Part shown: piece after piece, positions 1-64,000 of the stretch | Layout: every line of letters starts with the position of its first letter | Position numbering within the stretch: the first letter of the stretch is position 1 | Program-made: the position numbers and the translations under genes | Sequence record: OQ561750 | Strand: one strand, 5' to 3' | Length of the DNA: 64,000 nucleotides | Origin: Escherichia phage LHE83 | Notes under the pieces: generated by a model | What the model saw: the letters and a program-made list of their open reading frames with translations, nothing else | What the model was told of the DNA's origin: nothing | Databases searched by the model: none

Positions 1-144
1 CTGCGAGGCACTCGTAGTAATGTCGGAATTTTCTTCCTTAATCTCCTGTTAGGCTGGACGATGATTGGTTGGGTAGTGGCTTTAATCTGGGCTATCGTCG
101 CTGAACGTAAATCAAACGCACAAATCATTATTGTTAAGCAATGA
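1..144 (+). CDS. C-terminal fragment of a small hydrophobic protein (5' end outside window)
   Basis: Open frame from window edge to TAA at 142-144; hydrophobic stretch LLLGWTMIGWVVALIWAIVA; lies in the imm-region position of T4-type maps. Confidence 0.4.
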   Translation: MRGTRSNVGIFFLNLLLGWTMIGWVVALIWAIVAERKSNAQIIIVKQ

Positions 145-285
145 AAATAATTATTTTATTTCTTATAATGACTGCCTTTACCATTTATTGGGCAGTGGCA
201 ATTCCGCCAATGATTCCGACACTCATCATTGGATGGATTATTCTTATAGCACAAATTAAGTATAACTGTTTTAATTGAGGATATT

Positions 286-786
286 ATGAAAAAGTTAATT
301 ATCGCAATGAGTATGCTCCTATCAGGTTGCGCGGTCCAATATGGTGATACAGTTTCGGCTGATGAAGTTGGTAAAGCTCGTATCGCAGCTGAACAGAAAC
401 AATTCGATGGCGAAATGAAATTCCGTGCAGGTTCTGGACTTGTGTACACCCGAGCTAATAATCAATGCGGTAATAACTGTGCAAAATATGCTCAACAAGA
501 AATCGAATTCCAACGTGAACAAGAGTCCAAGCGTGAAGCGGTACTAGCCAAACACCAGGCAGAAATGAAGCGTCAAGATGATTTGTACAAAAAGCAGAAA
601 CTGTATGCGATGTGCGTAAACCATATCAATCTACAGATTTCCATCCACGAGGCTCGTTATTACGAAATGCTCGAAACCGAGAGCTTCGGTAAAGCTCGTG
701 ATTATAAGAAACAAATCGATAAGCTCAAGACCAAAGCACCGGCGGCAATAGAACAGTGTATTGAAATCGGTAAAGATAAGATTTAA
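286..786 (+). CDS. predicted lipoprotein, unknown function
   Basis: Signal peptide with lipobox LLSGC; SD GAGGA 6 nt upstream of ATG. Confidence 0.6.
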   Translation: MKKLIIAMSMLLSGCAVQYGDTVSADEVGKARIAAEQKQFDGEMKFRAGSGLVYTRANNQCGNNCAKYAQQEIEFQREQESKREAVLAKHQAEMKRQDDLYKKQKLYAMCVNHINLQISIHEARYYEMLETESFGKARDYKKQIDKLKTKAPAAIEQCIEIGKDKI

Positions 787-846
787 GCAATACCAATTTA
801 TTAAAAATAGTGTATAATGTACCTACATTCACTTGAGGAACAGATA

Positions 847-2520
847 ATGAAAAAGGTTGTTATTTTAGGCGCGGGTCTTGGCTCACGGTTGTATCCAATT
901 ACCAACGAAATCCCGAAGGTACTGGTTAACTACAAACAACATACTGTATTAAAACATTTGTATGATTTGTATAGTAATCAATCAGATGAAATTATTCTGG
1001 TTATTCACAGCAAATTTAACGACCTCGTTAAAGGCTATATTAAATCCATTAACATGATTAATAGTGATAAGCCTAAATTCACTATTCGTAACGTTGATGT
1101 TGCCAATGGTTCGGCTCATGCTATCGATTGCATTGCCGAAGATATCATTGGGCACAATGTCTTGTTTAACTGGTGTGATATTATTCCTGAAGGTCATAAA
1201 GTTGAGTGGGATAACGACTACTGTTATACCTATGGGACCGACTGTCGTTTTACATTTGAAGAACCGTACTTGCGTGAAATTGGTACCGGTGGTGGCGTAG
1301 TTGGCTTGTATCAGGTGGCTAATTGGACAGGTTTCGACCGTTCTAATTATGGTGAAGACCTTGCTGACAACCTGGATTCAATGGTCCATTTGACTGAACG
1401 TAAGTTAGACTTTGTAGTTGATGTTGGTGACAAACTGAAACTGGCTAAGGCCCATGAAGATTCTGAAATTAACCGTGAATTTAATAAATTAGAGTTCACT
1501 GAGAATCTAGCTATTAAAGTACCTACAAACGAATTAGGTAAAGAAATCCAATCTAAAGAAATCAATTGGTACAATTCTATTGATTCTGAATTCGTTCCTA
1601 GCATTGTAGACTTTGCTCCAGGTGAATTCATTAAAATGGAACGTATCTTTGGTCGAACCATGGCAGATGCCTACCGGTTTATGTCTAAAGAAACTAAAGT
1701 CCTAATGGTTTATAAGGTTATTAGTGCATTACGTTCGTTCGGTGGAACTATCGATAATCCGTCCGATGAGCAATGGTATTCTGATGTTAAGAAAGAAGTA
1801 TTGGACAAGGTCCTTATTCGTAATGCTTCTATTGCCGGATTGATTGAAGGCTTTGCTCCACAGGGTATTACCCATGTTAACGACTTCAAGGTAGGCGACC
1901 CAGAAAAACTTCTTCGTCACGCCTTAGAAATTCTGTCTGAACATAAAGAACCGTACCAACTTATTCATGGCGACCCGCACTACAGTAATATTATGTTGTC
2001 GGACGAAGGTAATATTAAAATCATCGACCCACGTGGTTATTTTGGTAATAGTTCTAAAGGCCCTGCGATTTATGATGAAGCTAAGGTGCTTTATTCTATC
2101 GATGGTTATGACAAATTTAACTCTGACCCTCTATGGGGTGGCTTAACTCGTAACGGAACTCGTGTATTCGTTGATATTGAAAAGGTTATGCCTTTAGATG
2201 ATATTCCGATGTGTACATTTAAGCACAAGCTCTGGATTGCCGTTATTTGGATGGCATTGGCAGGTTACTTTAAAAATAACCCTCTGAAAGCTCTGGGCGC
2301 TTATTACAATGGGCTATATCAACTGAGTGTGCTGCTGAAGCGGCATCCTCGTAAGCGTAAGCTTATCACAGGTGAATTCGTTGATGAAGTTCGCGACCCT
2401 ATCACGGCTCAAATTATCACTCGTTGTCCTGATAAGTGGGTTTTGCTTGACCAGGAAACTGGTGTAAAATATAAACCTACAGGTTCTACCGAACTCCACA
2501 AACAATGGAAGAAAATTTAA
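847..2520 (+). CDS. bifunctional sugar-1-phosphate nucleotidyltransferase / APH-like (anomeric sugar or choline-type) kinase
   Basis: N-terminal glycine-rich loop GAGLGSRLYPIT typical of GlmU/RmlA/MurU/LicC-type nucleotidyltransferases; C-terminal HGDPHYSNIM...IIDPRGY kinase motifs (APH/ChoK fold); start chosen at 847 (SD GAGGA), ORF-track start 817 lies inside the TATAAT. Confidence 0.75.
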   Translation: MKKVVILGAGLGSRLYPITNEIPKVLVNYKQHTVLKHLYDLYSNQSDEIILVIHSKFNDLVKGYIKSINMINSDKPKFTIRNVDVANGSAHAIDCIAEDIIGHNVLFNWCDIIPEGHKVEWDNDYCYTYGTDCRFTFEEPYLREIGTGGGVVGLYQVANWTGFDRSNYGEDLADNLDSMVHLTERKLDFVVDVGDKLKLAKAHEDSEINREFNKLEFTENLAIKVPTNELGKEIQSKEINWYNSIDSEFVPSIVDFAPGEFIKMERIFGRTMADAYRFMSKETKVLMVYKVISALRSFGGTIDNPSDEQWYSDVKKEVLDKVLIRNASIAGLIEGFAPQGITHVNDFKVGDPEKLLRHALEILSEHKEPYQLIHGDPHYSNIMLSDEGNIKIIDPRGYFGNSSKGPAIYDEAKVLYSIDGYDKFNSDPLWGGLTRNGTRVFVDIEKVMPLDDIPMCTFKHKLWIAVIWMALAGYFKNNPLKALGAYYNGLYQLSVLLKRHPRKRKLITGEFVDEVRDPITAQIITRCPDKWVLLDQETGVKYKPTGSTELHKQWKKI

Positions 2521-2879
2521 TGCATCTGTGTTTTGATATCGATAATACCATTACTCACTGGCAAGATGACCGTGATTACGAAAACTTTAAACCGGACACC
2601 GAAATGGTGTCCATGATTAATAAGCTTTATGATGAAGGGTACGAGATTACCTTGTTCACTGCCCGTGGTATGACTTCATGCGGCCCGGGTCGAATCTTGG
2701 TTGAAGTAGTTCCTGCATTAGTTAAGAACCTTGAAAAGATTGGATTGAAATATCACAATCTGCTTACACATAAGCCGAGTTATACTTTTATCATCGATGA
2801 CCGAGCAATCCGTCCTGACCACTTTAAAGAAATGGTTCGTGAAGGAACTCTTGAAACCTATAAGGCATATCATCCGTGA
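2520..2879 (+). CDS. HAD-superfamily phosphatase (small, capless type)
   Basis: Motif I FDIDNTIT near N-terminus, downstream T/K/DD motifs; TAATG overlap with previous gene (alternative start 2505). Confidence 0.7.
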   Translation: MHLCFDIDNTITHWQDDRDYENFKPDTEMVSMINKLYDEGYEITLFTARGMTSCGPGRILVEVVPALVKNLEKIGLKYHNLLTHKPSYTFIIDDRAIRPDHFKEMVREGTLETYKAYHP

Positions 2880-3412
2880 AACCAAAAATCATTGTTATCG
2901 ACGGCCCGGATAATTCCGGGAAGTCTACTTTAATTGAATCACTTTTATCTGATAAGAAATATCGTCTTATTGATTTCCCTAAAAAGATTAATGGCAAATG
3001 CATTTCATTAGGGACCGATAATGACAAGGCTTTAGTCGAGACGTTGTATAAGTTTTTAGACCCTAATTTCGTTTACATCCTTGACCGTGGTTATCCAAGT
3101 AATATTGTTTACTCGGGATTCCTTCGCGGTGAAATGGACCCTTATGTAGAACTGGAAGATTGGAAAAGGTTTAAATCTGAATTCAATATTATTGAGGTTA
3201 TTTTAACCCGTAATCCACTGGATAAAGACTTTGAAGATGACCTTATTAAATTAACCAAAGATGAGTTCAACCTAACTATCCGGCAATATGAAACATGTTT
3301 TGAAAACGTGTTTAAAATCTTAAATCACGACGGCCATAATAACTTGCTTAACGTCGATATGGTAGAATTAAAACGTCTGAATGAATATATTGAAAATAAG
3401 GTGAATAAATGA
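2876..3412 (+). CDS. thymidylate-kinase-like P-loop nucleotide kinase
   Basis: Walker A IVIDGPDNSGKST and DRGYPSNIVYSG resembling Tmk P-loop and DRxxxS..AYQG motifs; GTG start overlapping upstream stop (GTGA). Confidence 0.65.
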   Translation: MKPKIIVIDGPDNSGKSTLIESLLSDKKYRLIDFPKKINGKCISLGTDNDKALVETLYKFLDPNFVYILDRGYPSNIVYSGFLRGEMDPYVELEDWKRFKSEFNIIEVILTRNPLDKDFEDDLIKLTKDEFNLTIRQYETCFENVFKILNHDGHNNLLNVDMVELKRLNEYIENKVNK

Positions 3413-4107
3413 AACACATTACCGCTGTTAGTTTTGAAAACGCGTTTAAGCAAATGAACGAAGAAATCCTGGAAGCTCCACAGTTTGCAGTTGATTCTCG
3501 TATCGGCCGTTGTTATGAAATTGGTTCTGCTTCGGTAGAAGTACTGGATGCAAGCACCTATAAATTCACCGACCCTCGTATTAATCGTATCAACTATGAT
3601 TATGCCGAATCTTTCTGGAAGTTTATGATTTCTGGTGGTACTGACGCCGCCGAAGCATTTAAGGAATACCCTAATGTTGCTAAGTTCATTGATAAGCCGA
3701 AAAGTGACGTATTGCCTGCAAACTTCAACACTTTCTATGGACCTAGAATTGTGGCCCAACTCCCAGCCTTACTTAAAGAGCTTAAAGAGAAGCCTAACTC
3801 AAGACGAGTTGTGTTCCAAATTCTCCAAGAACAAGACCAAGCCCTCCTTGATTCTGACGAATCCTTAGAATATCCATGTACTGATTCAGTGACATATTAT
3901 ATTCGTGATGGACGTCTTTATGCACATACCCATATGCGTTCACAGAACTGTGCTATTGTTATGCAGCTGGATTTCTATCTGCAGGGTAAACTGATGGCCT
4001 TTATTGCTGAACAGTGTGGTGTTGGTCTGGGTACGTATTCCCATACTATGGTTAGTGCACACGTATTTGAACGTGATTTTGACTACGTTCGAGGATTCCT
4101 GAAATGA
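3409..4107 (+). CDS. thymidylate-synthase-fold enzyme, dCMP hydroxymethylase-like (divergent gene 42 homologue)
   Basis: SRRVVF, catalytic Cys in EYPCTD, HMRSQN and Asp (QLDFY) at the position of the TS specificity Asn as in T4 dCMP hydroxymethylase; only distant similarity to T4 gp42 by eye; ATGA overlap with upstream gene. Confidence 0.75.
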   Translation: MKHITAVSFENAFKQMNEEILEAPQFAVDSRIGRCYEIGSASVEVLDASTYKFTDPRINRINYDYAESFWKFMISGGTDAAEAFKEYPNVAKFIDKPKSDVLPANFNTFYGPRIVAQLPALLKELKEKPNSRRVVFQILQEQDQALLDSDESLEYPCTDSVTYYIRDGRLYAHTHMRSQNCAIVMQLDFYLQGKLMAFIAEQCGVGLGTYSHTMVSAHVFERDFDYVRGFLK

Positions 4108-4997
4108 GTTTGTTTATCGTTCCTATTTTCAGTATGCGTAGTTACGAAACAGGTGAATATGCCGTCCTTAAGGACGGTAATTTTCAACTCCATTTAAACC
4201 GTGCTTGCCCAGGTGATTATCTGGCTTATCCTAGAAATTCGAGCGATATCAAAGAATGCATTGAATTATTTCCTGAACTGAATTTTGTACCTCTTTGGTA
4301 TAAAGAAAATGCTTATGAAACTCGTAAACATTTTTGGTCTGAAAATGAGTTCGTTGTTGATTCGTTAATCGAATACTATGACTGCTCAGGATTGGTAACC
4401 GATATCACAGGTTATGATGGTGCTCATACCGTACAATTCAACTTTAACATTACAATGGACCCTGAAGTTCCTCGTTATTACATCGATGAGTTTATTGATA
4501 CCGACGTGGGTTCAGTTGAACGTTCGATTTATACCACAGTCCTGAATCAATGCCAGAAAGACGTCCTGGTGTCACGAGGTGCGTCCTCTGATAAGATTTT
4601 TGTAGACCAAAAGGTAATTAATCCGGCAGTAATTGAGCGTTACTCTGAAGGCCTAGCGCCTATTAAAATTGATGGTATTTTCCATCCATTCCGTATCTCT
4701 GATAAATGTTATCAATTCGAAAGAGTTGTAGACCAAGCTGCGGCTGAAGGTTCTCGCCTTTATATCACCGATCCGAATGATTCATTTAAGCGTGAAGACT
4801 ATCGTCCTGATGTAGAGATTATTAAATTCAAACCGAGTAAGGTTGAATATTATCAGATTCTGAAATCAAGACCTCATATCATTTATCATGAGAATCCCAG
4901 TTTAGTATTTCATCCTGGTCTAGCTGAATTCATTTATTTCGGTGCCCATATCCATTCTGAGCACGAAATGCCAAGTTATGAGGACGTGGTCCTTTAA
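4104..4997 (+). CDS. hypothetical protein at the beta-gt position (candidate DNA-modifying transferase)
   Basis: 297-aa ORF, ATGA-coupled to the 42-like gene and immediately upstream of uvsX; no motif recognised. Confidence 0.5.
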   Translation: MSLFIVPIFSMRSYETGEYAVLKDGNFQLHLNRACPGDYLAYPRNSSDIKECIELFPELNFVPLWYKENAYETRKHFWSENEFVVDSLIEYYDCSGLVTDITGYDGAHTVQFNFNITMDPEVPRYYIDEFIDTDVGSVERSIYTTVLNQCQKDVLVSRGASSDKIFVDQKVINPAVIERYSEGLAPIKIDGIFHPFRISDKCYQFERVVDQAAAEGSRLYITDPNDSFKREDYRPDVEIIKFKPSKVEYYQILKSRPHIIYHENPSLVFHPGLAEFIYFGAHIHSEHEMPSYEDVVL

Positions 4998-5074
4998 CGC
5001 TGTAAATGTGAAGTGATATAATTACCCTATCTTAAAACGTGAGTAAAATATAATGATGCCTATGGAAAAATATA

Positions 5075-6247
5075 ATGTCTGATTTAAAATCCCGTTTGAT
5101 TAAAGCTTCTACTTCTAAAATGACTGCCGACCTGACCAAATCTAAATTGTTTAATGGTCGTGACGAAGTTCCTACTCGTATCCCTATGCTGAATATTGCA
5201 TTAGGCGGTGCGTTGAATGCAGGCTTACAATCAGGTTTGACAATCTTTGCTGCTCCATCTAAACACTTTAAAACGTTGTTTGGACTTACCATGGTTGCGG
5301 CATATATGAAGAAATATCCAGACGCAATTTGTTTGTTCTACGACTCTGAGTTTGGTGCTTCAGAATCTTATTTCCGTTCGATGGGTGTTGATTTAGAACG
5401 TGTGGTTCATACACCAATCCAGTCAGTCGAACAGCTTAAAGTTGATATGACCAACCAATTAGAAGAAATTACTCGTGGCGAAAAGGTTATTATCTTTATC
5501 GACTCCATCGGTAACACTGCTTCTAAGAAAGAAACCGAAGATGCTTTGAACGAGAAAGTTGTAGGTGATATGACTCGTGCTAAATCACTGAAATCTCTGT
5601 TCCGTATCGTAACACCTTATCTGACCATCAAGGATATCCCTTGTGTAGCAATTAACCACACGGCTATGGAAATTGGTGGAATGTACCCTAAAGAGATTAT
5701 GGGTGGTGGTACTGGTATTCTGTACTCTGCTTCTACCGTGTTCTTTATCTCTAAACGTCAGGTTAAAGATGGTACTGAGCTCACTGGTTATGACTTCACA
5801 CTGAAGGCCGAGAAATCTCGTACGGTTAAAGAGAAATCAACGTTCCCGATTACAGTGAACTTCGAAGGTGGTATCGACCCATTCAGTGGATTGCTTGAAA
5901 TGGCTACTGATATTGGCTTTGTCGTGAAACCTAAAGCTGGCTGGTATAATCGTGCATTCCTTGACGAAACCACAGGCGAAATGGTTCAAGAAGAAAAAGC
6001 ATGGCGTGCTAAAGCTACTGATTGTGTTGAGTTCTGGGGACCACTGTTTAAACATGCTCCGTTCCGTGAAGCAATCGAGAATAAGTATAAGCTTGGTGCA
6101 ATTAATTCTATTAAAGAAGTTGACGATGCGGTTAATGACCTTATTAACTCTCGTGTCTCTAAGAACGTTGCTGTTAAATTAGGTGGTAATGCCCAAAGCG
6201 CCGCTGATATCGAAAACGATTTGGAAGAGATGGATTTAGATGACTGA
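5075..6247 (+). CDS. uvsX: UvsX RecA-like recombinase
   Basis: N-terminus MSDLKSRLIKASTSK... and RecA core closely match T4 UvsX by recollection. Confidence 0.95.
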   Translation: MSDLKSRLIKASTSKMTADLTKSKLFNGRDEVPTRIPMLNIALGGALNAGLQSGLTIFAAPSKHFKTLFGLTMVAAYMKKYPDAICLFYDSEFGASESYFRSMGVDLERVVHTPIQSVEQLKVDMTNQLEEITRGEKVIIFIDSIGNTASKKETEDALNEKVVGDMTRAKSLKSLFRIVTPYLTIKDIPCVAINHTAMEIGGMYPKEIMGGGTGILYSASTVFFISKRQVKDGTELTGYDFTLKAEKSRTVKEKSTFPITVNFEGGIDPFSGLLEMATDIGFVVKPKAGWYNRAFLDETTGEMVQEEKAWRAKATDCVEFWGPLFKHAPFREAIENKYKLGAINSIKEVDDAVNDLINSRVSKNVAVKLGGNAQSAADIENDLEEMDLDD

Positions 6248-6569
6248 TTTATCTGATTTAGATAATTTCGTTAAAGATACCGAAGAGGGTCCTAGTGACC
6301 CTCGTTATTATGAGAAATCGTTAGATATAATCCGTAAGTCAATGGGGTCTGTTAAGCAGGAAATTATGCTTACTTTACCCGATGGCACTGCTCACATCGT
6401 TTATGTGATGAATATTGTTATTGAGAAAGATGGAAAAGTGTCGGTTGATTTCGGAACACCTTCCGAAGACCGAAAAGAAGAGCTAGCGCTTCATGTAGAA
6501 AAATGTGTTACAATGCAAATACAAGAAGAACTGGATAAAATTAAATCTAAGAGGTGGTGGAAGTGGTAG
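6240..6569 (+). CDS. 40: gp40-like head vertex assembly chaperone
   Basis: Size and position between uvsX and 41 as in T4. Confidence 0.6.
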   Translation: MTDLSDLDNFVKDTEEGPSDPRYYEKSLDIIRKSMGSVKQEIMLTLPDGTAHIVYVMNIVIEKDGKVSVDFGTPSEDRKEELALHVEKCVTMQIQEELDKIKSKRWWKW

Positions 6570-7993
6570 AAACTATTTTGGCTCAACTGCTAGGCAATAG
6601 TGATTATTTCACTAAGGTCTGGCCTTATATGAATGATTCTTATTTTGACCAGGGTCCTGCAAAGACCCTTTTCAAAGAAATTAAAAAACACGTCAATGAA
6701 TATAATGCAGTGCCTTCTAAGAACGCGCTGAGCATTGCATTAGATAACAGCACGCTTTCAGAAGTTGAACACCAAGGCGCTAAAGAGCTTTTAAGTTCAC
6801 TGAATGCCGGACCTGAAGACCAAGAATGGTTGGTTAAAGAGACGGAGAAATACGTTCAGAAAGCAGCGATGTATAATGCAACTTCAAAAATCATTGAAAT
6901 CCAAACTAATGCAGACCTTCCGGTTGAGCAACAAAATAGAAAACTTCCAGGTATTGGTGCTATTCCAGATATCATGCGTGATGCATTATCGATTTGTTTC
7001 GATTCTGAATTAGGTCATGACTGGATGGATGACTATGAAGAACGTTTCAAAAGTTATTCTGATAAAGCACGTAAGGTTCCGTTCCGTCTTAATATTCTGA
7101 ATAAGATTACCAAAGGTGGTGCCGAGTTTGGTACTGAAAACGTATTGTTGGCAGGAACAAACGTAGGTAAGTCTCTTGGTCTTTGTTCATTGGCTGCTGA
7201 TTATCTTCAATCTGGTTACGATGTTCTTTATATCTCCATGGAGATGGCAGAGGAAGTATGTGCTAAGCGTATCGATGCCAACCTTCTGGATGTGTCACTG
7301 GATGATATCGATGACGGCCATGTCTCTTGGCCTGAATATAAAGCTAAGATGGATAAATGGCGTTCAACTGCTACTTTAGGTCGTTTAAAGATTAAACAGT
7401 ACCCTACCGGTGGCGCTAATGCCGATACATTCCGTGCATTATTAAACGAATACAAACTCAAACAAAACTTTGTTCCACAGGTCGTTATCGTCGACTACTT
7501 GGCCATCTGTGCATCATCTCGTACGAAAGTTTTCTCTGAAAACAGTTACGGATTGATTAAGATGGTAGCCGAAGAACTACGTGGACTTGCAGTAGAAAAG
7601 AAATTATTGTTGTGGACTGCAGCCCAGACTACTCGTGGTGCGAACGTTGCAGCCGAAATCGATATGGCTGATATTGCTGAATCCTTTGGTATTGCACATA
7701 CTGCAGACTTCATGTTAGGTGTGGTCGAGACAGAAGAGTTTGCTCAGATGGGTATGCAGATGGTTAAGCAGCTTAAATCTCGTTATGGTGATAAGAGCTA
7801 CTACAACAAATTTAAGATTGGTGTTAAGAAAGGAAATCAACGTTGGTACGAAGTTGAAGACGATTCCAACCCAGGCCAGGTGAACACCGTTCGTGAGGCT
7901 ACAGGTGAGATGAATCGTCAAGCCGAGGTCAATCGACAGACGCTTGTTAATAGAAGTGATTTGGACGATTTAGCAGCATCTATCAAATTTTAA
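6554..7993 (+). CDS. 41: replicative DNA helicase gp41 (DnaB-like)
   Basis: 479 aa; Walker A AGTNVGKS; strong match to T4 gp41 by recollection. Confidence 0.95.
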   Translation: MVEVVETILAQLLGNSDYFTKVWPYMNDSYFDQGPAKTLFKEIKKHVNEYNAVPSKNALSIALDNSTLSEVEHQGAKELLSSLNAGPEDQEWLVKETEKYVQKAAMYNATSKIIEIQTNADLPVEQQNRKLPGIGAIPDIMRDALSICFDSELGHDWMDDYEERFKSYSDKARKVPFRLNILNKITKGGAEFGTENVLLAGTNVGKSLGLCSLAADYLQSGYDVLYISMEMAEEVCAKRIDANLLDVSLDDIDDGHVSWPEYKAKMDKWRSTATLGRLKIKQYPTGGANADTFRALLNEYKLKQNFVPQVVIVDYLAICASSRTKVFSENSYGLIKMVAEELRGLAVEKKLLLWTAAQTTRGANVAAEIDMADIAESFGIAHTADFMLGVVETEEFAQMGMQMVKQLKSRYGDKSYYNKFKIGVKKGNQRWYEVEDDSNPGQVNTVREATGEMNRQAEVNRQTLVNRSDLDDLAASIKF

Positions 7994-8014
7994 GGAGCTT
8001 CGGCTCCTTTTTTG
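7994..8014 (+). terminator. intrinsic terminator after gene 41 (GGAGC-UUCG-GCUCC + U-run)
   Basis: Perfect stem with UUCG tetraloop followed by TTTTTTG. Confidence 0.8.
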
Positions 8015-8022
8015 TTTTAAGG

Positions 8023-8051
8023 GTTTACATCTCCTGTAGGCGTGATACTAT
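8023..8051 (+). promoter_or_regulatory. early sigma70-type promoter (GTTTAC -35, 17 bp, TGaTACTAT extended -10)
   Basis: Consensus hexamers and spacing; followed by CCTATCAAC and SD/ATG at 8076. Confidence 0.7.
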
Positions 8052-8075
8052 AGACCTATCAACTTGGAGAACAAA

Positions 8076-8393
8076 ATGAAAACCATCGACTGTAAAGCAG
8101 AATATAAAGTGTATTATCATGGAAGTTGTAGTGTCGCTAATATCGGTAATATGCTTTGTCCTCCTGAGGAAACAGGAGTTTTGTCTGAAACCGGTCGTAA
8201 GAAAAACCTAAATCGTGTGTTCTTTACTGAAGATATCGGTTTGGCTAAGATTTATGCTGGACGTGCAGCCCGTTCAGTGGGAGGAGAACCTCGTCTTTAT
8301 CGTGTAATTGCTCCGGTGGATGTGGTTTGTTTAAATGATACTAAAGGCGCTACGGTTTATCATGCTGAATGGGCCTTCTGTGAGGAAATCTAA
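8076..8393 (+). CDS. hypothetical protein
   Basis: ORF with SD GGAGA; contains YYHGS...E pattern (weak ART-like). Confidence 0.55.
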   Translation: MKTIDCKAEYKVYYHGSCSVANIGNMLCPPEETGVLSETGRKKNLNRVFFTEDIGLAKIYAGRAARSVGGEPRLYRVIAPVDVVCLNDTKGATVYHAEWAFCEEI

Positions 8394-8597
8394 ATGCCTA
8401 AATTAGAGAAAGTAGTGTTTATTGGTTGGTTTGAAAATGGTAATATGTTTACCAAAGAAACCGTTCTGGATGTTAGTGACCAAAATATGATTGAATGGGT
8501 TACAGTGCAGTATGCAGAAGTGAATAATGCGCTGGTGAAAGCCTTTGTTGATGACAATAAAGTTTTTGAGTGTGATTACCGTTCTAACGAAAAATAA
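8394..8597 (+). CDS. hypothetical protein
   Basis: ORF with SD GAGGA. Confidence 0.5.
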   Translation: MPKLEKVVFIGWFENGNMFTKETVLDVSDQNMIEWVTVQYAEVNNALVKAFVDDNKVFECDYRSNEK

Positions 8598-8657
8598 CAG
8601 TTTACATCAAAGGGATAATGCAGTATATTATCCCTATCAACTACCGAGGAGAACATT

Positions 8658-8951
8658 ATGAAAAAGTTATTAATCGCAGCAATTCTTGCCGTAGCATCAT
8701 GTGGTACAGCTCCAGTTACTGCTGGACTTGATAAAGACCTTTGTGAATGGTCTATGACTGCAGACCAAGAATCGGTCGAACATCAGATTTATGCTGATAT
8801 CATGAACATCACTAAACGTGACCGCCCTGATATGGTTAAAGAAGTGTCAGACCAATTGGCTTCAAGCGGCGTTATGCAGTATAACTATGTTCTGTATTGT
8901 GACGCTAATTTCGATAACAAAAACATCGTTAAAGAGGTGACAGGTGAATAA
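8658..8951 (+). CDS. predicted lipoprotein
   Basis: Signal peptide with lipobox VASC; SD GAGGAG; preceded by GTTTAC promoter. Confidence 0.6.
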   Translation: MKKLLIAAILAVASCGTAPVTAGLDKDLCEWSMTADQESVEHQIYADIMNITKRDRPDMVKEVSDQLASSGVMQYNYVLYCDANFDNKNIVKEVTGE

Positions 8952-9384
8952 GATTAACAGAAATTTGGTTATCAAAAAACTTCGTTGTAAAAATCCAAAT
9001 GCACAAGCATACAGGATGTTTTGGAGCGACGACCACCAATACCTAGGTTATTTTCTTGTTGATAGCGATGATCGAATTACAATGGCTCATAAACTTCTTA
9101 ACAGAGAATTAAACCATTGGCAAGAACTTATTGCGGTGAGGTCTAAATTATTTTCATGCAATACAATGCACCAATTGGTTTATTTTTTCGCCGATGGTAT
9201 TCCTGACAAGGTTGAGTTTGATGGGTTTGAATTTAAAGATATCCACCCGGACAACGAATTGAACGACCGCGTTAATATAGATATCCCTAGCAAGTATATC
9301 AAAAACAGTCTGTTGAAAATTCTGGAAGCTCCGGTTTATTCAATTGACGACCAGATTTTTAATGCCTTTATGAATCGAGGTTAA
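8944..9384 (+). CDS. hypothetical protein
   Basis: GTG start with SD AGAGG. Confidence 0.5.
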   Translation: MNKINRNLVIKKLRCKNPNAQAYRMFWSDDHQYLGYFLVDSDDRITMAHKLLNRELNHWQELIAVRSKLFSCNTMHQLVYFFADGIPDKVEFDGFEFKDIHPDNELNDRVNIDIPSKYIKNSLLKILEAPVYSIDDQIFNAFMNRG

Positions 9385-9385
9385 T

Positions 9386-9607
9386 ATGTTTGTTTTAACT
9401 CAATTCTCTAAAGCGGTATATGGTTACTCCTGCCAGTGGGAAGTCTTTATCGATTCTCCTTCACCTAAGTACGGTGTTTTTGGACGAGTAACTACTCAAG
9501 CTTATGTTGCACGGCCTACTAAGCGCCAGCTTCGTAAACTTAAAAAGGCCCATCGCCAACTGATTGAAAGAAGGGAACAATATGAGTGCAATGTGTACGG
9601 GCTCTAA
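9386..9607 (+). CDS. hypothetical protein
   Basis: ORF, SD GAGG. Confidence 0.5.
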   Translation: MFVLTQFSKAVYGYSCQWEVFIDSPSPKYGVFGRVTTQAYVARPTKRQLRKLKKAHRQLIERREQYECNVYGL

Positions 9608-9773
9608 GATTTCTGTATTCGAGTTATTCGAAGAATATGAAATCATATCAAAAGACCAAGAAGCTATCCATATTATTGCTGATGATGGTGTGACTTGGAT
9701 TATTCCACTTTACCACGAAGATACCTATGAAGTCACTGATGCAAATGGTGATAAAGCTATTTTCGTAATATAA
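9582..9773 (+). CDS. hypothetical protein
   Basis: Internal ATG of track ORF 9564-9773 with SD AGAAGGGA. Confidence 0.45.
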   Translation: MSAMCTGSKISVFELFEEYEIISKDQEAIHIIADDGVTWIIPLYHEDTYEVTDANGDKAIFVI

Positions 9774-9789
9774 ATAAGGCCAGGAGCCT

Positions 9790-9951
9790 ATGAAATCTTT
9801 TAAAGAAGTTATGAACGAAGATATGGTCGCAGGCGATGCAGGTGGTAATCCTACTGCTATTGCCTCCGGAACTACCTCAGGCGCAGTCGTCAATAAAGGG
9901 CCTGAACAAATCCCATCTAAAAAGCGTAAAGAAAAATCCGAAAACGAATGA
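9790..9951 (+). CDS. small hypothetical protein (53 aa)
   Basis: Below ORF-track cutoff; SD AGGAG 5 nt upstream; ends TGA 9949-9951. Confidence 0.35.
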   Translation: MKSFKEVMNEDMVAGDAGGNPTAIASGTTSGAVVNKGPEQIPSKKRKEKSENE

Positions 9952-9989
9952 TATAATGGCTCTATTAATTTAGAGCCTAAGGAAAAATA

Positions 9990-11018
9990 ATGTCATATGT
10001 CGATAGAGAATTTGCTGTACGTGCCTTGAATTACCAACCTAAATTCAGACAAGTAACTGGTAGTGATTTTAAATTAAACTGTCGTTGTCGTGTATGTGGC
10101 GACTCCCAAAAAGATGAGAACAAAGCTCGTTTTTGGGCCTATCCGGCTAATGACGGCTCCGTAATGCTGCACTGTTTTAACTGTGACTATTCAGCAGGAA
10201 TTAAGAAGTATCTATACGAATATGAGCCTGATTTATATCGCGAATATATTCTTGAGAAACATAAAGAGCAATCGTTCGGGAGACAAGCGGCACCTAAGGT
10301 GGAGATATCAGAAAAGATTAAAGCCAAGATGCCTGTCATCGAAAAGCTTAATTTCTGTGAACGTCTGGATAGAATGCCAAACGACCATCCTATTATCAAA
10401 TATGTAACACTACGTTGCATTCCTGAAAACAAATGGAATCGGCTGTGGTTTACTAAAGAATGGCCTGCATTAGTTAACTCTGTCAATCCAGGGACCTATT
10501 CTAAAGAAATGCCTGAGCCTCGTTTGGTTATTCCTATTTTCAATAAGGATAAACAAATAGAAAGTTTTCAAGGTCGAGCCTTGCGTAAAGATGCTCCACA
10601 AAAATATATTACAATAAAGGCTCATGACCAAGCTACAAAAATATATGGAATGGATACAGTTGACGAACGTCAGTTGGTGTGGGTAATGGAAGGTCCTATT
10701 GATTCATTATTCGTACCGAATGCAATAGCAATTACTGGCGGGTCGTTGGACTTGGCTATGGTTCCATGTAAAGAAACTCGTGCCTGGGTAATGGACAATG
10801 AACCCCGCCATCCCGACACAATTAAGCGTATGCAACGATTAGTTGATGCTGGCGAAAGGGTTCTATTCTGGGACAAGGCTCCATGGCCTTCTAAAGATAT
10901 AAATGATATGATTATGAAAGATAAAGCTGATATAAATGATGTACTGGCATATATGAAAGCTAATATAGCCCAAGGTCTAATGGCTAAAATGAGACTTTCA
11001 AAATATTCTAAAATTTAG
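9990..11018 (+). CDS. 61: DNA primase gp61
   Basis: 342 aa, zinc-ribbon CRCRVCGD...HCFNC, same length as T4 gp61. Confidence 0.85.
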   Translation: MSYVDREFAVRALNYQPKFRQVTGSDFKLNCRCRVCGDSQKDENKARFWAYPANDGSVMLHCFNCDYSAGIKKYLYEYEPDLYREYILEKHKEQSFGRQAAPKVEISEKIKAKMPVIEKLNFCERLDRMPNDHPIIKYVTLRCIPENKWNRLWFTKEWPALVNSVNPGTYSKEMPEPRLVIPIFNKDKQIESFQGRALRKDAPQKYITIKAHDQATKIYGMDTVDERQLVWVMEGPIDSLFVPNAIAITGGSLDLAMVPCKETRAWVMDNEPRHPDTIKRMQRLVDAGERVLFWDKAPWPSKDINDMIMKDKADINDVLAYMKANIAQGLMAKMRLSKYSKI

Positions 11019-11215
11019 GCAGGAACTCCGCTAAAGAATCCAATTATGCTTAATACGTGTTCCATTGTAACCGCTGGTAAAATTATCCCTTGGCTAGCGG
11101 CTACAGGGACTACTAGAAGATTCCAAAGGAATACGTCTAGCGCAAGAAAACCTAACATCATTTTCTTGTCTTTCTTTTCGGCCAATTTCCAGATTTGGTA
11201 AAAAATACTGCCCAT
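11015..11215 (-). CDS. small membrane protein encoded antisense to the early gene direction
   Basis: 66-aa hydrophobic ORF with strong SD AGGAGG 5 nt upstream of ATG on minus strand. Confidence 0.5.
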   Translation of the reverse strand: MGSIFYQIWKLAEKKDKKMMLGFLALDVFLWNLLVVPVAASQGIILPAVTMEHVLSIIGFFSGVPA

Positions 11216-11306
11216 GTTATCCTCCTGTTAAATTAATATTTATTCGCTTTAATCTAACAGTTTATAATTATCTAACTTACTAATGAATTGAAAAGGAAAA
11301 AATATA

Positions 11307-11828
11307 ATGGCACACTTTAACGAATGCTCACAACTTATTGCTGGTGTTGATAAAGCTGAGGAAGCTTATTTTAATGCTCTGATTCACGAAGATAAAGACC
11401 CTCTGCAGGTTATGCTTGATATGCAGAAATCATTACAGGTCCGTTTGGCTAAAGATAAACCTGAATATAACCGTCATCCTGATGACTTGGCTACTGCAGG
11501 TGAAGTTGTTGATTGGTTGCGCAATCAGAAAGATTATATTGATGATGAATTCCGCGAACTTCTGACTTCTCTTGGTGGCATGAGCAATGGCGAAAAAGAT
11601 GCGAGCGCTGTATGGAAGCCTTGGAAAGCTCAACATGCTGAACGTCGTGAAACCCTGATTAACGATTTGTCTCCTGAAGACCAGCTCGAAATTAAATTCG
11701 AAATGATTGATATTCTGCACTTTGTTCTGAATATGTTCCAAGGTCTTGGACTGACTGCTGAAGAAATCTTTAAACTGTATTACCTGAAAAATGCCGAGAA
11801 CTTTGCTCGCCAGGACCGAGGTTATTAA
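11307..11828 (+). CDS. 56: dCTPase/dUTPase (MazG-like) gp56
   Basis: Size, position and similarity to T4 gp56 by recollection. Confidence 0.8.
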   Translation: MAHFNECSQLIAGVDKAEEAYFNALIHEDKDPLQVMLDMQKSLQVRLAKDKPEYNRHPDDLATAGEVVDWLRNQKDYIDDEFRELLTSLGGMSNGEKDASAVWKPWKAQHAERRETLINDLSPEDQLEIKFEMIDILHFVLNMFQGLGLTAEEIFKLYYLKNAENFARQDRGY

Positions 11829-11830
11829 GT

Positions 11831-11838
11831 TATAAATA
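11831..11838 (+). promoter_or_regulatory. late promoter TATAAATA upstream of soc
   Basis: Exact TATAAATA ~30 nt upstream of soc ATG. Confidence 0.7.
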
Positions 11839-11869
11839 CACCTGTAATTAAACAACAAAGGAGTTAATT

Positions 11870-12103
11870 ATGGGTGGTTTCGTTAATATTAAAACCTTTA
11901 CGCATCCGGCTGGTGAAGGTAAAGAAGTTAAAGGTGTTGAAGTATCTGTCCCGTTTGAAATCTATTCAAACGAGCATCGTATTGCGAATGCACACTATCA
12001 GACATTTCCTTCTGAAAAGGCGGCATACACTACTGTAGTAACTGATGCAGCCGATTGGCGAACTAAGAACGCGGCGATGTTTACGCCTACCCCAGTAGTT
12101 TAA
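11870..12103 (+). CDS. soc: small outer capsid protein Soc
   Basis: GFVNIKTF...AHYQTFPSEKAAY matches T4 Soc by recollection. Confidence 0.85.
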   Translation: MGGFVNIKTFTHPAGEGKEVKGVEVSVPFEIYSNEHRIANAHYQTFPSEKAAYTTVVTDAADWRTKNAAMFTPTPVV

Positions 12104-12109
12104 TTATAA

Positions 12110-12131
12110 GGAACCTTCGGGTTCCTTTTTT
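12110..12131 (+). terminator. intrinsic terminator (GGAACC-UUCG-GGUUCC + U6)
   Basis: Perfect hairpin with UUCG loop and TTTTTT; identical copy at 32079. Confidence 0.85.
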
Positions 12132-12197
12132 GGTTTTAAGGGTTTACTTTCTAAGAAGGTTATGTTAAGATGGTCTTATCTTATAGAGGAGAATGCT

Positions 12198-12407
12198 ATG
12201 TTAAATCGTTGGATTAAACCAAATAAAACTTTAGATGAAATTATCGCTAACCACGTATTGAAAAAGTACTTTTATACGCCTTGGTATACCGAAGTTATTG
12301 TCCATTCATTTATGATGCATGAAGACGGTTCTATCGAATTTAATGCCGAAATCCGTCACGAGACTGATGATATTGATAAAGTTGAATTTAAACGAGGTTT
12401 CCTATGA
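12198..12407 (+). CDS. hypothetical protein
   Basis: SD GAGGAG. Confidence 0.5.
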   Translation: MLNRWIKPNKTLDEIIANHVLKKYFYTPWYTEVIVHSFMMHEDGSIEFNAEIRHETDDIDKVEFKRGFL

Positions 12408-12727
12408 TTCGTTGGCTTAAGAATTTTTTCAAGACCAAACCTGGTGAAGGGGTGGTTCCTATCTCAGGTCTGAAGGAATATGTTTATGTGGGCGATGGTA
12501 TGATGGAAGAAGTTATCCGTCAACCTGAAAAAGCCGGTAATGTAGGCCCGGGTGCCCTTCCTTTGAATTCTAAAAAGTTTAAAGAGCATCTAGAAGCTCG
12601 TCGCACAAGCCATATTGATACTACTCCTATTATGGTTGCGGCTGCTGTCAGTTCTTGGACTGGTGATTCTTCTTATTCGTCTTATGACTCAGGAAGCTGT
12701 GACTCATCGTCCGGCTCGTGTGATTAA
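12404..12727 (+). CDS. hypothetical protein (Ser-rich C-terminus)
   Basis: ORF. Confidence 0.5.
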   Translation: MIRWLKNFFKTKPGEGVVPISGLKEYVYVGDGMMEEVIRQPEKAGNVGPGALPLNSKKFKEHLEARRTSHIDTTPIMVAAAVSSWTGDSSYSSYDSGSCDSSSGSCD

Positions 12728-12927
12728 TGAAACCTTTATCATGGCTTAAAGATTGGCTGGACCGTCCTGGTGATTATCTTGATGACGGGTGGTTGGACCA
12801 AGCTAATGCAGAAATGAAACGCGAGTCCGAAGAATGGATTCTTAAAGGTATCCGTGAAGAACGCGAAAAGAAATTAGAACGCGAAGCTCTTAGAATTATG
12901 CGTGACATCTATGGGGATAAATCATGA
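12727..12927 (+). CDS. hypothetical protein
   Basis: ORF, start overlaps upstream stop. Confidence 0.45.
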
Positions 12928-13091
12928 CTACTGAAGAGGCCGAAAAACAAGCTAAAGAGGCACTGGATTTGCTTCTTAAAATTGGTAGTAAAATGATGAA
13001 AGAAAACGAGAAATACATCCAAGAAAATAAAATTCCGGATGGTCCTTTAGTAGGTAAACTAAGAAGAGGAAATCATAATGAAAGTTTATGA
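12924..13091 (+). CDS. small hypothetical protein (55 aa)
   Basis: Below track cutoff; ATGA overlap with upstream stop. Confidence 0.3.
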
Positions 13092-13566
13092 ACTAGAATT
13101 CCATGTACGTGATTCATCTGGACAGACACGTCCTTATGATGCTACAGTGTGTCTTATCTTTGTCGACAATGGTACGAATTCTATAACCCAGTTAGAAACA
13201 CGATTAAAAGATATTAAGCTTCCAGAAAATATTATGATGAAGGCTTACCATAACAAAAATGTTGATGTTGCTGAAGATTGTCCTTTTAGCCTGGCTGAAG
13301 CATTACATATCAAGGGTTATCGCCATCCGGACCCGTATGGCGAAGGAACAATGGACATTTTCTATAAAGATACCGATAGAATGTCCAACGAACGTCTTAA
13401 AGGTCGTACTTATCTTATTTCCGCTACCGAAGACCTTATTGAAGTTGAACGTCAGATTTGGAAGCACTTTGATATTGGATTGCGCTTTACCATGACTGAA
13501 GACGCTATTCGTGATGCTAAGGTACGAGCTCGTATGTACGAGTACGGTCCTATCGGTGGTTACTAA
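13078..13566 (+). CDS. hypothetical protein (mrh-region)
   Basis: ORF with SD AGAGGA. Confidence 0.55.
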
Positions 13567-13754
13567 TGGACTTATTTGATATGTTTGTCATTCCGGACCC
13601 TGAGCCTGAAACAACTCAGGAGCCGCCTGTTGACCTTGTCAACGAACTTGATATGATTATACAGAAGCATGGTTTTAAGTTGCCTAAAGATGTTCTTAGT
13701 GACCTAGCTTCTTATTACTTAGACCCTCCACCCTGGGCTCCTTGGGTAAAATAA
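13566..13754 (+). CDS. hypothetical protein
   Basis: ORF. Confidence 0.45.
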   Translation: MDLFDMFVIPDPEPETTQEPPVDLVNELDMIIQKHGFKLPKDVLSDLASYYLDPPPWAPWVK

Positions 13755-13756
13755 AG

Positions 13757-13785
13757 TTTTACACCTCCTCCCTTCATGTTATAAT
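13757..13785 (+). promoter_or_regulatory. early promoter (TTTTAC, 17 bp, TGtTATAAT)
   Basis: Hexamers/spacing; downstream hairpin GACCTC/GAGGTC contains SD. Confidence 0.65.
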
Positions 13786-13809
13786 GACCTCTAAATCACT
13801 GGAGGTCAT

Positions 13810-14379
13810 ATGAACATCGAACAAAAATGTCTTTATCAAGACCGAATCAATTCCAAATTCTCAAAACACGAACAGAATCTTTTAGAAAAATGTCTAGATG
13901 CTAAAAAGGACCCTAACTTCCATTACGACCTTGATAAGCTAGTTCGTAAGCATGTTACTTCAGCGGTTCCGGTAGAGCTTTATCGTGGGATTACCGCTAT
14001 GGAACTTGAGCAACTTGAAGTTCTTTCTGTTGGGTGCCAGTGGTCTCCTGGCCGGGTTACTTCTTTTAGTACACAATACTCACAGGCTCGTCAGTTCGCA
14101 GGGGCATGGGAATATGGAACCAGAACCATTTTAAGTCTCAGGAATGCACCGTTCATTTTCGACTACTATAACCATGCTATCGACCTTGTTCTTGCAGGGA
14201 ATGTAGATGAGCTTGAAATAGATGAAACCCGTATAGACCTCTACGATATGGTCGAAACTGAATGTGAGTTCATGGTCTCCAGCCAATCACGATTTGAGAT
14301 TGTGGAAATCGAAACTATCAAAAGGGACCCGTACGAAATCGAGTACAAAACAATTCATTTAAAAATGTTGGATTTTTAG
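13810..14379 (+). CDS. modB: ADP-ribosyltransferase, ModB-like
   Basis: TSAVPVELYRGI (Arg motif) and C-terminal acidic ExE-like region; paralog of next gene; position as T4 modB. Confidence 0.55.
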   Translation: MNIEQKCLYQDRINSKFSKHEQNLLEKCLDAKKDPNFHYDLDKLVRKHVTSAVPVELYRGITAMELEQLEVLSVGCQWSPGRVTSFSTQYSQARQFAGAWEYGTRTILSLRNAPFIFDYYNHAIDLVLAGNVDELEIDETRIDLYDMVETECEFMVSSQSRFEIVEIETIKRDPYEIEYKTIHLKMLDF

Positions 14380-14433
14380 TTTACAGGCAAGGAAGCTTGT
14401 GGTACTATCTTTCTATCAACTGAGGAGAATAAT

Positions 14434-15048
14434 ATGTTATATCCAAGCCATAAATTAGCAGAATTTATCAACAACGCCAAATGCGATGATTTCCGTGAGA
14501 ATACTCAGATAGAAATTGATGAGGTGTATTCTGATTTAGAACAGAGCACGCTCTGGCAGTGTATGGAAAATAAACCAGATACTATCCAGGAAACTCTGAA
14601 CAAAATTATTCGTAAGAACCTGACTTCTGCAGTGCCTGATAAGTTGTATCGCGGAATTTCTAAGAAGACTATGGCATATCTTGAATCTACGATGTGCGTA
14701 GGTGCTGTAATTGAATTCGACCGTGTGATGAGCTTCTCAAAAGATTTCAATGTAGCTCGTAACTTCGCATCTTATAACTTCTACGGCACATTTAATATCT
14801 TTTGTATTAATGATGCACCATTTGTGTACAATTATCAGGAAGAAATCTTTAAAATGTTATGTGCCGCGCCCCCTGAAGAGTTCCCAGGTGCATTTCCTGA
14901 ATCTACCCGTGTAGCAAACTTACAATTAATCAATGATGAAGATGAGATGATGTTCCCTGCGGGAACTACGCTGAGCGTAGACTCTATTGAGAGAAATCCT
15001 AAATGGAATAATTACACCATTTGGAATCTTTCCGTTCTTTCTTACTGA
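14434..15048 (+). CDS. modA: ADP-ribosyltransferase, ModA-like
   Basis: TSAVPDKLYRGI and EDEMMFPAG (ExE) motif resembling T4 ModA. Confidence 0.6.
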   Translation: MLYPSHKLAEFINNAKCDDFRENTQIEIDEVYSDLEQSTLWQCMENKPDTIQETLNKIIRKNLTSAVPDKLYRGISKKTMAYLESTMCVGAVIEFDRVMSFSKDFNVARNFASYNFYGTFNIFCINDAPFVYNYQEEIFKMLCAAPPEEFPGAFPESTRVANLQLINDEDEMMFPAGTTLSVDSIERNPKWNNYTIWNLSVLSY

Positions 15049-15186
15049 ACCACCCGGTTTAATTGAAAGGCAAAGTCCTTGATTCATTATACCGTCGAAA
15101 ATTTAAAGCAAAAAAGTGTTTACTTTACCGAGCAACATGATACTATAGACCTATCAGCTAATCGTCCGTAAGATGAGAAAAATATT

Positions 15187-15936
15187 ATGCCTACTATTAA
15201 AACTAACGATGAATTTGAGTTAAAGGTTTACAAACGTCGCGAACACACTAAAGCCTCTGCCAAAAAACGTGGTAAGGACTTTAACCTGTCTAGTAAGTAC
15301 GTTCGTAGACTTCTTGAACAAAAAGTGTGTGCATATTCAGGCGAGCGCTTTGATGAGAATTCAGATAAAGATAAGATTTCGTTTGAACGCTTTAACAACG
15401 ATATAGGTTATATCGAAGGTAATGTAATCCCGGTTAAAGTTAAGTACAACGGGTTGCGAGCTGATTTGTCTTTAGATGAATTGAAACGTGCACAGACTCG
15501 TTTAGCGTCCCGTATTTCAGGTGGTTCTAAAATGCCTAATAGTTTTAAAGTTACCCCAGATAATTATTATAAAATTCGTAAAATAGTTAAAAATATTAAA
15601 GATACCCAAAGAGGTCTTAAAAAGCGTGAAAAACGTCTTAAGGACCTTATTAAATCAGGAGCCACTGATAATACCCCTTCTGTCATCGCGGTTAAGGCCC
15701 GTATCCATGGTTCTAACGCTTCAATAGGTACTATGGAAAAGGGTCTTAAATCTTTAATTGGTGGGCCTGATTGGCGTGTCAAGTTTAAATTGTCTGAAGC
15801 AGAAACGCGTTACGATATGTATGATAAAATTATTCAAGGTCTGGAGCGTTTAGAACACCTTTCTTTTATTGACAAAATGAAGTTGAAAAAAGGTCTTCCG
15901 CTGAATGCTTCAATTTTTTCACTGATTAGAGGTTAA
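15187..15936 (+). CDS. Srd-like protein (by position)
   Basis: 249 aa between mod genes and dda; N-terminal CAYSGERF...SFERFNNDIGYIEGN HNH_3-like pattern. Confidence 0.35.
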   Translation: MPTIKTNDEFELKVYKRREHTKASAKKRGKDFNLSSKYVRRLLEQKVCAYSGERFDENSDKDKISFERFNNDIGYIEGNVIPVKVKYNGLRADLSLDELKRAQTRLASRISGGSKMPNSFKVTPDNYYKIRKIVKNIKDTQRGLKKREKRLKDLIKSGATDNTPSVIAVKARIHGSNASIGTMEKGLKSLIGGPDWRVKFKLSEAETRYDMYDKIIQGLERLEHLSFIDKMKLKKGLPLNASIFSLIRG

Positions 15937-15940
15937 CGTG

Positions 15941-16237
15941 ATGTACTATGCATACGTATTAGTTCACAAGGACAAAGACGGGTACGAAATTCCATTAGAA
16001 GAGGCCGGTGAAGTGACTTTGTATTCGACAAAGATTGGAGCCGATACCGCTCTATCCGTTTATGAAATGTCAACAAAAAGATATCTTCGGCTTGGACGCC
16101 TTGAAACGGTGTGCACACCTAGAAAATGGTGGTTTGATAAGTGGGAAACTAAAACAGTATATCCTACCGAAGAACGAGCCCGAGAACTTAAATTAGTTTT
16201 AGACACTTTATATGTTAAGCGAGTAAAATTGGCATGA
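15941..16237 (+). CDS. hypothetical protein
   Basis: ATG 3 nt downstream of track GTG start; SD AGAGG. Confidence 0.5.
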   Translation: MYYAYVLVHKDKDGYEIPLEEAGEVTLYSTKIGADTALSVYEMSTKRYLRLGRLETVCTPRKWWFDKWETKTVYPTEERARELKLVLDTLYVKRVKLA

Positions 16238-17565
16238 TTACATTTGAAGACTTGAACAACGGCCAGAGGACGGCCTTTAAAGAAATCATTGAAGCTATTA
16301 AACGACGTAAGGGTGAATGGATTACATTGAACGGTCCTGCTGGTACAGGTAAAACAACCCTTACCAAATTTATTCTTGACCATCTAGTCAAGAATGGTGA
16401 ACTCGGAGTTATTTTGACTGCGCCTACTCATGCGGCCAAAAAGGTATTGTCGAAACTCGCAGGTCAAGAAGCATCAACAATTCATAGAATTCTAAAAATT
16501 AACCCTACTACGTACGAAGACCAGGACATCTTTGAACAACGCGAAGCTCCTGACTTGAGCAAATGTAATGTTCTAGTTGTTGACGAAGGCTCGATGATTG
16601 ACGGTAAGCTGTTTAAGATTATTGAATCCTCCGTGCCACCATGGTGTACTGTATTAGGGATTGGCGACAGAGCTCAGCTACAGCCAGTGGAACCTGGAAG
16701 TGATGGTAGCCCTCAGTTGTCTCCATTCTTTACACATCCAAAAATCAAACAATTACATTTGACTGAAGTGATGCGTAGTAATGCTCCTATCATTGAGGTG
16801 GCTACTGAAATCCGTAATGGTGGGTGGTTTAGAGATTGTGTATTCGAAGGACATGGTGTCCATGGTTTTAAATCCCAAACAGCATTAAAAGATTTTATGA
16901 TGAATTATTTTTCCATTGTAAAAGATGCTGATGCCCTGTTTGAGAATAGGATGTTTGCTTATACCAATAAATCGGTTGAAAAGCTGAATAGCATTATTCG
17001 TAAAAAGCTTTATGAAACCGATGCACCTTATATCAAGGGCGAAATCCTAGTGATGCAAGAGCCTTTTATGAAGGAACTTGAATACGATGGTAAGAAATTC
17101 TCTGAAACCATTTTTAATAACGGACAAATGGTTCGTATTCTGGATGTGAACCATACCTCGTTGTTTTTGTCTGCTAAGGATGTAGGCACTCGTCAAATGA
17201 TTAATTACTGGGACCTGCAAGTAGAATCTGTTGATGAAGACGACGAGTACTATGTAGAGCATTTAAAGGTTATCGATGAGGCTTCAGTTGAGAAGTTCCA
17301 TTATTTCTTGGCTAAGGTTGCTACAGAGTACAAAGCCATGCGTGGTAGTGGTAAGAAACCTAAGTGGGCTGATTTCTGGAAAGCCAAGCGAATGTTCAGT
17401 AAGGTTCGAGCTCTTCCTGTGAGCACTGTTCATAAATCCCAAGGACTTACAGTCCAAAACAGTTTCATCTATACTCCATGCATGCATATGGCTGATGCGA
17501 ATTTAGCTTCACAGCTGGCTTATGTTAGTATTACTCGTGCTCGTACTGACGCCTACTACGTTTGA
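16234..17565 (+). CDS. dda: Dda SF1 DNA helicase
   Basis: Walker A LNGPAGTGKTT; 443 aa. Confidence 0.85.
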   Translation: MITFEDLNNGQRTAFKEIIEAIKRRKGEWITLNGPAGTGKTTLTKFILDHLVKNGELGVILTAPTHAAKKVLSKLAGQEASTIHRILKINPTTYEDQDIFEQREAPDLSKCNVLVVDEGSMIDGKLFKIIESSVPPWCTVLGIGDRAQLQPVEPGSDGSPQLSPFFTHPKIKQLHLTEVMRSNAPIIEVATEIRNGGWFRDCVFEGHGVHGFKSQTALKDFMMNYFSIVKDADALFENRMFAYTNKSVEKLNSIIRKKLYETDAPYIKGEILVMQEPFMKELEYDGKKFSETIFNNGQMVRILDVNHTSLFLSAKDVGTRQMINYWDLQVESVDEDDEYYVEHLKVIDEASVEKFHYFLAKVATEYKAMRGSGKKPKWADFWKAKRMFSKVRALPVSTVHKSQGLTVQNSFIYTPCMHMADANLASQLAYVSITRARTDAYYV

Positions 17566-17572
17566 GGAAAAT

Positions 17573-17812
17573 ATGATTAAAGTAACTAAAGACCAATTTT
17601 ATAAGTTGAAATTCGAAACCGAACATATTATTAAAGTCAACCAAAATAATATCAGCATTAGGCAAAAGGCCCATACTGTCCTGAACTCTCTTAAAGAGAT
17701 TGAAAGTGATTTTATTGCAGTACAAAATCTGATGGACGACAATATCTCTTCGGTTTATATTGAAGACTACACCGTTGGCCAAATCCGAGACCTTATGAGG
17801 TACGTTAAATGA
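17573..17812 (+). CDS. hypothetical protein
   Basis: SD GAGGA. Confidence 0.5.
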   Translation: MIKVTKDQFYKLKFETEHIIKVNQNNISIRQKAHTVLNSLKEIESDFIAVQNLMDDNISSVYIEDYTVGQIRDLMRYVK

Positions 17813-18483
17813 AAGATATAATTATTGACTTTGAAACCTTTGCCACTACTCAAAATGCAGCGGTTATCGACCTAGCCGTAATTGCTTACGACCCTAATCC
17901 AGAGGTTGTAGAAACGTTTGAAGAGCTTACTAAACGAGGCCTTCGTATTAAATTTGACCTCGCTTCTCAACGTGATAAACGACTGTTTTCTAAAAGCACG
18001 TTGCAGTGGTGGAAAGAGCAAGGGCCTGAAGCGCGTAAAAACCTGGCTCCATCTGAAATTGATGTGTCCACTTCTATTGGTCTCGGTAATTTCCTGGAAT
18101 ACTGTCGTAAAAACGAAGTAGACCAATGGAAATCCCAGATGTGGTGTCGTGGAATGTCCTTTGACTTTCCTATCTTAGTCGACCTTATTCGTGATGCTTA
18201 TCGTTCTGAAGGGGTTCCTGAGAATGAAATCGATACCAGTAAATTAGAACCGGTTAAATTCTGGAACCAACGTGACATCCGTACAGCTATTGAAGCATAT
18301 TCACTAACTCGTGGATTGAGCATGTGTCCTCTGCCTAACGGAACATTGAACGGCTTTGTTGCTCATGACTCCATCCATGACTGTGCTAAGGATATCTTGA
18401 TGCTGAAATATGCCCAACGTTATGCCTTAGGCCTGGAAGATGTCCCTGAGAATCCGGACCCATTAAGTATAAAAAATCGATAA
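17809..18483 (+). CDS. dexA: exonuclease A (DexA-like, DEDD family)
   Basis: IIIDFETF N-terminal exonuclease motif; size ~T4 DexA. Confidence 0.7.
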   Translation: MKDIIIDFETFATTQNAAVIDLAVIAYDPNPEVVETFEELTKRGLRIKFDLASQRDKRLFSKSTLQWWKEQGPEARKNLAPSEIDVSTSIGLGNFLEYCRKNEVDQWKSQMWCRGMSFDFPILVDLIRDAYRSEGVPENEIDTSKLEPVKFWNQRDIRTAIEAYSLTRGLSMCPLPNGTLNGFVAHDSIHDCAKDILMLKYAQRYALGLEDVPENPDPLSIKNR

Positions 18484-18487
18484 AAGT

Positions 18488-18516
18488 GTTTACTTCTCCT
18501 CATGACATGTTATTAT
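18488..18516 (+). promoter_or_regulatory. early promoter (GTTTAC, 17 bp, TGtTATTAT) flanked by 10-bp inverted repeat
   Basis: Arms TCTCCTCATG 18495-18504 and CATGAGGAGA 18529-18538; the 3' arm contains the SD. Confidence 0.7.
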
Positions 18517-18543
18517 CTACCCTATCAACATGAGGAGAACAAA

Positions 18544-19053
18544 ATGAAAATTTATCGAGTCGAGTCATCGTTCAGTATCTTAGATAACAGCGATGTTATA
18601 GCAATCACTCACCAACAGTGCCGCCAATTAACACCGTATAGAGGCTCGTTTGATGAATGGAGCGAAGGTTGGTTATTAGAAGTAGGTTTCGACAGACCCA
18701 ATTTTAGGCACCACCATACCAATAATAAAAATATTCCGCTACCAGGTCAAGACAAGTTGTTGGTGGAAAATTCTAATAAAAGCATTAGAACTAAGTGGAA
18801 CCAGCCTGATTATGAAGGCTGTGATGATTATATTCCAGGTTGGTTTGTTAATCTCTACCATTTTGCTTTTGCCAGTGAGTATGATATGATGCGCTGGTTC
18901 ACTCGTGAAGAGCGTGAAGAATTATCTTCTAAAGGATTCTATCTTGCCGTTTACGAAATCCCTGAAGATGAGGTTGTCATTGGTGGCCGCCAAGTAATGT
19001 TCCGCAAATCCCATGCTGAACTCGTAGATTTTATTGAATTGAGAACAATATGA
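18544..19053 (+). CDS. hypothetical protein
   Basis: SD GAGGAG. Confidence 0.55.
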   Translation: MKIYRVESSFSILDNSDVIAITHQQCRQLTPYRGSFDEWSEGWLLEVGFDRPNFRHHHTNNKNIPLPGQDKLLVENSNKSIRTKWNQPDYEGCDDYIPGWFVNLYHFAFASEYDMMRWFTREEREELSSKGFYLAVYEIPEDEVVIGGRQVMFRKSHAELVDFIELRTI

Positions 19054-19598
19054 AATTTAATTACAACCCTAAATACACCCCGAATCCGGCAGCTAAACTG
19101 ATTGATTTTGATGTTTTAAGCACTTATGTATGCCCTGTTAAACCACTGGAAATTAAGGAACCTGCTATGAATACTCAGACTATCGAAATCGGCAAAACCT
19201 ACAAACTGGTTGAACCTGAAATTAAAACTAAGGCCTTGATTTCCGGCCATAAAACCCTGACTGATGTTTTTGGTGAAGGCGAATTTATTGTTGAAGAATT
19301 TGCCAAAAGTGAGTGGTTCTCTAAAGCCTATATTCTCCACGGCCGTCGTTTAGACAATAACAAAATTGAGCAAACCCTGGTTTATGAAGATGAGTTCATC
19401 CTGTTCCAAGAAGTTGAAGAACAAGACCCTACCGACCTTCTAACTCGTGCTGTGTCTATCCGTCGTCCTTTTGATAATCCTATCTGTGGATGGGTAACAG
19501 ACCAGTGGGTTGAAGACGGTGTTGAGCTGCTGAACGTTGTACATGCTGGTGATTTTAGCGTAGTACCTCGTAGTGCAGTGGTTAATGTATTGAATTAG
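19050..19598 (+). CDS. hypothetical protein, tandem paralog A
   Basis: C-terminal GWVTDQWVEDGVELLNVV...VVP shared with next gene. Confidence 0.6.
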   Translation: MKFNYNPKYTPNPAAKLIDFDVLSTYVCPVKPLEIKEPAMNTQTIEIGKTYKLVEPEIKTKALISGHKTLTDVFGEGEFIVEEFAKSEWFSKAYILHGRRLDNNKIEQTLVYEDEFILFQEVEEQDPTDLLTRAVSIRRPFDNPICGWVTDQWVEDGVELLNVVHAGDFSVVPRSAVVNVLN

Positions 19599-19600
19599 TA

Positions 19601-19629
19601 GTTTACTTTATCGAGAGCCATGTTATAAT
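19601..19629 (+). promoter_or_regulatory. early promoter (GTTTAC, 17 bp, TGtTATAAT) embedded in 9-bp inverted repeat
   Basis: Arms GAGAGCCAT 19613-19621 / ATGGCTCTC 19628-19636. Confidence 0.7.
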
Positions 19630-19671
19630 GGCTCTCATGGAGAATAAACTTATTAACCAAGAGAGAAAATT

Positions 19672-20223
19672 ATGATTACTATCGGTGAAATTGTTCGTGT
19701 ATCCAAAGAATCTCGCTCAAAAGCCGCAGGTCGTTTTGTTGAAGTTGCAGGTATTCGTACTAATTTAGTAGGCGGAATTAAAGAAGTTAAAGTGCGTATT
19801 ATTCCTAAAAATGGCCATACCGAAACCGAATTTGCCTATGTGCATCCTAAATTCTTGGAATCGACTGAATTTACTGGACACATCGCTCCTGTAGTTGAAG
19901 AAGTTGAATCCCATGATGGGTATGTATGTGAAAGCAATGATATCCGTGGCGTAGTAGCTCAAGACGTTGAAACTATTGACCAATCTCATGTTGGTGTTGA
20001 TTTCAAATGGAAATTAGGTAAAGGTGTCTTTTTCGTTTCACCTAAACCGTTTGAATACAATTGCAAGTATGGCCCGACTTATGAAACCACTAGTATGTCC
20101 GGTTACATCACAGACCAATGGGTTGAAGAAGGTGTTAAGCTGTATAACATCGTGTTCCTTGGCACCTTTAAAGTAGTTCCTGAAAGTTTTATTGTTGAGT
20201 ACGCTGATATTCATTTTGCATAA
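19672..20223 (+). CDS. hypothetical protein, tandem paralog B
   Basis: C-terminal GYITDQWVEEGVKLYNIV...VVP. Confidence 0.6.
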   Translation: MITIGEIVRVSKESRSKAAGRFVEVAGIRTNLVGGIKEVKVRIIPKNGHTETEFAYVHPKFLESTEFTGHIAPVVEEVESHDGYVCESNDIRGVVAQDVETIDQSHVGVDFKWKLGKGVFFVSPKPFEYNCKYGPTYETTSMSGYITDQWVEEGVKLYNIVFLGTFKVVPESFIVEYADIHFA

Positions 20224-20295
20224 AGTTTAAAAACAGTATACACTATGGTAGGGTAGTGATACTATTACCCTATCAACAAATGAGAGGAAAATAAA

Positions 20296-20514
20296 ATGGC
20301 TAAAGTTACTGTGAACTCGACTCGTGAAGAATTTGAAGATGTTCTGTTCAACCCTGATTTAATCGTGGTTCAAAAGGAACATTCTGATACGTTTTCTCAT
20401 TTATCGTCGGTTTATGTATACGAAAACCAAGGTGACAAAAATCCTATCTATGCAGTGTTCCGTGAAATCACTGCTGAAGGCATTGACTACTGGAAGGAGA
20501 CTTATAATGTCTAA
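20296..20514 (+). CDS. hypothetical protein
   Basis: SD GAGAGGA. Confidence 0.5.
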   Translation: MAKVTVNSTREEFEDVLFNPDLIVVQKEHSDTFSHLSSVYVYENQGDKNPIYAVFREITAEGIDYWKETYNV

Positions 20515-20911
20515 TGAAGCTAAATTTGAAGCCGGTAAATGGTACTATTTTAAAGATGAGGCGGCCGAAGCTGAATTCCGTCGTAGAGATATCAATAATA
20601 TTGTAGCCGATGTTATTATTGAAGGTGAAGGTTTTTCCCCGGTTAAAATTTCAAATGGATGTGTAATCAACTTCGACCTGGTTTACGGCGATAATAAAGA
20701 TATGGTTATATACGCTAGTGAGAGGAAATTTTTTACCGAAATGGTTGAAGTTGAGTGCGACGAAGAATTGGATGAAGACCGTGATTATGGCTACGATGAT
20801 AGTGATGATCTGTCCGAACTAAGTGATTTCCCTTTGACTAAAATCACTATCTCTAATAATTCTGAAGCCTGGTCAGTTTACCAGATGTTGAAAGCTCACT
20901 TTAAGGAATAA
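20507..20911 (+). CDS. hypothetical protein with acidic C-terminus
   Basis: SD GGAGA; internal start of track ORF 20414. Confidence 0.5.
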   Translation: MSNEAKFEAGKWYYFKDEAAEAEFRRRDINNIVADVIIEGEGFSPVKISNGCVINFDLVYGDNKDMVIYASERKFFTEMVEVECDEELDEDRDYGYDDSDDLSELSDFPLTKITISNNSEAWSVYQMLKAHFKE

Positions 20912-20912
20912 T

Positions 20913-21089
20913 ATGCCACTTTATGATTACAAATGCCAATCTGAAGACTGTGCAAAAGAATACGAAAAAATCAAGAAAATCTCTGAAAGAGATAATGATG
21001 TTTGTCCTGATTGCCATCGGCTGGCTGTTCGGTTAGTCTCGGCTCCTAAACATGTTAATGGCGGTTTTTACGACCTGCTGACTAAGTGA
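20913..21089 (+). CDS. small zinc-ribbon protein (FmdB-like, 58 aa)
   Basis: MPLYDYKCQ..C...CPDC pattern; below ORF-track cutoff. Confidence 0.5.
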   Translation: MPLYDYKCQSEDCAKEYEKIKKISERDNDVCPDCHRLAVRLVSAPKHVNGGFYDLLTK

Positions 21090-21095
21090 GAAATT

Positions 21096-21356
21096 ATGAA
21101 ATATATTAATCGTTCTATTGCAGCTCTCGTATTAGCAGTTTCTTTGGTTGGATGTACTGATGCCGATAATGCTACCCGTGTATTGGATGCAAATGGCTAC
21201 GAACAAATCCAAATCACAGGATACAACCTATTTGGCTGCTCTGAAGATGATTTCCAACGTACAGGCTTTATTGCTGTGGGTCCGACAGGTAAAAGGGTTG
21301 AAGGAACTGTTTGTTCTGGATTATTCTTTAAAAAGTCGACCATTCGATTTGATTAA
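21096..21356 (+). CDS. predicted lipoprotein
   Basis: Lipobox LVGC. Confidence 0.55.
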   Translation: MKYINRSIAALVLAVSLVGCTDADNATRVLDANGYEQIQITGYNLFGCSEDDFQRTGFIAVGPTGKRVEGTVCSGLFFKKSTIRFD

Positions 21357-21372
21357 GGGCTTCGGCCCTTTT
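21357..21372 (+). terminator. intrinsic terminator (GGGC-UUCG-GCCC + U4)
   Basis: Hairpin plus T-run directly after stop. Confidence 0.7.
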
Positions 21373-21373
21373 A

Positions 21374-21398
21374 TGCTTTAAGTGAAATGGGATAATAT
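21374..21398 (+). promoter_or_regulatory. candidate MotA-dependent middle promoter (TGCTTTA box + TAATAT) upstream of gene 39
   Basis: MotA-box-like ATGCTTTA 12 nt upstream of -10-like TAATAT. Confidence 0.5.
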
Positions 21399-21422
21399 TC
21401 TCCTACTACATGAGGAAATAAC

Positions 21423-23240
21423 ATGATTAAGAATGAAATTAAAGTACTGTCCGACATTGAACATATCAAAAAACGTAGTGGGATGTATATTGGCTCAAGT
21501 GCTAATGAAGCTCACGGTCGATTCCTGTTTGGTAATTTTACACAGGTAAACTATGTTCCTGGACTGGTTAAATTAATTGATGAAATCATTGATAACTCTG
21601 TCGATGAAGCTATTCGTACCAATTTTAAATTCGCAAATAAAATTGATGTTCAAATTAAGAATAACCAGGTTTCAGTTTCTGATAATGGTCGTGGTATTCC
21701 ACAAGCAATGGTCACCGACCAAAATGGTGAACAGATTCCAGGTCCTGTAGCTGCATGGACTATTCCAAAGGCAGGTGGTAACTTTGGAGATGACGCTGAG
21801 CGTAAGACAGGCGGCATGAATGGTGTCGGTAGTAGTTTAACTAATATCTTCTCTGTTTTGTTCACCGGCATCACCTCTGATGGTGAGAATGAGATTACTG
21901 TTAACTGTTCAAACGGAATGGAAAACAAAGGTTGGTCTACTAAGAAATCTAAAGGTAAGGGTACTTCGGTTATATTCACCCCAGACTTTAATCATTTCGA
22001 AGAAAATAGCCTGTCACAAATTTATCTGGATATTACATTAGACCGATTGCAAACTCTGGCCGTAGTTTATCCTGATATTCAATTTACTTTTAATGGTAAA
22101 AAAGTAGATGGCAACTTTAAAAAGTATGCTAAGCAATTTGGTGAAGACTTTGTAATCCAAGAAACCGATAATGTTTCGATGGCATTTACTCCTTCTCCGG
22201 ATGGATTCCGTCAACTGACTTATGTAAACAATATCCACACCAAGAATGGTGGCCACCACGTTGAATGTGTATTCGATGATATTTGTGAACACCTTCTGCC
22301 AGGCATTAAAAAGAAATACCGTGGAATTGAAGTAACTAAAGCTCGTGTTAAAGAATGCCTTACGATGGTGATGTTCATTCGTGATATGAGCAACATGCGT
22401 TTTGATTCACAGACTAAAGAACGTTTGACCTCTCCTTTTGGTGAGATTCGCAATCATATCCAAATTGATGCTAAGAAAATTGCTCAAGCCATTCTTAAAG
22501 TTGATGGGTTGATTATGCCTATCGTTGAAGCTGCTTTAGCACGTAAATTAGCAGCTGAAAAGGCTGCCGAAACTAAAGCCGCTAAGAAAGCTTCTAAAGC
22601 CAAGGTCCATAAGCATATTAAAGCTAACCTATACGGCAAAGATGCTGATACAACCCTGTTCCTAACCGAAGGTGATTCCGCTATGGGTCCTTTCATTGAA
22701 GTTCGTAATAAAGACCTTCAAGGTGGTTACCCATTGCGTGGTAAGGTTATGAATACCTGGGGAATGACAGCAACAGATATCATGAAGAACAAGGAACTAT
22801 TTGATATCTGTGCAATCACTGGATTGGTTATTGGTGAACCCGCAGATAAAACCAACTATCGTAATATTGCTATTATGACCGATGCCGATGTGGATGGTAC
22901 TGGTTCGATTTATCCATCATTGCTAGCCTTCTTTAGTCAATGGCCCGAATTGTTCGAACAAGGCCGAGTACGGTTCTGTAAAACTCCGGTGATTATTGCT
23001 CAGGTTGGTAAAGAACAGGAATGGTTCTATGATGTGCCTAGTTATACCAAAGCTAAGGACTCTCTACCAAAACACTCCATTCGTTATATCAAAGGACTGG
23101 GTTCTCTTGAGAAGGCTGAATACCGTCGAATGATTCAAGACCCTAAATTTGATGTGGTTCAATTACCTGAAGATTGGAAAGAACAGTTCGAAATGCTCCT
23201 TGGTAATGACCCACAACTCCGTAAGGCCTGGATGTCGTAA
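21423..23240 (+). CDS. 39: topoisomerase II large subunit (GyrB-like), uninterrupted gp39+gp60-equivalent
   Basis: 605 aa, GHKL ATPase and TOPRIM motifs; no split/bypass as in T4 gene 60. Confidence 0.9.
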   Translation: MIKNEIKVLSDIEHIKKRSGMYIGSSANEAHGRFLFGNFTQVNYVPGLVKLIDEIIDNSVDEAIRTNFKFANKIDVQIKNNQVSVSDNGRGIPQAMVTDQNGEQIPGPVAAWTIPKAGGNFGDDAERKTGGMNGVGSSLTNIFSVLFTGITSDGENEITVNCSNGMENKGWSTKKSKGKGTSVIFTPDFNHFEENSLSQIYLDITLDRLQTLAVVYPDIQFTFNGKKVDGNFKKYAKQFGEDFVIQETDNVSMAFTPSPDGFRQLTYVNNIHTKNGGHHVECVFDDICEHLLPGIKKKYRGIEVTKARVKECLTMVMFIRDMSNMRFDSQTKERLTSPFGEIRNHIQIDAKKIAQAILKVDGLIMPIVEAALARKLAAEKAAETKAAKKASKAKVHKHIKANLYGKDADTTLFLTEGDSAMGPFIEVRNKDLQGGYPLRGKVMNTWGMTATDIMKNKELFDICAITGLVIGEPADKTNYRNIAIMTDADVDGTGSIYPSLLAFFSQWPELFEQGRVRFCKTPVIIAQVGKEQEWFYDVPSYTKAKDSLPKHSIRYIKGLGSLEKAEYRRMIQDPKFDVVQLPEDWKEQFEMLLGNDPQLRKAWMS

Positions 23241-23284
23241 TAAATATGTATGGTACTAATTGGTGCCATACAAAAGGAGACTTT

Positions 23285-23446
23285 ATGAGAAAGTACTGGG
23301 TTACGCTCGTCACCGGTGAATACGGTTATATCTGGACTGATACTAGACCTCAGTTTGCAGAATACGTGACTATTACAGTCGAGACATGGGACGGCGAAGT
23401 TTACCAAACCCGCGGACAAGTCTATAAGGTCGATTCAAGTAACTAA
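23285..23446 (+). CDS. small hypothetical protein
   Basis: SD AGGAG upstream of internal ATG of track ORF 23246. Confidence 0.45.
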   Translation: MRKYWVTLVTGEYGYIWTDTRPQFAEYVTITVETWDGEVYQTRGQVYKVDSSN

Positions 23447-23449
23447 TAA

Positions 23450-23467
23450 GGGCCTTCGGGCCCTTTT
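23450..23467 (+). terminator. intrinsic terminator (GGGCC-UUCG-GGCCC + U4)
   Basis: Hairpin + T-run. Confidence 0.7.
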
Positions 23468-23519
23468 CGGGGTTTACAACTGATTAAAAGTATGATACGA
23501 TTCTCTAAGAGGTGAGAAT

Positions 23520-23843
23520 ATGATTATGCAAGATAACAGTATAGTGAACACTGACAACCTGGCTCTATCCTTTATGGAAGCAGCCATTCGTAACTGTAAG
23601 GACGAAGGAGTAGTGACTACAAGCGGTAAGGGACTTGAATACCTTAAGGCTGTAAAATCTATTGCCTTAAAGATTAAAGATAACCAGGCGCTCTCTCCTG
23701 TTGTCCAGGAAAAGGTTTTAGAGATAATGTATCGCCACAGAGAGCACAAAAGTACAATAGGTTCTATGAGAAGAATTCTGGCTGAACTAGGTTCTACCAG
23801 AGAATATGTTCAACATGAGGTAGTTAAAAATGACAAACTTTAA
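23520..23843 (+). CDS. hypothetical protein
   Basis: SD AGAGG. Confidence 0.5.
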   Translation: MIMQDNSIVNTDNLALSFMEAAIRNCKDEGVVTTSGKGLEYLKAVKSIALKIKDNQALSPVVQEKVLEIMYRHREHKSTIGSMRRILAELGSTREYVQHEVVKNDKL

Positions 23844-24033
23844 AGTGAATATTGATTTGTTTGATAAAGCTGTTCATAAAGAATTCCGGTTAATCCAGCG
23901 ATTTTTTGATATCAATGCAGCTGAGGATTTTAAAGAACGCTTTAAAGAAATCAGATATAAAATACTCAACGACATCGCTACTAAGGACGAGCTCCTTGAA
24001 GTGGCAAATATTTTCAAACGTAACCTGAATTGA
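23830..24033 (+). CDS. hypothetical protein
   Basis: ORF. Confidence 0.45.
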   Translation: MTNFKVNIDLFDKAVHKEFRLIQRFFDINAAEDFKERFKEIRYKILNDIATKDELLEVANIFKRNLN

Positions 24034-24040
24034 GAAAAAT

Positions 24041-26251
24041 ATGATTATTGAAACCGAAAAAGAACAAATCATTGGTAATGGTGCTAAGTCCACAGGCTTT
24101 ACTATCCAGGCATCGCCTAAGGTCTTTAAAATTTTGTCATCAGACCTTTATAGTAATAAAGTACGTGCTGTAGTACGTGAACTAATTACCAACATGATTG
24201 ATGCCCATATTCTGAATGGTAATAAAGAACGTTGGAAAGTACAGGTCCCTGGTAAACTGGACCCTCGTTTCGTGTGTCGTGATTTCGGTCCGGGTATGAG
24301 TGATTTCCAAATTCGTGGTGATGAAAACGAAACAGGTTTGTACAACTCTTATTTCGCATCATCCAAAACGGCTTCTAATGATTTCATCGGCGGCTTTGGC
24401 CTTGGTTCAAAATCTCCGTTCAGTTATACCGAAACGTTTAATATCACCTCATGGCACAATGGCGAAGTTCGCGGTTATGTAGCATATATGGATGGTGATG
24501 GCCCGCAGATTAAACCTACTTTCGTAGAACCTATGCAGCCAGGTGATAAAACAGGTATCGAAATCACGGTTCCTGTTGATGAAGAAGATTTCCGTAAGTT
24601 TGAAACTGAAGTTCGTTATATCATGCGGCCTTTCATTGGTCTTGGTGATGTAGACGGTGTTGAAGTTGATTATTTCCCTGAATTTGACGATTACCATCCT
24701 GTAACCACTACAAATTATGGCAGCTTCGAACGTTCAGGACTTTATGCAGTTTATGGTGGTATTGTTTATCCATTGGATTCCGCCTATAATAAAGGCACGT
24801 GGATGCGTACTCGCCATGATGTAGTTTATATTAAGTTCCCTATGGGTTCACTGGATATTGCTCCTTCTCGTGAAGTGTTGTCTCTTGATAAACGTACGAT
24901 GGAAAATATTGCAACCCGTATCGAAGCACTGGACGCAGTGGTCTTTAAAAACGATACACAGGAATGGGTTGAATCTGATAATCCACGCCATGTTTATCGT
25001 GACCTTTCTAACCTTGGTTACAGTGCTCGTGACTATCTTACCAAAAAAGGTGGAACTAGCCTGTTTACTACAGAAAAATTGACATATGAGAAATTATACC
25101 AGCGTTATACCCTTCAAAACGACCTTATTAATTTAGGTGTGGTTTACGAAGTCGTTTCAGACCCACGTTTGAAACGAATTAAGTCAAGTGGTAATACTTC
25201 TTCGGTAGCAGGACTTAGTAATTTATTAGGCATTAATAAGAAAGAAATCCATGTTGTTTATGATGATGAAAAAGGTCGTGTGCCATTAGTTCGAGGTCTT
25301 TGGGCTCTGGCAATGGACAACAGTGCTTCGGCTAAGAAAATTGTTAAAGAGAACAATATTCCTAAATACGGAACTGACCTTATTTTTGTCGACCCAAATT
25401 CAATGTTGCAAATGCAACAACTTGAAAAGGTTAAAGAACTTTTTAAAGGTGACACAATTCATTTTTATAAAGTCTCTGAACTGAATAAAATTGTTAAGCC
25501 ATGGATTCCGGTTACTGTCCGTTCATCAGAACCGCGTCCTAAAACACCGAGTGCTTATCGTTGGTTCATTAAAGACGGGCGCTGGCAACAAGAGACCATG
25601 TATTTGACTGCTGCCGAAGCAGAAGAAATTACAGGTTATGTTCTGTTTGGCAGTCGTTCTGATATTATGGGAATGGATGAAGCTTATGGTATCTTTGACA
25701 TCAATACCATTACCATGTGTCGTATGGCTAATTTGATTGGTGCTACCGAATTCCATATCATTCGCCCTCAGATTGCCAAAAAGATTAAAAAGTTAGGCCA
25801 ATGCGAATGCTTGATGGAAGCTACATTAGAAGCTTATGCTGAAGCCTTAGACGCGGTAGATGTTGATGACTACCTTGGTAGCAATACTCGAGCTCGGTAT
25901 TACCTTGAAATCATTGCTAAGTTCCCTCAGCTTAATTTCATGACCAAGTATTTCAGTGATAAGCCGGTAACTGAAGCATATACTCGTCTGAGTAATTTCT
26001 ATGATATATTCCGTTATATGAATTTCCATGGTTATATCACTGATGATAAGCTTTCCGTTATCAAGAAAATTTGTAACAATACTTTTTTTAAGTTGACTGA
26101 TAATGCTTCAAGCAACAATGATAAAATGACTGTACAGTTTGAATCTGATTACCATTTAGTTTCGGACTACATGTATCGTCGTGGAACATCCATTACCGAG
26201 GCTTCTGTAGCTCAAATTGTTAAATTCATGAAAGCCGTGGAAGCGGCTTAA
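24041..26251 (+). CDS. rIIA: rIIA membrane-associated protein
   Basis: 736 aa; N-terminus MIIETEKEQIIGNGAKSTGFTIQ resembles T4 rIIA. Confidence 0.85.
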   Translation: MIIETEKEQIIGNGAKSTGFTIQASPKVFKILSSDLYSNKVRAVVRELITNMIDAHILNGNKERWKVQVPGKLDPRFVCRDFGPGMSDFQIRGDENETGLYNSYFASSKTASNDFIGGFGLGSKSPFSYTETFNITSWHNGEVRGYVAYMDGDGPQIKPTFVEPMQPGDKTGIEITVPVDEEDFRKFETEVRYIMRPFIGLGDVDGVEVDYFPEFDDYHPVTTTNYGSFERSGLYAVYGGIVYPLDSAYNKGTWMRTRHDVVYIKFPMGSLDIAPSREVLSLDKRTMENIATRIEALDAVVFKNDTQEWVESDNPRHVYRDLSNLGYSARDYLTKKGGTSLFTTEKLTYEKLYQRYTLQNDLINLGVVYEVVSDPRLKRIKSSGNTSSVAGLSNLLGINKKEIHVVYDDEKGRVPLVRGLWALAMDNSASAKKIVKENNIPKYGTDLIFVDPNSMLQMQQLEKVKELFKGDTIHFYKVSELNKIVKPWIPVTVRSSEPRPKTPSAYRWFIKDGRWQQETMYLTAAEAEEITGYVLFGSRSDIMGMDEAYGIFDINTITMCRMANLIGATEFHIIRPQIAKKIKKLGQCECLMEATLEAYAEALDAVDVDDYLGSNTRARYYLEIIAKFPQLNFMTKYFSDKPVTEAYTRLSNFYDIFRYMNFHGYITDDKLSVIKKICNNTFFKLTDNASSNNDKMTVQFESDYHLVSDYMYRRGTSITEASVAQIVKFMKAVEAA

Positions 26252-26265
26252 TCTAAGGAAATATT

Positions 26266-27231
26266 ATGTACAATATTAAGTGTTTGACCTCCGCTGAGCA
26301 AGTTGAAATCGTTAAGTTATATATTTCTGGTAATTATACTCAGAATGAGTTGGCTGACTGGTACAGTGTATCAGTTGATACAATCCGTAAAGTCCTGAAA
26401 AATGCTAAAGGAGCTGGACAGGCCCAGGTAGTTATTACCGGAAATATCAAAGTAACAGTTCCTAACGAGCCTCGTGAAGTTCCCGTTGAAGTTACTATTG
26501 GCGGCTCTCGCCCTGAAATTATCTGGAACGCGAGTTCTAAATTCGTATCCATCACTGAAGGTCGTACAGTATGGAACACCACTAATAAGAACAAACATTT
26601 TGATGCCATCGTACAGGCCCTTAAAGAATCCCGTTTTGACGACGCGATTAAACTGATTTCCATTAAAGAAGCTGTTAAGGCCTTCGTCAAAGGTAACGTT
26701 CGTATTGAAGGTGGTCGTCTGGTTTACCAAGGCATCGAATTGCGTTCAGGGTTGATTGACCGTATTATTACTTCAATGGAAAATGGTGAAGACTTCGAAT
26801 TCTACCTGCCTTTCCTTGAAAACCTGTTAGAAAACCCAAGCGAAAAAGCTGTACAACGTTTGTTCGACTTCCTGGTTGCAAACGACATCAAAATTACTGA
26901 AGATGGCCACTTTATTACGTGGAAGGTAGTTAACTCCGATTACACCGACTGCCGTACTGGTACGTTTGATAACTCACCAGGCAAACCGGTTAAAATGCCT
27001 CGTTCACGTGTAAACGATGACGATACAGTAACTTGTTCAAGAGGTCTGCACGTTTGCTCTCGTAGCTATATCGGTGCATTCGGTAATTCAAACAACCGTG
27101 TAGTTTCATGTAAAGTTAACCCACGTGATGTTGTTAGTATTCCTGTTGATTATGGTGATGCTAAAATGCGCGTATGTTATTATGAAGTTCTGGAAGACGT
27201 TACCGATCAGTTTAAATCAGATTTACGTTAA
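26266..27231 (+). CDS. rIIB: rIIB protein
   Basis: 321 aa directly downstream of rIIA. Confidence 0.8.
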   Translation: MYNIKCLTSAEQVEIVKLYISGNYTQNELADWYSVSVDTIRKVLKNAKGAGQAQVVITGNIKVTVPNEPREVPVEVTIGGSRPEIIWNASSKFVSITEGRTVWNTTNKNKHFDAIVQALKESRFDDAIKLISIKEAVKAFVKGNVRIEGGRLVYQGIELRSGLIDRIITSMENGEDFEFYLPFLENLLENPSEKAVQRLFDFLVANDIKITEDGHFITWKVVNSDYTDCRTGTFDNSPGKPVKMPRSRVNDDDTVTCSRGLHVCSRSYIGAFGNSNNRVVSCKVNPRDVVSIPVDYGDAKMRVCYYEVLEDVTDQFKSDLR

Positions 27232-27239
27232 AATTAAAC

Positions 27240-27255
27240 GGAGGCTTCGGCCTCC
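27240..27255 (+). other. GGAGGC-UUCG-GCCUCC hairpin without U-run after rIIB
   Basis: Perfect 6-bp stem with UUCG loop. Confidence 0.6.
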
Positions 27256-27267
27256 TAAGAGGAAATT

Positions 27268-27465
27268 ATGTTAGATTACCAAGCACGTGTAGTTGAAGAA
27301 TACGACCAGTTGGTTCTTAAAATTAATGCTCTCGAAGAGTTTATTAAAGGCGGTGTTTTTGAAACTCTTGATATCCGTCAACAAGGGTTACTGATTTCAC
27401 AACTGGATGCGATGGGTGCTTATGCTCATTGTTTAGAGGTTCGTATTTCTTATTTCGGTGAGTAA
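27268..27465 (+). CDS. hypothetical protein
   Basis: SD AGAGGA. Confidence 0.5.
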   Translation: MLDYQARVVEEYDQLVLKINALEEFIKGGVFETLDIRQQGLLISQLDAMGAYAHCLEVRISYFGE

Positions 27466-27466
27466 A

Positions 27467-27766
27467 ATGATTAATTACCTGAATGTCGGTGAACGTGATA
27501 TCAAGATTTCCAATTTGCGTGGGTTCCATCGTGCAGGTACTGTTTATTGTGCTAAGCTCGTTAAACACCCTGGTGATGTTCATTACGCTTTTCTAGAATG
27601 CGATGAGGTGGTTGAAGGCGAGTTTCCTTTAGTAGATTCTGATACTTTAGAACCCGACGACCGAATTTATTACGGTGAACTTCATATTCGAGGCATTTAT
27701 GGTGAAGACGAACCCGGGACTACTCCGATTGGCAGCGATGCCGACATTTACCCTGAAGACATCTGA
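27467..27766 (+). CDS. hypothetical protein
   Basis: ATG immediately after upstream stop. Confidence 0.5.
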   Translation: MINYLNVGERDIKISNLRGFHRAGTVYCAKLVKHPGDVHYAFLECDEVVEGEFPLVDSDTLEPDDRIYYGELHIRGIYGEDEPGTTPIGSDADIYPEDI

Positions 27767-27779
27767 TTTAACAGGCGAA

Positions 27780-28256
27780 ATGAAGGTCAAGATTAAGGAT
27801 ACCGTATTGTATTCCTTAAGTCAAGACCCGTCCCAAGATAAGAAAGAAGTATTGACTCGGTGTGTCATTGCAACGTACGCCGAGTACATGGTTGCAGATT
27901 GGTTGAAAGGATATGTTAACAGTGGTCTGGAAGACCATGACGACCCTTATACCTATGCATGGGATGTTTTAGCTCATCCTATGTACTGTGGACTACGCGT
28001 AGAGGTCAAGACCCATCAGTCGGATTCTAAGTGGATTTCCTGCACTACAGGATACTCCGGTGACTTCCCTTATGGAACAGGGATTAACCTGGGCCCGCTC
28101 TTGAATCATAAAGTTGCAGACTGTATAATTATATTCGACACTTCAGTAAATGAGGCAGGCGACGTCCTGTTCACTCCTAAGTTCTCTGGCGACAGAGAAG
28201 CCATCAAAAAACTAGTCCGTAAGAGTAATTTCAACGGCTGGTATCTCGCCTTATAA
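27780..28256 (+). CDS. hypothetical protein
   Basis: ORF; start uncertain (alternatives 27675/27699). Confidence 0.45.
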   Translation: MKVKIKDTVLYSLSQDPSQDKKEVLTRCVIATYAEYMVADWLKGYVNSGLEDHDDPYTYAWDVLAHPMYCGLRVEVKTHQSDSKWISCTTGYSGDFPYGTGINLGPLLNHKVADCIIIFDTSVNEAGDVLFTPKFSGDREAIKKLVRKSNFNGWYLAL

Positions 28257-28329
28257 ATTTTTTAAATAAGTGTTTACATACACCAAGGATGGTGTTACTA
28301 TCTTCCTATCAACTTGAGAGGAAAACAAA

Positions 28330-28587
28330 ATGAAATTCTATTACGCCAAACATAAAATTACCCGTGAGTTTGTATCGTTTTCAACCTTTTCAGATGAAGA
28401 AGACTTTTGCATCACTGGTCTGGATTTATCTAAATATGAAACCGACCAGCCTTATTTGACCACTCATGACGAGATTCAACGTTTGGTGAACGGTGAGCTA
28501 AATAATTCTTACTGCACTCAAATTTACCCTGCTTTGAAAAAAGCTATCAATGCTAATCAGATTGAAATCATTGAGGTGGAATTGTGA
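28330..28587 (+). CDS. hypothetical protein, small paralog 1
   Basis: KFYYAKHKIT...LVNGELNN shared with next ORF. Confidence 0.55.
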   Translation: MKFYYAKHKITREFVSFSTFSDEEDFCITGLDLSKYETDQPYLTTHDEIQRLVNGELNNSYCTQIYPALKKAINANQIEIIEVEL

Positions 28588-28850
28588 ATATCAAATTATA
28601 TTACGCTAAACACAAAGTTACGGGTACGGTTGTTGCCGCCATGTATGACGCGTCAGGTGATGGTGACGATATTACTACAGAGTTATCTCTTTCTGAATGT
28701 AAATTTCTCCGTCCTTTAATCGCATCAAAGGAAGATTTACAAAAACTTATCGATGGAAAACTGGATAATGTTGATGGCATAGATATTCTTTATGACCTTC
28801 GCACTGCATTGTACAGAGGATTGATTGAAATTAAAGAGGTAGTATTTTGA
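28584..28850 (+). CDS. hypothetical protein, small paralog 2
   Basis: GTG start, SD GAGGTGG; KLYYAKHKVT...LIDGKLDN. Confidence 0.55.
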   Translation: MNIKLYYAKHKVTGTVVAAMYDASGDGDDITTELSLSECKFLRPLIASKEDLQKLIDGKLDNVDGIDILYDLRTALYRGLIEIKEVVF

Positions 28851-28995
28851 GTAGCAAAATGTGGTGCCTTATTTGGTTGACCTGTATCCCAGTGATTTGC
28901 GTATGTTTTAGTTTATTGTTGTGAAAATTGGCATAAAACAGTGTACATCTCCATTAATCATGATATTATAGACCTATCAACTAATGGAGATGATT

Positions 28996-29106
28996 ATGAA
29001 AAACTTACTTAAAGCAATTTGGAACATGTTTGTGTTGTTAATGGTATTGAGCATTTTCCCAATCGTTTTTATGATTGACCATGTACGTGTATTCTTTAAT
29101 TTCTGA
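28996..29106 (+). CDS. small membrane peptide (36 aa)
   Basis: SD GGAGA; hydrophobic core; preceded by GTTTAC promoter. Confidence 0.5.
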   Translation: MKNLLKAIWNMFVLLMVLSIFPIVFMIDHVRVFFNF

Positions 29107-29116
29107 GGAAAATATT

Positions 29117-29329
29117 ATGAAACTTTTTAAAGATGTCGCAGTTGGTGAGAGCTTTGTATTACATAACGGCCAACAACTGATTCGCATTTCTCCTTTGCAA
29201 GTTGGTACTGAATTACAACCTGTTAATGCCACAGACCTTTATGATTCAACTAAGCGTTTTTGTGTAGGCCCTAGTGTGCAATGCCTTACTGTTGATGAAC
29301 TGATGGCTATTTCTGTTGACGCTGAATAA
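29117..29329 (+). CDS. hypothetical protein
   Basis: SD GAGGA. Confidence 0.5.
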   Translation: MKLFKDVAVGESFVLHNGQQLIRISPLQVGTELQPVNATDLYDSTKRFCVGPSVQCLTVDELMAISVDAE

Positions 29330-29339
29330 GGAAAATATT

Positions 29340-29684
29340 ATGTCTAAATTATTTTTTGGTAATCGCAACATTATGTTCTTTAAACAACTCAGCCTCCAAG
29401 ATGCATCGGTGGCATTCAATCAAAGTATGATTCCCGGTGTAGATTCAAAAATTATGACGAGTGCTGATTTCGTTTTCGTTCAAGACCCAGAAACAGGCTT
29501 TTATCGGTTCATTAAATTTCGTATGAGTATGGACCCAGGTTATCATAGTGCTTACTACGTGAGTTATGAAAACGTTATCAAAGAATTACGTGATACCTAT
29601 GGACGCGCTTTGAACCCGCTGAACAAGGTTTATAATGCTTCTTTTTATACGAGCGGATTTATTTTAGAACAGCTACAAAAATAG
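29340..29684 (+). CDS. hypothetical protein
   Basis: SD AAGGA. Confidence 0.5.
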   Translation: MSKLFFGNRNIMFFKQLSLQDASVAFNQSMIPGVDSKIMTSADFVFVQDPETGFYRFIKFRMSMDPGYHSAYYVSYENVIKELRDTYGRALNPLNKVYNASFYTSGFILEQLQK

Positions 29685-29712
29685 TTTACAACCTCGAGAA
29701 TCGTGTTATAAT
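29684..29712 (+). promoter_or_regulatory. early promoter (GTTTAC, 17 bp, TGtTATAAT) with flanking inverted repeat CGAGAA/TTCTCG
   Basis: Hexamers and spacing. Confidence 0.7.
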
Positions 29713-29761
29713 GGTTCTCGTTGACTGGATAACAAAACATTAATCTACTGAGGAAATTGAT

Positions 29762-30211
29762 ATGAATACTTATATGACTCGCCGTAACGTTCTGTCTGCT
29801 GGTGCTACTACTGTTGCTTATGTTAAGAACGGTGAATACCAAAATGGTAAACCTTCTAAAGAAATCTCTGCTCAGCCAGGCTTCTACTTCTTTGTTAAAG
29901 GTGGTGCTGATTCTCGTGTCGTAGCGGCTCGTTTTTATGTCGGTAATCAACGTTCGGCCCAAGGGCTCGACGGTATCGTGGCTAACATTCGTAAGAAACG
30001 TTCTCAATCAGCTCGCACTATGGCAGTGAACGGTGTTGTGTATGAAGTTCTTTATGTACCGGCTTCTAAGATGAAACCCCTGACTACAGGTTTTGGTAAG
30101 GGTCAAATTGCAATGGCTTTCACTCGTAATCATAGTTCCGACCTCCAGACACTGGAAGAAATGAACCGTATGTTGGCTGATAACTTTAAATTCATCCTGC
30201 AGGCTTACTAA
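29762..30211 (+). CDS. ndd: nucleoid disruption protein Ndd-like
   Basis: Size/position and C-terminus ...[17 protein letters not shown] resembling T4 Ndd by recollection. Confidence 0.6.
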
Positions 30212-30288
30212 TGAGTAATTTCCATAACGAGCATGTGATGCAGTTCTATCGTAACAATCTTAAAACTAAAGGCGTCTTCGGACGCTAA
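30211..30288 (+). CDS. stp: Stp peptide (25 aa)
   Basis: [25 protein letters not shown] matches T4 Stp by recollection; TAATG overlap with ndd. Confidence 0.8.
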
Positions 30289-30298
30289 TGAGGAAAAT

Positions 30299-30460
30299 AT
30301 GGTTATCCTAGTTTTTATTGAACTTATTATGGCTATAGTCTGTTCAGTTTGCTTCTTTTTAGGTGTGTGGGCCCCTCGTCCGATATTCTTAAGTTTTCTG
30401 CTTATTGGTTGGGTTCTTTCTACTTTTGTCGGTTTACTTAAGACGATTAAAAATGATTAA
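30299..30460 (+). CDS. small membrane protein (53 aa)
   Basis: SD AGGA; two hydrophobic segments; ac-region of T4 map. Confidence 0.5.
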   Translation: MVILVFIELIMAIVCSVCFFLGVWAPRPIFLSFLLIGWVLSTFVGLLKTIKND

Positions 30461-30593
30461 TAAAATCCTGGGCTACTCGTTAGCCCTTGCTGCTTTATTA
30501 GTAGCGCTGTATTACGGAGTAATGTTCGGACTTATCCAAGTTGTGCTTTTTATTTCCGATGTTATTATGGCTATTCATTCACTAGTATGGTAA
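30453..30593 (+). CDS. small membrane protein (46 aa)
   Basis: Hydrophobic ORF immediately upstream of gene 52. Confidence 0.45.
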   Translation: MINKILGYSLALAALLVALYYGVMFGLIQVVLFISDVIMAIHSLVW

Positions 30594-30597
30594 AATT

Positions 30598-31977
30598 ATG
30601 GCTGATGTAATTGATACCCTTTTTAAACAGGCTTTAGATGTTTACGATGATTCTTTCACTCGTCGTGACTTAAAAAGTATTATCGACAACGAAGCATTGG
30701 CTTATGCAATGTATACTGTCGAAAACCGAGCCATTCCAAATATGATTGATGGCTTTAAACCTGTACAACGTTTTGTAGTGGCTCGTTGTCTTGATATGGC
30801 TCGTGGTAATAAAGAAAAATTCCACAAACTGGCTTCTATCGCTGGTGGTGTAGCCGACCTCGGATATCACCACGGTGAAGGTTCTGCTCAGGAAGCAGGG
30901 GCTTTGATGGCTAACACATGGAACAACAACTATCCATTGTTAGACGGTCAAGGTAACTTCGGTTCTCGATTGGTTCAAAAGGCTGCAGCCTCTCGTTATA
31001 TTTTTGCTCGTATCGGAAGTAACTTTGCAAAAGTTTATAAGGACACAGAATATGCTCCGGTTCATGCGGATGTCGAACATAAGCCACCGGCTTTTTATCT
31101 GCCTATTATTCCTACTGTTCTTCTTAATGGCGTTTCCGGTATTGCAACTGGTTATGCAACTAATATTCTTCCTCATAGTTTTGATTCTGTTAAGAAAGCT
31201 GTACTGCAAGTTCTTCAGGAAAAACGAGTAACCAAACCCAAAGTGGCTTATCCTGAATTCCGTGGTGAAGTTGTTGAGATTGAACCTGGTAGTTATGAGA
31301 TTCGTGGAACGTATAAGTTCACATCCCGAACCCAAATGCATATCACGGAAATCCCATACAAATACGACCGTGAAACATATGTGGCTAAGGTATTAGACCC
31401 TCTGGAAGACAAAGGGTATATCACATATGATGATGACTGTGACGAGAACGGTTTTGGCTTCAAGGTTAAGATTCGTAAAGAATACGAATTGCCTACCGAA
31501 GAAAACAAGAAGCATGAAAAAATCATGAAGGACTTCGGGTTAATCGAACGTCGTTCACAAAACCTGACCGTCATTAATGAAAAAGGTAAACTTAAGGTTT
31601 ACGAAGATGCAGTTGAACTGATTCGTGATTTCGTTGAGGTCCGTAAGACCTTTGTACAAAAACGTATTGATGGTAAAATCATCGAAACCGAAGAAGCTTT
31701 TAAACTAGCATTGGCTAAAGCCACATTCATCAAAGATGTTATTGACGGGACTGTAGTTATCCAAGGTAAGACTCGTAAGGTTTTAACTGAGGAATTGGCT
31801 GGTAATAAAGTCTACGGCGAATACGCTGATAAACTGGTTGCAATGAACATTTTCCATATCACATCCGATGAAGCCAAGAAACTGGCCCTCGAAGCCAAGG
31901 CTAAGAAAGAAGAGCATCAATACTGGAAATCTACTGATGTGGTAACTGAGTATGTTAAAGATTTGGAGGCTCTATGA
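30598..31977 (+). CDS. 52: topoisomerase II medium subunit gp52 (GyrA-like)
   Basis: 459 aa; N-terminus and active-site region resemble T4 gp52. Confidence 0.9.
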   Translation: MADVIDTLFKQALDVYDDSFTRRDLKSIIDNEALAYAMYTVENRAIPNMIDGFKPVQRFVVARCLDMARGNKEKFHKLASIAGGVADLGYHHGEGSAQEAGALMANTWNNNYPLLDGQGNFGSRLVQKAAASRYIFARIGSNFAKVYKDTEYAPVHADVEHKPPAFYLPIIPTVLLNGVSGIATGYATNILPHSFDSVKKAVLQVLQEKRVTKPKVAYPEFRGEVVEIEPGSYEIRGTYKFTSRTQMHITEIPYKYDRETYVAKVLDPLEDKGYITYDDDCDENGFGFKVKIRKEYELPTEENKKHEKIMKDFGLIERRSQNLTVINEKGKLKVYEDAVELIRDFVEVRKTFVQKRIDGKIIETEEAFKLALAKATFIKDVIDGTVVIQGKTRKVLTEELAGNKVYGEYADKLVAMNIFHITSDEAKKLALEAKAKKEEHQYWKSTDVVTEYVKDLEAL

Positions 31978-32078
31978 GCCTTGGAGTCGAGTTCTTGTTA
32001 CTCTGTATCTTTGCTGTTATTCTGGGCCTGGCGACAGGCTTAGCTATAGGTTTAATAGCAGCTCACTTTAAAAAGTAA
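31974..32078 (+). CDS. small membrane peptide (34 aa)
   Basis: SD GGAGG; ATGA overlap with gene 52 stop; followed directly by terminator. Confidence 0.5.
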   Translation: MSLGVEFLLLCIFAVILGLATGLAIGLIAAHFKK

Positions 32079-32100
32079 GGAACCTTCGGGTTCCTTTTTT
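32079..32100 (+). terminator. intrinsic terminator (GGAACC-UUCG-GGUUCC + U6)
   Basis: Identical to the terminator at 12110. Confidence 0.85.
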
Positions 32101-32117
32101 GGTTTAGTGAAAAAAGT

Positions 32118-32146
32118 GTTTACTTCTGCTTTAAACATGATACTAT
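32118..32146 (+). promoter_or_regulatory. early promoter (GTTTAC, 17 bp, TGaTACTAT) upstream of motA
   Basis: Hexamers/spacing. Confidence 0.7.
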
Positions 32147-32184
32147 AGACCTATCAAAACAATAGAGTGAAATGGAGATACAAA

Positions 32185-32820
32185 ATGTCTAAAATTACTT
32201 ATATCATCAAAGCTTCTGAAGACGTCCTGAATGAAAAAACTGCTTCGATCTTAGTACATATCATCAAGCATAACTTCATCACTTCAGGCGAAGTCCGTGA
32301 AGCCCTGAGTGAGCAATTTAGTGCTGCGGTAGTTAACTCTAACATCGGTGTATTGATTAAGAAAGGATTCATCGAAAAATCCGGTGATGGTTTAGTGGCT
32401 ACGGGTGAAGCAATGGACCTAGTTCAAAAAGCCGCCGACCTGTTCGCTTCTGAAAATGCTCCAGAGATGTTGGAAAAACGTAAAACGCGTAGTTCACGTG
32501 GTGTTACTCCTGAAATGGTAACACTGGCTGATGAAGTTAAAGCTTTATTAGAAGACCGTATCGAGATTCGTGAAATTGCTGAAAACCGTAGCAACCTTGA
32601 AGTTCGATTCGCTAAACGTACCAACGGTATTCGTCAAATCGAAGTCCGTCGTGATGGAATGATGCGTATCTTCGGTTATAATATGACTGATAAAGAAAAA
32701 CAGGTATTTACTTCCTTGAATCTTGATGTTAAGATTAAGACTGGTGGTAAGAATACTTATATCGACTTCCAAAACGTATCATCTGAAGTTATCAAAACCG
32801 TAACCAACGCAATTATCTGA
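32185..32820 (+). CDS. motA: middle transcription activator MotA
   Basis: MSKITYIIKASEDVLNEKTA...NSNIGVLIKKG matches T4 MotA by recollection. Confidence 0.85.
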   Translation: MSKITYIIKASEDVLNEKTASILVHIIKHNFITSGEVREALSEQFSAAVVNSNIGVLIKKGFIEKSGDGLVATGEAMDLVQKAADLFASENAPEMLEKRKTRSSRGVTPEMVTLADEVKALLEDRIEIREIAENRSNLEVRFAKRTNGIRQIEVRRDGMMRIFGYNMTDKEKQVFTSLNLDVKIKTGGKNTYIDFQNVSSEVIKTVTNAII

Positions 32821-32834
32821 CTGAGGAAATTATT

Positions 32835-33164
32835 ATGAACAAGTTTAATATTCTGTGTGAATTACAGCGTTGTAAAGAAAACACCCAAGAAGGTTGGGAT
32901 ATCTGGTATCACGGTGCTTATCTTGGAAGTATCATAAAGGTTAAAGTCGGTAAATACTTAATCGTCCGTAATGATTCAGGCGCTCCATACGGTTCTCGTG
33001 ATACTTTTATGGCGGCATTAGGTTCTTTCGTTGATGCTGCTGGTGAGGTGTACCAAGCAGACTACAAAGAATACCAGGAATCACAACCTGTTATTCGTTC
33101 AATTGGTGTAAATAAAGCTCAACAGAAAACTTTATGGCAACGTGTTAAAGGATGGTTCAAATGA
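32835..33164 (+). CDS. hypothetical protein
   Basis: SD GAGGA. Confidence 0.5.
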   Translation: MNKFNILCELQRCKENTQEGWDIWYHGAYLGSIIKVKVGKYLIVRNDSGAPYGSRDTFMAALGSFVDAAGEVYQADYKEYQESQPVIRSIGVNKAQQKTLWQRVKGWFK

Positions 33165-33499
33165 TTCCGATGGAACTTAACTGGGACGGTGAAGGTCATT
33201 CCCTTAAATTGATTGAAGAACAACGTAATGATTGGGACGAGCGTGTAGCTTTGGTAAGCGGTATTAAGAAAATTTACCAACTCGATCTCCAGATTGATAA
33301 CGTTTATCTTGAATTTGGTATGCAGTTATTACGATTTCTTGAGATTATTTTTATTGAAAAGGTAAATATAACTTCGTATGGCGAGGGCCAAACAGTTAAT
33401 ATTAAATTATCATCCTATTATAAAGGTGATTTAATTGAAACTGCCACCAAAATTCAAGAATTTGCTAAAGATAATGGTCATAAGGTGATTTTCAAATGA
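33152..33499 (+). CDS. hypothetical protein
   Basis: ORF. Confidence 0.5.
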
Positions 33500-33984
33500 A
33501 TCCATTAAAAGGTAAAGCATTATCCTTTAAAGACCGTATGGCTTTATTAGATAAAGCTCTTTCTCGCGAGACGCCTGAAAGTCTAGCAGCTAAATTACGG
33601 GCATATGGTGATTACACCGAATATACAGAAGAGGATGTTTTAGAAGAGGTTCCTGAAATCTGTTGGCAAATCGCTCATTGGAACAATAATGAAAAATATC
33701 AGCGCAGGATTGTGTGCGCAGCCAACCGCTTTAAGTTAAAAGACGGTGGGACTCTGGTTATTCCTGGCGCTCGTCATTATTCTAAAGATATGGCTGAAGT
33801 TCTCGACCAGGTAAGTGATAAACTTGCATCAGACCATGTTTGTGGTGATGACCAAGGATTTATTGACCAATATTCAAACTATTGGACTCGCGAAGAAGCA
33901 ATGATTATTGCGACTTATGCTAATCAAGTTCGTATTGAACGTGATGGCAGTGAAAAAGAACTTTACTCTGAGGACCTTTACTAA
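33496..33984 (+). CDS. hypothetical protein
   Basis: ORF. Confidence 0.5.
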
Positions 33985-34265
33985 TGAATCTTAAACAACT
34001 CCAGATTGATGCAATCGAAGCCCATATTAATCATGTTAAACGTCTTAATGTCATGGTGGAAGACAACTGGGGAACTTATGTCAACCAACCGGCTTGGGAT
34101 GCCTTAGACCACGAATATATAAAGAATATTAGTTCTAAGACAATCCATGGTAATATGGAAGGGTTGAAGCCGTTCCTACGTGATATGTATATTGCAACTA
34201 ATAAAGAAATTATCAGCTCTCTTGAATATCAATTAAGGAAATTACGTGAACAATCCGGTAGCTAA
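33984..34265 (+). CDS. hypothetical protein
   Basis: ORF. Confidence 0.5.
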   Translation: MNLKQLQIDAIEAHINHVKRLNVMVEDNWGTYVNQPAWDALDHEYIKNISSKTIHGNMEGLKPFLRDMYIATNKEIISSLEYQLRKLREQSGS

Positions 34266-34354
34266 GCACGATTTCAATAAGGCTTCTGTCCATAAGGATA
34301 AGAAGAAAAATCTTAAAGAGTCTAAACGTAAACAGAAACATAAGGGTAAAGGCT

Positions 34355-34513
34355 ATGAGTCATAACTTAGAGAATACCGTAACAGGCATGCGTACACGTG
34401 AGCAGGAGTGCTTTGAGGAATTCCTGGGAGCTGATTTTAAGTTCCAGGAACCAATAGAAGAGATGTATCAGGAATATGTTAAAAAGAACGAAGAACATGT
34501 TTACAATCCCTAA
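34355..34513 (+). CDS. small hypothetical protein (52 aa)
   Basis: Below track cutoff; SD-like GGTAAAGG upstream. Confidence 0.3.
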   Translation: MSHNLENTVTGMRTREQECFEEFLGADFKFQEPIEEMYQEYVKKNEEHVYNP

Positions 34514-34568
34514 GGATATGTTAGTATAGCCCTATCAGATAATGACGTACTGAATTGAAGAGAATATT

Positions 34569-34844
34569 ATGACTAAAATTGAAATCGTTTCCGAAATTGC
34601 TACTATTGTTTCCATTTTGATTAAAACGGATTGTGAAGACATCATGCAACGTCGTGATGAGTTTATTGCCTTTTTGAATGAGTTGGGTATTCGTAATGAA
34701 CATGGAAAGGAACTTAATGGTTTGTCTTATAACAAATTATTTAAGTCATTAACTGAAGATGAACGTGACACTCTTATTGAGCAATTTAATGAAGGGTATG
34801 AAGATATACACCGTTACTTAATGATGTATACCTCCAATTTCTAA
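34569..34844 (+). CDS. asiA: anti-sigma70 protein AsiA
   Basis: VSEIATIVSILIK...FIAFLNELG...LIEQFNEGYE matches T4 AsiA by recollection. Confidence 0.9.
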   Translation: MTKIEIVSEIATIVSILIKTDCEDIMQRRDEFIAFLNELGIRNEHGKELNGLSYNKLFKSLTEDERDTLIEQFNEGYEDIHRYLMMYTSNF

Positions 34845-35494
34845 CGGGTTCGACCTAATGTCCTCCCAGCCTGACCGCACATAGACGAAAGTCTAGGAAA
34901 TCCTAAATCCGGTTTGATATCATACCAGTACAACGATATCGAGCCGGCGTAGACGTTATCCAAATTAAAAAACGGGCACGAAAACATATACGTGAATTGT
35001 GTTTTCTTCTTTGTAGGAAGGAATACAGTTTCGGTACTTGATTCAAAATAGTTCCCGTTAACTCCCGCCATATATTCTACTGACGTTTTGTCAATTGGAA
35101 ACCCTCCCGTGTTTTTTGCGTCTACCGTTTCCGGTAATTTACCCTCGTAAGCCACCATATCCACAAAATAATTCATGTTGGTTGGTCTAAAAGAATATAT
35201 TGCTGTGAAGTCTGCGCCTGAAGAAGAATGCACTATTCGGAGCTGCTCGATAGCCGCAATTTTAAATCTATTGTCCTGGCCTTGTCTAATCATTTCAGTA
35301 TAAGAGGCATAAGTTGTCTCTTTGTAAAAGTTTAGAATATACTCGCCTTTATACCAAACCAATGCCATAAAGAACAATAATATTACGACTAGGACCCGGG
35401 AAAAAACAACTTTCCCGGAAGAAGTATCTTTAAAAATTCTATCAAGAAGTCCAAAAAGTAGGTCTGATAATGATATTCCTACTTTTGGTTCCAT
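34841..35494 (-). CDS. t: holin T
   Basis: 217 aa; LSDLLFGLLDRIFKD..., single TM, matches T4 holin by recollection. Confidence 0.9.
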   Translation of the reverse strand: MEPKVGISLSDLLFGLLDRIFKDTSSGKVVFSRVLVVILLFFMALVWYKGEYILNFYKETTYASYTEMIRQGQDNRFKIAAIEQLRIVHSSSGADFTAIYSFRPTNMNYFVDMVAYEGKLPETVDAKNTGGFPIDKTSVEYMAGVNGNYFESSTETVFLPTKKKTQFTYMFSCPFFNLDNVYAGSISLYWYDIKPDLGFPRLSSMCGQAGRTLGRTR

Positions 35495-35512
35495 ACTTTT
35501 CTCCTTTAAAGA

Positions 35513-35520
35513 TATTTATA
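35513..35520 (-). promoter_or_regulatory. late promoter TATAAATA upstream of t
   Basis: Reverse complement of TATTTATA at 35513-35520; SD AGGAG follows. Confidence 0.7.
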
Positions 35521-35531
35521 GAGCTTATGCA

Positions 35532-36332
35532 CTATAGCCAGGAACCGTAGATAACACCTGTATTATGCCAAGTAGGAGAACTTCCAGCAACAGCAGCTCC
35601 TGCGCCGCCACCAGCGCCGACTTTTAGAACTTTACCACCATCAGACCATGCATTCTGACCTGCGCCGCCTGCATCGCCACCCTGACCAGAGTGGGCATTT
35701 CCGTATTGATAACCACCTCCTGGACCATCCAAAGAAGCTCCGCCACCTGAATATCCACCACCGCCGCCCGGGCCAAATGGACGTCCACCACCGCCACCGA
35801 TATCTTGCCAGTTAGCACCCGAGTGTACTCGATAGGCAATACCGCCACCGCCACCGCCACCGCCGCAGATAACCCCACCATTATTAATTCTTAAACGACC
35901 GCCAATATCATTTACAATACAAGTTCCACCCCATTGGCCGTTGCCATCGCCACCCGAGTGGGTCCATCCACCTTGACCACCTCGGCCCCATATATGAACC
36001 CCACCACCAATATTCAATTGAACATATTCGTTTGGAGTATCCCCATACATAAAGAACAATGGAACATCACGGGTATAAGATACTAATGTACCTGTAAGAT
36101 TAAACACAATAGGCGCACTACCGGCTTCAAGGCAACGGTCGCGGAACCATTGCCCATTAAAGTTATGGTCCGCTCCTAAAGTATGAATAATCTCACGAGA
36201 CCGACCAGCAAATTGTGACATCCAAGATGGGTTCCCTAGACGCAATTCTCTAGAAGCCGCAGACATCCAACGTTGACCTGTTTCAGCCACTGCTGATGTT
36301 CCAATCCAACCAGGTATTCCTACTACTGCCAT
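35532..36332 (-). CDS. 38: tail-fibre adhesin gp38 (T2-type, glycine-rich motifs)
   Basis: Conserved N-terminus [11 protein letters not shown] plus multiple poly-Gly blocks separated by variable segments. Confidence 0.8.
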
Positions 36333-36343
36333 AAAAACCTCCA

Positions 36344-36357
36344 GGGCCCGAAGGCCC
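36344..36357 (-). other. GGGCC-UUCG-GGCCC hairpin between genes 37 and 38, just 5' of the gene 38 SD
   Basis: Perfect stem/tetraloop on minus strand followed by UGGAGGUUUUUAUG. Confidence 0.6.
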
Positions 36358-36361
36358 TTTC

Positions 36362-39300
36362 TTATAATAATGATTTAATTAATGCTTTCAATTCAGCAAT
36401 TTCAGATTTCAATTCCTTGATTTCGTCAGTATGCTCGTTGATAGTAGCAGTATTTAAACCGATAATACCGTTATAGTTCAAACGAAGTAAGCCAGTCTCT
36501 TTATCTTCAGTCACAAGTTCAGGCAATACTTCTTGAACTTCCTGAGCGATTAAACCTGCGGATGGTTTAACTTCGTCTGTAACAGAGTTTTTAAGCAAAT
36601 AAGTATAACCACCTAAGAGTTTGGATTTCTCTTGAGCGTTATCAATAAGCTTAATTTCCGACTTACAGCGAATATCAGAACGGATATAAACGTCGTTAAC
36701 ATCGATATTATCACGAACATACATCCCGGCGTTAACGTTAAGGGCCACGTTGCCAAATGTCTGAGCAAGTCCGGCTCTAAAACTAAACACACCTTGACCG
36801 TTTGCATGTGCGTTGAAAATACCATCGGATTCCCAGACCAATCCAGTGTCAGCGTCACCAATAGCAATACACGGCGTAGTCCAGGCGGGTTCAACACCGA
36901 CACCAATACCAGCCCAACCAGAAACAATTCTTCCTGGGGAACTAAACTGACCGTTGGCCTTAAATTGATAAACCGCTGCAGGATGACCACTTTCCGGGGT
37001 ATTTTCTGATGAACGGACAATTATACAACCAGTACCCCATTCAGCATTACCACTGCGTAACGAGCCTAGTTCTACGCTTGTGTTATATCCATGCCCTGCT
37101 GAAGAACTTCGCCCTTTAATAATAGGATAGTACACGTTCCCGTTTAATTCGCCGTGTTCTACAAATATAGGGGCTTCAAGACCATACTGCGGGCTAATGG
37201 CACCCGGGTTTTGAGAGACCCATCTTGTGGCATTAACGTACATACGGTTTTCACTCATATTAACCAAACCAAACCCGCCCGGGCTAAATCCGATTGTCCT
37301 GTTATCTGATAAATCAATACCGGTAGTTGTTTTGTAGTTATAAAAAGATACTGAACCGCTTTCACCACCTTTACCAACAAACCAACTATTAGCACCACCA
37401 ACTTCTGAACGAATATGCGAACTATTAGTGGCATTAGGTGCTCTAATTACTAAAGCATCATCGGCCGCAGCAATAGTCAGCTTACCGGTCATCGTGTCGC
37501 CTTCTTTAGCCACACGGGAGGCAATAGCATCATGGATGTTGGTTATATCACCAGCAGAGCTAAATAATTTCCAAATATCAGAGAAGATATTACCATTTCG
37601 AGCAATAGTAGCTTCACCGCCGCCGACCTGTACGTTATCCGGGAAGTTAACTGTACCGTCAGCATTAAATCTTGAGGTATGACCTCCGGTCCCGTCTTCT
37701 TTAAGATGGTGTAAAACAAAAGTCCCGGAATTAATTTCAGTACCTAAAGACCAAACAGCTTTTCCTTGTAAGAATTTTTGCTTAACAATAGGATAATATT
37801 TACTTACTGCGTCATCATCAATTTCTTGGAAAACAGGAGCGGCCTGGGCATATTGAATATCATAACCACCTGCACCTGCACCATGTCCACCGAATTTAAT
37901 ATAGCCGTTTGCTGCAAAAGAAGCATAACTCAAATCTAGGTCAGGAATAACAACCTTACCTGTATCTAAAGCCATACTAAATGGACGGAGTGGGCCTATA
38001 TCACCGGTCATGCCCTCACCAAATGCAGTAGGAATAATGTGAAGACTTCCTTCTGAACGTCTAAAAATGACCCCGTAATCGTTGTTCCAGATGCGGAGCC
38101 CGTTAACAGCATTTGTAGTAATTTCACCAGCGGTGTGGACCGCTCTATCAACCAAAATATCTTTTTTAACAACAAGATTTTCGTTAATAGTTTGTTGCCC
38201 ATTTAATACAGCCTCAATGGTATTATCTTTATTGCGCTGGATATAATGCATCCAACTAATATCATCAGATATTTCCATCACGTTTTTACGAAAGCCATCT
38301 ACTGTATTAAAGGTGTTACCCCATACGGCAATAGACATATTATCAACAGAGCTCTGGCCGGTGGTATAACCTTTAAAAAGCAAAATCGAGTTGTTATTAC
38401 GACCGTCAATATTAACAGAACCACCAACAACATCAATATTACCAGGAGTAACTAACAAACCACCAGCGGTGTTAACGTTTGTAGTACCCTTACCACGGAA
38501 ATAGTGGTGATAATTGCCACCTTGGTAATAACCTAAAAGAGTTTGACCATCACCAAATGCGTTATTATCATGATAAGTAACAACAGTGGCTAATGCATAG
38601 TTTTCCGACGGAGGAGTGGTTAAATCGGTACCGTTTACAGAATAACCCATAACCATTTTTCTAAGACTGGTGGTTTCTGCAGGGCTGTACAGGAAAGTTC
38701 TCGTGCCGTTATTAACGCTGAAATAATATCCATCCTGATGCCATTTTAACCCGGTGTCATTATCGCCAAGAGCAATTGAAGCCGTTCCTAATTCAGAATA
38801 TCCTTTAGAGTTGCCTGGGGTGCCTACAGAAATAGAATGACCGGCTTTCAATCCGCCAGACCAGGTAAACGACCAAAGATAAGCTTCTAAGCCATCGCCG
38901 GCATACCAGGTTATTCCGTCGTTATCTTTAACTTCATGGAAAATGCTCGAACTAACTGCATTTCGCATAACACGAAGGTGGTTAATAGCCGTTTCACTTT
39001 CAGCCAATGGGTTATTATCGGCCATTGAATAGATATCATAATCGCCTGTCTTCTTCCCATTTGTAATAACTTTATCGGTCAGAATTTGTGGAGACGAAAT
39101 AGATTTCCATGCTGATACTTCAGGTGAAGTGAACAAACCATTACCTGAAAATGCATAAGTGCTTTCGCTTGCAGTAGAATAATCTTGTACACGAATATTA
39201 ACTACCTGATTGGTCAAACCTGCATTATTAGGAGAAAAGATAATACCACGCTCACGGTCATCGCCATCAAAGAAACGAAGGTGAGAAGTTGAAGCGCTCT

Positions 39301-39640
39301 TAGAAATAAGTTCGCCACCATGGGTCATTATCTGACCTGCAGCAATAATATCACGAGTTACGCGAGCAATACCGTTGAGATTAAAATCACCAATTTGAGT
39401 AAATACACCATTTAGGGTGTAATCGCCGGTCTGGTTGTAGTTACCGTTATGAATAACATTGCCGTCAATATTACCACCTTTAGCAAAGCCAAGGTCGATA
39501 ATCGCTCCAGTATCGTCTTTAGTAAAAAGTAATCGGTCCTTTAAGTTAATAGCCAGTTCACCTTCAGCCAACTGGGCCGGTGTCGGACGTACACCGGCTA
39601 CTTTACTTCTTTTAAATTGGATTTGCTTTAAAGTAGCCAT
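36362..39640 (-). CDS. 37: long tail fibre distal subunit gp37 with C-terminal intramolecular-chaperone-like domain
   Basis: 1092 aa; conserved N-terminus; C-terminus [13 protein letters not shown]...coiled coil. Confidence 0.9.
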
Positions 39641-39648
39641 AATGCCTC

Positions 39649-40296
39649 TTAATAATAACCAAAATCTTGAATAGAATCTTTAATAACAATCTGGTCAAAA
39701 CGAGGGACGTGTCCCGCGTCAGAGGCCGGATTCAGCGAAATAAAGTTAGGAGCAGCAAGCACTCCGGTCATTGTTTGCATGTTAGTATTATTTATTTGGA
39801 CCTGTTTTGCGTTATCTACTAACGATAATCCTACTTGAGCTTTAGTAGGGGTGTTGCCGGGGCTGAATACACGACCTGATTCGTCATATACTTGGCGGAA
39901 TAATGAATCACCCATTACTGTAAGGCGTTTAGCACCTACTACTGTACTTGGGTCAAATATAACGAACGGTGTACCATCTTCCGTTTCGTATCCAAAAGCA
40001 CCTTTAATACGGAAAGAAGCTGTGAACGGGGCTCCGCCAGTTCTTGCTCCTAATTTAATACCATATCCATTGGTATCATTAAAGGTCAGCCCTTTTTCAA
40101 AATACACGTTATTCTTATAATTACCACCATTTGCTTTTGAAACAAAATCGTTATCAGTGGCTTGTGGTTTATTATATTCGGTGTAAACTTTATATGTTTT
40201 GTAAAGAAGGTCATTTGATACAGGCGTTAAGGGAAAATTACCTTGGTGCCATAATACTGAACCTCCTGCTGTAGAACCTAATTTTAAATCTGCCAT
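39649..40296 (-). CDS. 36: long tail fibre subunit gp36
   Basis: 215 aa, position between 35 and 37. Confidence 0.8.
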   Translation of the reverse strand: MADLKLGSTAGGSVLWHQGNFPLTPVSNDLLYKTYKVYTEYNKPQATDNDFVSKANGGNYKNNVYFEKGLTFNDTNGYGIKLGARTGGAPFTASFRIKGAFGYETEDGTPFVIFDPSTVVGAKRLTVMGDSLFRQVYDESGRVFSPGNTPTKAQVGLSLVDNAKQVQINNTNMQTMTGVLAAPNFISLNPASDAGHVPRFDQIVIKDSIQDFGYY

Positions 40297-40339
40297 TTGA
40301 GTTTCCTTTGGGAGTTATAGCCTTTTATATATTTATGGT

Positions 40340-40371
40340 CGTAGAAAACGAAAAAGGAACCCGAAGGTTCC
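40340..40371 (-). terminator. intrinsic terminator after gene 35 (GGAACC-UUCG-GGUUCC + U-rich) on minus strand
   Basis: Same hairpin sequence as + strand terminators, in reverse orientation, abutting gp35 stop. Confidence 0.65.
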
Positions 40372-41493
40372 TTAATATTTTTCTCTAAATTCAGCGACCC
40401 AAACCTGACCAGGTTTAGTGCCTGTTTTATCATATAGCTGGGCTATGGTAGTACCCATATTTTTAGTTTCCGTACCAAAGTTCATACGAATACCGTTAAC
40501 ACCAAATTCAGCAGGTTTTGGCCGAGGTTCTGATTCAGATATCTCACCGAACATAACATTTCGAACTCCACCTTGTCCGGCCGAAGCTGTTTTTCTGGCA
40601 TAAAGGGTAAAGTCTGTAGTACCTTCAGGAACCATTACTACCCGTTCAAATGTCATCCATGCACCAGCAGGAACGTTGGAAGGAACGTCCATATTAACTG
40701 TCCCGGTTAAAGCGCCTGAGGCATTAAAAAATCTAACAGACATCTGAGAGGTCCCGACGTCTTTTAAAGCTTGGTCACACATTAATTGAAACTTAAGGTA
40801 AAAGAATTCACCTGGTTTCATATTATAATCTGTTAATGGGGTAGTAGGAGATTCGGTAGGAAATCGCTTAATTTCATCTCCATCATTGCTTAGATAAGTG
40901 CTTTCATCTTCAACAATTCTGACAGGATATCCTGTACCACCGACGTCGCTGATATCATCAAATACCACTTCTAACGGAGTAGAAACATCTTCGACAAATA
41001 CCCCATCATTATAAAGCACATGTTCCATTACTATGGTATTCCTTCCTGAAACATAAAATGCAGAATAAGACGGCTCGAAGCGGTCTATTAGCCATTTAGA
41101 TGGAAATGCAGTACTTCCTGCTGCACGGAACCAATCGATAAGTTTTTGTGAAGCATTTAATCTACCAGAAGATACTAAACAAACTATTCTATTAGCCGGT
41201 ATAGAATTTATATATGTTATAAAAGCTTCAGAGATAACATCAAAGTCTTTAGTAAAACTATAAGTTTTGTTAGCAACGATTTTAGGTTCGGCGCTAACAT
41301 CGATTTCTATAAGGTTTAATCCATTTTGAAAATTCTGGGAACCGAAGTTCCCATCTTGAAATTTAACATATGCTTTTGTGGTAGACTTAGTACAACTACC
41401 CGCTATACTAAGTTTATACCTCACAGCATTGTTTTCAGATAATGTAGGAACCTGGACATATCCTTGTCCAAATTCTGCCATAAATCTTTCCAT
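40372..41493 (-). CDS. 35: long tail fibre hinge gp35
   Basis: 373 aa; position. Confidence 0.8.
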   Translation of the reverse strand: MERFMAEFGQGYVQVPTLSENNAVRYKLSIAGSCTKSTTKAYVKFQDGNFGSQNFQNGLNLIEIDVSAEPKIVANKTYSFTKDFDVISEAFITYINSIPANRIVCLVSSGRLNASQKLIDWFRAAGSTAFPSKWLIDRFEPSYSAFYVSGRNTIVMEHVLYNDGVFVEDVSTPLEVVFDDISDVGGTGYPVRIVEDESTYLSNDGDEIKRFPTESPTTPLTDYNMKPGEFFYLKFQLMCDQALKDVGTSQMSVRFFNASGALTGTVNMDVPSNVPAGAWMTFERVVMVPEGTTDFTLYARKTASAGQGGVRNVMFGEISESEPRPKPAEFGVNGIRMNFGTETKNMGTTIAQLYDKTGTKPGQVWVAEFREKY

Positions 41494-41501
41494 AATACCT
41501 C

Positions 41502-44500
41502 TTATTCAATCCACTCAAACTTAACGGATTTAGTGACCGGGTCAGGAATAATACGAACGTTACCAATACGTAACCAATCAAGGATTGTAATGTTACCCAT
41601 TGTAGCGTTATCAGCAGGCAATGCACCAACCTCTTCTGCAGAAGGAGGGTTATCTGCGGTATAGACCATAGAGAACGTAGTCCACGCGTTTTTATTTTTC
41701 TGCCAGGTACGTGTATAACGAATAGTACCACCATTCAATCCTGTAGGATAGCACACCCAATCCTGATAACATGAATCCAGAGTATTACCAAACTGAGTTA
41801 ACGTACCAGGATATTTAACTTCCTTATCACGAACAGAATAATCAAACCAAGTACCACGTAATTTCTGACCTGATGTACTTAGAACTTCGTCACCAAAACT
41901 ACCGTCTTCGTTACGATAACGAATAGCCGGAGAACTAAATGCGCCTGTTTCTGTTAACCAACCAGAAGCATTCCATATCTCGTCAGAAACACCAGCAGGT
42001 TTAGTTTGGACCGTATCAATATTAACCTGACGTTTCGTTTTCATCGTCCAATAACCAGGGAACAGGTTAAATGTGGCCGAATCATTGATATCAACAGACC
42101 AGAATCCAACTGTTTCTGCAGTAGGGGCCTGGGATGCTAATGTAGGTTTAACACCAACAGAACGGACGTATTTTTGAGCAACCAAACCATTATTTGCCGA
42201 TACCTGTCCGGTGGAAACGATAGTACCTGAAGTAGTTACGTTTTGCAACGAAGACAGAGCAGAAGCATTTAGTGTGGTTGTAGAAACACCGTTAGAAGTG
42301 GTTATACCTGTGATATTAGCGTTCTTGGAAATACTAATAGAACCACTATTAACAGCAAAATCACCGGTCGTATTAAAGGTCCAGTAGGAAGATTTTAAAG
42401 CACCAGAAGCACTGCTGATATGATGGATTTTAAAATCGCCGGAACCGTCATTTAAAGTACCTAAAGAGAAAGTACCCTGCCCTAATCGTTGCTTAACAAT
42501 AGGGTGATAACTAGCATCAACAGTAGAATTTATCTCAGAGAAAATAGGTGCAAAATTAGTTGCCTGAGAATCCCAAGAACCTGCGCCAGACTGGGGTCCT
42601 ACAAATTTAATAGATTTACCTGAGCTAACAGATACATCATTTTTAAAAGTAGAATTTCCAGTTACTTCTAGAGAACCTAAAATAGTATTGCCAGTAATAT
42701 TAGCAGTACTAGAAGACACTAGAGGAGCTGCCAGGTTCAATTGTTTGGTCAGGGTTAAAGAACCATTAACCGTTTGGTCGACGTCTCTACGAATGAACTG
42801 AAGTGAATCCAGGCCATCCAATTTCTCGGAGTTCACAGCCGTAGCATTTATAGGTAAAAAGTTCTGTAAAGTTTTATTCATCTCGTAAGATGAAACAGCA
42901 TAACCCGTTTTAGGGTAGTTCGCTGCGTTCAGAACAGTATCATCGTTCTCATAAAGGCCTGTGCCTGAGTTAAATTTAACACCGGAACCGGTAACTTTAT
43001 TTCCTGAATGGGTTAAAGCACCTTCGGTTAGTTTAACAAATCCACGACGAAGTGCAGTAGCTTCCCAAGTGGTTTCGGTTTGTACTACATATTTTAAACC
43101 AGAAGGGCTTACAGCCAGAACTTTAGAAGTTCCTGCGGTTGTTTCGGTATTCGTTGCAACACGAATAATACCTTCAGAACTTTCAGTAGATTTTTTAGAA
43201 TGCAATTTCAAAGGAGTGATGATAGTTTTGTCATCAGTACCAACGTTGACTTCGGTCTGGGTTGCCAGGCGAGCAGTACCACGTTGTGTCTCATTTGCTT
43301 CTCTAATATCTAGTGTATAATGGTTCCATAAGGTTCCTGATTCAACCAAACCACTGGCTGCTGAGACAGAAGTTCTAGCAGTATCATTAAATCTTGTTTT
43401 AATTTTCAACGGAGTTGAAATAACATTATCTAACGTACCTGCATCAAATTCTACCTGTGTTGCAATTCTAGCAATACCAGTCAATCCTTCCGTAGCTTTC
43501 CTATCATTTAACGTCTTAGGCGTTACCGCACGAGTATAATCTGTTCCAGTATCAGTCTCTGTTTGCGTAGCAATTTCAATTAACCCTGTACGAGTATCAA
43601 GAGCCACACGAGCATGTAATGTTTCAGGAGAAACAGCACTGTTGGCAAATCCACTTGCCGATTGACCTGCGTTAACTTCAGATTGGTTAGAAAGATATAC
43701 TGTACCCTGTTGAACTTGGGTAGCTTTATACTGGTCGAGAGCTTTAGGAGAAATAACCAAATTGCCTACGTTCTTATTATAAACGTTAGTACCTACAGTG
43801 TCTCTAGCAGTCGCAGGAGTGGTTCCTACAGTAGAGGTATATGTTACAATACCTGAAAGACTTTCCGAACCCTGGCGTGCTTGTAGCTTCTTAGGAGTGA
43901 TGATTGTAGTATCATCTGTACCCGTGTTAGTTTCAACTTGCGTAGCAATTTCAGCAACACCACGGCGAGTTTCGGTTGCAGTACGTTCGTTTAATTTCTT
44001 AGGAGAAATAATCAAATCGTCCTGGAATGCGAAGGTTGTGTCCTGGTTCACCTGAGCAGTAGTAGCAATACGAGCAATACCACGACGAGATTCAGTCGCC
44101 ACACGATTAGCTAAAGTCTGCGGAGTAATTGCCAGTTCTTTTTCAGGATTATTTTCATGGTCAACGTTTGCTTGAGTCTGGGACGCAAGGGCAATAACAC
44201 CTAAACGAGCACGAGTTAAATCATCTTTAGAATCCACACGTTCTATAGTAGGAACGTTCTGGGCAACAACCCAATATTTGCCACCTGTAGTGGTGTCTTC
44301 GATATAACTCAGTTCAATAACCGGAGTATAACTTATATTGCCATTAAAGGTCAGTACGTCATTCAATACCCATTCGGTTTCTGGTGGATATTCTGAACGT
44401 TTAGGGAATTGAAGCAACTGGACGGATGAAGCAATCTTATCTCCTACGGCAGCCTTAATATTTACTGTCTGAGCTTTACGGAGATAGTTCAGAGCAATCT

Positions 44501-45554
44501 TAACGACATCGCCCTGGGCCACACCGGTAGGTAATGTGATATTAATTGTCTGGGGTGTCGTGTTATTAGGACCAAAAACAATAACACTTTCGTTAGCCAA
44601 GAGTTCAACATCGTCACGAATTACACGTAAACGAGTTTGTCGGTCGCCGTCCCAAACATACCATAATTTTTCGGTAGAGTTATAAACAAAGAATCCATCA
44701 CCTGAAGTACGGAATTCCATGCTATGCTGGCCAGGCTTACCTAATGAAGATGACGCATCAAATGTTTCAACGATTAAGTGGAATTTACTTCCTAAACCAT
44801 CGATATCAACGGTTTTAATAATATCACCTTGGTTCGCATACTTAGGAAGAGTAAACTTAATTACTGCACCTGAAGTATAACGACGTAAAACGTTATCACC
44901 CGCTTGTGATTGGAACTGGGCGGTGTTCGGTTCTACACGAATACCACGTTCTTCATTAGCTGCTTCCCAGAAATGCCATAAACGGTTGGCAAAGATAATC
45001 ATATTATAGGAAAAAGGCTTCGTAATTAAGGTCTCAGTGAACTGGTTACCGAAACGGACAATTTTCTGATTACCACCACCTGGAGCAGAACTAGACTGGA
45101 GCTTAATTTCATTATAACCTACACGGCCACCAATATCCTTGATTACGATGGTATCACCATCAGTAGGGTTCGGAGGCAGGGTAAATGTAGTAAAGCTAGC
45201 AGCAGAATCCACAGCAATATATTCACCGGAAGCCAGCTGGCGTGTAGGAGATGCTACGGTAATCCATTTAGGGTCAGTACGGGTAGCAGTCCAATAACCA
45301 GGTACAAAGGTTCCTGCTGGAGCATTGATATCACGTTGAGCAACCCAGATACGTTGGTCATGGATTACGGCAAACCCTTTCTTATATCCGCGCGTCTCGT
45401 CGTACGCCTGGATGGTGTTCTCATCTATAAAGAATTCAACGTTGACGCCGTCGTCTAATACATTGTAATCGGCTTTGGCAACATTGATAACTTTCTCGCC
45501 TGCAGCATCGAGTCCGGATGTAGCACGGAAGGCAGGTTTTAAAATATCGGCCAT
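41502..45554 (-). CDS. 34: long tail fibre proximal subunit gp34
   Basis: 1350 aa; repeated RRG.A.IAT-type motifs. Confidence 0.9.
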   Translation of the reverse strand: MADILKPAFRATSGLDAAGEKVINVAKADYNVLDDGVNVEFFIDENTIQAYDETRGYKKGFAVIHDQRIWVAQRDINAPAGTFVPGYWTATRTDPKWITVASPTRQLASGEYIAVDSAASFTTFTLPPNPTDGDTIVIKDIGGRVGYNEIKLQSSSAPGGGNQKIVRFGNQFTETLITKPFSYNMIIFANRLWHFWEAANEERGIRVEPNTAQFQSQAGDNVLRRYTSGAVIKFTLPKYANQGDIIKTVDIDGLGSKFHLIVETFDASSSLGKPGQHSMEFRTSGDGFFVYNSTEKLWYVWDGDRQTRLRVIRDDVELLANESVIVFGPNNTTPQTINITLPTGVAQGDVVKIALNYLRKAQTVNIKAAVGDKIASSVQLLQFPKRSEYPPETEWVLNDVLTFNGNISYTPVIELSYIEDTTTGGKYWVVAQNVPTIERVDSKDDLTRARLGVIALASQTQANVDHENNPEKELAITPQTLANRVATESRRGIARIATTAQVNQDTTFAFQDDLIISPKKLNERTATETRRGVAEIATQVETNTGTDDTTIITPKKLQARQGSESLSGIVTYTSTVGTTPATARDTVGTNVYNKNVGNLVISPKALDQYKATQVQQGTVYLSNQSEVNAGQSASGFANSAVSPETLHARVALDTRTGLIEIATQTETDTGTDYTRAVTPKTLNDRKATEGLTGIARIATQVEFDAGTLDNVISTPLKIKTRFNDTARTSVSAASGLVESGTLWNHYTLDIREANETQRGTARLATQTEVNVGTDDKTIITPLKLHSKKSTESSEGIIRVATNTETTAGTSKVLAVSPSGLKYVVQTETTWEATALRRGFVKLTEGALTHSGNKVTGSGVKFNSGTGLYENDDTVLNAANYPKTGYAVSSYEMNKTLQNFLPINATAVNSEKLDGLDSLQFIRRDVDQTVNGSLTLTKQLNLAAPLVSSSTANITGNTILGSLEVTGNSTFKNDVSVSSGKSIKFVGPQSGAGSWDSQATNFAPIFSEINSTVDASYHPIVKQRLGQGTFSLGTLNDGSGDFKIHHISSASGALKSSYWTFNTTGDFAVNSGSISISKNANITGITTSNGVSTTTLNASALSSLQNVTTSGTIVSTGQVSANNGLVAQKYVRSVGVKPTLASQAPTAETVGFWSVDINDSATFNLFPGYWTMKTKRQVNIDTVQTKPAGVSDEIWNASGWLTETGAFSSPAIRYRNEDGSFGDEVLSTSGQKLRGTWFDYSVRDKEVKYPGTLTQFGNTLDSCYQDWVCYPTGLNGGTIRYTRTWQKNKNAWTTFSMVYTADNPPSAEEVGALPADNATMGNITILDWLRIGNVRIIPDPVTKSVKFEWIE

Positions 45555-45586
45555 TTTATTTCCTTTTCGTTTTCAGGGTATAGAAC

Positions 45587-45594
45587 TATTTATA
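45587..45594 (-). promoter_or_regulatory. late promoter TATAAATA upstream of gene 34
   Basis: Reverse complement of TATTTATA ~30 nt upstream of gp34 ATG. Confidence 0.7.
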
Positions 45595-45601
45595 GCAAAG
45601 T

Positions 45602-45630
45602 GTTTACTTCTTCTAGGGTCGTGATATAAT
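45602..45630 (+). promoter_or_regulatory. early promoter (GTTTAC, 17 bp, TGaTATAAT) upstream of rnh
   Basis: Hexamers/spacing; downstream hairpin GAACCTCT/AGAGGTTC (45631-45659) includes SD. Confidence 0.7.
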
Positions 45631-45661
45631 GAACCTCTACACTAATTGGACAGAGGTTCAT

Positions 45662-46609
45662 ATGAACGATTTAGATTTTTTACTTCCTGAAGAAGACCAA
45701 CAAAAAGATGGATTTTTACTCCTAGATTTCAGCCAAATCATTATGGCTGCAGCTTTCCAAGAGTTTGGTGAGAATGCTGGATTTCCTAAAGTAACTACCG
45801 CAATGCTTCGACACCTCGTGTTGAATTCAATTAAGAAAAACATTAAAGACTTCCGTAAACAAGGTTACAACCAATTAATTATTTGTGTTGATAACTCCAA
45901 ATCAGGTTATTGGCGTCGTCGTTATTCTTCTTATTATAAGAAAAACCGTGCTAAGGCTCGTGACGAATCACCATTTGACTGGGAAGGCCTATTTACAGCA
46001 ATGCATATTATTGTCGATGAATTGGAACATAATATGCCTTATATTGTTATGAATATCGATACAATCGAGGCTGATGACCATATTGCTGTATTGACTCGTA
46101 TCCTTACGGCTTTAGGTCACCCTGTTATGATTGGTTCTTCTGATGGTGACTTTACCCAACTTCATAAATTCCCTGGTGTAAAACAATGGTCCCCAATGCA
46201 GAAAAAATTCGTCAAAACAAAATCTGGTGATGCATTGCTTGATTGCGTGACTAAGGTTGTTAAAGGTGACCGTAAAGATAACGTCGCGAGTATTAAAGTT
46301 CGTGGTGATTACTGGTTGACGATGGTTGAAGGCGAACGTACTCCTAGCACTCGTGCCAAGGAACTTGAAGCAATTGCTCTGAATTATTATGACCATGATA
46401 TAATTAAAACACTTCTTACTGAAGAACAATATGAACGTTTCTGTGAAAACCAAATCTTAATTGATATGGACTTTATTCCAGATGATATTGTTGCTTTAAT
46501 TACTGAAAGATATAATACGTATAACAAACCTTCGAAATCTAAAGTTTATCCTTATTTCGTTAAATCAGGTTTGTCTAAACTAACTGCTACAGTAGCTGAT
46601 TTTTATTAA
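45662..46609 (+). CDS. rnh: RNase H (5'-3' exonuclease/flap endonuclease)
   Basis: DFSQII...CVDNSKSGYWRR...SSDGDFTQLHK matches T4 RNase H by recollection. Confidence 0.85.
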   Translation: MNDLDFLLPEEDQQKDGFLLLDFSQIIMAAAFQEFGENAGFPKVTTAMLRHLVLNSIKKNIKDFRKQGYNQLIICVDNSKSGYWRRRYSSYYKKNRAKARDESPFDWEGLFTAMHIIVDELEHNMPYIVMNIDTIEADDHIAVLTRILTALGHPVMIGSSDGDFTQLHKFPGVKQWSPMQKKFVKTKSGDALLDCVTKVVKGDRKDNVASIKVRGDYWLTMVEGERTPSTRAKELEAIALNYYDHDIIKTLLTEEQYERFCENQILIDMDFIPDDIVALITERYNTYNKPSKSKVYPYFVKSGLSKLTATVADFY

Positions 46610-46619
46610 GGTGAATATA

Positions 46620-46889
46620 ATGGCTAAAGAAAAAGTGAAAGTTGAATTCAATCAAGAAGAACACGGTAACACATTGGCACAACTGATTAAGTCTGCTTCC
46701 GATACTAAATTAAAAATGGAAGCTTATGGCGACGAAATTAAAGATATCAAAGACCGTGCTAAGACTGAACTTGGTGTAGACGGTAAAATGTTTAACCAGC
46801 TGTTCTCACTGTACCATAAAGGCACTCGTGAACGTTTCGAAGACGAAAAAACTGAAGTGGTAGAACTGTATGACACAATCTTTGAATGA
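46620..46889 (+). CDS. dsbA: dsDNA-binding protein DsbA
   Basis: 89 aa; ...ELGVDGKMFN...EVVELYDT matches T4 DsbA. Confidence 0.8.
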   Translation: MAKEKVKVEFNQEEHGNTLAQLIKSASDTKLKMEAYGDEIKDIKDRAKTELGVDGKMFNQLFSLYHKGTRERFEDEKTEVVELYDTIFE

Positions 46890-47172
46890 TTTTGATGGAG
46901 CGGTTAATACCGCTTCCGAACCTGTCCATGTATTAGTAAACAAACAACAGAATGGCCTTGATATTGAGGCCTTTGTTGAAGCTGAAGGTTGTAGTTACCT
47001 CGAAGCGGCTACCGCATGGTTGGAAGAGAATAGCATCCCTGAAGGTAACTTTGCTCGTTATTTGCCTGCAGGAATTATTGATAAAATTATGAACGAAGCC
47101 ATTGATGATAACTTGCTTCGACCTTCAATGGCTCGAACGCAAAAAACTAATACTCTGGATTTCTTGTTATGA
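46870..47172 (+). CDS. 33: late transcription co-activator gp33
   Basis: Position between dsbA and 59; size. Confidence 0.65.
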   Translation: MTQSLNDFDGAVNTASEPVHVLVNKQQNGLDIEAFVEAEGCSYLEAATAWLEENSIPEGNFARYLPAGIIDKIMNEAIDDNLLRPSMARTQKTNTLDFLL

Positions 47173-47822
47173 TTAAGATTCGCATGCCACCAAACAATAA
47201 CCGTATGGTGAATGGTAAGAGCGTATATTCACTATACTTAATGCTCAAACATCACTTCAATGCCAAATACGACGTTATAAAATATAACTGGGTCATGCGA
47301 ATCTCTGATACGGCTTATCAAAAACGTCGTGACAAATATTTCTTTGAGAAATTGAGTGATAAATACACTTTGAAAGAGCTTGCTCTTATCTTCATGAGTA
47401 ACTTGGTGGCTAACCAAGATGCATGGATTGGCGATATCAGTGATGCTGACGCCTTAGTCTTTTACCGAGAATATATCGGTAGACTTAAAAGAATAAAACA
47501 AGTTTTTGAGGATGATATCAAAAACATTTATTATTTTAGTAAGAAAGTGGAAGTTCAAGCGCTTTCTGAAATTTTTGATTATAATAAAAAAGTTAACTCG
47601 AGCTATATTTTTAAGCTCCTTCAATCGAATGTTATTTCATTCGAAACGTTTATTTTGCTTGATTCATTTATGGATATAATTGATAAACATGATGAACAGA
47701 CCAACGATTTAGTGTGGTCTAAGTATTCGACTAAATTAAATGCTTATAAGAAAATTCTTATAATTGATAATTTAGAAGCTCGTAAATTGTTCATCGAAAC
47801 AATTAAGGGTTGCAAATTTTGA
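47169..47822 (+). CDS. 59: helicase loader gp59
   Basis: 217 aa; MIKIRMP...KYDVIKYNW...LVANQDAWIGDISDADALVFYREYIGRLK matches T4 gp59. Confidence 0.9.
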   Translation: MIKIRMPPNNNRMVNGKSVYSLYLMLKHHFNAKYDVIKYNWVMRISDTAYQKRRDKYFFEKLSDKYTLKELALIFMSNLVANQDAWIGDISDADALVFYREYIGRLKRIKQVFEDDIKNIYYFSKKVEVQALSEIFDYNKKVNSSYIFKLLQSNVISFETFILLDSFMDIIDKHDEQTNDLVWSKYSTKLNAYKKILIIDNLEARKLFIETIKGCKF

Positions 47823-47836
47823 ATATAGTTTATAAA

Positions 47837-48454
47837 ATGACTTGGATTAATCGTCAGGCTAATAATATTAAGCCGTTTTCGTACATAGGTTCTAAAACTA
47901 ATTGTACTTTTGAAAATGGCGTGATTATTGACTGTAAAGGTAAAGAGTATTGGACCTCTTGCGAGCAATCAAGATTTAAAGAGGCCATCGAAGAAGAAAA
48001 ACCTATTGTTGAAATTTTGGCTATAACGCCATTTGATATTGTTATTAATATTGAACGTTCAGAACAATTGGAAGTTCAAGCTAGAGATAATGATGATTAT
48101 TTTAATTTGGTTTATGCCGGTGGCGGATTTGGAGTCTTTGGATGCACTCACCCAGCCAAACGTCCTGAAGTTAGAGCCCATATGAAAGCTGCTAACTATA
48201 TGAATCAACCCGATTACCGTCCTTGGAAAACTTCTAGAGCAAACCCTTTAGATTGGATGCTTAGTGATATTGCTTATACTAATTATTGTATAATTAATTC
48301 TAGTGGAAGAGCTTGTGGATGGAGGCGTCTCATTAACTCTGGTATAAATGTTAGTGAAACTACATCAAAGAGTATGATTAAACAATTTAATGAGGGTTGG
48401 GTTCCTAATGATGACCCTGAATTCATTAAGTTAAAAATGCTTTATTCGAAGTGA
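47837..48454 (+). CDS. hypothetical protein in AT-rich insert at the segG position (possible mobile/homing-endonuclease-related gene)
   Basis: Lies between 59 and 32 where T4 has segG; AT-rich; YIGSKT-like motif; no SD. Confidence 0.4.
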   Translation: MTWINRQANNIKPFSYIGSKTNCTFENGVIIDCKGKEYWTSCEQSRFKEAIEEEKPIVEILAITPFDIVINIERSEQLEVQARDNDDYFNLVYAGGGFGVFGCTHPAKRPEVRAHMKAANYMNQPDYRPWKTSRANPLDWMLSDIAYTNYCIINSSGRACGWRRLINSGINVSETTSKSMIKQFNEGWVPNDDPEFIKLKMLYSK

Positions 48455-48552
48455 TATATAATTACTTCATCTTCAAAACCTAGTTATCAAGGTAAACGTG
48501 ATAACAACAACTGTTAATAAATTTATTAAATATATCAAATAAGGTAAATAAT

Positions 48553-49464
48553 ATGTCTATGTTTAAACGCCGTAATCCTGCTGAACTTGCTGCTCAACTG
48601 TCTGCAATGAAAGGCGGCTCTTCTTTCTCGTCTGATGACAAATCCGAATGGAAATTGAAAGATGACAATGGCGTAGGAACCGCAGTTATTCGATTCCTTC
48701 CTTCGAAAAACGAAGCTAATCCATCCCCATTCGTTAAGCTTGTTAACCATGGTTTTAAGAAAAATGGTCAGTGGTATATCGAATCATGTACGTCTACTCA
48801 TGGTGATTTCGATTCATGTCCTGTATGTAAATACATGAACCAGAATGATACCTTTAATACTAATAATGCCGAATACAAACTGATGAAACGTAAAACTTCC
48901 TTCTGGGCTAACATCCTTGTTATTAAGGATAGTGCAGTACCTGCTAACGAAGGTAAAGTGTTTAAATTCCGTTTCGGTCAGAAAATTATGGATAAAATCA
49001 ACCAGATGGTTGAAGTTGATACTGATATTGGTGAAGTGCCGGTTGACGTAACATGTCCGTTTGATGGTGCGAACTTCGTACTGAAATCTAAGAAAGTTGG
49101 CGACTTCAAGAACTACGACGATTCCAAATTCATGGGTCAGTCTGAAATTCCTAACATCAATGATGAAGCTTACCAAGCTAAATTGATGGAAGAAATGCAC
49201 GACCTTTCTAAACTGCTCGATTTCAAATCATTCGAAACTAACGAAGCTAAGTTTAAGAAAGTTGTTGGTACAGCTGCTCTTGGTGGTGCTGCCGCTAAAG
49301 CTTCTGCAGCCGCTGATAAGATTGGTGATGACCTGGACGCATTCAGTGCAGACCTTGATGCATATGACTCCAAACCATCTACACCGACTCGTTCCACTAC
49401 TCCTGAGCCGTCAGTAAGTCCTTCTGATGACGATGGTCTGGACGACCTGTTAGCTGGTCTATAA
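48553..49464 (+). CDS. 32: ssDNA-binding protein gp32
   Basis: [12 protein letters not shown]...VIRFLPSKN...[10 protein letters not shown]...; acidic C-terminus. Confidence 0.95.
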
Positions 49465-49480
49465 GTTATTGATTTATAAT

Positions 49481-49505
49481 GGGAAGACTTCGGTCTTCCC
49501 TTTTT
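49481..49505 (+). terminator. intrinsic terminator after gene 32 (GGGAAGAC-UUCG-GUCUUCCC + U5)
   Basis: 8-bp stem, UUCG loop, T-run. Confidence 0.85.
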
Positions 49506-49516
49506 GGCATTTAACG

Positions 49517-49545
49517 GTTTACAATGCCTTTAAACGTGATACTAT
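49517..49545 (+). promoter_or_regulatory. early promoter (GTTTAC, 17 bp, TGaTACTAT)
   Basis: Hexamers/spacing; CCTATCAAC follows. Confidence 0.7.
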
Positions 49546-49573
49546 AGACCTATCAACTACATGAGGAAATAAA

Positions 49574-49963
49574 ATGGAAATCGGTAAAACTTATGAACTT
49601 CGTCCTGAATGCATTAAAGACTTTATTGAAATGGACGAATATGAAAATAATAAAAGCATGGTCAACCTTATCCAAGACAACGGAGGTTGGTTTGAAGTAA
49701 AGGATATGTTGACTATGGATGGCGACAAATTTGTGACTGAAATCGAATGTGCTAACGGCGAGATTTATAATGCATTTGGGTTGGTGCCAAATTATTTTGA
49801 GTTGCATGAAGATGAGTTCTATTGCTTCCGTGAATATGTTGTGGAAGATAAAGAAATCGATGAGCCTATTGCTAAGGCCGGTGTGACTCAAATCCATTGC
49901 ATTGTCACCGAACAGAACGTTGACCAAATCATTGAACTTTTGCAAAAAACTTTTAAGGCCTAA
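49574..49963 (+). CDS. hypothetical protein (frd.x-type), paralog of 50576-50953
   Basis: GKTYEL...YFEL...TQIHC...LLQKTFKA. Confidence 0.55.
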   Translation: MEIGKTYELRPECIKDFIEMDEYENNKSMVNLIQDNGGWFEVKDMLTMDGDKFVTEIECANGEIYNAFGLVPNYFELHEDEFYCFREYVVEDKEIDEPIAKAGVTQIHCIVTEQNVDQIIELLQKTFKA

Positions 49964-49964
49964 T

Positions 49965-50225
49965 ATGACTAAAGATGATTTCCTGGATGCAGTAGAAAAA
50001 GCCAGTGAGAAATTTGAAGTGATGGGTGTACGGGTTCATAAAGACCGAAATTACGGGCTCGATATCCAAACTTATTCATTATGGCTTGTAGGTGAACATA
50101 GTCTTGTAACCACCTTAGTTATGGGTGTTGATGCCCAACCTTTACTGGTTAAATTTAGAAGTATGGAAAAAGCTACCAAAGAAATGATTAAACTTGGTAA
50201 ATGGCTTGATAAAATTCAAAAATAA
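49965..50225 (+). CDS. hypothetical protein
   Basis: ORF. Confidence 0.5.
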   Translation: MTKDDFLDAVEKASEKFEVMGVRVHKDRNYGLDIQTYSLWLVGEHSLVTTLVMGVDAQPLLVKFRSMEKATKEMIKLGKWLDKIQK

Positions 50226-50227
50226 AT

Positions 50228-50256
50228 GTTTACAACGCCTTTAAACATGATACTAT
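50228..50256 (+). promoter_or_regulatory. early promoter (GTTTAC, 17 bp, TGaTACTAT)
   Basis: Near-identical to promoter at 49517. Confidence 0.7.
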
Positions 50257-50288
50257 AGACCTATCAACTAATGAGTGAGGAAAATAAA

Positions 50289-50516
50289 ATGGCTAAGGTT
50301 AATATTGATATCGTTGATTTTGAATACACTTACGAAGTTATCCGTAATCGTTATCCTTCTTTAGTTATGACCCATATTAAAGATACCCAATTCTGTAGTA
50401 TGCAAATTGAAGTCCAAGGTCCTCTTGAAGACCTTACCCGCTTTATGGCTGACGAGTATTGTGACGGTATGCACCCGGAAGACGCTAAATTTTATATGGG
50501 CTTGATTCAAGCTTAG
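50289..50516 (+). CDS. hypothetical protein
   Basis: SD GAGGA. Confidence 0.5.
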
Positions 50517-50575
50517 TGTACAAACCAACGGGAACATATTATCATGTTCCCTCAATTGAATATGAGGAAATTAAA

Positions 50576-50953
50576 ATGATGGAAACTGGTAAATTTTACG
50601 TATTAGACCCTGCCGCTAAAAAACAATTCATCGCGGGTAGTCCTGATGATAATTATAATTCGTGCATAGTCAAGTTGATGGAACAGCATGGCAATTCCTT
50701 CAAAGTCCTGGATATGTGTTATATTGAAGGCAGTTATTTTGTTGAAAAAGTTGAAATGAAAGATGGTACCATCCTGAATAGTATGGGCGGTGCTGATGAG
50801 TACTTTGAACTCGGTGAATGGGAATTCTGTCACTTCCTGGAAGTTGATGGCGATGTTCCTGATGTTGATACCCAAACCATTCATGTACAAGTCAATCACA
50901 AAAATGCCGCTGAAGTCATTGCCCTGATTAAAGCAACTTTTGATATTCAGTAA
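50576..50953 (+). CDS. hypothetical protein, paralog of 49574-49963
   Basis: GKFYVL...YFEL...TQTIHV...LIKATFDIQ; SD GAGGA. Confidence 0.55.
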   Translation: MMETGKFYVLDPAAKKQFIAGSPDDNYNSCIVKLMEQHGNSFKVLDMCYIEGSYFVEKVEMKDGTILNSMGGADEYFELGEWEFCHFLEVDGDVPDVDTQTIHVQVNHKNAAEVIALIKATFDIQ

Positions 50954-51029
50954 AAAGTAGTATACACCCAAATGGGGCTATGATATAATGGTCCCATACT
51001 GAGATAACAACTAAACACCGGAGAATAAA

Positions 51030-52712
<1,683 letters not shown>

Positions 52713-52840
52713 AAATTCAAATAATCTGTACTCTGTTTTTGGTTATTATGGTCGGACTGAATTTCATTCTATAAATATCAGTCCATGCTTAACAGGTTCT
52801 ATGATAGAATAATTGTAGAACCTAACACATTGAGGAAATT

Positions 52841-55096
52841 ATGCAAGTACAAAAAAGTAGTGGTGTATCCCAAGATTTTGACGCACAAAAAATTATTAAA
52901 GTTCTGACTTGGGGCTGTGAAGGAACCCAAATCGACCCCTATGAATTATACGAAGAAATCAAATCTCACCTTCGTGATGGTATGACTACCAAAGATATCC
53001 AGAATCTGACTGTTAAGGTCGCAGCCAACCTTATTTCGGTTGAAGAACCTGACTATCAGTATGTTGCTGCAAAGCAATTGATGTTTGCACTGCGTAAAGA
53101 AGTTTACGGCCAGTTCGAACCACGTAGCTTTATCGACCATATTTCCTATTGTGTTAACGAAGGTAAATATGACCCTGAATTGTTGTCTCGATATTCTGCA
53201 GAAGAAATTACTTTCTTAGAATCTCATATAAAGCATGAACGCGATTTCGAATTGACTTATGCTGGTGCGATGCAGCTTAAAGAGAAATATCTGGTTAAAG
53301 ATAAAACAACCGGTAAAATCTACGAAACCCCTCAGTTCGCTATCATGTGTATTGGTATGGCCTTACACCAAGACGAGCCAGGTAATCGTTTAGCACATAT
53401 TATTCGTTTTTATGATGCTGTAAGTACCCGTCAGGTTTCATTACCAACTCCTATTATGGCTGGAGCACGTACACCAACCCGTCAATTTAGTTCTTGTGTG
53501 GTTATTGAAGCAGGCGACTCACTGAAATCTATTAACAAAACTGCTAACTCAATAATTGAATACATTTCTAAACGTGCCGGTATTGGTATCAACGTTGGTA
53601 TGATTCGTGCTGAAGGTTCTCGTATTGGCATGGGCGAAGTCAAGCATACCGGTGTTATTCCATTCTGGAAACATTTCCAGACTGCTGTTAAATCATGTTC
53701 ACAAGGTGGAATCCGTGGCGGCGCTGCTACTGCTTATTATCCTATTTGGCATTTGGAAGTTGAAAATCTGCTCGTTCTGAAAAACAACAAAGGTGTCGAT
53801 GAGAACCGTATTCGCCATATGGACTACGGAATCCAGATGAACGACCTTATGATGGAACGTTTCGGTAAAAATGATTACATCACGTTGTTTAGTCCTCATG
53901 AAATGGGTGGTGAGCTTTACTATTCTTATTTCGAAGACCAAGACCGTTTCCGTGAATTGTATGAAGCCGCAGAAAAAGACCCTAGTATTCGTAAGAAACG
54001 TATTAAGGCACGCGACCTTTTCGAATTGTTCATGACTGAACGTTCAGGCACTGCACGAATTTATCCTCAGTTCGTTGATAACACTAACAACTTCACACCA
54101 TTTATTCGTGAAAAAGCTCCTATTCGTCAGAGCAACTTGTGTTGTGAAATTGCTATCCCGACTACTGACGTGAATAGTCCTGACGCTGAAATTGGTTTGT
54201 GTACGTTGTCTGCATTCGTATTGGATAACTTCGATTGGCAGGACCAAGACAAAATCAACGAGCTGGCTGAAGTACAAGTACGTGCACTTGATAACCTGTT
54301 GGACTATCAAGATTATCCTGTTCCTGAAGCTCTGAAGGCTAAGAAACGTCGTAACCTGGGTGTTGGTGTTACGAACTACGCCGCTTGGTTAGCAAGCAAC
54401 TTTGCTTCTTATGAAGACGCTAACGATTTAACTCATGAATTGTTTGAGAGATTACAATATGGACTTATCCGAGCATCCATCAAGCTGGCCGAAGAAAAAG
54501 GACATTGCGAGTATTATTCAGACACTAAATGGTCTCGAGGCGAATTACCTATCGACTGGTACAATAAAAAGATTGACCAAATCGCAGCCCCTAACTATGT
54601 TTGTGACTGGACGTCGTTGCGGGAAGACTTGGCTAAACATGGCATCCGTAATAGCACATTATCAGCACTTATGCCGTGTGAATCAAGCAGCCAGGTTTCC
54701 AACTCTACAAACGGTATCGAACCTCCACGTGGTCCGGTAAGTATTAAAGAATCTAAAGAAGGTAACTTCCGTCAGGTAGTTCCTAATGTAGAACATAACC
54801 AAGGACTCTACGATTACGCTTGGAGCCTCGCTAAGAAAGGTAATAAACCTTATCTTACCCAAGTGGCAATAGCGTTGAAATGGGTGTGTCAATCGGCATC
54901 AGCTAATACATATTATGACCCACAGATTTTTCCAAAAGGAAAAGTTCCGATGTCGGTAATGCTTGACGACCTGCTGTATTTCTGGTACTACGGTGGTAAG
55001 AACCTTTACTATCATAATACCCGTGATGGCTCTGGTACTGATGACTATGAAATCGAAACTCCTAAAGCCGATGATTGTGCAGCTTGTAAATTGTAA
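52841..55096 (+). CDS. nrdA: ribonucleoside-diphosphate reductase alpha subunit
   Basis: 751 aa; ATP-cone, NLCCEI active site. Confidence 0.95.
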   Translation: MQVQKSSGVSQDFDAQKIIKVLTWGCEGTQIDPYELYEEIKSHLRDGMTTKDIQNLTVKVAANLISVEEPDYQYVAAKQLMFALRKEVYGQFEPRSFIDHISYCVNEGKYDPELLSRYSAEEITFLESHIKHERDFELTYAGAMQLKEKYLVKDKTTGKIYETPQFAIMCIGMALHQDEPGNRLAHIIRFYDAVSTRQVSLPTPIMAGARTPTRQFSSCVVIEAGDSLKSINKTANSIIEYISKRAGIGINVGMIRAEGSRIGMGEVKHTGVIPFWKHFQTAVKSCSQGGIRGGAATAYYPIWHLEVENLLVLKNNKGVDENRIRHMDYGIQMNDLMMERFGKNDYITLFSPHEMGGELYYSYFEDQDRFRELYEAAEKDPSIRKKRIKARDLFELFMTERSGTARIYPQFVDNTNNFTPFIREKAPIRQSNLCCEIAIPTTDVNSPDAEIGLCTLSAFVLDNFDWQDQDKINELAEVQVRALDNLLDYQDYPVPEALKAKKRRNLGVGVTNYAAWLASNFASYEDANDLTHELFERLQYGLIRASIKLAEEKGHCEYYSDTKWSRGELPIDWYNKKIDQIAAPNYVCDWTSLREDLAKHGIRNSTLSALMPCESSSQVSNSTNGIEPPRGPVSIKESKEGNFRQVVPNVEHNQGLYDYAWSLAKKGNKPYLTQVAIALKWVCQSASANTYYDPQIFPKGKVPMSVMLDDLLYFWYYGGKNLYYHNTRDGSGTDDYEIETPKADDCAACKL

Positions 55097-55737
55097 TGAA
55101 TTATCAAAAAATCTATAACAACCTAATTTCCCGAGCTCAGGCTCGGGAACCTTTATCTGAATATAAAGAGAATCATCACATAATCCCTAGATGTTTAGGT
55201 GGTTCTGATGATAAGGAAAATCTGGTTTATCTTACTGGGCGCGAGCACTTTATTGCACACTGGCTTCTTACAAAGTTTAATGATTATCCAGGCCTCAACC
55301 AAGCCTTTGGCATGATGTGTCTCACTAATAAAAATAGGCAATATAATGTTTCTTCTAGGTTATACGAAATAGGTAAAAAGCTTTTATCGGAAGCCATGAC
55401 TGGTAAAGAAATGGCTGAAGAGACTAAGAAGAAAATTAGTGAGACTATGAAAGGAAGGGAATTTACCGAAGAGCATTTGGCTCGCATGAGAAAGCCTAAA
55501 ACCGAAGAAGCTAAAAAGAATATAGCTTCTGCCAAAGTTGGTGCGCTTAATCCTATGTATGGTACAATTTCTCCTACAAGAGATGTCCCTCATACTAAAG
55601 AGACATGTGATTTAATTTCTTTGAAGACCAAAGAGAGAACAGACTATCCACCTTGCCCACATTGTGGCAAGAAAGTTAACAAAGGTAATGCTTTAAGATG
55701 GCATTACGATAAATGCAAATTTAAGGATTCTAAATGA
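55096..55737 (+). CDS. mobE: HNH homing endonuclease (MobE-like) with NUMOD-type repeats
   Basis: HHIIPRCLGGSDDKENLVYLTGREHFIAH HNH motif; repeated ...KKNIASAKVG / ETKKKISETMKG; between nrdA and nrdB as T4 mobE. Confidence 0.7.
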   Translation: MNYQKIYNNLISRAQAREPLSEYKENHHIIPRCLGGSDDKENLVYLTGREHFIAHWLLTKFNDYPGLNQAFGMMCLTNKNRQYNVSSRLYEIGKKLLSEAMTGKEMAEETKKKISETMKGREFTEEHLARMRKPKTEEAKKNIASAKVGALNPMYGTISPTRDVPHTKETCDLISLKTKERTDYPPCPHCGKKVNKGNALRWHYDKCKFKDSK

Positions 55738-56912
55738 GTACAGTTTTTAATACCGAACAGGTTGATGTTTTATCAGAACCTATGTTCTTTGGTTCAGGAT
55801 TAGGATTGGCCCGTTATGACATCCAGCGCCATAAAGTATTTGAAGAACTCTGTGAAAAGCAACTCGGATTTTTTTGGAGACCCGAGGAAGTTAACTTGAT
55901 GATGGACGGTGCTCAATTTAATAAGCTTCCACAATTCCAACAAAATATTTTTACCAATAACCTGAAGTATCAATCACTTCTGGATAGTATCCAAGGACGT
56001 GCTCCTTCTGCTGCACTTCAAGCCTTGATTTCAGACCCTAGCCTTGATACATGGGTGGCTACATGGACCTTTAGTGAGACTATTCACTCTCGTTCATATA
56101 CCCATATCATGCGTAACCTCTATACAGACCCGTCAAAGGTATTTGATGAAATTCTGTTAGATGACGCTATTATGAAACGTGCTGAATCTATTGGTCGTTA
56201 TTACGACGACGTTATTGAGAAAACTCGCTATTGGCAGAATGCTAAAGCTGATATCGAATACCAAAAAGAAATTAATGCAGACGAAGACGATATTGAAGAT
56301 GCTATTGAGCATGAGATGTATTGGAAGCGTGAGCTAATGAAATCCCTTTACCTTTGCCTTCATGTAATCAACGCATTGGAAGCTATTCGTTTTTATGTAT
56401 CTTTCGCATGCACCTTTAACTTCCATAAAAACATGGAAATCATGGAAGGTAATGCTAAGATTATGAAGTTCATTGCACGTGATGAACAGCTTCACCTTAA
56501 GGGTACCCAGTACATTATTCGTCAACTTCAACTTGGTACTGATGGTGATGAATGGGTTAAAATTGCTCAAGAGTGTGAACAAGAAGCAGTTGATATTTTC
56601 ATGGAAGTTAACCGTCAAGAAAAAGAATGGGCAGCTCACCTGTTCAAAGATGGTACTTGCCCTGGATTAAATACTCAGAACATGGGTGCTTTTGTCGATT
56701 ACCTGACAGTTTCTCGTATGAAGCAATGTGGCTTACCGTGTCCTATTACCGATGCTCCTGCCCGCCATCCTTATCCTTGGATTCGCGAATACCTGAACTC
56801 TGATGCTGTACAGGCTGCTCCTCAGGAAGTGGAAATCAGTTCTTACCTTGTAGCACAAATTGATAACGATGTCGATGAAAAAGTAATGGCATCGTACAAG
56901 AAATATTTTTAA
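55734..56912 (+). CDS. nrdB: ribonucleoside-diphosphate reductase beta subunit (intron-less)
   Basis: 392 aa; di-iron ligands, continuous ORF. Confidence 0.9.
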   Translation: MSTVFNTEQVDVLSEPMFFGSGLGLARYDIQRHKVFEELCEKQLGFFWRPEEVNLMMDGAQFNKLPQFQQNIFTNNLKYQSLLDSIQGRAPSAALQALISDPSLDTWVATWTFSETIHSRSYTHIMRNLYTDPSKVFDEILLDDAIMKRAESIGRYYDDVIEKTRYWQNAKADIEYQKEINADEDDIEDAIEHEMYWKRELMKSLYLCLHVINALEAIRFYVSFACTFNFHKNMEIMEGNAKIMKFIARDEQLHLKGTQYIIRQLQLGTDGDEWVKIAQECEQEAVDIFMEVNRQEKEWAAHLFKDGTCPGLNTQNMGAFVDYLTVSRMKQCGLPCPITDAPARHPYPWIREYLNSDAVQAAPQEVEISSYLVAQIDNDVDEKVMASYKKYF

Positions 56913-56917
56913 GGAAT

Positions 56918-56931
56918 GGGGCTTCGGCCCC
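56918..56931 (+). other. GGGGC-UUCG-GCCCC hairpin between the SD (AAGGA) and start codon of denA
   Basis: Perfect stem/tetraloop 9 nt upstream of ATG at 56940. Confidence 0.6.
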
Positions 56932-56939
56932 TTATTGCT

Positions 56940-57353
56940 ATGAAAGAAATCGCAGACGAATTTAGCTTTATCAAGTACGTCACCCTAGAACTCCAAGATG
57001 ACGCCAGCATTGCTCCACTCACAGTACCAAATAAACAAAATGTCATATATGCTATAGCGGTTGATGATATACTAGTCTACATCGGGAAGACTAAAAATCT
57101 TCGTAAGCGCATCAACTACTACCGAACCGCTATTAATCGTAAGGACCAAACGTCAGATTCGACCAAGTCCATTCTGATTCATGAAGCATTAATGGCAGGT
57201 AAAAAGGTAGAGTTCTATGCACGGCAGTGCTTTAATCTGTCGATGACTAACGAACTTGGAACTATGTCAGTTGAGACCATGTCTCTTGAAGAGCCAATGT
57301 TCATAAAGAAATTTAATCCACCTTGGAATACCCAACATAGGATAAAGCAATGA
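56940..57353 (+). CDS. denA: endonuclease II (GIY-YIG family)
   Basis: MKEIADEFSFIKY...VIYAIAVDDILVYIGKTKNLRKRINYYR matches T4 EndoII. Confidence 0.85.
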   Translation: MKEIADEFSFIKYVTLELQDDASIAPLTVPNKQNVIYAIAVDDILVYIGKTKNLRKRINYYRTAINRKDQTSDSTKSILIHEALMAGKKVEFYARQCFNLSMTNELGTMSVETMSLEEPMFIKKFNPPWNTQHRIKQ

Positions 57354-58498
57354 TTGAATTATATGATAACTTGATGGCCCTGGTTAAAAACTCGACTAAA
57401 TCTAAGTTCTTCTTTAAAGACTTTCAGAGTGCGCTAGGAGTCAACTATCGCATCTTTAGTTATAACTATGCATCGTACAGTGATTGGTTGGAAGACGGCG
57501 CACTAGAGTGCCGAGGCATTATGTTTGAAATGGACGAGAACGGTCCAGTACGTATTGCTGCTCGTCCTATGCAAAAGTTCTTTAACCTTGACGAAAACCC
57601 TCTGACCATCGGTCTAGATTTGTCACCAGAAAATATTGACCTCGTAATGGCTAAGGAAGATGGTTCTCTGATTTCTACATTCATGGACCGACAGTATCTT
57701 TCTGTTAAATCTAAAGGCTCTATCCATTCATCAATGGTGCATGATTCTTTACGGTTCCTTCGTCTCCCTGAGAACGAGGCCTTTGCCGCACGTCTAGAAG
57801 AAATCACCAAAGCTGGGTATACCTGCAACCTTGAATATGTAGCACCTACCAACCGTATCGTTCTGGCTTACCAAGAAACAAACCTCATCCTGTTGAACGT
57901 TCGTAATAATGAAACAGGTGAATATATTCCGTATGCTGAATTGTTTAAAGATGGTGCCCTGCGTAAGCATTTGGTTGAAAGCTATGACCTCGCTGAAGGT
58001 GATTTCGTAGAAAACATCCGTAAGAAGGAAGGCATTGAAGGTTTCATCTTTGTACTGAAAGATGGTACGTTCTTTAAACTCAAAACCGCCTGGTACAGTG
58101 CACTGCATCATACCAAAGATTCCATTAACAACAACGAACGTTTGTTTGAAGTTGTAGTGGCTGGTGGAACTGATGACCTTCGTGGTCTGTTCAGTACAGA
58201 TTCCTTTGCTATCGAGAAAATCGATGCCTTTGAACGCATCCATTTAGATTACCTAGAACAATCATTAGCCTTGTTAGAAGCAGCTTACTCTCAACTCAAA
58301 GGTCGCGACCGTAAAGACTATGCCGTTACTGGACAGCTAATCCTTAAGGACTTCCCAGGGTTGTTCTCTATTCTTATGCAGGCGTACGTAGGTGGTATTA
58401 ATTACGATACGGTTGTAGACCAGATTAACTCTGTGTTCTTGAAAAATCATAAGGCCCAAATCCCTGAAAAATATTTGAAAGAAATTGTGGTAGAGTAG
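57350..58498 (+). CDS. rnlA: RNA ligase 1
   Basis: FFFKDF...YRIFSYNYASYSDW...ECRGIMFE matches T4 RnlA (gene 63). Confidence 0.85.
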   Translation: MIELYDNLMALVKNSTKSKFFFKDFQSALGVNYRIFSYNYASYSDWLEDGALECRGIMFEMDENGPVRIAARPMQKFFNLDENPLTIGLDLSPENIDLVMAKEDGSLISTFMDRQYLSVKSKGSIHSSMVHDSLRFLRLPENEAFAARLEEITKAGYTCNLEYVAPTNRIVLAYQETNLILLNVRNNETGEYIPYAELFKDGALRKHLVESYDLAEGDFVENIRKKEGIEGFIFVLKDGTFFKLKTAWYSALHHTKDSINNNERLFEVVVAGGTDDLRGLFSTDSFAIEKIDAFERIHLDYLEQSLALLEAAYSQLKGRDRKDYAVTGQLILKDFPGLFSILMQAYVGGINYDTVVDQINSVFLKNHKAQIPEKYLKEIVVE

Positions 58499-58526
58499 TT
58501 TACATCTCCTCATGATGTGTTAGTAT
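58498..58526 (+). promoter_or_regulatory. early promoter (GTTTAC, 17 bp, TGtTAGTAT) with 9-bp inverted repeat sequestering SD
   Basis: Arms TCTCCTCAT 58505-58513 / ATGAGGAGA 58541-58549. Confidence 0.7.
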
Positions 58527-58556
58527 AGACTTACCAACTAATGAGGAGAAAACAAA

Positions 58557-59057
58557 ATGAATATGCAAATGATTACTAACGAAATGGTTGTTAAGGCTTT
58601 TGGTGACTCTACTGACGGTATCCAAGTTTTTAAAGGTTCTCGTGCAGTAGGTTACCTGACCGATCTTCGTGTTACTTTAGCCAAAAATGCTAAAAAGAAA
58701 ATCAAGCAAAAAGAATACTCTACCCGTTATGCTGAAGAAAAGCGTGAAGCCATGCCTGAAGCTGTCAACTCTATGGTTGAGTTTCTCCAAAACAACCTTT
58801 CCAAGTACGATGCCGAGGTATTCATTAACATCAGCCAGCCTAATGTTAAAATCTCAGGCATCACGTTCTATTTGATTTGCGACCCATTAAGCGACAAGTT
58901 TAATCGCCTTGGCATTTCAAGTCCTTACCATACCGCTGAAGAATTGTGTTTTATGTTCGAAACGTACAAAATTCAGTGTGAAAATCCTAAAACAGTTCTT
59001 ATTAATTCCCTGTCACGTGATGACATCATCGAGATTATTACCAAATGTCTAAATTAA
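58557..59057 (+). CDS. alc: Alc-like protein (transcription terminator on cytosine-DNA)
   Basis: 166 aa, position downstream of rnlA as in T4. Confidence 0.6.
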   Translation: MNMQMITNEMVVKAFGDSTDGIQVFKGSRAVGYLTDLRVTLAKNAKKKIKQKEYSTRYAEEKREAMPEAVNSMVEFLQNNLSKYDAEVFINISQPNVKISGITFYLICDPLSDKFNRLGISSPYHTAEELCFMFETYKIQCENPKTVLINSLSRDDIIEIITKCLN

Positions 59058-59398
59058 GTATTTACCTTTTAGCTGGAGCCATTGCAGTAGGTGCTTACGG
59101 TTTTATTTCGTATCAATCAAGTCGTATTGATACCCTTACTGAAGAACTGAAAACTACCCAGCAAACGGCAAAACAGAACGCTGAAGCTGTAGAGGACCTT
59201 CGTGGTCAATACTCTGATATTGAATTCCGTACTACTGAAATGAATGCCCTAATGGATAAAATTAAGGTAGAAAATGAAAAGCTCCGTAAAGATTCGAAGA
59301 AGGCGCACGTGGTGGCAAGTAAGCCAGGACTGGTCGAAAAACAAATCAACAAGTCCTTCGATTCCTTTACAGAAGACTTCAGGAGCATTACAGAATGA
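59045..59398 (+). CDS. i-spanin (Rz-like inner membrane spanin)
   Basis: N-terminal TM helix + coiled-coil; followed by lipoprotein gene with overlapping start (T4 pseT.3/pseT.2 arrangement). Confidence 0.65.
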   Translation: MSKLSIYLLAGAIAVGAYGFISYQSSRIDTLTEELKTTQQTAKQNAEAVEDLRGQYSDIEFRTTEMNALMDKIKVENEKLRKDSKKAHVVASKPGLVEKQINKSFDSFTEDFRSITE

Positions 59399-59685
59399 TT
59401 AAATTATCTGTAGTAGTATTATCTATTGGCTTGTTAGTTGGATGTGCTCAGGAGCTTCCTGTAGTGCCTAAGCAACAACTACATCCTTCATGGCCACAAC
59501 CTATTGCCGAACATAATGTTAAATGGCAGGTTAAGGTAATCGATGGTAAAGCTTGGGTTGGGATGCCGTTTGAAGACTCCCAAGAACATCGTATTTGGTT
59601 GAATGACGTAAAAAGATATGTACAAGACCAGAAATCTATGTTATGTTATTATCGTTCCGGTCTAAAAGAGGAGAAGTGCAAATGA
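59395..59685 (+). CDS. o-spanin (Rz1-like outer membrane lipoprotein)
   Basis: Lipobox LVGC; Pro-rich N-terminal region; ATGA-coupled to i-spanin. Confidence 0.65.
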   Translation: MIKLSVVVLSIGLLVGCAQELPVVPKQQLHPSWPQPIAEHNVKWQVKVIDGKAWVGMPFEDSQEHRIWLNDVKRYVQDQKSMLCYYRSGLKEEKCK

Positions 59686-59789
59686 TTGAGACATGTGTTT
59701 GCGGTTGGGATGCCGTTAGATTTGGCGCTGCATTCTTTTGTTTTGGGATTGTGTTCAGCATGTGTATGCATGGTCTTTTCGGAAAGTAG
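59682..59789 (+). CDS. small membrane peptide (35 aa)
   Basis: SD GAGGAG; ATGA overlap with o-spanin stop; Cys-rich hydrophobic. Confidence 0.45.
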   Translation: MIETCVCGWDAVRFGAAFFCFGIVFSMCMHGLFGK

Positions 59790-59852
59790 TTTACAAACTC
59801 TTGGGAGCAGAGTATAATGCTCCTACGGATTATAAAAATTGAGGAAATTATT

Positions 59853-61056
<1,204 letters not shown>

Positions 61057-61057
<1 letters not shown>

Positions 61058-61254
61058 TGAATAATATCGAAAAGATTTTTCGTACAATCGAAGAAATTGA
61101 AAAACGTAAATGCTTTTTCTTCGGCGTATGGCCTTTAACTGATGGACGTATTGGCCTGGATGTTATGGACTATAGAGATGAAGACAAGGTCGATGGTGGT
61201 ATTTTTAAATCCGCTCCTGAACTCCTTGCCTTCTTGGAAGAACATTATGTATAA
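61057..61254 (+). CDS. hypothetical protein
   Basis: TAATG overlap with pseT. Confidence 0.5.
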
Positions 61255-61462
61255 CAAACACCACGAAGTTGAAGAAGAAGCTTATAAAGAGCTTCAGAAA
61301 CTGGTAGGTCAGAATATGTCTCCTACCCTCATTAACTCACTAGCAGCCCTTCGTAATGACCTCAATGAACGTTACAAAGGCGAGTACTATGTTGAGTTCG
61401 CTCCTCTGACTGAAGTCGTTGACCGGTTTATTGTTAACGTGAAGGTCCATACAGTACACTGA
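61247..61462 (+). CDS. hypothetical protein
   Basis: ORF. Confidence 0.45.
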   Translation: MYNKHHEVEEEAYKELQKLVGQNMSPTLINSLAALRNDLNERYKGEYYVEFAPLTEVVDRFIVNVKVHTVH

Positions 61463-61469
61463 GGTAATT

Positions 61470-61748
61470 ATGTTCCCTACTTATTCTGAAATTGTTAAAG
61501 TAGTTTTTAGTCAGATTGTATCTGATTACCTATACGAACCCGTCGACACGTCGACTGAACTAAAGGTGCATGGTCGTTTGTCTGCTATTCTGGAAATCAT
61601 GTTCCCGGATGCAGTTGATGCAATCACTGTTCAACTCACGCCTGGTGCAGCAATTGCAATTGTCCCATTTAAAATTGATAACCACATTTTGGCTATTTCA
61701 TGCAAAATGGACTTCCAGAAACAAACGGTAGTTGTCGAAGCAATTTAA
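61470..61748 (+). CDS. hypothetical protein
   Basis: SD GAGG. Confidence 0.5.
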   Translation: MFPTYSEIVKVVFSQIVSDYLYEPVDTSTELKVHGRLSAILEIMFPDAVDAITVQLTPGAAIAIVPFKIDNHILAISCKMDFQKQTVVVEAI

Positions 61749-61810
61749 GTGTTTACACTATGGTAGGACTGTGGTATAGTAGTCCTACCGAAACAAATGA
61801 GGAAATCGAA

Positions 61811-62365
61811 ATGAGCCAGTTCTTTGAAGAGCGTAAGTTTTATAAGTTCGTTGGTGAATACACTAAAAACAAATTCACTAATAACGGTGCTTATGGCCTC
61901 AATACAGCTTTTGCTAAGTATGTGGGTATGAATCCGTTTGAAGTTGAAATTGATTACCATAACGGGAAGCCACGTGTAAGCCGAATTCGTGTATATGACG
62001 AGATGATGTTTGTCGACCCGAGCAAAATGACAGGTAATCCTAATGATGCAAATAGTGTTCTTTTTAATTCGTCAGGCTTTTTTAGCCATGAATTCGAATA
62101 CTTTATCGAAGTGGTAGACCCTAAAGAACTGCAGTTAGTTTTCCAGAACCCTGAAATCAAACCTATTAAAACTCCGGCCGATTGGAAAGTGCTTATTGTT
62201 AAAAATGGTAAGATTGAAGTTCATTCTCGCCATAACACAAAGGAACAAGCCGATCGTCAGGCTGAAGAGCTTTTGACCAGTTCGTTCCAACAAGTGTGTT
62301 ATATTGTTAAAGGCGACGTTACCCAAGCTACCACTACCAAACAACTTAAGTTGGAGACCATCTAA
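61811..62365 (+). CDS. hypothetical protein
   Basis: SD GAGGA; preceded by GTTTAC promoter with 9-bp inverted repeat. Confidence 0.55.
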   Translation: MSQFFEERKFYKFVGEYTKNKFTNNGAYGLNTAFAKYVGMNPFEVEIDYHNGKPRVSRIRVYDEMMFVDPSKMTGNPNDANSVLFNSSGFFSHEFEYFIEVVDPKELQLVFQNPEIKPIKTPADWKVLIVKNGKIEVHSRHNTKEQADRQAEELLTSSFQQVCYIVKGDVTQATTTKQLKLETI

Positions 62366-62598
62366 TGCTGAGCGAACAACCTATTACTGTAGAGCAGTTC
62401 CAAGTTAAAGTTAAAGAATTTGCTCAGGCCCTGATTAATAAGGTTTCTGTACGTTTTCCTGACGCAACTCTGCGAGTAATTCAGGAATCACCACGTGCGG
62501 TATTGGTTATCGTTAATCCTAAAAATGGCGGCCAGATTACCCAGTTGAAACTTGGTTCTGATGGTCTGGTCGAAGCGCAGCGAGTGTTCATAGAATGA
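62365..62598 (+). CDS. hypothetical protein
   Basis: ORF. Confidence 0.5.
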   Translation: MLSEQPITVEQFQVKVKEFAQALINKVSVRFPDATLRVIQESPRAVLVIVNPKNGGQITQLKLGSDGLVEAQRVFIE

Positions 62599-63140
62599 AA
62601 GCAAGCACATACCTTCAGATTGCATATCTGATTTCTCAAGAATCAAAATGTTGTTCATGGAAAGTGGGTGCGGTTATCGAAAAGAATGGTCGCATTATCT
62701 CTACAGGCTATAACGGTTCACCGTCCGGCGGTGTTAACTGTTGTGACCACGCTGTGGAACAAGACTGGACCCGTGTTGTGTATGACCCAGCGCGGATGTC
62801 GCATAAATCTGTTCTTCTTAAAGAACACCGCATGGCTCACGCTGCATGGTCATCTAAAAATGAAATCCATGCTGAACTGAATGCTATTTTGTTTGCAGCT
62901 CGTACCGGAAGTTCTATTGATGGCGCTACGATGTATGTGACGTTATCTCCGTGCGCCGATTGTGCTAAGTCTATTGCGCAGTCTGGAATTAAAACATTGG
63001 TTTATGCTGAGCTCTATGACCGAAATCCTGAAGGGTGGGACGATATCCTCCGTGAATCAGGCATCGAAGTTATCCAGTATAATCGTACAGGTCTCCGTTC
63101 TTTGAACTGGGAATCAATTCAAAACTATTGTGGTGAATAA
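62595..63140 (+). CDS. cd: dCMP deaminase
   Basis: HAELNA...PCADCA zinc-binding deaminase motifs. Confidence 0.85.
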   Translation: MKASTYLQIAYLISQESKCCSWKVGAVIEKNGRIISTGYNGSPSGGVNCCDHAVEQDWTRVVYDPARMSHKSVLLKEHRMAHAAWSSKNEIHAELNAILFAARTGSSIDGATMYVTLSPCADCAKSIAQSGIKTLVYAELYDRNPEGWDDILRESGIEVIQYNRTGLRSLNWESIQNYCGE

Positions 63141-63373
63141 TGAAATTTCGTCTAGTTAAATTTTCAGGTCTGAACTCAAAAGGTGAAAGCTTAGTAGCCT
63201 ATTCAGTAGAATATAAAAAGTACTTTTTCTCTCGATGGAAATCGTACTATAAATCTGAGTGGGATTATGCCAACATGAATTACAAAACAGTACCTATTCT
63301 TGAAAATTGCCATAGCCTATTAAGAGCTCTAAAAGAGCGTAATGCAACCACTATCAAAACTATTCTGGAATAA
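63140..63373 (+). CDS. hypothetical protein
   Basis: ORF. Confidence 0.45.
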   Translation: MKFRLVKFSGLNSKGESLVAYSVEYKKYFFSRWKSYYKSEWDYANMNYKTVPILENCHSLLRALKERNATTIKTILE

Positions 63374-63375
63374 TT

Positions 63376-63675
63376 ATGATTTTAACTGAACAAGAAACTA
63401 TTCGTCTGCGTGAAAAAGTCAAGACTATTTTGTCTGTCGGCTTTCATGAAGTCATGTTTGAAAAGGCAGATGGCAGCGTTCGTCGTATGACTTGCACTCG
63501 TGACTTAGACCTGCTTCCATATAAAGAAGTCCAGGCCCCTGGCCCAGAAGCTAATAAAGAACCAGTTAATTATATTCGTGTATTTGATACCAAGGTTAAT
63601 GACTGGCGCTCATTCCGTTTCGATAAGCTGGTTTCCGTTAATGGGCTTCAGACTGAAACTCTGCTTGTCCTGTAA
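63376..63675 (+). CDS. hypothetical protein
   Basis: ORF. Confidence 0.5.
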   Translation: MILTEQETIRLREKVKTILSVGFHEVMFEKADGSVRRMTCTRDLDLLPYKEVQAPGPEANKEPVNYIRVFDTKVNDWRSFRFDKLVSVNGLQTETLLVL

Positions 63676-63733
63676 TATGCTTTAAGAATAGCGTGTTATT
63701 ATTAATCTATCAACAAAACAATATGGATTAAAT

Positions 63734-64000
63734 ATGGAACTTCCTATTAAAGCGGTCGGAGAATATGTTATTCTCGTTTCCGAACCAAAACAAGCTGGTG
63801 ATGAAGAAACTACTGCATCTGGTATCGTTATTGGCAAACTCCATCAAGGTGAAATCCCTGAACTTTGTGAAATTTATTCTGTAGGACCTGATGTCCCTGA
63901 AGATTTTTGTGAAGTAGGTGATTTGACTCCACTTCCTGTTGGTAAGATTGCTAACGTGCCTCATCCGTTGGTTGCATTGGGTATTAAACAACCTAAAGAA
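63734..64000 (+). CDS. 31: co-chaperonin gp31 (GroES-like), 3' end beyond window
   Basis: [22 protein letters not shown]...VGPDVPE.FCEVGDL matches T4 gp31; MotA-box-like TGCTTTA upstream. Confidence 0.85.

Follow-up and report, generated by a model that had tools for sequence, protein, structure and literature searches.

The window analysed here, a stretch of 64,000 nucleotides of Escherichia phage LHE83 (OQ561750), comes from a T4-like phage of the genus Dhakavirus and is 99.3-99.6% identical to phages QL01 (99.3%) and vB_SalD_ABTNLS3. Five genes lie on its + strand at positions 847-4997, flanked by imm/gene 43 and uvsX. An earlier note had equated this place with the gene 42/beta-gt locus of T4, and the T4 gene order (43-imm.1-imm-42-beta-gt-segA-uvsX) agrees with it; the gene 43-uvsX interval holds the cluster in Dhakavirus, Mosigvirus and Marfavirus. 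The genes are ORF1 (817/847-2520, 557 aa counted from the ATG at 847), ORF2 (2505/2520-2879, 119 aa counted from the ATG at 2520), ORF3 (2876-3412, 178 aa, starting with GTG), ORF4 (3409-4107, 232 aa) and ORF5 (4104-4997, 297 aa). A Shine-Dalgarno sequence, GAGGA (835-839, + strand), was read directly 7 nt 5′ of ATG 847, and the start codons of all five genes are identical in the RefSeq annotation of QL01. The overlapping arrangement described in the earlier note was found as claimed, with every motif and every stop/start junction present in the sequence (TAATG at 2518-2522, GTGA at 2876-2879, ATGA at 3409-3412 and 4104-4107). Such overlaps are on their own weak evidence of a module, because they are nothing out of the ordinary for this genome: in the 18-kb stretch of QL01 that we examined they account for 11 of 33 junctions, including a run of five. 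The real evidence for a module is orthology, synteny and co-occurrence. Indeed, all five ORFs are orthologous to RB69 genes (gp53:52, gp51, gp45, gp48 and gp47:46, in the order ORF1 to ORF5) with 37-79% identity and E values of 1e-35 to 1e-144, which bears out the proposal that the cluster is a cytosine-hypermodification module. Furthermore, the fusion, the glycosyltransferase (GT) and the kinase described below were found in 367, 352 and 343 phage records, respectively, with a nearly identical breakdown by organism name.

ORF1 encodes a fusion of an N-terminal sugar-1-phosphate nucleotidyltransferase to a C-terminal APH/choline-kinase-like sugar kinase, orthologous to RB69 gp53:52 and to HY126 AfhE. 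It contains the motifs GAGLGSRLYPIT and HGDPHYSNIM...IIDPRGY, and its Pfam matches, NTP_transferase (E 2.5e-8, residues 13-110) and APH (E 9e-6, residues 356-427), both pass curated cut-offs (residues counted from the ATG at 817). PHROG 4098 covers the fusion over its full length, and the nucleotidyltransferase domain is similar to GlmU, MurU and HddC. According to PMC13326640, AfhE is an arabinose-5-phosphate 1-kinase and UDP-arabinofuranose pyrophosphorylase. The fusion would thus make UDP-arabinofuranose, a sugar specificity that we can only predict because identity to the characterised Mosigvirus enzyme is 41-44% (44% to RB69 gp53, 41% to gp52).

ORF2 is a HAD-superfamily phosphatase with the DxDxT motif (FDIDNT, within FDIDNTIT), orthologous to RB69 gp51 (62% identity) and to HY126 AfhF. 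Its Pfam HAD match is weak, and NCBIfam TIGR01689 (capsule biosynthesis phosphatase) matches it below the curated cut-off (E 1.9e-14). Structures in the PDB give 9iqw (E 1.6e-51) and 1xpj (E 3.5e-12), the accession code of 9iqw being adjacent to those of 9iqc/9iqu, which match ORF4. The 'phosphoheptose isomerase' label that RefSeq and PHROGs attach to ORF2 does not agree with a HAD phosphatase fold. According to PMC13326640, AfhF converts arabinofuranose-1,5-bisphosphate to arabinofuranose-1-phosphate.

ORF3 is a predicted thymidylate-kinase-like (Tmk-like) P-loop nucleotide kinase, orthologous to RB69 gp45 (37% identity) and DLP3 gp78. It matches PHROG 761, 'thymidylate kinase' (E 9e-40), and more weakly YorR (PDB 2axp/3kb2) and the P-loop/Tmk families of Pfam.

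The thymidylate synthase (TS) fold that the earlier note had recognized in ORF4 stands (Pfam Thymidylat_synt, E 4.8e-14), while the dCMP-hydroxymethylase signatures it had claimed do not. The protein is 79% identical to RB69 gp48 and only 25% to T4 gp42, and it matches PDB entries 9iqc/9iqu/9ir2 with an E value of 1.5e-125, against 4.7e-6 for T4 gp42 (1b49). When aligned with E. coli ThyA it retains Cys146 and shows the changes L143E, D169N and N177D, a set of residues published as diagnostic; T4 gp42 keeps D169, as ThyA does. Experimentally, RB69 gp48 makes 5-hydroxy-dCMP, using flavin and oxygen derived from O2, and the diagnostic D169N residue correctly predicted nine further enzymes (PMC13326640). 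Because of its 79% identity to gp48 and its D169N signature, we infer that ORF4 is a flavin- and O2-dependent C5-hydroxylase of dCMP, that is, a 5-hydroxy-dCMP synthase. The same data speak strongly against its assignment as a dCMP hydroxymethylase.

ORF5, the 297-aa protein without recognisable motif that had been placed at the beta-gt position, is orthologous to RB69 gp47:46 ('arabinosyltransferase 1'; 70% identity to gp47, 64% to gp46) and 45% identical to a protein of Serratia phage 92A1. Searches of Pfam and NCBIfam gave no match for it. Its AlphaFold2 model (pLDDT 95.1, pTM 0.90) confirms a GT-B fold: Foldseek against the PDB retrieved UDP-GlcNAc 2-epimerases (E 1.8e-6) and MshA (3c4q, TM 0.60), as well as BshA, PimB' and HepE. 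Neither the window nor the QL01 genome has a homologue of T4 alpha-gt or beta-gt, or of RB69 gp3, and a GT-family profile finds the ORF5 counterpart alone in QL01. By analogy with RB69, we propose that ORF5 would attach the base-proximal alpha-arabinofuranose to 5-hydroxycytosine (5hoC). Phage GTs use UDP-arabinofuranose as donor on RB69 DNA in vitro; in the assays of the first arabinosyl transfer, purified GTs given that donor showed no activity on DNA containing 5hoC, and the authors could not decide whether the substrate of this step is the nucleotide or DNA. Judging by position and size, TH1_063 of Shewanella phage Thanatos is the likely counterpart of the 297-aa protein, and the UDP-xylose pyrophosphorylase activity reported for it in vitro conflicts with a purely transferase role.

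The accessory genes that had been cited as a sign of cytosine replacement were all located elsewhere in the window. They are the gp56 dCTPase/dUTPase (11307-11828, + strand; Pfam dUTPase_2, QL01 gp027 'gp56 dCTPase'), denA, the endonuclease II that cleaves cytosine-containing DNA (56916-57353, + strand; Pfam GIY-YIG and the QL01 annotation 'denA gene product'), alc, whose product keeps DNA that contains cytosine from being transcribed (58557-59057, + strand; Pfam ALC, E 4e-41, and QL01 annotation), and cd (62595-63140).

Taken together, the five genes very probably form the core of the arabinosyl-5-hydroxycytosine pathway of T4-like phages, in which two branches meet at the glycosyltransferase; judged from its sequence, the cluster reads as functional. 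In the base branch, gp56 would convert dCTP to dCMP, depleting dCTP, and the TS homologue would use flavin and O2 to hydroxylate dCMP at C5. The resulting 5-hydroxy-dCMP would reach the triphosphate through gp1 (the dNMP kinase of the phage, encoded outside the window), possibly the Tmk-like kinase, and host NDP kinase, and the phage polymerase would put the modified triphosphate in place of dC. The sugar branch is predicted from orthology to HY126 AfhE and AfhF, as these are described in PMC13326640: the C-terminal kinase domain of the fusion would phosphorylate C1 of arabinose-5-phosphate, the HAD phosphatase would take off the 5-phosphate, and the N-terminal nucleotidyltransferase domain would produce UDP-arabinofuranose. 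This orthology upholds the earlier suggestion that the module supplies a non-host NDP-sugar donor. Finally, the GT-B enzyme would move arabinofuranose onto the 5-hydroxyl.

The window has no arabinose-5-phosphate isomerase, second arabinosyltransferase or U32-family gene, and this version of the cluster is minimal. Arabinose-5-phosphate is made in the host by KdsD and GutQ for Kdo synthesis. Since the window has no phage isomerase and a single transferase, we predict that the substrate comes from these host enzymes and that the product is mono-arabinosyl-5-hydroxycytosine. Thanatos, a single-GT phage, is mono-arabinosylated (Lee et al.). The modification would shield the DNA against both restriction enzymes and CRISPR, a protection demonstrated in related phages. 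The literature searched contained no nucleoside or other chemical analysis of Dhakavirus DNA.

It is unlikely that the 5hoC base carries another sugar, be it a different pentose (xylose, for example) or a hexose of the kind found in Rhizobium phage RL38J1, a reading that arises because the donor-making fusion is divergent from its RB69 counterpart and the isomerase is missing. RL38J1 does carry hexoses on 5hoC, and TH1_063 is active on xylose-1-phosphate in vitro; against this, the RB69 enzymes are 64-70% identical to the GT and 62% to the HAD phosphatase, KdsD and GutQ give the host arabinose-5-phosphate, and Marfavirus F48 has the same cluster with no isomerase gene at the RB69 gp55 position (at that locus only). 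The mono-arabinosylation of Thanatos likewise speaks for arabinose.

Whether the pathway had already been described, for instance as arabinosyl-hmC, was left open by the earlier note. The RB69-type pathway is indeed described (in publications of 2018 and of 2025-2026; the comparative genomics takes in Dhakaviruses, and PMC13326640 names them as carriers of the syntenic cluster), but its product, first given as arabinosyl-hmC, has since been corrected to arabinosyl-5-hydroxycytosine (PMC13326640; PMC13390438). The hmC framing of the earlier note was also the 2018 reading of RB69. A classical T-even route, with a dCMP hydroxymethylase and hmC bearing glucose or arabinose, is very improbable here: the TS homologue occupies the gene-42 locus, shares N177D and an acidic residue 143 with T4 gp42 and is labelled dCMP hydroxymethylase in some GenBank records, but its N169, its far closer relation to a proven 5-hydroxy-dCMP maker, the lack of alpha-gt/beta-gt homologues in the window and QL01 genome, and the fact that the structures given for RB69 and phage NP have since been revised, to 5hoC with an ether-linked sugar, all oppose it. 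That the sugar-activating genes act on a non-DNA target such as host capsule or LPS, as mere neighbours of nucleotide genes, is barely credible despite the 'capsule biosynthesis' names of the HAD subfamily and of 9iqw and the resemblance to GlmU, MurU and HddC, given the tight synteny, the near-identical phyletic distribution of sugar genes, GT and kinase over about 350 phage genomes, the use of UDP-arabinofuranose on RB69 DNA and the arabinose present on RB69 and NP virion DNA.

The arabinosyl-5-hydroxycytosine pathway proposed here is found with orthologues of all five genes (37-79% identity), the same gene 43-uvsX locus and the same TS signature in Mosigvirus (RB69/HY126/Bas46-47/NP; RB69 gp45-gp55 and gp3, the Afh genes of HY126). 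Compared with RB69, the window is without gp55 (arabinose-5-phosphate isomerase), gp50 (U32 family), gp49 and gp3 (second arabinosyltransferase); its Tmk-like gene lies between HAD and TS, whereas in Mosigvirus it follows the GT, and its fusion and GT are intact ORFs that are split in the RB69 record. In the Marfavirus Klebsiella phage vB_Kpn_F48 the order is that of the window (fusion, HAD, Tmk-like, TS, GT), gene 43 likewise has no neighbouring isomerase gene, and GT, fusion and kinase are 69-80% identical to ours; between its Tmk-like and TS genes, however, F48 carries two inserted genes that the window lacks, one of the U32 family and one for a type II chorismate mutase of 81 aa. Acinetobacter phage DLP3 (gp76-83) also has the fusion, HAD, Tmk-like kinase, TS homologue and proximal GT, but with two extra GTs, an isomerase and tri-arabinosyl-5hoC chains; Acinetobacter phage homologues are 40-50% identical to the window proteins. 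The pentosyl-cytosine cluster of Thanatos (TH1_060-063), likened here by description, combines a nucleotidyltransferase-kinase fusion of 561 aa and a TS homologue of 237 aa with one GT-like protein of ~300 aa (TH1_063, the reported pyrophosphorylase), and although host and lineage are distant, it is the best precedent for a cluster that has one GT. T4, with gp42 and alpha-gt/beta-gt, shares the locus, the logic (dCTPase, dCMP-acting TS-family enzyme, GT-B transferase) and the accessory alc, denA and cd. Its GTs have no sequence similarity to that of the window, and the pathway predicted here would differ from it in the base (hydroxyl instead of hydroxymethyl), the cofactor (flavin and O2 instead of methylene-THF) and the sugar donor, made by the phage and not taken from host UDP-glucose.

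At the locus where T4 has the order 43-imm.1-imm-42-beta-gt-segA-uvsX, the window carries five genes on the + strand that, judged by sequence identity, are all orthologues of the gene 43-uvsX cluster of the Mosigvirus RB69. ORF1 (847-2520, 557 aa), a nucleotidyltransferase-sugar kinase fusion, is collinear with RB69 gp53 and gp52 (44% and 41% identity), a single gene that is split in the RB69 record. ORF2 (2520-2879, 119 aa), a HAD phosphatase, pairs with gp51 (62%), ORF3 (2876-3412, 178 aa, GTG start), a thymidylate-kinase-like (Tmk-like) kinase, with gp45 (37%), and ORF4 (3409-4107, 232 aa), a thymidylate synthase (TS) homologue, with gp48 (79%). ORF5 (4104-4997, 297 aa), a glycosyltransferase (GT), pairs with gp47 and gp46 (70% and 64%), again a single gene split in the RB69 record. 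In RB69 and Acinetobacter phage DLP3, cytosine is replaced by mono- or poly-arabinosylated 5-hydroxycytosine (5hoC), in which an ether bond joins the sugar directly to C5, and the remaining cluster genes are predicted to produce UDP-arabinofuranose and transfer it (Lee et al., NAR 2026, PMC13326640). An independent study of Mosigvirus NP confirmed this revised structure, and Dhakaviruses are listed among the groups with a syntenic cluster (PMC13326640). The pathway is hence already described, its presence in the genus included; our literature search turned up no chemical analysis of Dhakavirus DNA. The outline proposed in the earlier note, cytosine hypermodification with a phage-made donor, largely stands, but the base chemistry had been misread.

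That misreading concerns ORF4, which had been taken for a dCMP hydroxymethylase. ORF4 is a TS-fold enzyme by Pfam and, in an alignment with E. coli ThyA, T4 gp42 and RB69 gp48, keeps C146 and carries L143E, D169N and N177D. For a TS-superfamily synthase of 5-hydroxy-dCMP (5hodCMP), Cys146 is catalytic, N177D stands for dCMP specificity and D169N is diagnostic; T4 gp42 keeps Asp at ThyA position 169. Indeed, RB69 gp48 and DLP3 gp80 convert dCMP to 5-hydroxy-dCMP with O2-derived oxygen and flavin, and Asn at position 169 marks this activity (PMC13326640). Because of the D169N signature and an identity to T4 gp42 of only 25% (over 159 aa), we predict that ORF4 is the 5-hydroxy-dCMP synthase of an arabinosyl-5hoC cluster and not a dCMP hydroxymethylase. 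In the PDB, ORF4 matches 9iqc, 9iqu and 9ir2 at E 1.5e-125 and the T4 gp42 entry 1b49 at E 4.7e-6 only. The sequence of 9iqc and 9iqu is, judged by eye, nearly identical to RB69 gp48, and the codes of these matches adjoin that of the ORF2 match (9iqw), which would fit the structures from Mosigvirus HY126 cited by Lee et al. The genuine thymidylate synthase, td, lies at 51855-52712 (+; Pfam E 2.7e-99), giving the phage two TS-fold genes whose chemistry would differ.

The sugar-donor genes are equally recognizable. Both domains of ORF1, NTP_transferase and APH, score above their Pfam cut-offs, which is the architecture of the AfhE-like nucleotidyltransferase-sugar kinase; a PDB sequence search with ORF1 returned nothing specific. 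ORF2 belongs to the 'capsule biosynthesis phosphatase' type of HAD phosphatases, has the DxDxT motif, matches PDB 9iqw at E 1.6e-51 and corresponds to the small AfhF-like phosphatase. According to the summary of He et al. [quoted passage not shown]

ORF3 is the thymidylate-kinase-like P-loop kinase (PHROG 761) that such clusters contain, and it co-occurs with the other cluster genes. We considered a role of the 5-hmdU DNA kinase type, but the proteins it matches best are thymidylate kinases and nucleotide kinases of the YorR type; the PDB sequence search gave nothing specific. In Rhizobium phage RL38J1 a Tmk-like kinase is also found beside a TS homologue and a GT, and the sugars are hexoses (PMC13326640). 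Since the kinase is present in a phage that uses hexoses, analogy ties it to the base branch and not to the sugar branch.

ORF5 matches no Pfam or NCBIfam family, in agreement with its first description as a protein without recognizable motif, and nothing specific in a PDB sequence search. Its placement came from fold comparison alone: the AlphaFold model (mean pLDDT 95.1, built from 43 homologues) matches the GT-B-fold proteins UDP-GlcNAc 2-epimerases, MshA (3c4q, TM 0.60), BshA, PimB' and HepE, and similar GT-B-type structural matches are published for RB69 gp46:47 (PMC13326640). ORF5 is thus the GT-B transferase adjoining the TS homologue, that is, the position of arabinosyltransferase 1. 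The BLASTP comparison with T4 beta-gt proposed earlier gave E > 3, as did that with alpha-gt, and recovered no T4 relative; the RB69 orthologue was found instead. A member of the family also occurs in Serratia phage 92A1, one of the phages reported to have arabinosylated 5hodC, the deoxynucleoside of 5hoC (PMC13326640). The Shewanella phage Thanatos protein TH1_063 (300 aa, GT-like), which adjoins a TS homologue and, on position and size alone, is probably the counterpart of ORF5, is reported to have UDP-xylose pyrophosphorylase activity in vitro (PMC12838424). This report conflicts with the 'arabinosyltransferase 1' assignment of the family by Lee et al.

The Dhakavirus cluster represents a minimal five-gene form, because several RB69 genes are missing. 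In the window and the whole genome of QL01, a near-identical Dhakavirus, tblastn with RB69 gp55 found no arabinose-5-phosphate isomerase of the RB69 gp55/DLP3 gp83 type, and there are no homologues of RB69 gp50 (U32 family), gp49 or gp3, the second arabinosyltransferase. We looked for a further GT outside the cluster and found none: the GT-family profile matches ORF5 alone in QL01, and Pfam revealed no GT domain in the larger QL01 proteins that lack annotation. The chain-extending transferases of RB69 (gp3) and DLP3 (gp76/77) define the di- and tri-arabinosyl variants and not the cluster family as such; the search for them, which used RB69 gp3 and the GT family as queries, found none. KdsD and GutQ make arabinose-5-phosphate for Kdo synthesis. 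The Dhakaviruses would use arabinose-5-phosphate from the host, and these two enzymes could supply it.

Inspection of the sequence bears out the four junctions of the cluster that had been described, TAATG at 2518-2522, GTGA at 2876-2879 and ATGA at 3409-3412 and 4104-4107 (the ORF4 and ORF5 genes share 4 nt), and ORF calling recovers all five genes. As a sign of a module these overlaps are weak evidence, because overlap is found at about one-third of this genome's junctions (11 of 33 in an 18-kb QL01 stretch, with one run of five). A Shine-Dalgarno sequence, GAGGA, lies 7 nt 5' of the ORF1 ATG at 847. The only TATAAT upstream (813-818) is not preceded by a good -35 element, and we saw no MotA box 5' of 847. 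A scan of positions 1-5400 was uninformative, since neither promoter-like sites (17 observed, 17.5 expected) nor terminator-like sites (2 observed, 4.1 expected) exceeded chance expectation. The genes that follow the cluster downstream are uvsX, 40 and 41. On the other side, between the cluster and imm, a 166-aa ORF (286-786, +) encodes a signal peptide of the lipoprotein type with a lipobox, MKKLIIAMSMLLSGC; the protein matches PHROG 1754, of unknown function, and no Pfam family, and is probably outside the modification module.

The context genes on which the earlier argument for cytosine replacement drew are all in the window: gp56 dCTPase (11307-11828), denA (56916-57353), alc (58557-59057) and cd (62595-63140). 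Across the cluster region, identity is 99.6% with Salmonella phage vB_SalD_ABTNLS3 and 99.3% with Escherichia phage QL01 (Dhakavirus, Tevenvirinae). On QL01 coordinates the window runs from 26754 down to 35 and then from 170527 down to 133677. Around 26258-26283 the window crosses the point, at the rIIA/rIIB junction, where the QL01 record was arbitrarily opened; this agrees with circular permutation of the genome and is not a structural feature. No QL01 megablast block longer than 800 bp covers 28344-29644, 36490-39426, 47806-48584 or 50510-51020, and identity elsewhere is 91-99%; the position of the largest interval, in the distal tail-fibre (gp37) region, suggests mosaic host-range variation.

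The distribution of the genes supports the assignment of the cluster: phage records with a homologue number 367 for the fusion, 352 for the GT and 343 for the Tmk-like kinase, with almost the same breakdown by organism name in each case (Escherichia 176, Acinetobacter 57, Klebsiella 25-26, Shigella 15, and others). Our results correct several public labels, among them 'thymidylate kinase' and 'hypothetical'. RefSeq and PHROGs mislabel the HAD phosphatase (2520-2879) as 'phosphoheptose isomerase', the predicted 5hodCMP synthase (3409-4107) appears as 'thymidylate synthase' or 'dCMP hydroxymethylase', and in some records (IME341, vB_EcoM_005, SAKp28) the features that the GT match (4104-4997) covers include an 'RNA polymerase binding protein'.

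A further, improbable reading concerns the order of the first steps. In this minimal cluster the TS homologue, the acidic GT and the Tmk-like kinase, a conserved triad, would convert 5hodCMP to arabinosyl-5hodCMP before replication; this product would be too bulky for the general dNMP kinase and would be phosphorylated by the Tmk-like kinase instead, so that the dNTP would already be glycosylated when the polymerase incorporates it. We know of no precedent for such incorporation in phage DNA glycosylation. The reading is allowed at low probability by the kinase context, by the activity of TH1_063, by the acidic GT, which is weakly suggestive, and by the result of Lee et al., who failed to reconstitute transfer of the first arabinose to 5hoC-DNA and left nucleotide-level action open (PMC13326640). 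ORF5 has a pI of 4.9 (family median 5.2) and T4 beta-gt one of 9.05, but charge is a weak argument for a nucleotide-level transferase because T4 alpha-gt has a pI of 6.1.

The same unlikely reading has a corollary, that in Dhakaviruses cytosine hydroxylation would depend wholly on O2, and the supply of arabinose-5-phosphate wholly on host KdsD/GutQ. The O2 dependence would follow because a gene pair of other genera is missing here. RB69 gp50 (6493-7662 of the RB69 stretch), just 5' of the 5hodCMP synthase gene, and gp95 of the Klebsiella phage F48 (4907-6067 of the F48 stretch), also upstream of it, are Peptidase_U32-family proteins with a C-terminal Cys cluster, 86% identical to one another, and the next F48 ORF, gp96 (6064-6309), is a type II chorismate mutase. 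The product of this mutase is prephenate, and the U32 enzymes RlhA, TrhP and UbiU/V perform O2-independent, prephenate-dependent hydroxylations, including at C5 of RNA pyrimidines. Since U32 enzymes hydroxylate without O2 using what the mutase makes, the pair could be an anaerobic route to 5-hydroxycytosine. A full-text literature search found no paper making this link, and gp50 is labelled 'sugar or heterocycle reductase' by Lee et al. (PMC13326640). Neither gene is present in the Dhakavirus window.

With the pathway and its presence in the genus published, little is added as discovery. Nevertheless, arabinosyl-5-hydroxycytosine DNA is predicted for the Dhakaviruses, which are under consideration for phage therapy. 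Such DNA would affect sequencing and cloning, the action of restriction enzymes and CRISPR, and targeting by type IV restriction systems and DNA glycosylases. Furthermore, the minimal gene set shows that the isomerase, the second transferase and the U32 protein are dispensable, and it is the simplest system in which to ask what the Tmk-like kinase phosphorylates and whether nucleotide or DNA receives the first sugar.

Compared with known systems, the cluster differs from the T-even glucosyl-hmC (5-hydroxymethylcytosine) system: by sequence ORF4 is not a gp42-type hydroxymethylase, and tblastn gave no significant match to T4 alpha-gt or beta-gt in the window or the QL01 genome. The Marfavirus F48 keeps the gene order of the window, but with the U32-family and chorismate mutase genes inserted before the TS gene. 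In F48, too, no isomerase gene separates gene 43 from the fusion, so the phage arabinose-5-phosphate isomerase is probably not universal in such clusters. Thanatos, which has one GT, is cited as mono-arabinosylated (Lee et al., PMC13326640), and by analogy with this single-GT phage we infer that the Dhakavirus product is mono-arabinosylated as well.

Follow-up and report, generated by a model that had tools for sequence, protein, structure and literature searches.

What the fusion of a nucleotidyltransferase with a small-molecule kinase makes in Escherichia phage LHE83, and whether its product is destined for the phage DNA, is the question raised by a gene near the beginning of sequence record OQ561750. 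The window, by which we mean the whole 64,000-nucleotide stretch that was analysed, belongs to a Dhakavirus of the QL01/WG01/Bp7 type, and QL01 is a 99%-identical phage with a complete genome. The original prediction held that this gene supplies an activated sugar or alcohol for DNA decoration. The gene probably encodes a Dhakavirus orthologue of AfhE, a bifunctional enzyme in the pathway by which phages arabinosylate cytosine, and from its homology and setting the predicted product is most likely UDP-arabinose for attachment to the cytosines of the phage DNA. The gene, its domains and the signals in front of it are arranged as follows.

811 to 839, + strand: upstream signals read from the sequence, TGTATAAT (811-818, extended -10-like) and GAGGA (835-839)
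847 to 2520, + strand: bifunctional nucleotidyltransferase-kinase gene, AfhE homologue, 557 aa, stop codon at 2518-2520
847 to 1452, + strand: N-terminal sugar-1-phosphate nucleotidyltransferase domain (aa 1-202), with GAGLGSR (aa 8-14), K24, D111 and D195/K198
1453 to 2340, + strand: APH/choline-kinase-fold small-molecule kinase domain (aa 203-498), with K224, E238, HGDPHYSN (aa 374-381) and IDPRG (aa 393-397)
2341 to 2517, + strand: C-terminal tail of about 58 aa, beta-rich with short strands (pLDDT 70-86)

The open frame around the gene spans positions 817-2520 of the + strand and offers two ATG codons. ATG 847 is the likely start of the 557-aa protein: it is preceded at a distance of 7 nt by a Shine-Dalgarno sequence (GAGGA, 835-839), it is where the QL01 and WG01 proteins, both 100% identical, begin according to their annotation, and all 40 aligned homologues share the corresponding N-terminus. 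ATG 817 was rejected, as it lacks a Shine-Dalgarno sequence, overlaps a TATAAT-like element and lies upstream of the point where homologues and annotations begin. Further upstream, TGTATAAT (811-818) may tentatively be read as a promoter. A consensus scan did not list this site because its -35 element is weak, and the matches of that scan were no more numerous than in shuffled sequence.

One polypeptide combines an N-terminal nucleotidyltransferase fold with a C-terminal APH/choline-kinase-like kinase fold. NTP_transferase (PF00483) is matched at aa 3-100 (E 2.4e-8, 34.3 bits, cutoff 21.2) and APH (PF01636) at aa 346-417 (E 8.8e-6, 26.1 bits, cutoff 23.2), while phrog_4098 matches the whole protein (E 5e-269). 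The nucleotidyltransferase signature LGAGLGSRLYPITNEIPK lies at nt 865-918, and the predicted Brenner motif HGDxxxxN and DxxG are present as HGDPHYSN and IDPRG within nt 1966-2037. Judged on these matches and motifs, the two-domain signal is far beyond chance. Among 40 homologues reaching down to 30% identity, G10, R14, K24, K224, E238, H374, G375, D376, N381 and D394 are invariant, and the protein retains about 60 invariant residues of this alignment, all catalytic ones included. The structural matches of the nucleotidyltransferase half are RmlA, MurU (4y7t, TM 0.69 on target), HddC and VTC1 in Foldseek, and HddC and LicC in profile searches of the PDB. The closest kinase folds of the C-terminal half are maltokinase, MTR kinase, NahK and choline kinase; sequence and profile searches of the PDB gave no match for this half. 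A sequence search of the PDB returned distant nucleotidyltransferases and no solved structure of the AfhE type. The C-terminal tail follows the consensus TKxPxKWxLxDxETGxxYxP, which is kept in the Straboviridae copies and missing from distant homologues, and the latter span just 85-90% of the 557-aa query.

The original prediction regarded such an enzyme as unexpected in a T-even phage. However, 367 phage records, most of them from Straboviridae, contain a full-length homologue, and the family was flagged in 2018 and characterised in 2025-26. In Thomas et al. (2018), the RB69 copy and a JS98-like copy (IME08) already appear as proposed UDP-arabinose genes, and a fusion protein of Butyrivibrio proteoclasticus is noted. 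AfhE of Escherichia phage HY126 is a bifunctional D-arabinose-5-phosphate kinase/UDP-D-arabinose pyrophosphorylase (He et al., Nat Chem Biol 2026, as summarised in PMC13326640). According to the account of He et al. given in Lee et al. (2026), AfhE phosphorylates Araf5P to Araf1,5P, which is then dephosphorylated by AfhF, a Mg-dependent phosphatase; both the kinase-first order and the UTP specificity are taken here from that summary. Lee et al. (2026) furthermore equate RB69 gp52:53 (ORF53_52c) and DLP3 gp82 with AfhE, and UDP-Araf serves as the in vitro donor for DLP3 gp76+gp77. The 557-aa protein aligns from end to end (aa 1-557 vs 1-562) with the 562-aa protein of HY126 at 43% identity (E 7e-144), and it is 41-44% identical to RB69 gp52:53. 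From its architecture, its position and the description in Lee et al. (2026), we infer that this HY126 ORF, XAN60479.1, is AfhE. Identities of 44-47% connect the LHE83 protein to homologues of Serratia phage 92A1, Shewanella phage Thanatos-1 and DLP3-like Acinetobacter phages, which reportedly contain arabinosylated 5-hydroxycytosine.

Within the family, the Dhakavirus, Marfavirus and Providencia phage copies form a separate branch, 43-49% identical to all other copies, while the copies outside this branch are 48-72% identical to one another. A scan for active-site changes found 13 clade-specific changes at otherwise conserved positions, most of them conservative. Non-conservative changes are E85V near the nucleotide-binding loop and N378H inside the catalytic loop, and furthermore N150G and A226P.

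The setting of the gene gives the second line of evidence. Immediately downstream lie four further genes of one cluster, and a fifth gene relevant to the pathway is found at a distance.

2505 to 2879, + strand: HAD-family phosphatase, homologue of AfhF and RB69 gp51, with a DIDNT motif I, 62% identical to a 128-aa protein of HY126
2876 to 3412, + strand: P-loop nucleotide kinase, homologue of RB69 gp45, with a Walker A sequence GPDNSGKST
3409 to 4107, + strand: thymidylate-synthase-fold homologue of 5-hydroxy-dCMP synthase, 79% identical to RB69 gp48 and 9iqu
4104 to 4997, + strand: homologue of the first DNA arabinosyltransferase (RB69 gp46:47), 67% identical to a 299-aa protein of HY126
11307 to 11828, + strand: gp56-type dCTPase, 173 aa, collinear with QL01 gp027, which is annotated as gp56 dCTPase

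The cluster of five genes sits between gp43 (DNA polymerase) and uvsX, as in RB69 and HY126, and its genes overlap start to stop, which is consistent with co-translation as far as the gene boundaries indicate. The HAD gene begins at ATG 2505 or ATG 2520, both of which overlap the stop codon of the upstream gene. Its product is also 62% identical to RB69 gp51, and it matches the capsule-biosynthesis phosphatase model TIGR01689 at 1.6e-14, under the model cutoff. The P-loop kinase gene, joined by a GTGA start/stop overlap, encodes a protein that is 37% identical to RB69 gp45, matches the thymidylate kinase family phrog_761 at 9e-40 and is presumably the 5-hydroxy-dCMP kinase. The transferase homologue is 64-70% identical to RB69 gp46 and gp47 and belongs to phrog_3891; it has no Pfam match, and the glycosyltransferase assignment of the RB69 gp46:47 type comes from Lee et al. 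(2026, Table 1). The coordinates of the dCTPase gene in the window and in QL01 were linked via a common weak match, and from its context this enzyme is predicted to clear dCTP so that cytosine is fully replaced.

The thymidylate-synthase-fold neighbour had been described as hydroxymethylase-like, a description that is to be revised to a homologue of 5-hydroxy-dCMP synthase. A dCMP hydroxymethylase of the T4 gp42 type was rejected for this gene, since gp42 is only remotely similar (E 4.7e-6, vs 1.5e-125 to PDB 9iqu/9iqc) and the residue at ThyA position 169 is Asn, not Asp. Besides this diagnostic Asn169, shared with RB69 gp48, the protein carries Cys146 and Asp177 (ThyA numbering), in an alignment with ThyA and gp42 reference sequences and with RB69 gp48 and 9iqu as given in their records. 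The 9iqu protein, like RB69 gp48 an experimentally verified 5-hydroxy-dCMP synthase, is 100% identical to that of HY126, and the 5-hydroxy-dCMP synthase activity of RB69 gp48 has been demonstrated (Lee et al. 2026).

Database annotation of this block is wrong or empty, with the names 'hypothetical protein', 'GlmU', 'phosphoheptose isomerase' and 'thymidylate synthase/dCMP hydroxymethylase'. The name 'phosphoheptose isomerase', which the HAD protein draws from phrog_1238, does not suit its fold.

With its two folds, end-to-end homology to the HY126, RB69 and DLP3 proteins, intact catalytic residues and conserved linkage to pathway genes, the LHE83 protein has the features of the AfhE type. What its cluster lacks is a phage-encoded arabinose-5-phosphate isomerase, a trait of the HY126, RB69 and DLP3 clusters rather than of the enzyme itself. 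A tblastn search with the isomerase RB69 gp55 gave no match across the 64-kb window and the complete QL01 genome, and the isomerase is likewise missing from the polymerase-uvsX cluster of the Marfavirus and Providencia phage relatives. A U32-like protein, gp49 and a second glycosyltransferase (RB69 gp3) were also found neither in the window nor in the complete QL01 genome. The Dhakavirus cluster is the smallest in the comparison, with five genes, one transferase and no isomerase. Lee et al. (2026) nevertheless include Dhakaviruses and Marfaviruses among the genera with a syntenic cluster in their synteny figure. On Dhakavirus DNA modification itself the searchable literature gave only genomic inferences, and no chemical analysis was found.

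The pathway that we propose begins with the APH-fold domain, which would transfer a phosphate from ATP to the anomeric hydroxyl of D-arabinofuranose 5-phosphate, yielding arabinose 1,5-bisphosphate. The HAD phosphatase, whose gene follows downstream with an overlap, would then take off the 5-phosphate, and the retention of this phosphatase argues that the sugar bisphosphate intermediate has been kept. The MurU/RmlA-like domain would join the resulting arabinofuranose 1-phosphate with UTP to give UDP-D-arabinofuranose, from which the sole glycosyltransferase (4104-4997) is expected to move arabinose onto 5-hydroxycytosine of the phage DNA. Three enzymes would bring this base into the DNA: the dCTPase, the 5-hydroxy-dCMP synthase encoded at 3409-4107 and the P-loop kinase encoded at 2876-3412. 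Since no phage arabinose-5-phosphate isomerase was found, the starting sugar phosphate is presumed to be made by the host, with KdsD or GutQ as its source. In E. coli, KdsD is a source of arabinose 5-phosphate for Kdo synthesis. GutQ activity likewise makes arabinose 5-phosphate in this host (cited in Thomas et al. 2018). By analogy, the activities described in the literature and the use of UDP-Araf as donor should hold for the 43%-identical Dhakavirus copy, and the minimal cluster would predict mono-arabinosyl-5-hydroxycytosine made from host arabinose 5-phosphate.

Seen against known systems, the LHE83 protein resembles HY126 AfhE, RB69 gp52:53 and DLP3 gp82 in domain order, in length (557 aa vs 562 aa in HY126) and in its catalytic motifs. 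The AfhE systems occupy the same polymerase-uvsX slot with the same partners, namely the HAD phosphatase, the synthase, the first arabinosyltransferase and the P-loop kinase. However, in LHE83 the kinase gene precedes the synthase and glycosyltransferase genes instead of following them, in addition to the four missing genes and the separate branch of the protein. The AmgK-MurU, LicA-LicC and NahK-type pairs, to which the original prediction had likened the enzyme, are separate proteins that process a free sugar or alcohol in two steps, whereas the two activities are fused here and sequence identity to those proteins is only 8-20%. Their folds do recur in the LHE83 protein, but the free substrate and the two-step scheme probably do not carry over. 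According to the pathway published for the AfhE type, the kinase substrate is arabinose 5-phosphate, already phosphorylated at C5, and a separate HAD phosphatase is obligatory between the kinase and nucleotidyltransferase reactions, therefore giving three steps rather than two. The core of that proposal, an NDP-sugar donor for DNA decoration, is retained on the strength of homology and pathway neighbours, and arabinose was among the candidate substrates named.

T4, with gp42, alpha- and beta-glucosyltransferases and host UDP-glucose, shares the neighbourhood and the principle that an enzyme of the thymidylate synthase family modifies dCMP before a transferase adds a sugar to the DNA. In contrast to T4, which has no donor-synthesis genes since the host supplies UDP-glucose, the donor would here be made by the phage, the base would be 5-hydroxycytosine instead of 5-hydroxymethylcytosine, and the sugar would be an ether-linked pentose. 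More distant relatives combine four domains in one chain: the metagenomic proteins P0068, P0074 and P0093 fuse HAD, SIS (GutQ-type isomerase), nucleotidyltransferase and homologous kinase domains, and their nucleotidyltransferase-kinase module is 31-32% identical to the LHE83 protein over 89% of the query. Together with the Butyrivibrio proteoclasticus fusion, they combine the homologous module with isomerase and phosphatase, but lie beside glycan-type glycosyltransferases and not beside nucleotide-metabolism genes. On a jumbo-phage-like contig, a SIS gene is located directly upstream of a homologue. The HAD-SIS-nucleotidyltransferase-kinase fusions provide independent 'Rosetta stone' support for a pathway of the AfhE type.

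The order of the steps could differ from the one proposed above, with the phosphatase acting first to give free D-arabinose, which the kinase would phosphorylate at C1 before UDP-arabinose is formed, in a salvage route of the AmgK-MurU/NahK style. The nearest folds of the kinase half, from maltokinase to choline kinase, speak for this order. The substrates of maltokinase, MTR kinase, NahK and choline kinase are mostly unphosphorylated. In addition, Table 1 of Lee et al. (2026) gives this very order, stating that RB69 gp51 and DLP3 gp81 'dephosphorylates Araf5p to Ara' and that the kinase domains 'phosphorylates Ara to Araf1p'. However, in its running text that paper cites the biochemistry of He et al. 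and places the AfhE kinase before AfhF, at least as summarised there, and the invariant basic residues K321, R325, R396 and K413 would suit a phosphorylated substrate. A phosphatase-first route is held to be unlikely. A change of substrate in the Dhaka/Marfa/Providencia branch, toward another host pentose or sugar phosphate or another NTP and ending in a 5-hydroxycytosine glycoside other than that of arabinose, appears quite unlikely. The depth of the branch, at 43-49% identity to every arabinose-linked copy, would fit such drift, as would the four non-conservative changes (E85V, N150G, A226P, N378H), the lack of a phage isomerase across the window, the entire QL01 genome and the polymerase-uvsX cluster of the Marfavirus and Providencia phage, and the occurrence of hexoses on 5-hydroxycytosine in other viruses (Lee et al. 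2026). The LHE83 protein is also the most diverged member of its cluster, at 43% identity vs 62-79% for its neighbours. Nevertheless, the donor-recognising glycosyltransferase (67%) and the phosphatase (62%) remain close to their HY126 counterparts, the invariant residues persist, with every catalytic position among them, and many of the clade-specific states are the commonest residue in more distant homologues. Even among the arabinose-linked copies identity is only 48-58%, and the arabinose 5-phosphate needed for Kdo synthesis is made by hosts such as E. coli. If a switch of substrate had occurred, it would represent a new DNA hypermodification by a retuned AfhE scaffold.

It is very improbable that the NDP-sugar serves a target other than DNA, such as host envelope glycans or virion proteins, and that the nucleotide-metabolism neighbourhood is incidental. 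Such a role would be in line with the multi-domain glycan-type glycosyltransferases that adjoin distant homologues, the four-domain fusion included, and with the resemblance of the HAD protein to a capsule-biosynthesis phosphatase family. Against it, the gene is co-oriented and overlapped with those of the synthase, the nucleotide kinase and the DNA arabinosyltransferase homologue, and experiments link the corresponding block of RB69, DLP3 and HY126 to arabinosylated DNA. In some records homologues go under the names 'bifunctional protein GlmU', 'guanylyltransferase' or 'mannose-1-phosphate guanyltransferase', but an enzyme of the GlmU or mannose-1-phosphate guanylyltransferase type is hardly conceivable here. 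The GlmU model NCBIfam TIGR01173 scores 21.8 bits vs a cutoff of 366.85, over aa 3-101 only, and the C-terminal half has a kinase fold instead of a left-handed beta-helix acetyltransferase. GlmU, mannose-1-phosphate guanylyltransferase and plain RmlA were all rejected on such grounds, with matches limited to the first 100-200 residues or so and far under the family cutoffs, the C-terminal half being a kinase.

Taken as an AfhE orthologue, the gene belongs to an enzyme family and a pathway that the literature already describes for RB69, DLP3, HY126 and other phages, and for Dhakaviruses by synteny; the window adds no new principle. Being the smallest of its kind, the Dhakavirus cluster is a convenient minimal system for reconstitution, and it predicts a reliance on the isomerases of the host Kdo pathway. 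Since 2010 it has been known that JS98-type coliphages have a 'gene 42' homologue but no glucosyltransferase. The gene bears on DNA protection in these phages, which serve phage-therapy work: JS98-type phages would make their own UDP-arabinose and place arabinose on 5-hydroxycytosine. Many restriction enzymes and CRISPR nucleases are blocked by this modification.

The gene at 847-2520 on the plus strand encodes a genuine nucleotidyltransferase-kinase fusion, which belongs to an enzyme family and a pathway known from earlier publications. The 557-aa product carries two Pfam domains that both exceed the gathering score, NTP_transferase at aa 3-100 (E 2.4e-8) and APH at aa 346-417 (E 8.8e-6). Nucleotides 865-918 encode the motif LGAGLGSRLYPITNEIPK, and nt 1966-2037 encode HGDPHYSN followed by IDPRG. 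In an alignment of 40 homologues extending down to 30% identity, residues G10, R14, K24, D111, D195, K198, K224, E238, H374, G375, D376, N381 and D394 are invariant, and the AlphaFold2 model built from this alignment is confident (pLDDT 92.0, pTM 0.87). Foldseek searches against the PDB matched the N-terminal ~200 residues to RmlA, MurU (TM 0.69 on target), HddC, inositol-phosphate cytidylyltransferase and GDP-mannose pyrophosphorylase, and the C-terminal half to APH(2'')-IIIa. Kinases resembling this half are glucosamine kinase and maltokinase (15.3 each), choline kinases including LicA (14.6-15.0), aminoglycoside kinases (about 14), methylthioribose kinase (13.7-13.8) and NahK (12.1). Three of these (maltokinase, methylthioribose kinase and NahK) place the phosphate on the anomeric hydroxyl, which is the chemistry required ahead of nucleotidyltransferase action. 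Taken together, the Pfam, motif and fold results confirm in all particulars the original prediction's observation of a GlmU/RmlA/MurU-type N-terminus joined to a C-terminal APH-fold kinase, with both halves adopting the respective folds. The C-terminal tail (window 2341-2517, aa 499-557, ~58 residues) is beta-rich, its short strands being modelled at lower confidence. Its consensus, TKxPxKWxLxDxETGxxYxP, is kept only in Straboviridae copies, and more distant homologues are without the tail.

The fusion lies in a single plus-strand ORF at 817-2520. Translation almost certainly begins at ATG 847, because GAGGA is located 7 nt upstream, the QL01 and WG01 records annotate identical proteins from this codon and every sequence in the homologue alignment starts at this position. 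An extended -10-like element, TGTATAAT, is found at 811-818, 29 nt 5' of the start codon, with a poor -35. This may be a dedicated early promoter of the five-gene block; a consensus promoter scan did not report the element.

Over its first 6 kb the window shares 99% identity with Dhakavirus genomes, among them QL01, WG01, Bp7, E33 and PSD9. Genes follow one another as imm, the lipoprotein-like ORF (166 aa), the fusion, the HAD protein (124 aa), the P-loop kinase (178 aa), the thymidylate-synthase homologue (232 aa) and a 297-aa protein, and then uvsX, gp40 and gp41. The five genes at 847-4997 overlap stop-to-start, first through TAATG or an upstream ATG and next through GTGA, ATGA and ATGA. 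Two genes outside this block are:

286-786, plus strand: 166-aa ORF (phrog_1754) with a lipoprotein-type signal, MKKLIIAMSMLLSGC
51855-52712, plus strand: canonical td-like thymidylate synthase, 285 aa (weak cross-match; QL01 gp236)

The 166-aa ORF sits between imm and the modification cluster, approximately in the slot of the Mosigvirus arabinose-5-phosphate isomerase, and could be a superinfection-exclusion type lipoprotein. Given the td-like gene, the phage has a normal Td in addition to the 5-hydroxy-dCMP synthase paralogue. Public annotation of the block at 2505-4997 is misleading in the window and in the records of relatives: the HAD phosphatase is named 'phosphoheptose isomerase', the synthase homologue 'thymidylate synthase' or 'dCMP hydroxymethylase' and the transferase 'hypothetical', with the fusion itself listed as 'hypothetical protein', 'GlmU' or 'guanylyltransferase'.

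The fusion had been regarded as unexpected in a T-even phage, a view that the earlier descriptions of the family overturn (Thomas et al. 2018; Lee et al. 2026). RB69 ORF053c and ORF052c were recognized as a single 561-aa gene with RmlA-like and kinase-like halves in its product, and IME08 gp43, from a JS98-like phage, was named among the homologues. A bacterial fusion protein tied this gene to a GutQ-type isomerase, and UDP-arabinose synthesis was proposed as its role (Thomas et al. 2018). RB69 and DLP3 DNA contains mono-, di- or tri-arabinosylated 5-hydroxycytosine, with 5-hydroxy-dCMP produced by a thymidylate-synthase homologue, and a syntenic cluster occurs in genera including Dhakaviruses and Marfaviruses (Lee et al. 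2026). Citing He et al., the text of that study has the HY126 enzyme AfhE phosphorylating arabinofuranose 5-phosphate to the 1,5-bisphosphate before AfhF dephosphorylates it, but its Table 1 places the phosphatase ahead of the kinase.

PDB 9iqu is 100% identical to the HY126 thymidylate-synthase homologue, making the HY126 locus (PP658200) retrievable for comparison. Its order is polymerase, isomerase, small ORF, 562-aa protein, 128-aa HAD, U32-like protein, small ORF, synthase, 299-aa transferase, P-loop kinase and uvsX. The fusion matches the 562-aa protein over its full length (43% identity, E 7e-144). Identities to the HY126/RB69 counterparts are 62% for the HAD protein and 67% for the 297-aa protein (transferase), and the P-loop kinase is 37% identical to RB69 gp45. 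The neighbouring gene had been called hydroxymethylase-like, a label that is wrong: its product is 79% identical to 9iqu and RB69 gp48, with T4 gp42 a remote match only (E 4.7e-6). In an alignment with ThyA and T4 gp42, for which the RB69 and 9iqu sequences were taken from records, it has Asn where E. coli ThyA has Asp169, a replacement diagnostic of 5-hydroxy-dCMP synthases (Lee et al. 2026).

Independent support for the link to arabinose 5-phosphate comes from homologues. Three of the 190 database homologues (P0068, P0074 and P0093; 922-946 aa) combine HAD, SIS (GutQ-type isomerase), nucleotidyltransferase and kinase domains in one chain, placing the entire donor pathway within one polypeptide. 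The P0068 gene, on an AT-rich contig (L009 8001-10775), adjoins a 1164-aa multi-glycosyltransferase (GT11/GT2/GT25), which suggests that the same donor pathway serves glycans outside DNA modification. On a 315-kb phage-like contig (L008 7297-11359), a SIS-domain gene lies directly upstream of the fusion homologue; a Fpg/Nei-type DNA glycosylase gene is found ~800 bp downstream, near UvrD-like helicase and gyrase/topoisomerase IV genes. Furthermore, the window protein is 44-47% identical to homologues of Serratia 92A1, Shewanella Thanatos-1 and DLP3-like Acinetobacter phages, in which arabinosyl-5-hydroxycytosine has been reported. The predicted role in making a donor for DNA decoration would hold in outline, with arabinose among the substrates originally proposed, but not the two-step route from the free sugar.

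The Dhakavirus cluster is reduced. No homologues of RB69 gp55 (isomerase), gp50 (U32-like), gp49 or gp3 (second arabinosyltransferase) were found in the window or in the complete QL01 genome, and a Klebsiella Marfavirus and a Providencia phage have no isomerase in the pol-uvsX cluster. U32 'peptidase'-like genes occur in the arabinosylation clusters of Mosigviruses and Marfaviruses (L002 6493-7662, RB69 gp50; L012 5543-6703; L010 8675-9835). Marfavirus retains the gene and Dhakavirus has lost it. In bacteria, U32-family proteins have been linked to C5-hydroxylation of rRNA/tRNA pyrimidines, making its presence beside a separate 5-hydroxy-dCMP synthase curious. It has been guessed only to be a 'sugar or heterocycle reductase' (Lee et al. 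2026).

The Dhakavirus, Marfavirus and Providencia-phage fusions form their own deep branch (847-2520 against homologues P0002 and P0003 in alignment A1; loci L010 and L011). Members are 72-81% identical to each other and 43-49% identical to all other Straboviridae copies, which share 48-72% with one another. Of the positions with conservation of at least 90% elsewhere, only 13 differ consistently in this branch. Most changes are conservative, the exceptions being E85V, N150G, A226P, C326N, N378H (within the HGDxxxxN loop) and F456C; altered sugar or nucleotide specificity is unlikely. The bisphosphate route has probably been kept, since the phosphatase gene is conserved and overlapping.

Like the cluster of the mono-arabinosylated Thanatos, that of Dhakavirus has one transferase, and the phage would make mono-arabinosyl-5-hydroxycytosine. 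Arabinose 5-phosphate would be supplied by host isomerases, of which KdsD yields this compound; the activity of host GutQ has also been cited (Thomas et al. 2018).

Follow-up and report, generated by a model that had tools for sequence, protein, structure and literature searches.

Escherichia phage LHE83 (sequence record OQ561750) is a Dhakavirus, a JS98/QL01-like relative of T4, in which a small HAD-type phosphatase gene runs directly into the gene of a thymidylate kinase (Tmk)-like P-loop kinase, and the latter into that of a thymidylate synthase homologue. This arrangement raises the question of whether the phosphatase and the kinase work together, and on which substrates they act. The first-pass annotation of the DNA analysed here, a window of 64,000 nucleotides, had suggested that the two enzymes were coupled, that the kinase phosphorylated a modified nucleotide or a 5-hydroxymethyl group, by analogy with the kinases of thymidine hypermodification, and that the phosphatase trimmed a phosphorylated intermediate or a sugar phosphate. 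Taken as a whole, this interpretation was partly supported by our analysis.

Both reading frames are present on the + strand, the phosphatase (119 aa) at 2520-2879 and the kinase (178 aa) at 2876-3412, and both have the folds that had been claimed for them, a capless HAD phosphatase with motifs I to IV and a Tmk-like P-loop kinase with its DR motif. The stop codon of the former and the start codon of the latter overlap in GTGA, also as described. The two belong to a row of five + strand genes (847-4997), each of which overlaps or abuts the next. An AfhE-like bifunctional enzyme (847-2520, 557 aa) shares one base between its stop and the ATG of the HAD gene (TAATG); the stop of the kinase overlaps the ATG of a thymidylate-synthase-family enzyme (3409-4107, 232 aa) in ATGA; and the row ends with a putative DNA arabinosyltransferase, arabinosyltransferase 1 (4104-4997, 297 aa). 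Because all five genes overlap or abut, the overlap between phosphatase and kinase is not peculiar to this pair. The GTG at 2876 is the sole possible start of the kinase, since it is the first ATG, GTG or TTG past an in-frame stop and no other precedes the P-loop. Promoter and terminator scans gave nothing above shuffled sequence. The gene 1 dNMP kinase lies outside the window, as had been assumed: it is absent here and present elsewhere in QL01, a 99.3%-identical phage. In public annotations the HAD protein appears as a 'phosphoheptose isomerase' and the kinase as a 'thymidylate kinase'.

The HAD protein, the N-terminus of which reads MHLCFDIDNTITH, carries motif I as D6-x-D8-x-T10 (DIDNT, at 2535-2549), in alignment with motif I of the crystal structures 9iqw and 1xpj. 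Motifs II (T47, FTARG), III (K85, HKP) and IV (D93-D94, IIDDRA) align with both structures and with RB69 gp51. There is no cap insertion, as the 119 residues align end to end with the 126-134-aa crystal structures (9iqw, E 1.6e-51; 1xpj, E 3.5e-12). The protein belongs to phrog_1238, is 62% identical to RB69 gp51 over its full length, and matches the TIGR01689 capsule-biosynthesis phosphatase subfamily with an E value of 1.9e-14 and 53.7 bits, under the cut-off of 162 bits. On sequence grounds, these features place it among the capless C0 HAD phosphatases of the EcbF/BcbF-AfhF subfamily, as the orthologue of AfhF and RB69 gp51 and with the predicted activity of an arabinofuranose-1,5-bisphosphate 5-phosphatase of UDP-arabinofuranose synthesis. 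PMC13326640 reports from He et al. 2026 that AfhF takes the 5-phosphate off arabinofuranose-1,5-bisphosphate in an Mg2+-dependent reaction, and that AfhE and AfhF together convert arabinose-5-phosphate to UDP-arabinose. The structure 9iqw is probably that of AfhF itself, judging from its sequence and deposition series. In LHE83, as in RB69 and in Erwinia phage Virsaitis27, the HAD gene starts where the AfhE-like gene stops, and its predicted partner is this upstream bifunctional enzyme, not the kinase.

The AfhE-like enzyme, whose start at 847 was taken from the QL01 annotation, has two domains recognised by Pfam, a sugar-1-phosphate nucleotidyltransferase at the N-terminus (NTP_transferase, residues 13-110 in the numbering of the 567-aa ORF) and an APH-type kinase at the C-terminus (APH). 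It is 44% identical to RB69 gp53 and 41% to RB69 gp52. By analogy with AfhE, whose function PMC13326640 cites from He et al. 2026, it is predicted to be a D-arabinose-5-phosphate 1-kinase and UDP-arabinofuranose pyrophosphorylase.

On the other side of the kinase, the thymidylate synthase homologue is 79% identical to RB69 gp48 and matches the PDB entries 9iqu and 9iqc with E values of about 1e-125. Its catalytic Cys157 (3877-3879), equivalent to C146 of E. coli ThyA, is conserved in the alignment, while Asn180 (3946-3948) occupies the position of E. coli D169 and Asp188 (3970-3972) that of N177. The D169N/N177D exchange is the signature of flavin-dependent 5-hydroxy-dCMP synthases, and RB69 gp48 produces 5hodCMP in a reaction that uses flavin and O2 (PMC13326640). 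Judged by these residues, the enzyme is to be regarded as a 5-hydroxy-dCMP synthase and not as the dCMP-hydroxymethylase-like neighbour of the first-pass annotation, so that there would be no 5-hydroxymethyl group to phosphorylate. Public annotations of this gene read 'thymidylate synthase' or 'dCMP hydroxymethylase'. Arabinosyltransferase 1, the orthologue of RB69 gp46:47 and DLP3 gp79, is 70% identical to RB69 gp47, 63% to gp46 and 24.5% to RL38J1 gp215, and belongs to phrog_3891; it had no match among Pfam and PDB sequences. All five genes have orthologues in the RB69 cluster, three other members of which, gp55 (arabinose-5-phosphate isomerase), gp3 (second arabinosyltransferase) and gp50 (U32-like), have no counterpart in the window. 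With one arabinosyltransferase only, mono-arabinosyl-5hoC would be the expected modification, and without an isomerase from the phage the pathway would depend on kdsD/gutQ of the host.

The kinase combines a P-loop (G10-PDNSGKST-18, at 2903-2929) with a DR(Y/H/F)-type motif (D70-R71, at 3083-3088) on a Tmk-type fold, and carries a family-specific DFxDDLI motif around residues 118-124. It is 37% identical to RB69 gp45 (E 6e-36) and matches RL38J1 gp214 with an hhalign probability of 91%, while the profile of its family matches YorR and thymidylate kinases via the P-loop and a DRxxxS..Y motif. The protein is the orthologue of RB69 gp45 and DLP3 gp78, and its predicted activity is that of a 5-hydroxy-dCMP kinase. 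For gp45-type kinases, Lee et al. 2026 give the label 'nucleotide kinase', drawn from fold matches only; a search of the accessible literature for the Afh genes and for citing papers found nothing on the Tmk-like kinase. The sequence does not reveal which substrate is preferred. Residues 31-50, the NMP-binding segment, are not conserved, are modelled with low confidence (pLDDT 62-69) and seem to lack the residues by which thymidylate kinases contact thymine. In the P-loop, Asn13 takes the place of the Arg of type I thymidylate kinases, and the LID is replaced by the acidic, invariant DFxDDLI hairpin, near which only R112 is conserved.

Phosphatase and kinase are both conserved well beyond chance, with 378 phage records for the former and 344, at 27-99% identity, for the latter. 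The kinase family is narrow: the exhaustive HMMER search by which the relatives were gathered covered 1.84 billion proteins and yielded 62 representative clusters; a word-indexed protein search gave few, and a single-protein locus search close relatives only. The two genes keep different company, the HAD gene going with nucleotidyltransferases and the kinase with the synthase, not with sugar genes. Eighteen Synechococcus phage records contain the HAD protein, and the ten organisms at the head of the kinase search do not include this genus. Adjacency of the two is limited to Dhakavirus- and Marfavirus-like genomes; in RB69, and in relatives from Erwinia, Rhizobium and metagenomes, it is the synthase/glycosyltransferase block that the kinase adjoins. 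The overlap of kinase and D169N synthase seen in the window has parallels at great distance, as kinase relatives of only 27-33% identity adjoin, and mostly overlap, D169N ThyA homologues in five unrelated contigs (L014, L015, L021, L026 and L030), and one relative is a fusion of the kinase with a ThyA domain. The visible parts of L014 and L015 contain no AfhE or HAD gene, and in what can be seen of L014 and L026 the synthase-kinase pair stands without a transferase; the contexts in L027 and L028 were short or without Pfam matches. The linkage also extends to Rhizobium phage RL38J1, which makes hexosyl-5hoC and keeps the trio of synthase, glycosyltransferase and Tmk-like kinase without the arabinose module or the HAD gene. 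Straboviridae and Pootjesviridae, as well as metagenomic contigs, have all conserved this trio.

The reading that we consider probable is that the five genes constitute the minimal arabinosyl-5-hydroxycytosine operon of T4-like phages, with the HAD phosphatase in the sugar branch and the kinase acting on 5-hydroxy-dCMP. The five genes match the cluster for this modification that was described in 2025-2026 (Lee et al. NAR 2026; He et al. 2026; Mahler et al. 2025), and Lee et al. 2026 name Dhakaviruses among the carriers. In the sugar branch, the steps of which are known in the orthologues, the kinase domain of the AfhE-like enzyme would phosphorylate C1 of host arabinose-5-phosphate, the HAD phosphatase would then strip the 5-phosphate from arabinofuranose-1,5-bisphosphate, and the nucleotidyltransferase domain of the AfhE-like enzyme would convert arabinofuranose-1-phosphate to UDP-arabinofuranose. 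In the base branch, the ThyA-like enzyme would convert dCMP to 5-hydroxy-dCMP using flavin and O2, and the Tmk-like kinase may raise this monophosphate to the diphosphate; host NDP kinase would yield the triphosphate for incorporation by the phage polymerase. The glycosyltransferase at 4104-4997 would unite the branches by arabinosylating the 5-hydroxyl group. The genes of phosphatase and kinase lie where the two branches meet; since the branches are separate, the enzymes would be neighbours by gene order and not a couple on one substrate. The cytosine hypermodification pathway postulated at the outset is supported by orthology to the RB69 cluster, and a sugar phosphate as substrate of the phosphatase agrees with the activity reported for AfhF in the citation given above. 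A modified nucleotide is likewise the best-supported substrate of the kinase, given its linkage to D169N synthases, whereas the 5-hydroxymethyl group and the functional pairing with the phosphatase had to be given up.

A second kinase is not obviously needed for this pathway, since RB69 gp159, the gene 1 homologue, converts 5hodCMP to 5hodCDP in vitro and the synthase with gp159, or even the synthase alone, suffices for 5hodC in E. coli DNA (PMC13326640). The LHE83 enzyme could be seen as an ordinary dTMP or general dNMP kinase, auxiliary to nucleotide supply and in the region by chance, as the public label 'thymidylate kinase' implies, and its thymidylate-kinase fold and motifs, the frequency of thymidylate kinases among phages and the sub-threshold matches of 31 of 37 family members to Pfam Thymidylate_kin all agree with this. 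We regard it as unlikely, however, as the kinase itself scores far under the Tmk family cut-offs (15.1 against 27 bits for Pfam PF02223; 19.1 against 83 bits for NCBIfam DTMP_kinase, TIGR00041), its family is narrow and tied to D169N cytosine hydroxylases in several lineages, and a dTMP kinase would duplicate both gene 1, which is dTMP-active in T4, and the Tmk of the host. The retention of a kinase beside gene 1 would be explained if it phosphorylated arabinosyl-5-hydroxy-dCMP made by arabinosyltransferase 1, a bulky substrate that the gene 1 kinase may refuse. The first sugar would then enter the DNA during replication, the polymerase incorporating a pre-glycosylated cytosine, and this would be the first known pre-replicative glycosylation of a DNA precursor, with a hexose instead of arabinose in other phages. 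The conserved trio is in keeping with such a route, and so is the finding of Lee et al. 2026 that single transferases gave no arabinosylation of 5hoC DNA, their own data leaving mononucleotide and post-replicative arabinosylation undistinguished; the later arabinosylation steps in that study, in contrast, take place on DNA. The synthase-kinase pairs of L014 and L026, with no transferase in view, also fit poorly. To our knowledge, moreover, all known phage DNA glycosylations are post-replicative, and we judge the proposal to be quite improbable.

Some kinase relatives (E 1e-12) are fused to DNA-glycosylase-like domains of the HhH-GPD or UDG type, which hints at a role at the DNA level and recalls the 5-HMUDK paired with the HhH-fold aGPT-Pplase (PMC8989533). 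In such a role, the enzyme would phosphorylate the 5-hydroxyl of 5hoC in DNA, activating or marking the base like the 5-hmdU DNA kinases. We consider this very unlikely, as the alignment with M6 gp54, a validated 5-HMUDK, is confined to the P-loop, the conserved DR motif and the fold are typical of nucleotide-monophosphate kinases, and the 5-hydroxycytosine pathway contains no hydroxymethyl group. Activation of a leaving group would also be superfluous, because the final product is an O-glycoside that retains the 5-oxygen. The four-base GTGA overlap and the adjacency kept in Dhakavirus- and Marfavirus-like genomes could in turn suggest that kinase and phosphatase are coupled and share a single intermediate of UDP-arabinose synthesis, be it a sugar or a nucleotide. 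This idea we find scarcely credible, given that AfhE and AfhF are reported, in the account cited above, to carry out together the conversion of arabinose-5-phosphate to UDP-arabinose, that the kinase follows the glycosyltransferase, apart from the HAD gene, in RB69, Virsaitis27 and other contigs, and that the kinase occurs without the HAD gene in RL38J1 and in what can be seen of L014 and L015, and the HAD gene in Synechococcus phages, a genus missing from the top ten organisms of the kinase search.

The locus would let a T4-like phage exchange every cytosine for arabinosyl-5-hydroxycytosine, a replacement that protects the phage DNA against restriction enzymes, CRISPR-Cas and some defences based on glycosylases. 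As the pathway is already known, its recognition in LHE83 chiefly corrects the public annotation. The Tmk-like kinase is conserved in all clusters of this kind, and its link to the hydroxylase holds in viruses that are only very distantly related. It is seemingly redundant with the gene 1 kinase, and its substrate bears on the stage, before or after replication, at which the first sugar is attached.

Compared with known systems, the phosphatase shares with AfhF of E. coli phage HY126, RB69 gp51 and DLP3 gp81 the same four HAD motifs, the capless size and the place directly after an AfhE-type gene; at 119 aa it is shorter than those proteins (128-134 aa), a short extension at the N-terminus being absent, and otherwise there is no difference of substance. 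The kinase resembles the 5-HMUDKs M6 gp54 and ViI gp67 in that all are small phage P-loop kinases encoded in hypermodification clusters beside a ThyA-family enzyme. The substrate of the 5-HMUDKs, however, is a hydroxymethyl group on DNA, which is not a product of the LHE83 pathway, and the analogy drawn with them in the first-pass annotation was rejected: when the family profile was compared with M6 gp54, hhalign aligned 25 columns, covering the P-loop only, and BLASTP aligned 31 residues. Nor does the kinase keep the company of a 5-HMUDK, namely a dUMP hydroxymethylase and an aGPT-Pplase (amino-acid:DNA transferase): among the six proteins scanned at 286-4997 there was no match to aGPT-Pplase, the neighbours being the cytosine-specific hydroxylase (N177D, D169N) and the glycosyltransferase. 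With Tmk (PF02223, TIGR00041) and B. subtilis SPbeta YorR the kinase has the P-loop in common, including the Asp (D12) with which thymidylate kinases make contact with the 3'-OH of the deoxyribose. In contrast, the thymine-binding segment and the arginine-rich LID of those enzymes are not conserved, and its genomic partner is a cytosine hydroxylase instead of a thymidylate synthase. The chemistry proposed is the same as that of the T4 gene 1 dNMP kinase and RB69 gp159, from modified dCMP to dCDP. A duplicate of gene 1 was rejected, as the kinase has no similarity to QL01 gp1 and does not correspond to gp1 by sequence and fold. Its counterparts are RB69 gp45, DLP3 gp78 and RL38J1 gp214, which belong to the same family, with the thymidylate-kinase fold and the link to a D169N synthase, and what varies among them is the place of the gene, between HAD and synthase in LHE83 and Marfavirus, and after the glycosyltransferase in RB69, Erwinia phage and RL38J1.

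The window belongs to a Dhakavirus, a T4 relative of the JS98/Bp7/QL01 type, and over positions 800-5000 it shares 99.3-99.5% identity with several phages, among them Salmonella phage ABTNLS3 and Escherichia phage QL01. Five plus-strand genes lie between the DNA polymerase/imm region and uvsX, overlapping or abutting through the junctions TAATG, GTGA, ATGA and ATGA, in that order: those for a 557-aa AfhE-like protein (847-2520), a 119-aa HAD phosphatase (2520-2879), a 178-aa kinase (2876-3412), a 232-aa ThyA homologue (3409-4107) and a 297-aa protein (4104-4997). The HAD and kinase pair was as the first-pass annotation had described it, and both are real genes, since they are kept in about 350 phage genomes. 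A 166-aa ORF (286-786, plus strand) between imm and the modification operon shows a signal of the lipoprotein type (MKKLIIAMSMLLSGC...) and falls in phrog_1754, to which no function is assigned; it is not obviously a member of the pathway.

All five products were orthologous to the RB69 block that lies between gene 43 and uvsX. The N- and C-terminal parts of the 557-aa protein matched gp53 (44% identity) and gp52 (41%), the HAD gp51 (62%), the kinase gp45 (37%), the ThyA homologue gp48 (79%) and the 297-aa protein both gp47 and gp46 (70% and 63%). RB69 gp48 is a thymidylate-synthase homologue that uses flavin and O2 to produce 5-hydroxy-dCMP, and enzymes of its type are diagnosed by an Asn at the position of E. 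coli ThyA Asp169, here D169N (Lee et al., NAR 2026, PMC13326640). The window homologue carries this Asn (N180), retains the catalytic Cys, has at the Asn177 position the Asp of cytosine specificity, and matched PDB 9iqu/9iqc with E ~1e-125. The N180 signature and gp48 orthology thus identify as a dCMP hydroxylase the neighbour previously called dCMP-hydroxymethylase-like, and the pathway therefore contains no hydroxymethyl group.

The HAD begins MHLCFDIDNT and has all four HAD motifs (D6/D8/T10, T47, K85, D93-D94), its 119 residues leaving no room for a cap domain. As cited by Lee et al. (PMC13326640), He et al. (Nat Chem Biol 2026) describe the bifunctional AfhE of phage HY126 as phosphorylating C1 of arabinose-5-phosphate and later converting arabinofuranose-1-phosphate to UDP-arabinofuranose, with AfhF, a Mg2+-dependent HAD phosphatase, removing the 5-phosphate between these two steps. 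The window HAD, encoded directly after the AfhE-like gene, is by sequence the AfhF/gp51 orthologue, which bears out the earlier suggestion that it trims a sugar phosphate. It matched PDB 9iqw (E 1.6e-51), an entry titled 'capsule biosynthesis protein' that we infer to be AfhF from its sequence and deposition series, and fell in the TIGR01689 capsule-biosynthesis phosphatase subfamily with an E-value of 1.9e-14, under the model cut-off. Public labels of matches to 2520-4107, in GenBank and RefSeq alike, were systematically wrong: the hydroxylase appears as 'thymidylate synthase', 'dCMP hydroxymethylase' or 'deoxycytidylate 5-hydroxymethyltransferase', the kinase as 'thymidylate kinase', and the HAD as 'capsule biosynthesis protein' or 'phosphoheptose isomerase', the latter a misnomer for an AfhF/gp51 orthologue.

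The kinase can start only at its GTG; GPDNSGKST forms its P-loop, and its Asp-Arg motif is invariant. As a single-sequence query it gave only sub-threshold matches, and when HMMER was run exhaustively against 1.84 billion representatives, just 62 related clusters emerged. A family profile built from 37 of these picked up SPbeta YorR at E 1.6e-11 and, with E-values starting at 2.5e-9, many thymidylate kinases; the aligned stretch began at the P-loop and took in the DRxxxSxxxY motif. Viral structure matches were also Tmk-like. The kinase nevertheless fell under every curated Tmk threshold, lacks the thymine-binding residues, and has an invariant acidic DFxDDLI hairpin where the LID would be. When the proposed comparison with 5-hmdU DNA kinases was run, the profile aligned to the validated enzyme M6 gp54 over a 25-column P-loop only, so the kinase is Tmk-like and is not a 5-hmdU DNA kinase.

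Gene order differs among lineages. Dhakavirus- and Marfavirus-like phages have the order AfhE-HAD-kinase-(U32)-synthase-glycosyltransferase, while in RB69, Erwinia phage Virsaitis27 and several contigs the kinase comes after synthase and glycosyltransferase, with the HAD far off. Kinase relatives at only 27-33% identity still adjoin D169N ThyA homologues: among the compared loci, synthase and kinase stand between MazG-like and 207-aa genes and a dCMP deaminase (L014), before GT4 glycosyltransferase and radical-SAM genes (L015), or on either side of a glycosyltransferase (L030), and in L021 and L026 the synthase precedes a kinase fused to an HhH-GPD domain. Rhizobium phage RL38J1 has no arabinose genes and its DNA bears hexosylated 5-hydroxycytosine (5hoC), yet it encodes a D169N synthase, a glycosyltransferase homologous to that of the window, a distant Tmk-like kinase and a separate gp1-like kinase. 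Two further distant relatives are fusions (L022:268-1251, P0063; L023:6001-7035, P0065), one to a ThyA domain that has N177D but retains Asp169 and so resembles a dCMP methylase or hydroxymethylase, and one to a UDG-like domain beside methyltransferase and Gtf3-like glycosyltransferase genes. The AfhF-like HAD is found in 18 Synechococcus phage records as well, while Synechococcus is absent from the kinase's top-ten organisms. The D169N neighbours, the RL38J1 gene set, the ThyA fusion and the HADs found elsewhere together place the kinase in the base branch and the HAD in the sugar branch; the functional coupling once proposed for the pair does not hold, and their adjacency in the window is positional.

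Synechococcus is likewise missing from the hydroxylase's top-ten match organisms. The capless HADs of the Synechococcus phages, S-SM2, S-T4 and S-SKS1 (H208-H210) among them, are 32-36% identical, and that of S-SM2 adjoins nucleotidyltransferase and capsular-polysaccharide genes. Together these observations suggest a separate phage sugar-nucleotide pathway.

As to substrate, the kinase would most likely phosphorylate the synthase product, 5-hydroxy-dCMP, en route to the triphosphate; of the earlier proposal, action on a modified nucleotide thus stands and the hydroxymethyl chemistry falls. The main objection is that the RB69 gene 1 homologue already converts 5hodCMP to 5hodCDP, and that expression of the synthase, alone or with this gene 1 homologue, suffices for 5hodC to enter the DNA of E. 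coli (Lee et al., PMC13326640). Gene 1 is found elsewhere in QL01 and presumably lies outside the window in this phage also, so the Tmk-like kinase would be either a dedicated, faster kinase or an enzyme with another role. Lee et al. (PMC13326640) saw no arabinosylation of 5hoC DNA by any one transferase alone and could not tell if the mononucleotide or the DNA receives the first arabinose, which leaves room for a more novel, less probable idea, in which the kinase would act on a glycosylated nucleotide. A role at the DNA level is hinted at only by glycosylase-domain fusions of distant relatives. Such fusions, to an HhH-GPD DNA-glycosylase-like domain, directly follow D169N ThyA homologues on two metagenomic contigs (L021:6001-7074; L026:1446-2390). 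After the L021 fusion come genes for an NADPH-dependent FMN reductase, plausibly the flavin supplier of the hydroxylase, for a SIS isomerase resembling RB69 gp55 and for an AfhE-like protein; no glycosyltransferase is visible.

In many 5hoC clusters, that of the window not among them, a Peptidase_U32-family gene stands beside the ThyA-like hydroxylase (L002:26492-27661, RB69 gp50; L012:6703-7863; L031:4494-6004, Virsaitis27), and Virsaitis27 has in addition a true type II chorismate mutase (Pfam CM_2, E 1.7e-11), whose gene overlaps those of the U32 protein and the hydroxylase. RlhA, TrhP and UbiU/V, all of them U32 proteins, are hydroxylases that depend on prephenate and do without O2, and by analogy the U32 gene may provide an anaerobic route to 5-hydroxycytosine. 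RB69 gp50 has been termed a 'sugar or heterocycle reductase' (Lee et al., PMC13326640), and our literature search found no paper tying U32, hydroxycytosine and phage together.

Homologues of the RB69 arabinose-5-phosphate isomerase, second arabinosyltransferase and U32-like protein were absent from window 1-64000. KdsD/GutQ are the source of arabinose-5-phosphate in E. coli, and from the missing isomerase and second transferase we infer that this phage would depend on the host enzymes and probably makes only mono-arabinosyl-5hoC. The DNA of RB69 and Acinetobacter phage DLP3 carries mono- to tri-arabinosylated 5-hydroxycytosine with the arabinose ether-linked straight to C5, and the genera with a syntenic cluster include Dhakaviruses (Lee et al., PMC13326640); the arabinosyl-5hoC system is thus already described, this genus included.

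Follow-up and report, generated by a model that had tools for sequence, protein, structure and literature searches.

The fourth gene of a five-gene block in Escherichia phage LHE83, an open reading frame (ORF) at 3409..4107, in all likelihood encodes a 5hodCMP synthase (dCMP 5-hydroxylase), a protein with the thymidylate synthase (TS) fold for which flavin- and O2-dependent chemistry is assigned by homology. What the enzyme adds to dCMP is very probably a hydroxyl and not a hydroxymethyl group. We analyzed 64,000 nucleotides of LHE83 DNA (sequence record OQ561750), here called the window. Descriptions and crystal structures of the 5hodCMP synthase family appeared in 2025-2026, so the finding, though genuine, is not new; the enzyme family, its structure, the diagnostic residue and the presence of the enzyme in Dhakavirus had all been reported (Mahler 2025; He 2026; Lee 2026).

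What was established directly for the ORF is its sequence and fold, its signature residues and its genomic setting. It starts with ATG, has AAGGTG 5 nt upstream of the start codon and encodes 232 amino acids, the stop codon being counted within the end coordinate; at both ends it overlaps with the neighboring genes in an ATGA (3409-3412 and 4104-4107). A tblastn search of 50,697 phage records found a homologue of the protein in 427 of them, and this conservation excludes a chance ORF. The identity was about 79% in RB69-like Mosigviruses, 86% in Klebsiella phages, about 70-71% in Acinetobacter Lazarus-like phages and about 30-35% in Rhizobium/Agrobacterium Pootjesviridae. The first 25 kb of the window is 97% identical in nucleotide sequence to Escherichia phages QL01 and E33 and 92% identical to JS98, and on this likeness the window is placed, with these three phages, in the genus Dhakavirus. 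An antisense ORF at 3325-3759 (144 aa) matched no PHROG family and was taken as spurious.

Table 1. Genes and active-site codons of the LHE83 window, with the counterparts or matches on which each assignment rests
Feature	Position	Strand	Counterpart or supporting match
Sugar-1-phosphate nucleotidyltransferase (N-terminal) and APH-type kinase (C-terminal)	817..2520	+	Counterpart RB69 gp52:53, DLP3 gp82, HY126 AfhE
Small HAD-type sugar phosphatase	2505..2879	+	Counterpart RB69 gp51 (62% identity), DLP3 gp81, HY126 AfhF; phrog_1238
P-loop thymidylate-kinase-like nucleotide kinase, putative	2876..3412	+	Counterpart RB69 gp45 (37%); phrog_761 (thymidylate kinase)
Predicted dCMP 5-hydroxylase / 5hodCMP synthase, 232 aa, TS fold	3409..4107	+	Orthologue of RB69 gp48, DLP3 gp80, HY126 AfhB
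Glu154 codon (ThyA Leu143; L143E)	3868..3870	+	MAFFT; invariant in 33-sequence alignment
Cys157 codon, catalytic nucleophile (ThyA Cys146, T4 gp42 Cys148)	3877..3879	+	Alignments; invariant
Asn180 codon, D169N residue diagnostic for 5hodCMP synthases	3946..3948	+	MAFFT; invariant
Asp188 codon, cytosine specificity (ThyA Asn177, T4 gp42 Asp179)	3970..3972	+	Alignments; invariant
Putative DNA arabinosyltransferase 1	4104..4997	+	Counterpart RB69 gp46:47, DLP3 gp79; phrog_3891
gp56-type dCTPase/dUTPase, predicted	11307..11828	+	Pfam dUTPase_2; phrog_173, E 1.3e-46
Thymidylate synthase td, full-length	51855-52712		Pfam E 2.7e-99; 47% identity to E. coli ThyA

The assignment draws on full-length homology to a characterised member of the family, as RB69 gp48 and the LHE83 protein share 79% identity across 231 amino acids. 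According to Lee et al. (NAR 2026, PMC13326640), 5-hydroxy-dCMP is the product of RB69 gp48 and DLP3 gp80, both of them homologues of TS. In that study, RB69 gp48 yielded 5hodC in E. coli DNA, the oxygen was derived from 18O2, and FMN co-purified with the two enzymes. Dhakaviruses were named there among the genera that carry a syntenic cluster; in the accessible literature the genus is represented solely by comparative genomics.

Structural comparison pointed to the same family. When the protein was searched with phmmer against the PDB sequences, the best matches were 9IQU and 9IQC (E 1.5e-125), while MilA gave an E value of 2.5e-14 and T4 dCMP hydroxymethylase merely 4.7e-6. An AF2 model computed from a 33-sequence alignment (pLDDT 85.6) matched 9IQC in Foldseek with a TM score of 0.94 and 79% identity; the model also superposed on 9IQU, and it matched TS structures with E values of about 1e-12. 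Both PDB entries were released on 2025-07-16, 9IQC under the title "Monooxygenase dependent on riboflavin with dCMP and FAD" and 9IQU under the title "phage HY126 dCMP hydroxylase-AfhB with substrate dCMP". HY126 AfhB is about 79% identical to the LHE83 protein and nearly equal in length, and the HY126 sequence is of the RB69 type. The AfhB structures are reportedly the work of He et al. in Nat Chem Biol in 2026. The remaining 21% of residues in the LHE83 protein differ from those of the characterised enzymes.

The sequence-only reading had described a TS-fold protein with the motifs SRRVVF, EYPCTD (with the nucleophilic Cys), HMRSQN and QLDFY. All four were found, at residues 131-136, 154-159, 175-180 and 186-190, respectively, and the fold was borne out by the AF2 model and by Pfam, in which PF00303 (thymidylate synthase) matched with an E value of 4.8e-14, confined to the C-terminal half. 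That reading had also placed an Asp at the position of the specificity Asn in thymidylate synthases and of Asp179 in T4 dCMP hydroxymethylase, which would imply a cytosine substrate, and had judged the protein only distantly similar to T4 gp42, at about 30%. In a BLASTP alignment with T4 gp42, Cys157 corresponded to T4 Cys148 and Asp188 to T4 Asp179, and the identity was 25% over 159 amino acids (E 6e-12), so that the estimate by eye was roughly right.

The active-site signature was examined in a MAFFT alignment that included the RB69, Lazarus and Rhizobium AF3 homologues and T4 gp42, with the numbering of E. coli ThyA. At the Asp169 position, the LHE83, RB69, Lazarus and Rhizobium AF3 proteins all have Asn, whereas T4 gp42 and ThyA have Asp. 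The Arg126/Arg127 pair of ThyA corresponds to Arg132/Arg133 of the LHE83 protein, Arg166/Ser167 to Arg177/Ser178, and His207 to His218. At the Trp80 position, the four sequences of the hydroxylase family have Ala and T4 gp42 has Trp, in an N-terminal region that aligns less certainly. Trp80 of thymidylate synthase is a folate contact. The residues Glu154, Cys157, Asn180 and Asp188 were invariant in 33 homologues with 50-87% identity. Asn180, the residue by which the two chemistries can be told apart, lies inside the HMRSQN motif and was passed over in the earlier reading.

In the study of RB69 and DLP3, D169N is the residue diagnostic of 5hodCMP synthases, alongside N177D and L143E, and nine of nine further D169N homologues tested gave 5hodC (PMC13326640). 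RB69 gp48 and Acinetobacter phage DLP3 gp80 share with the LHE83 protein the whole signature of the Cys, L143E, D169N and N177D. We also ran an exhaustive HMMER search over 1.84 billion cluster representatives and scored the best 150 of the 50%-cluster representatives for the residue pattern. The Cys/Asn/Asp pattern was present in 69 of these 150, nearly all of the closest ones included, while 47 had Cys/Asp/Asp and were mostly more distant proteins of about 300 amino acids. The LHE83 protein thus belongs firmly to the clade of the hydroxylases.

It could be argued that the protein is a divergent but canonical dCMP hydroxymethylase, an orthologue of gp42 that makes 5-hydroxymethyl-dCMP from methylene-tetrahydrofolate, with the resulting hmC then being arabinosylated. 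The gene occupies the genomic slot of T4 gene 42, between imm and uvsX; the protein shows the TS fold together with the Cys and an equivalent of Asp179; several public records label close homologues (about 78-84% identical) as dCMP hydroxymethylase; and RB69 DNA was itself read in 2018 as containing arabinosyl-hmC (Thomas et al. 2018, PMC6024577). However, later work corrected the RB69 assignment, and the sugar is now placed in an ether linkage on 5-hydroxycytosine (PMC13326640; PMC13390438). T4 gp42 (EC 2.1.2.8; PDB 1B5E) does resemble the LHE83 protein in fold, genomic slot, the logic of dCMP recognition and the acidic residue at the L143 position, but the identity between the two is low, Asn stands where gp42 and ThyA keep Asp169, and Ala stands opposite Trp80, where the alignment is less certain. 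The nearest solved structure (9IQC) contains FAD, not folate. T4 gp42 uses methylene-THF, forms 5-CH2OH and works with glucosyltransferases, whereas the hydroxylase family uses flavin and O2 (as in the solved structure), forms 5-OH and works with arabinosyltransferases. On this balance we consider a canonical hydroxymethylase very unlikely.

The same comparison bears on the neighboring genes. The sequence-only reading had taken the flanking core genes to be 75-100% T4-like, which was overstated for the three that were tested, as the identity was 66-67% for uvsX, 65% for gp41 and 49% for gp40. Even against these values of 65-67% for uvsX and gp41, the 25% identity to gp42 falls short of orthologue-level similarity. 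When the two queries T4 gp42 and T4 beta-gt were searched by tblastn against the window and QL01, the only match was that of gp42 to the ORF at 3409..4107, at 25% identity. A second canonical gp42 elsewhere was likewise dismissed, as tblastn gave no match in either the window or the remainder of the QL01 genome, which is 97% identical.

A TS-fold one-carbon transferase with an altered donor or acceptor, either a dCMP methylase or a hydroxymethylase using another nucleophile, is in our judgment even less probable. In its favor, the LHE83 protein has the TS fold and N177D, and N177D alone is enough to make thymidylate synthase a dCMP methylase (literature cited in PMC13326640); the Glu at the L143 position also resembles that of hydroxymethylases (PMC13326640). 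Yet the orthologues with 79% identity are hydroxylases, as judged from the mass of the product, from labelling with 18O2 and from a crystal structure with bound flavin, and D169N is common to all nine further 5hodC producers that were tested. The suggestion that the enzyme has altered product chemistry stood in part: the chemistry does differ from that of gp42, but the change is most probably to flavin- and O2-dependent hydroxylation, not to another one-carbon donor or nucleophile. The idea that the protein is a second thymidylate synthase, redundant or decayed and without a part in DNA modification, might be drawn from the label "thymidylate synthase" in many public records, but it can be given practically no weight, since the pyrimidine-specificity position is Asp and not Asn, a full-length td is present, the active site is strictly conserved across 33 homologues, and the gene is translationally coupled within a block for sugar activation and glycosyl transfer. 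Each of these three readings conflicts with the diagnostic Asn180, with the identity of 79% to enzymes proven to be hydroxylases and with the FAD present in the solved structure.

Two folate enzymes mark the distance of the protein from the rest of the superfamily. Among structures from outside phages, MilA (5JNH/5B6D), the CMP 5-hydroxymethylase of mildiomycin biosynthesis, matched best (Foldseek E 1e-15, TMq 0.85). It is likewise a TS homologue specific for a cytosine nucleotide, but it is only 24% identical, has about 320-340 amino acids, depends on folate and acts on a ribonucleotide. ThyA/td (EC 2.1.1.45) has in common with the LHE83 protein the fold, the Cys, the Arg-Arg pair that binds phosphate and the equivalents of Arg166, Ser167 and His207. 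The identity to ThyA is 25% over 115 amino acids, and the LHE83 protein differs by N177D, D169N and L143E and is shorter by ~45 residues at the C terminus.

The predicted dCMP 5-hydroxylase is encoded within a plus-strand block (817-4997) in which gene boundaries overlap or abut, and this block lies between imm and uvsX, the slot of T4 genes 42 and beta-gt. The product of the first gene has Pfam matches to NTP_transferase (residues 13-110) and APH (residues 356-427) and is 41-44% identical to RB69 gp52 and gp53. Its match to phrog_4098 starts at residue 11, and the true start may be the second ATG, at 847. The functions of the AfhE-like and AfhF-like counterparts of the first and second genes are taken from PMC13326640. 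In public records the second gene is labelled "phosphoheptose isomerase". For the third product, the putative nucleotide kinase, Pfam gave just weak AAA matches. The fifth product is 70% identical to RB69 gp47, 64% to RB69 gp46 and 50% to Lazarus gp075; the role of arabinosyltransferase 1 follows Table 1 of PMC13326640. Outside the block, the QL01 gene syntenic to that for the predicted dCTPase/dUTPase carries the label "gp56 dCTPase". In the region 1-5200, a promoter scan found 17 promoter-like sites against 16.7 expected from shuffled sequence, and a terminator scan found 2 terminator-like sites against 3.1 expected; neither scan outdid shuffled sequence, and we claim no operon signals on this basis. 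An Rfam scan of 1-9000 gave no match.

We infer the mechanism from the enzyme family and the pathway from the neighboring genes and the literature, and the cofactor, the product and each enzymatic step are those predicted by homology. Asp188 would select cytosine, and Cys157 would attack C6 of dCMP and thus activate C5, as in all TS-fold enzymes. C5 would not attack methylene-tetrahydrofolate but would take an O2-derived oxygen via a bound reduced flavin, and elimination of Cys157 would release 5-hydroxy-dCMP. The gp56 dCTPase would both supply dCMP and remove dCTP, a phage dNMP kinase and the host NDP kinase would convert 5hodCMP to the triphosphate, and the phage polymerase would insert 5-hydroxy-dCTP where C would otherwise go. 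Once in DNA, the 5-OH would be arabinosylated by the adjacent glycosyltransferase, with UDP-arabinose that the AfhE-like and AfhF-like enzymes, whose genes lie just upstream, would supply. It is the 5-hydroxylation of dCMP that would allow arabinose to be attached to the cytosines of the phage DNA, and the resulting arabinosyl-5-hydroxycytosine DNA would resist restriction enzymes and CRISPR.

The earlier reading had further suggested that the enzyme was exchanged together with the surrounding module. Relative to T4 this idea holds, because the whole slot of genes 42 and beta-gt is occupied by a different module. A recent horizontal exchange was considered and rejected: the GC content of the ORF (0.416) is like that of the whole window (0.396), and its identity to RB69 (79%) lies within the range of the core genes, between gp41 (68%) and uvsX (90%). 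The module is old, is shared across the lineage and takes the place of T4 genes 42 and beta-gt.

RB69 and Lazarus have neighbor genes of the same kinds, namely a bifunctional kinase/nucleotidyltransferase, a HAD phosphatase, a TMK-like kinase and a glycosyltransferase, but the kinase gene precedes the hydroxylase gene in the window and follows the glycosyltransferase gene in RB69 and Lazarus. We searched by tblastn for the other RB69 and Lazarus genes in the window and in QL01 loci L007-L009, which together tile a full Dhakavirus genome. Within this scope, no match was found for RB69 gp55 (arabinose-5-phosphate isomerase), gp50 (U32-like) or gp3 (second arabinosyltransferase), or for the two Lazarus GT-B enzymes. 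The sole mildly new point of the analysis is that the Dhakavirus cluster appears minimal: it has a single glycosyltransferase and lacks a phage arabinose-5-phosphate isomerase.

Since the cluster is without the isomerase, the U32-like protein and a second glycosyltransferase, the downstream sugar chemistry may differ from that of RB69. A single sugar per 5-hydroxycytosine is predicted, along with dependence on host arabinose-5-phosphate. One conjecture, which we hold to be improbable, is that the stripped-down Dhakavirus pathway yields DNA with a single sugar on 5-hydroxycytosine, built from a host-derived precursor. It is suggested by the single glycosyltransferase, by the missing isomerase and U32-like protein, and by the AfhE-like enzyme being only 41-44% identical to its RB69 counterparts. 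In a less likely version, the Dhakavirus sugar would be other than the arabinofuranose of RB69. The DNA of phages Bas46 and Bas47 carries double arabinosylation.

The route to arabinosyl-5-hydroxycytosine DNA begins with the 5hodCMP synthase family, which also shows strikingly how the fold of a folate enzyme was recruited to flavin- and O2-dependent hydroxylation. The modification protects T4-like phages against restriction enzymes and CRISPR and lays them open to Type IV systems, which is relevant to phage therapy candidates such as Dhakaviruses. For LHE83, the prediction is that the DNA contains glycosylated 5-hydroxycytosine, not hmC. The practical value lies in correcting annotation where records say "thymidylate synthase", "hypothetical protein" or "dCMP hydroxymethylase"; copies identical to the 232-aa protein in phages SHP1, UGJNEcP4 and PSD9 carry one or the other of the first two labels.

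We searched the window (1-64000) together with loci L007-L009 of the 97%-identical Dhakavirus QL01, equivalent to one full genome, by tblastn and found no match to RB69 gp55 (arabinose-5-phosphate isomerase), to RB69 gp50 (U32-like), to RB69 gp3 (the second arabinosyltransferase) or to the Lazarus GT-B enzymes. The arabinosylation set of Dhakavirus is minimal, with only one glycosyltransferase. Given this single enzyme and the lack of matches to the others, gene content predicts that Dhakavirus DNA would carry mono-glycosylated 5-hydroxycytosine and that the pathway would use arabinose-5-phosphate supplied by the host.

Features of the window discussed here, with the matches that identify them
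Feature	Position	Match
AfhE-like bifunctional enzyme	817-2520	
HAD phosphatase	2505-2879	
TMK-like P-loop kinase	2876-3412	37% identity to RB69 gp45
Glycosyltransferase	4104-4997	
Core genes adjoining the block	5075-7993	
frd (DHFR)	51043-52712, adjoining td	Pfam E 4.3e-19
td (thymidylate synthase)	51043-52712, adjoining frd	Pfam E 2.7e-99; 47% identity with E. coli ThyA
Large ORF (presumed nrdA)	52841-55096	
HNH-endonuclease-like ORF, 213 aa	55096-55737	Pfam HNH E 5.4e-5
Large ORF (presumed nrdB)	55734-56912	

The phage also has genuine frd and td genes, side by side, and it therefore has two TS-fold enzymes, td and the hydroxylase, with different jobs. Farther along, the HNH-like ORF is flanked by two large ORFs which we take, by T4 gene order, to be nrdA and nrdB, and is probably a homing endonuclease insertion.

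Outside the window, four metagenomic homologues of the hydroxylase clade (P0124, P0126, P0127 and P0131), 47-52% identical to the window protein, all have the E/C/N/D signature and, at 427-463 aa, carry about 200 additional C-terminal residues. In both of the proteins scanned against Pfam, this extension was a histidine-phosphatase domain (His_Phos_1; E values of 2.7e-13 for P0124 and 1.3e-8 for P0126). To our knowledge, a fusion of the hydroxylase with a histidine phosphatase has not been described before.

Among the best 150 cluster representatives, the diagnostic Asn180 position (ThyA D169) was occupied by Ser in 15, Cys in 5 and His in 3. All of these variants (selected proteins in the range P0129-P0262, also outside the window) retained Cys157 and Asp188. 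The published D169N rule does not predict which product chemistry the Ser, Cys and His variants have.

Within the cluster, the TMK-like kinase is the most divergent member, and GC content across the block is lowest in its gene, at 0.339. While the kinase gene lies 5' of the hydroxylase gene in the window, it lies 3' of the glycosyltransferase gene in RB69 and Lazarus. The core genes adjoining the block show a mosaic relatedness to RB69 and T4: uvsX is 90% identical to RB69 and 67% to T4, and gp41 68% and 65%, whereas gp40 is closer to T4 (49%) than to RB69 (38%).

The start codons of the bifunctional enzyme and HAD phosphatase genes are ambiguous. For the bifunctional enzyme, the PHROG alignment starts at residue 11, which implies initiation at 847, and the QL01 annotation has shorter forms of both genes (1674 nt and 360 nt, respectively). 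Public records mis-annotate the HAD phosphatase as "phosphoheptose isomerase."
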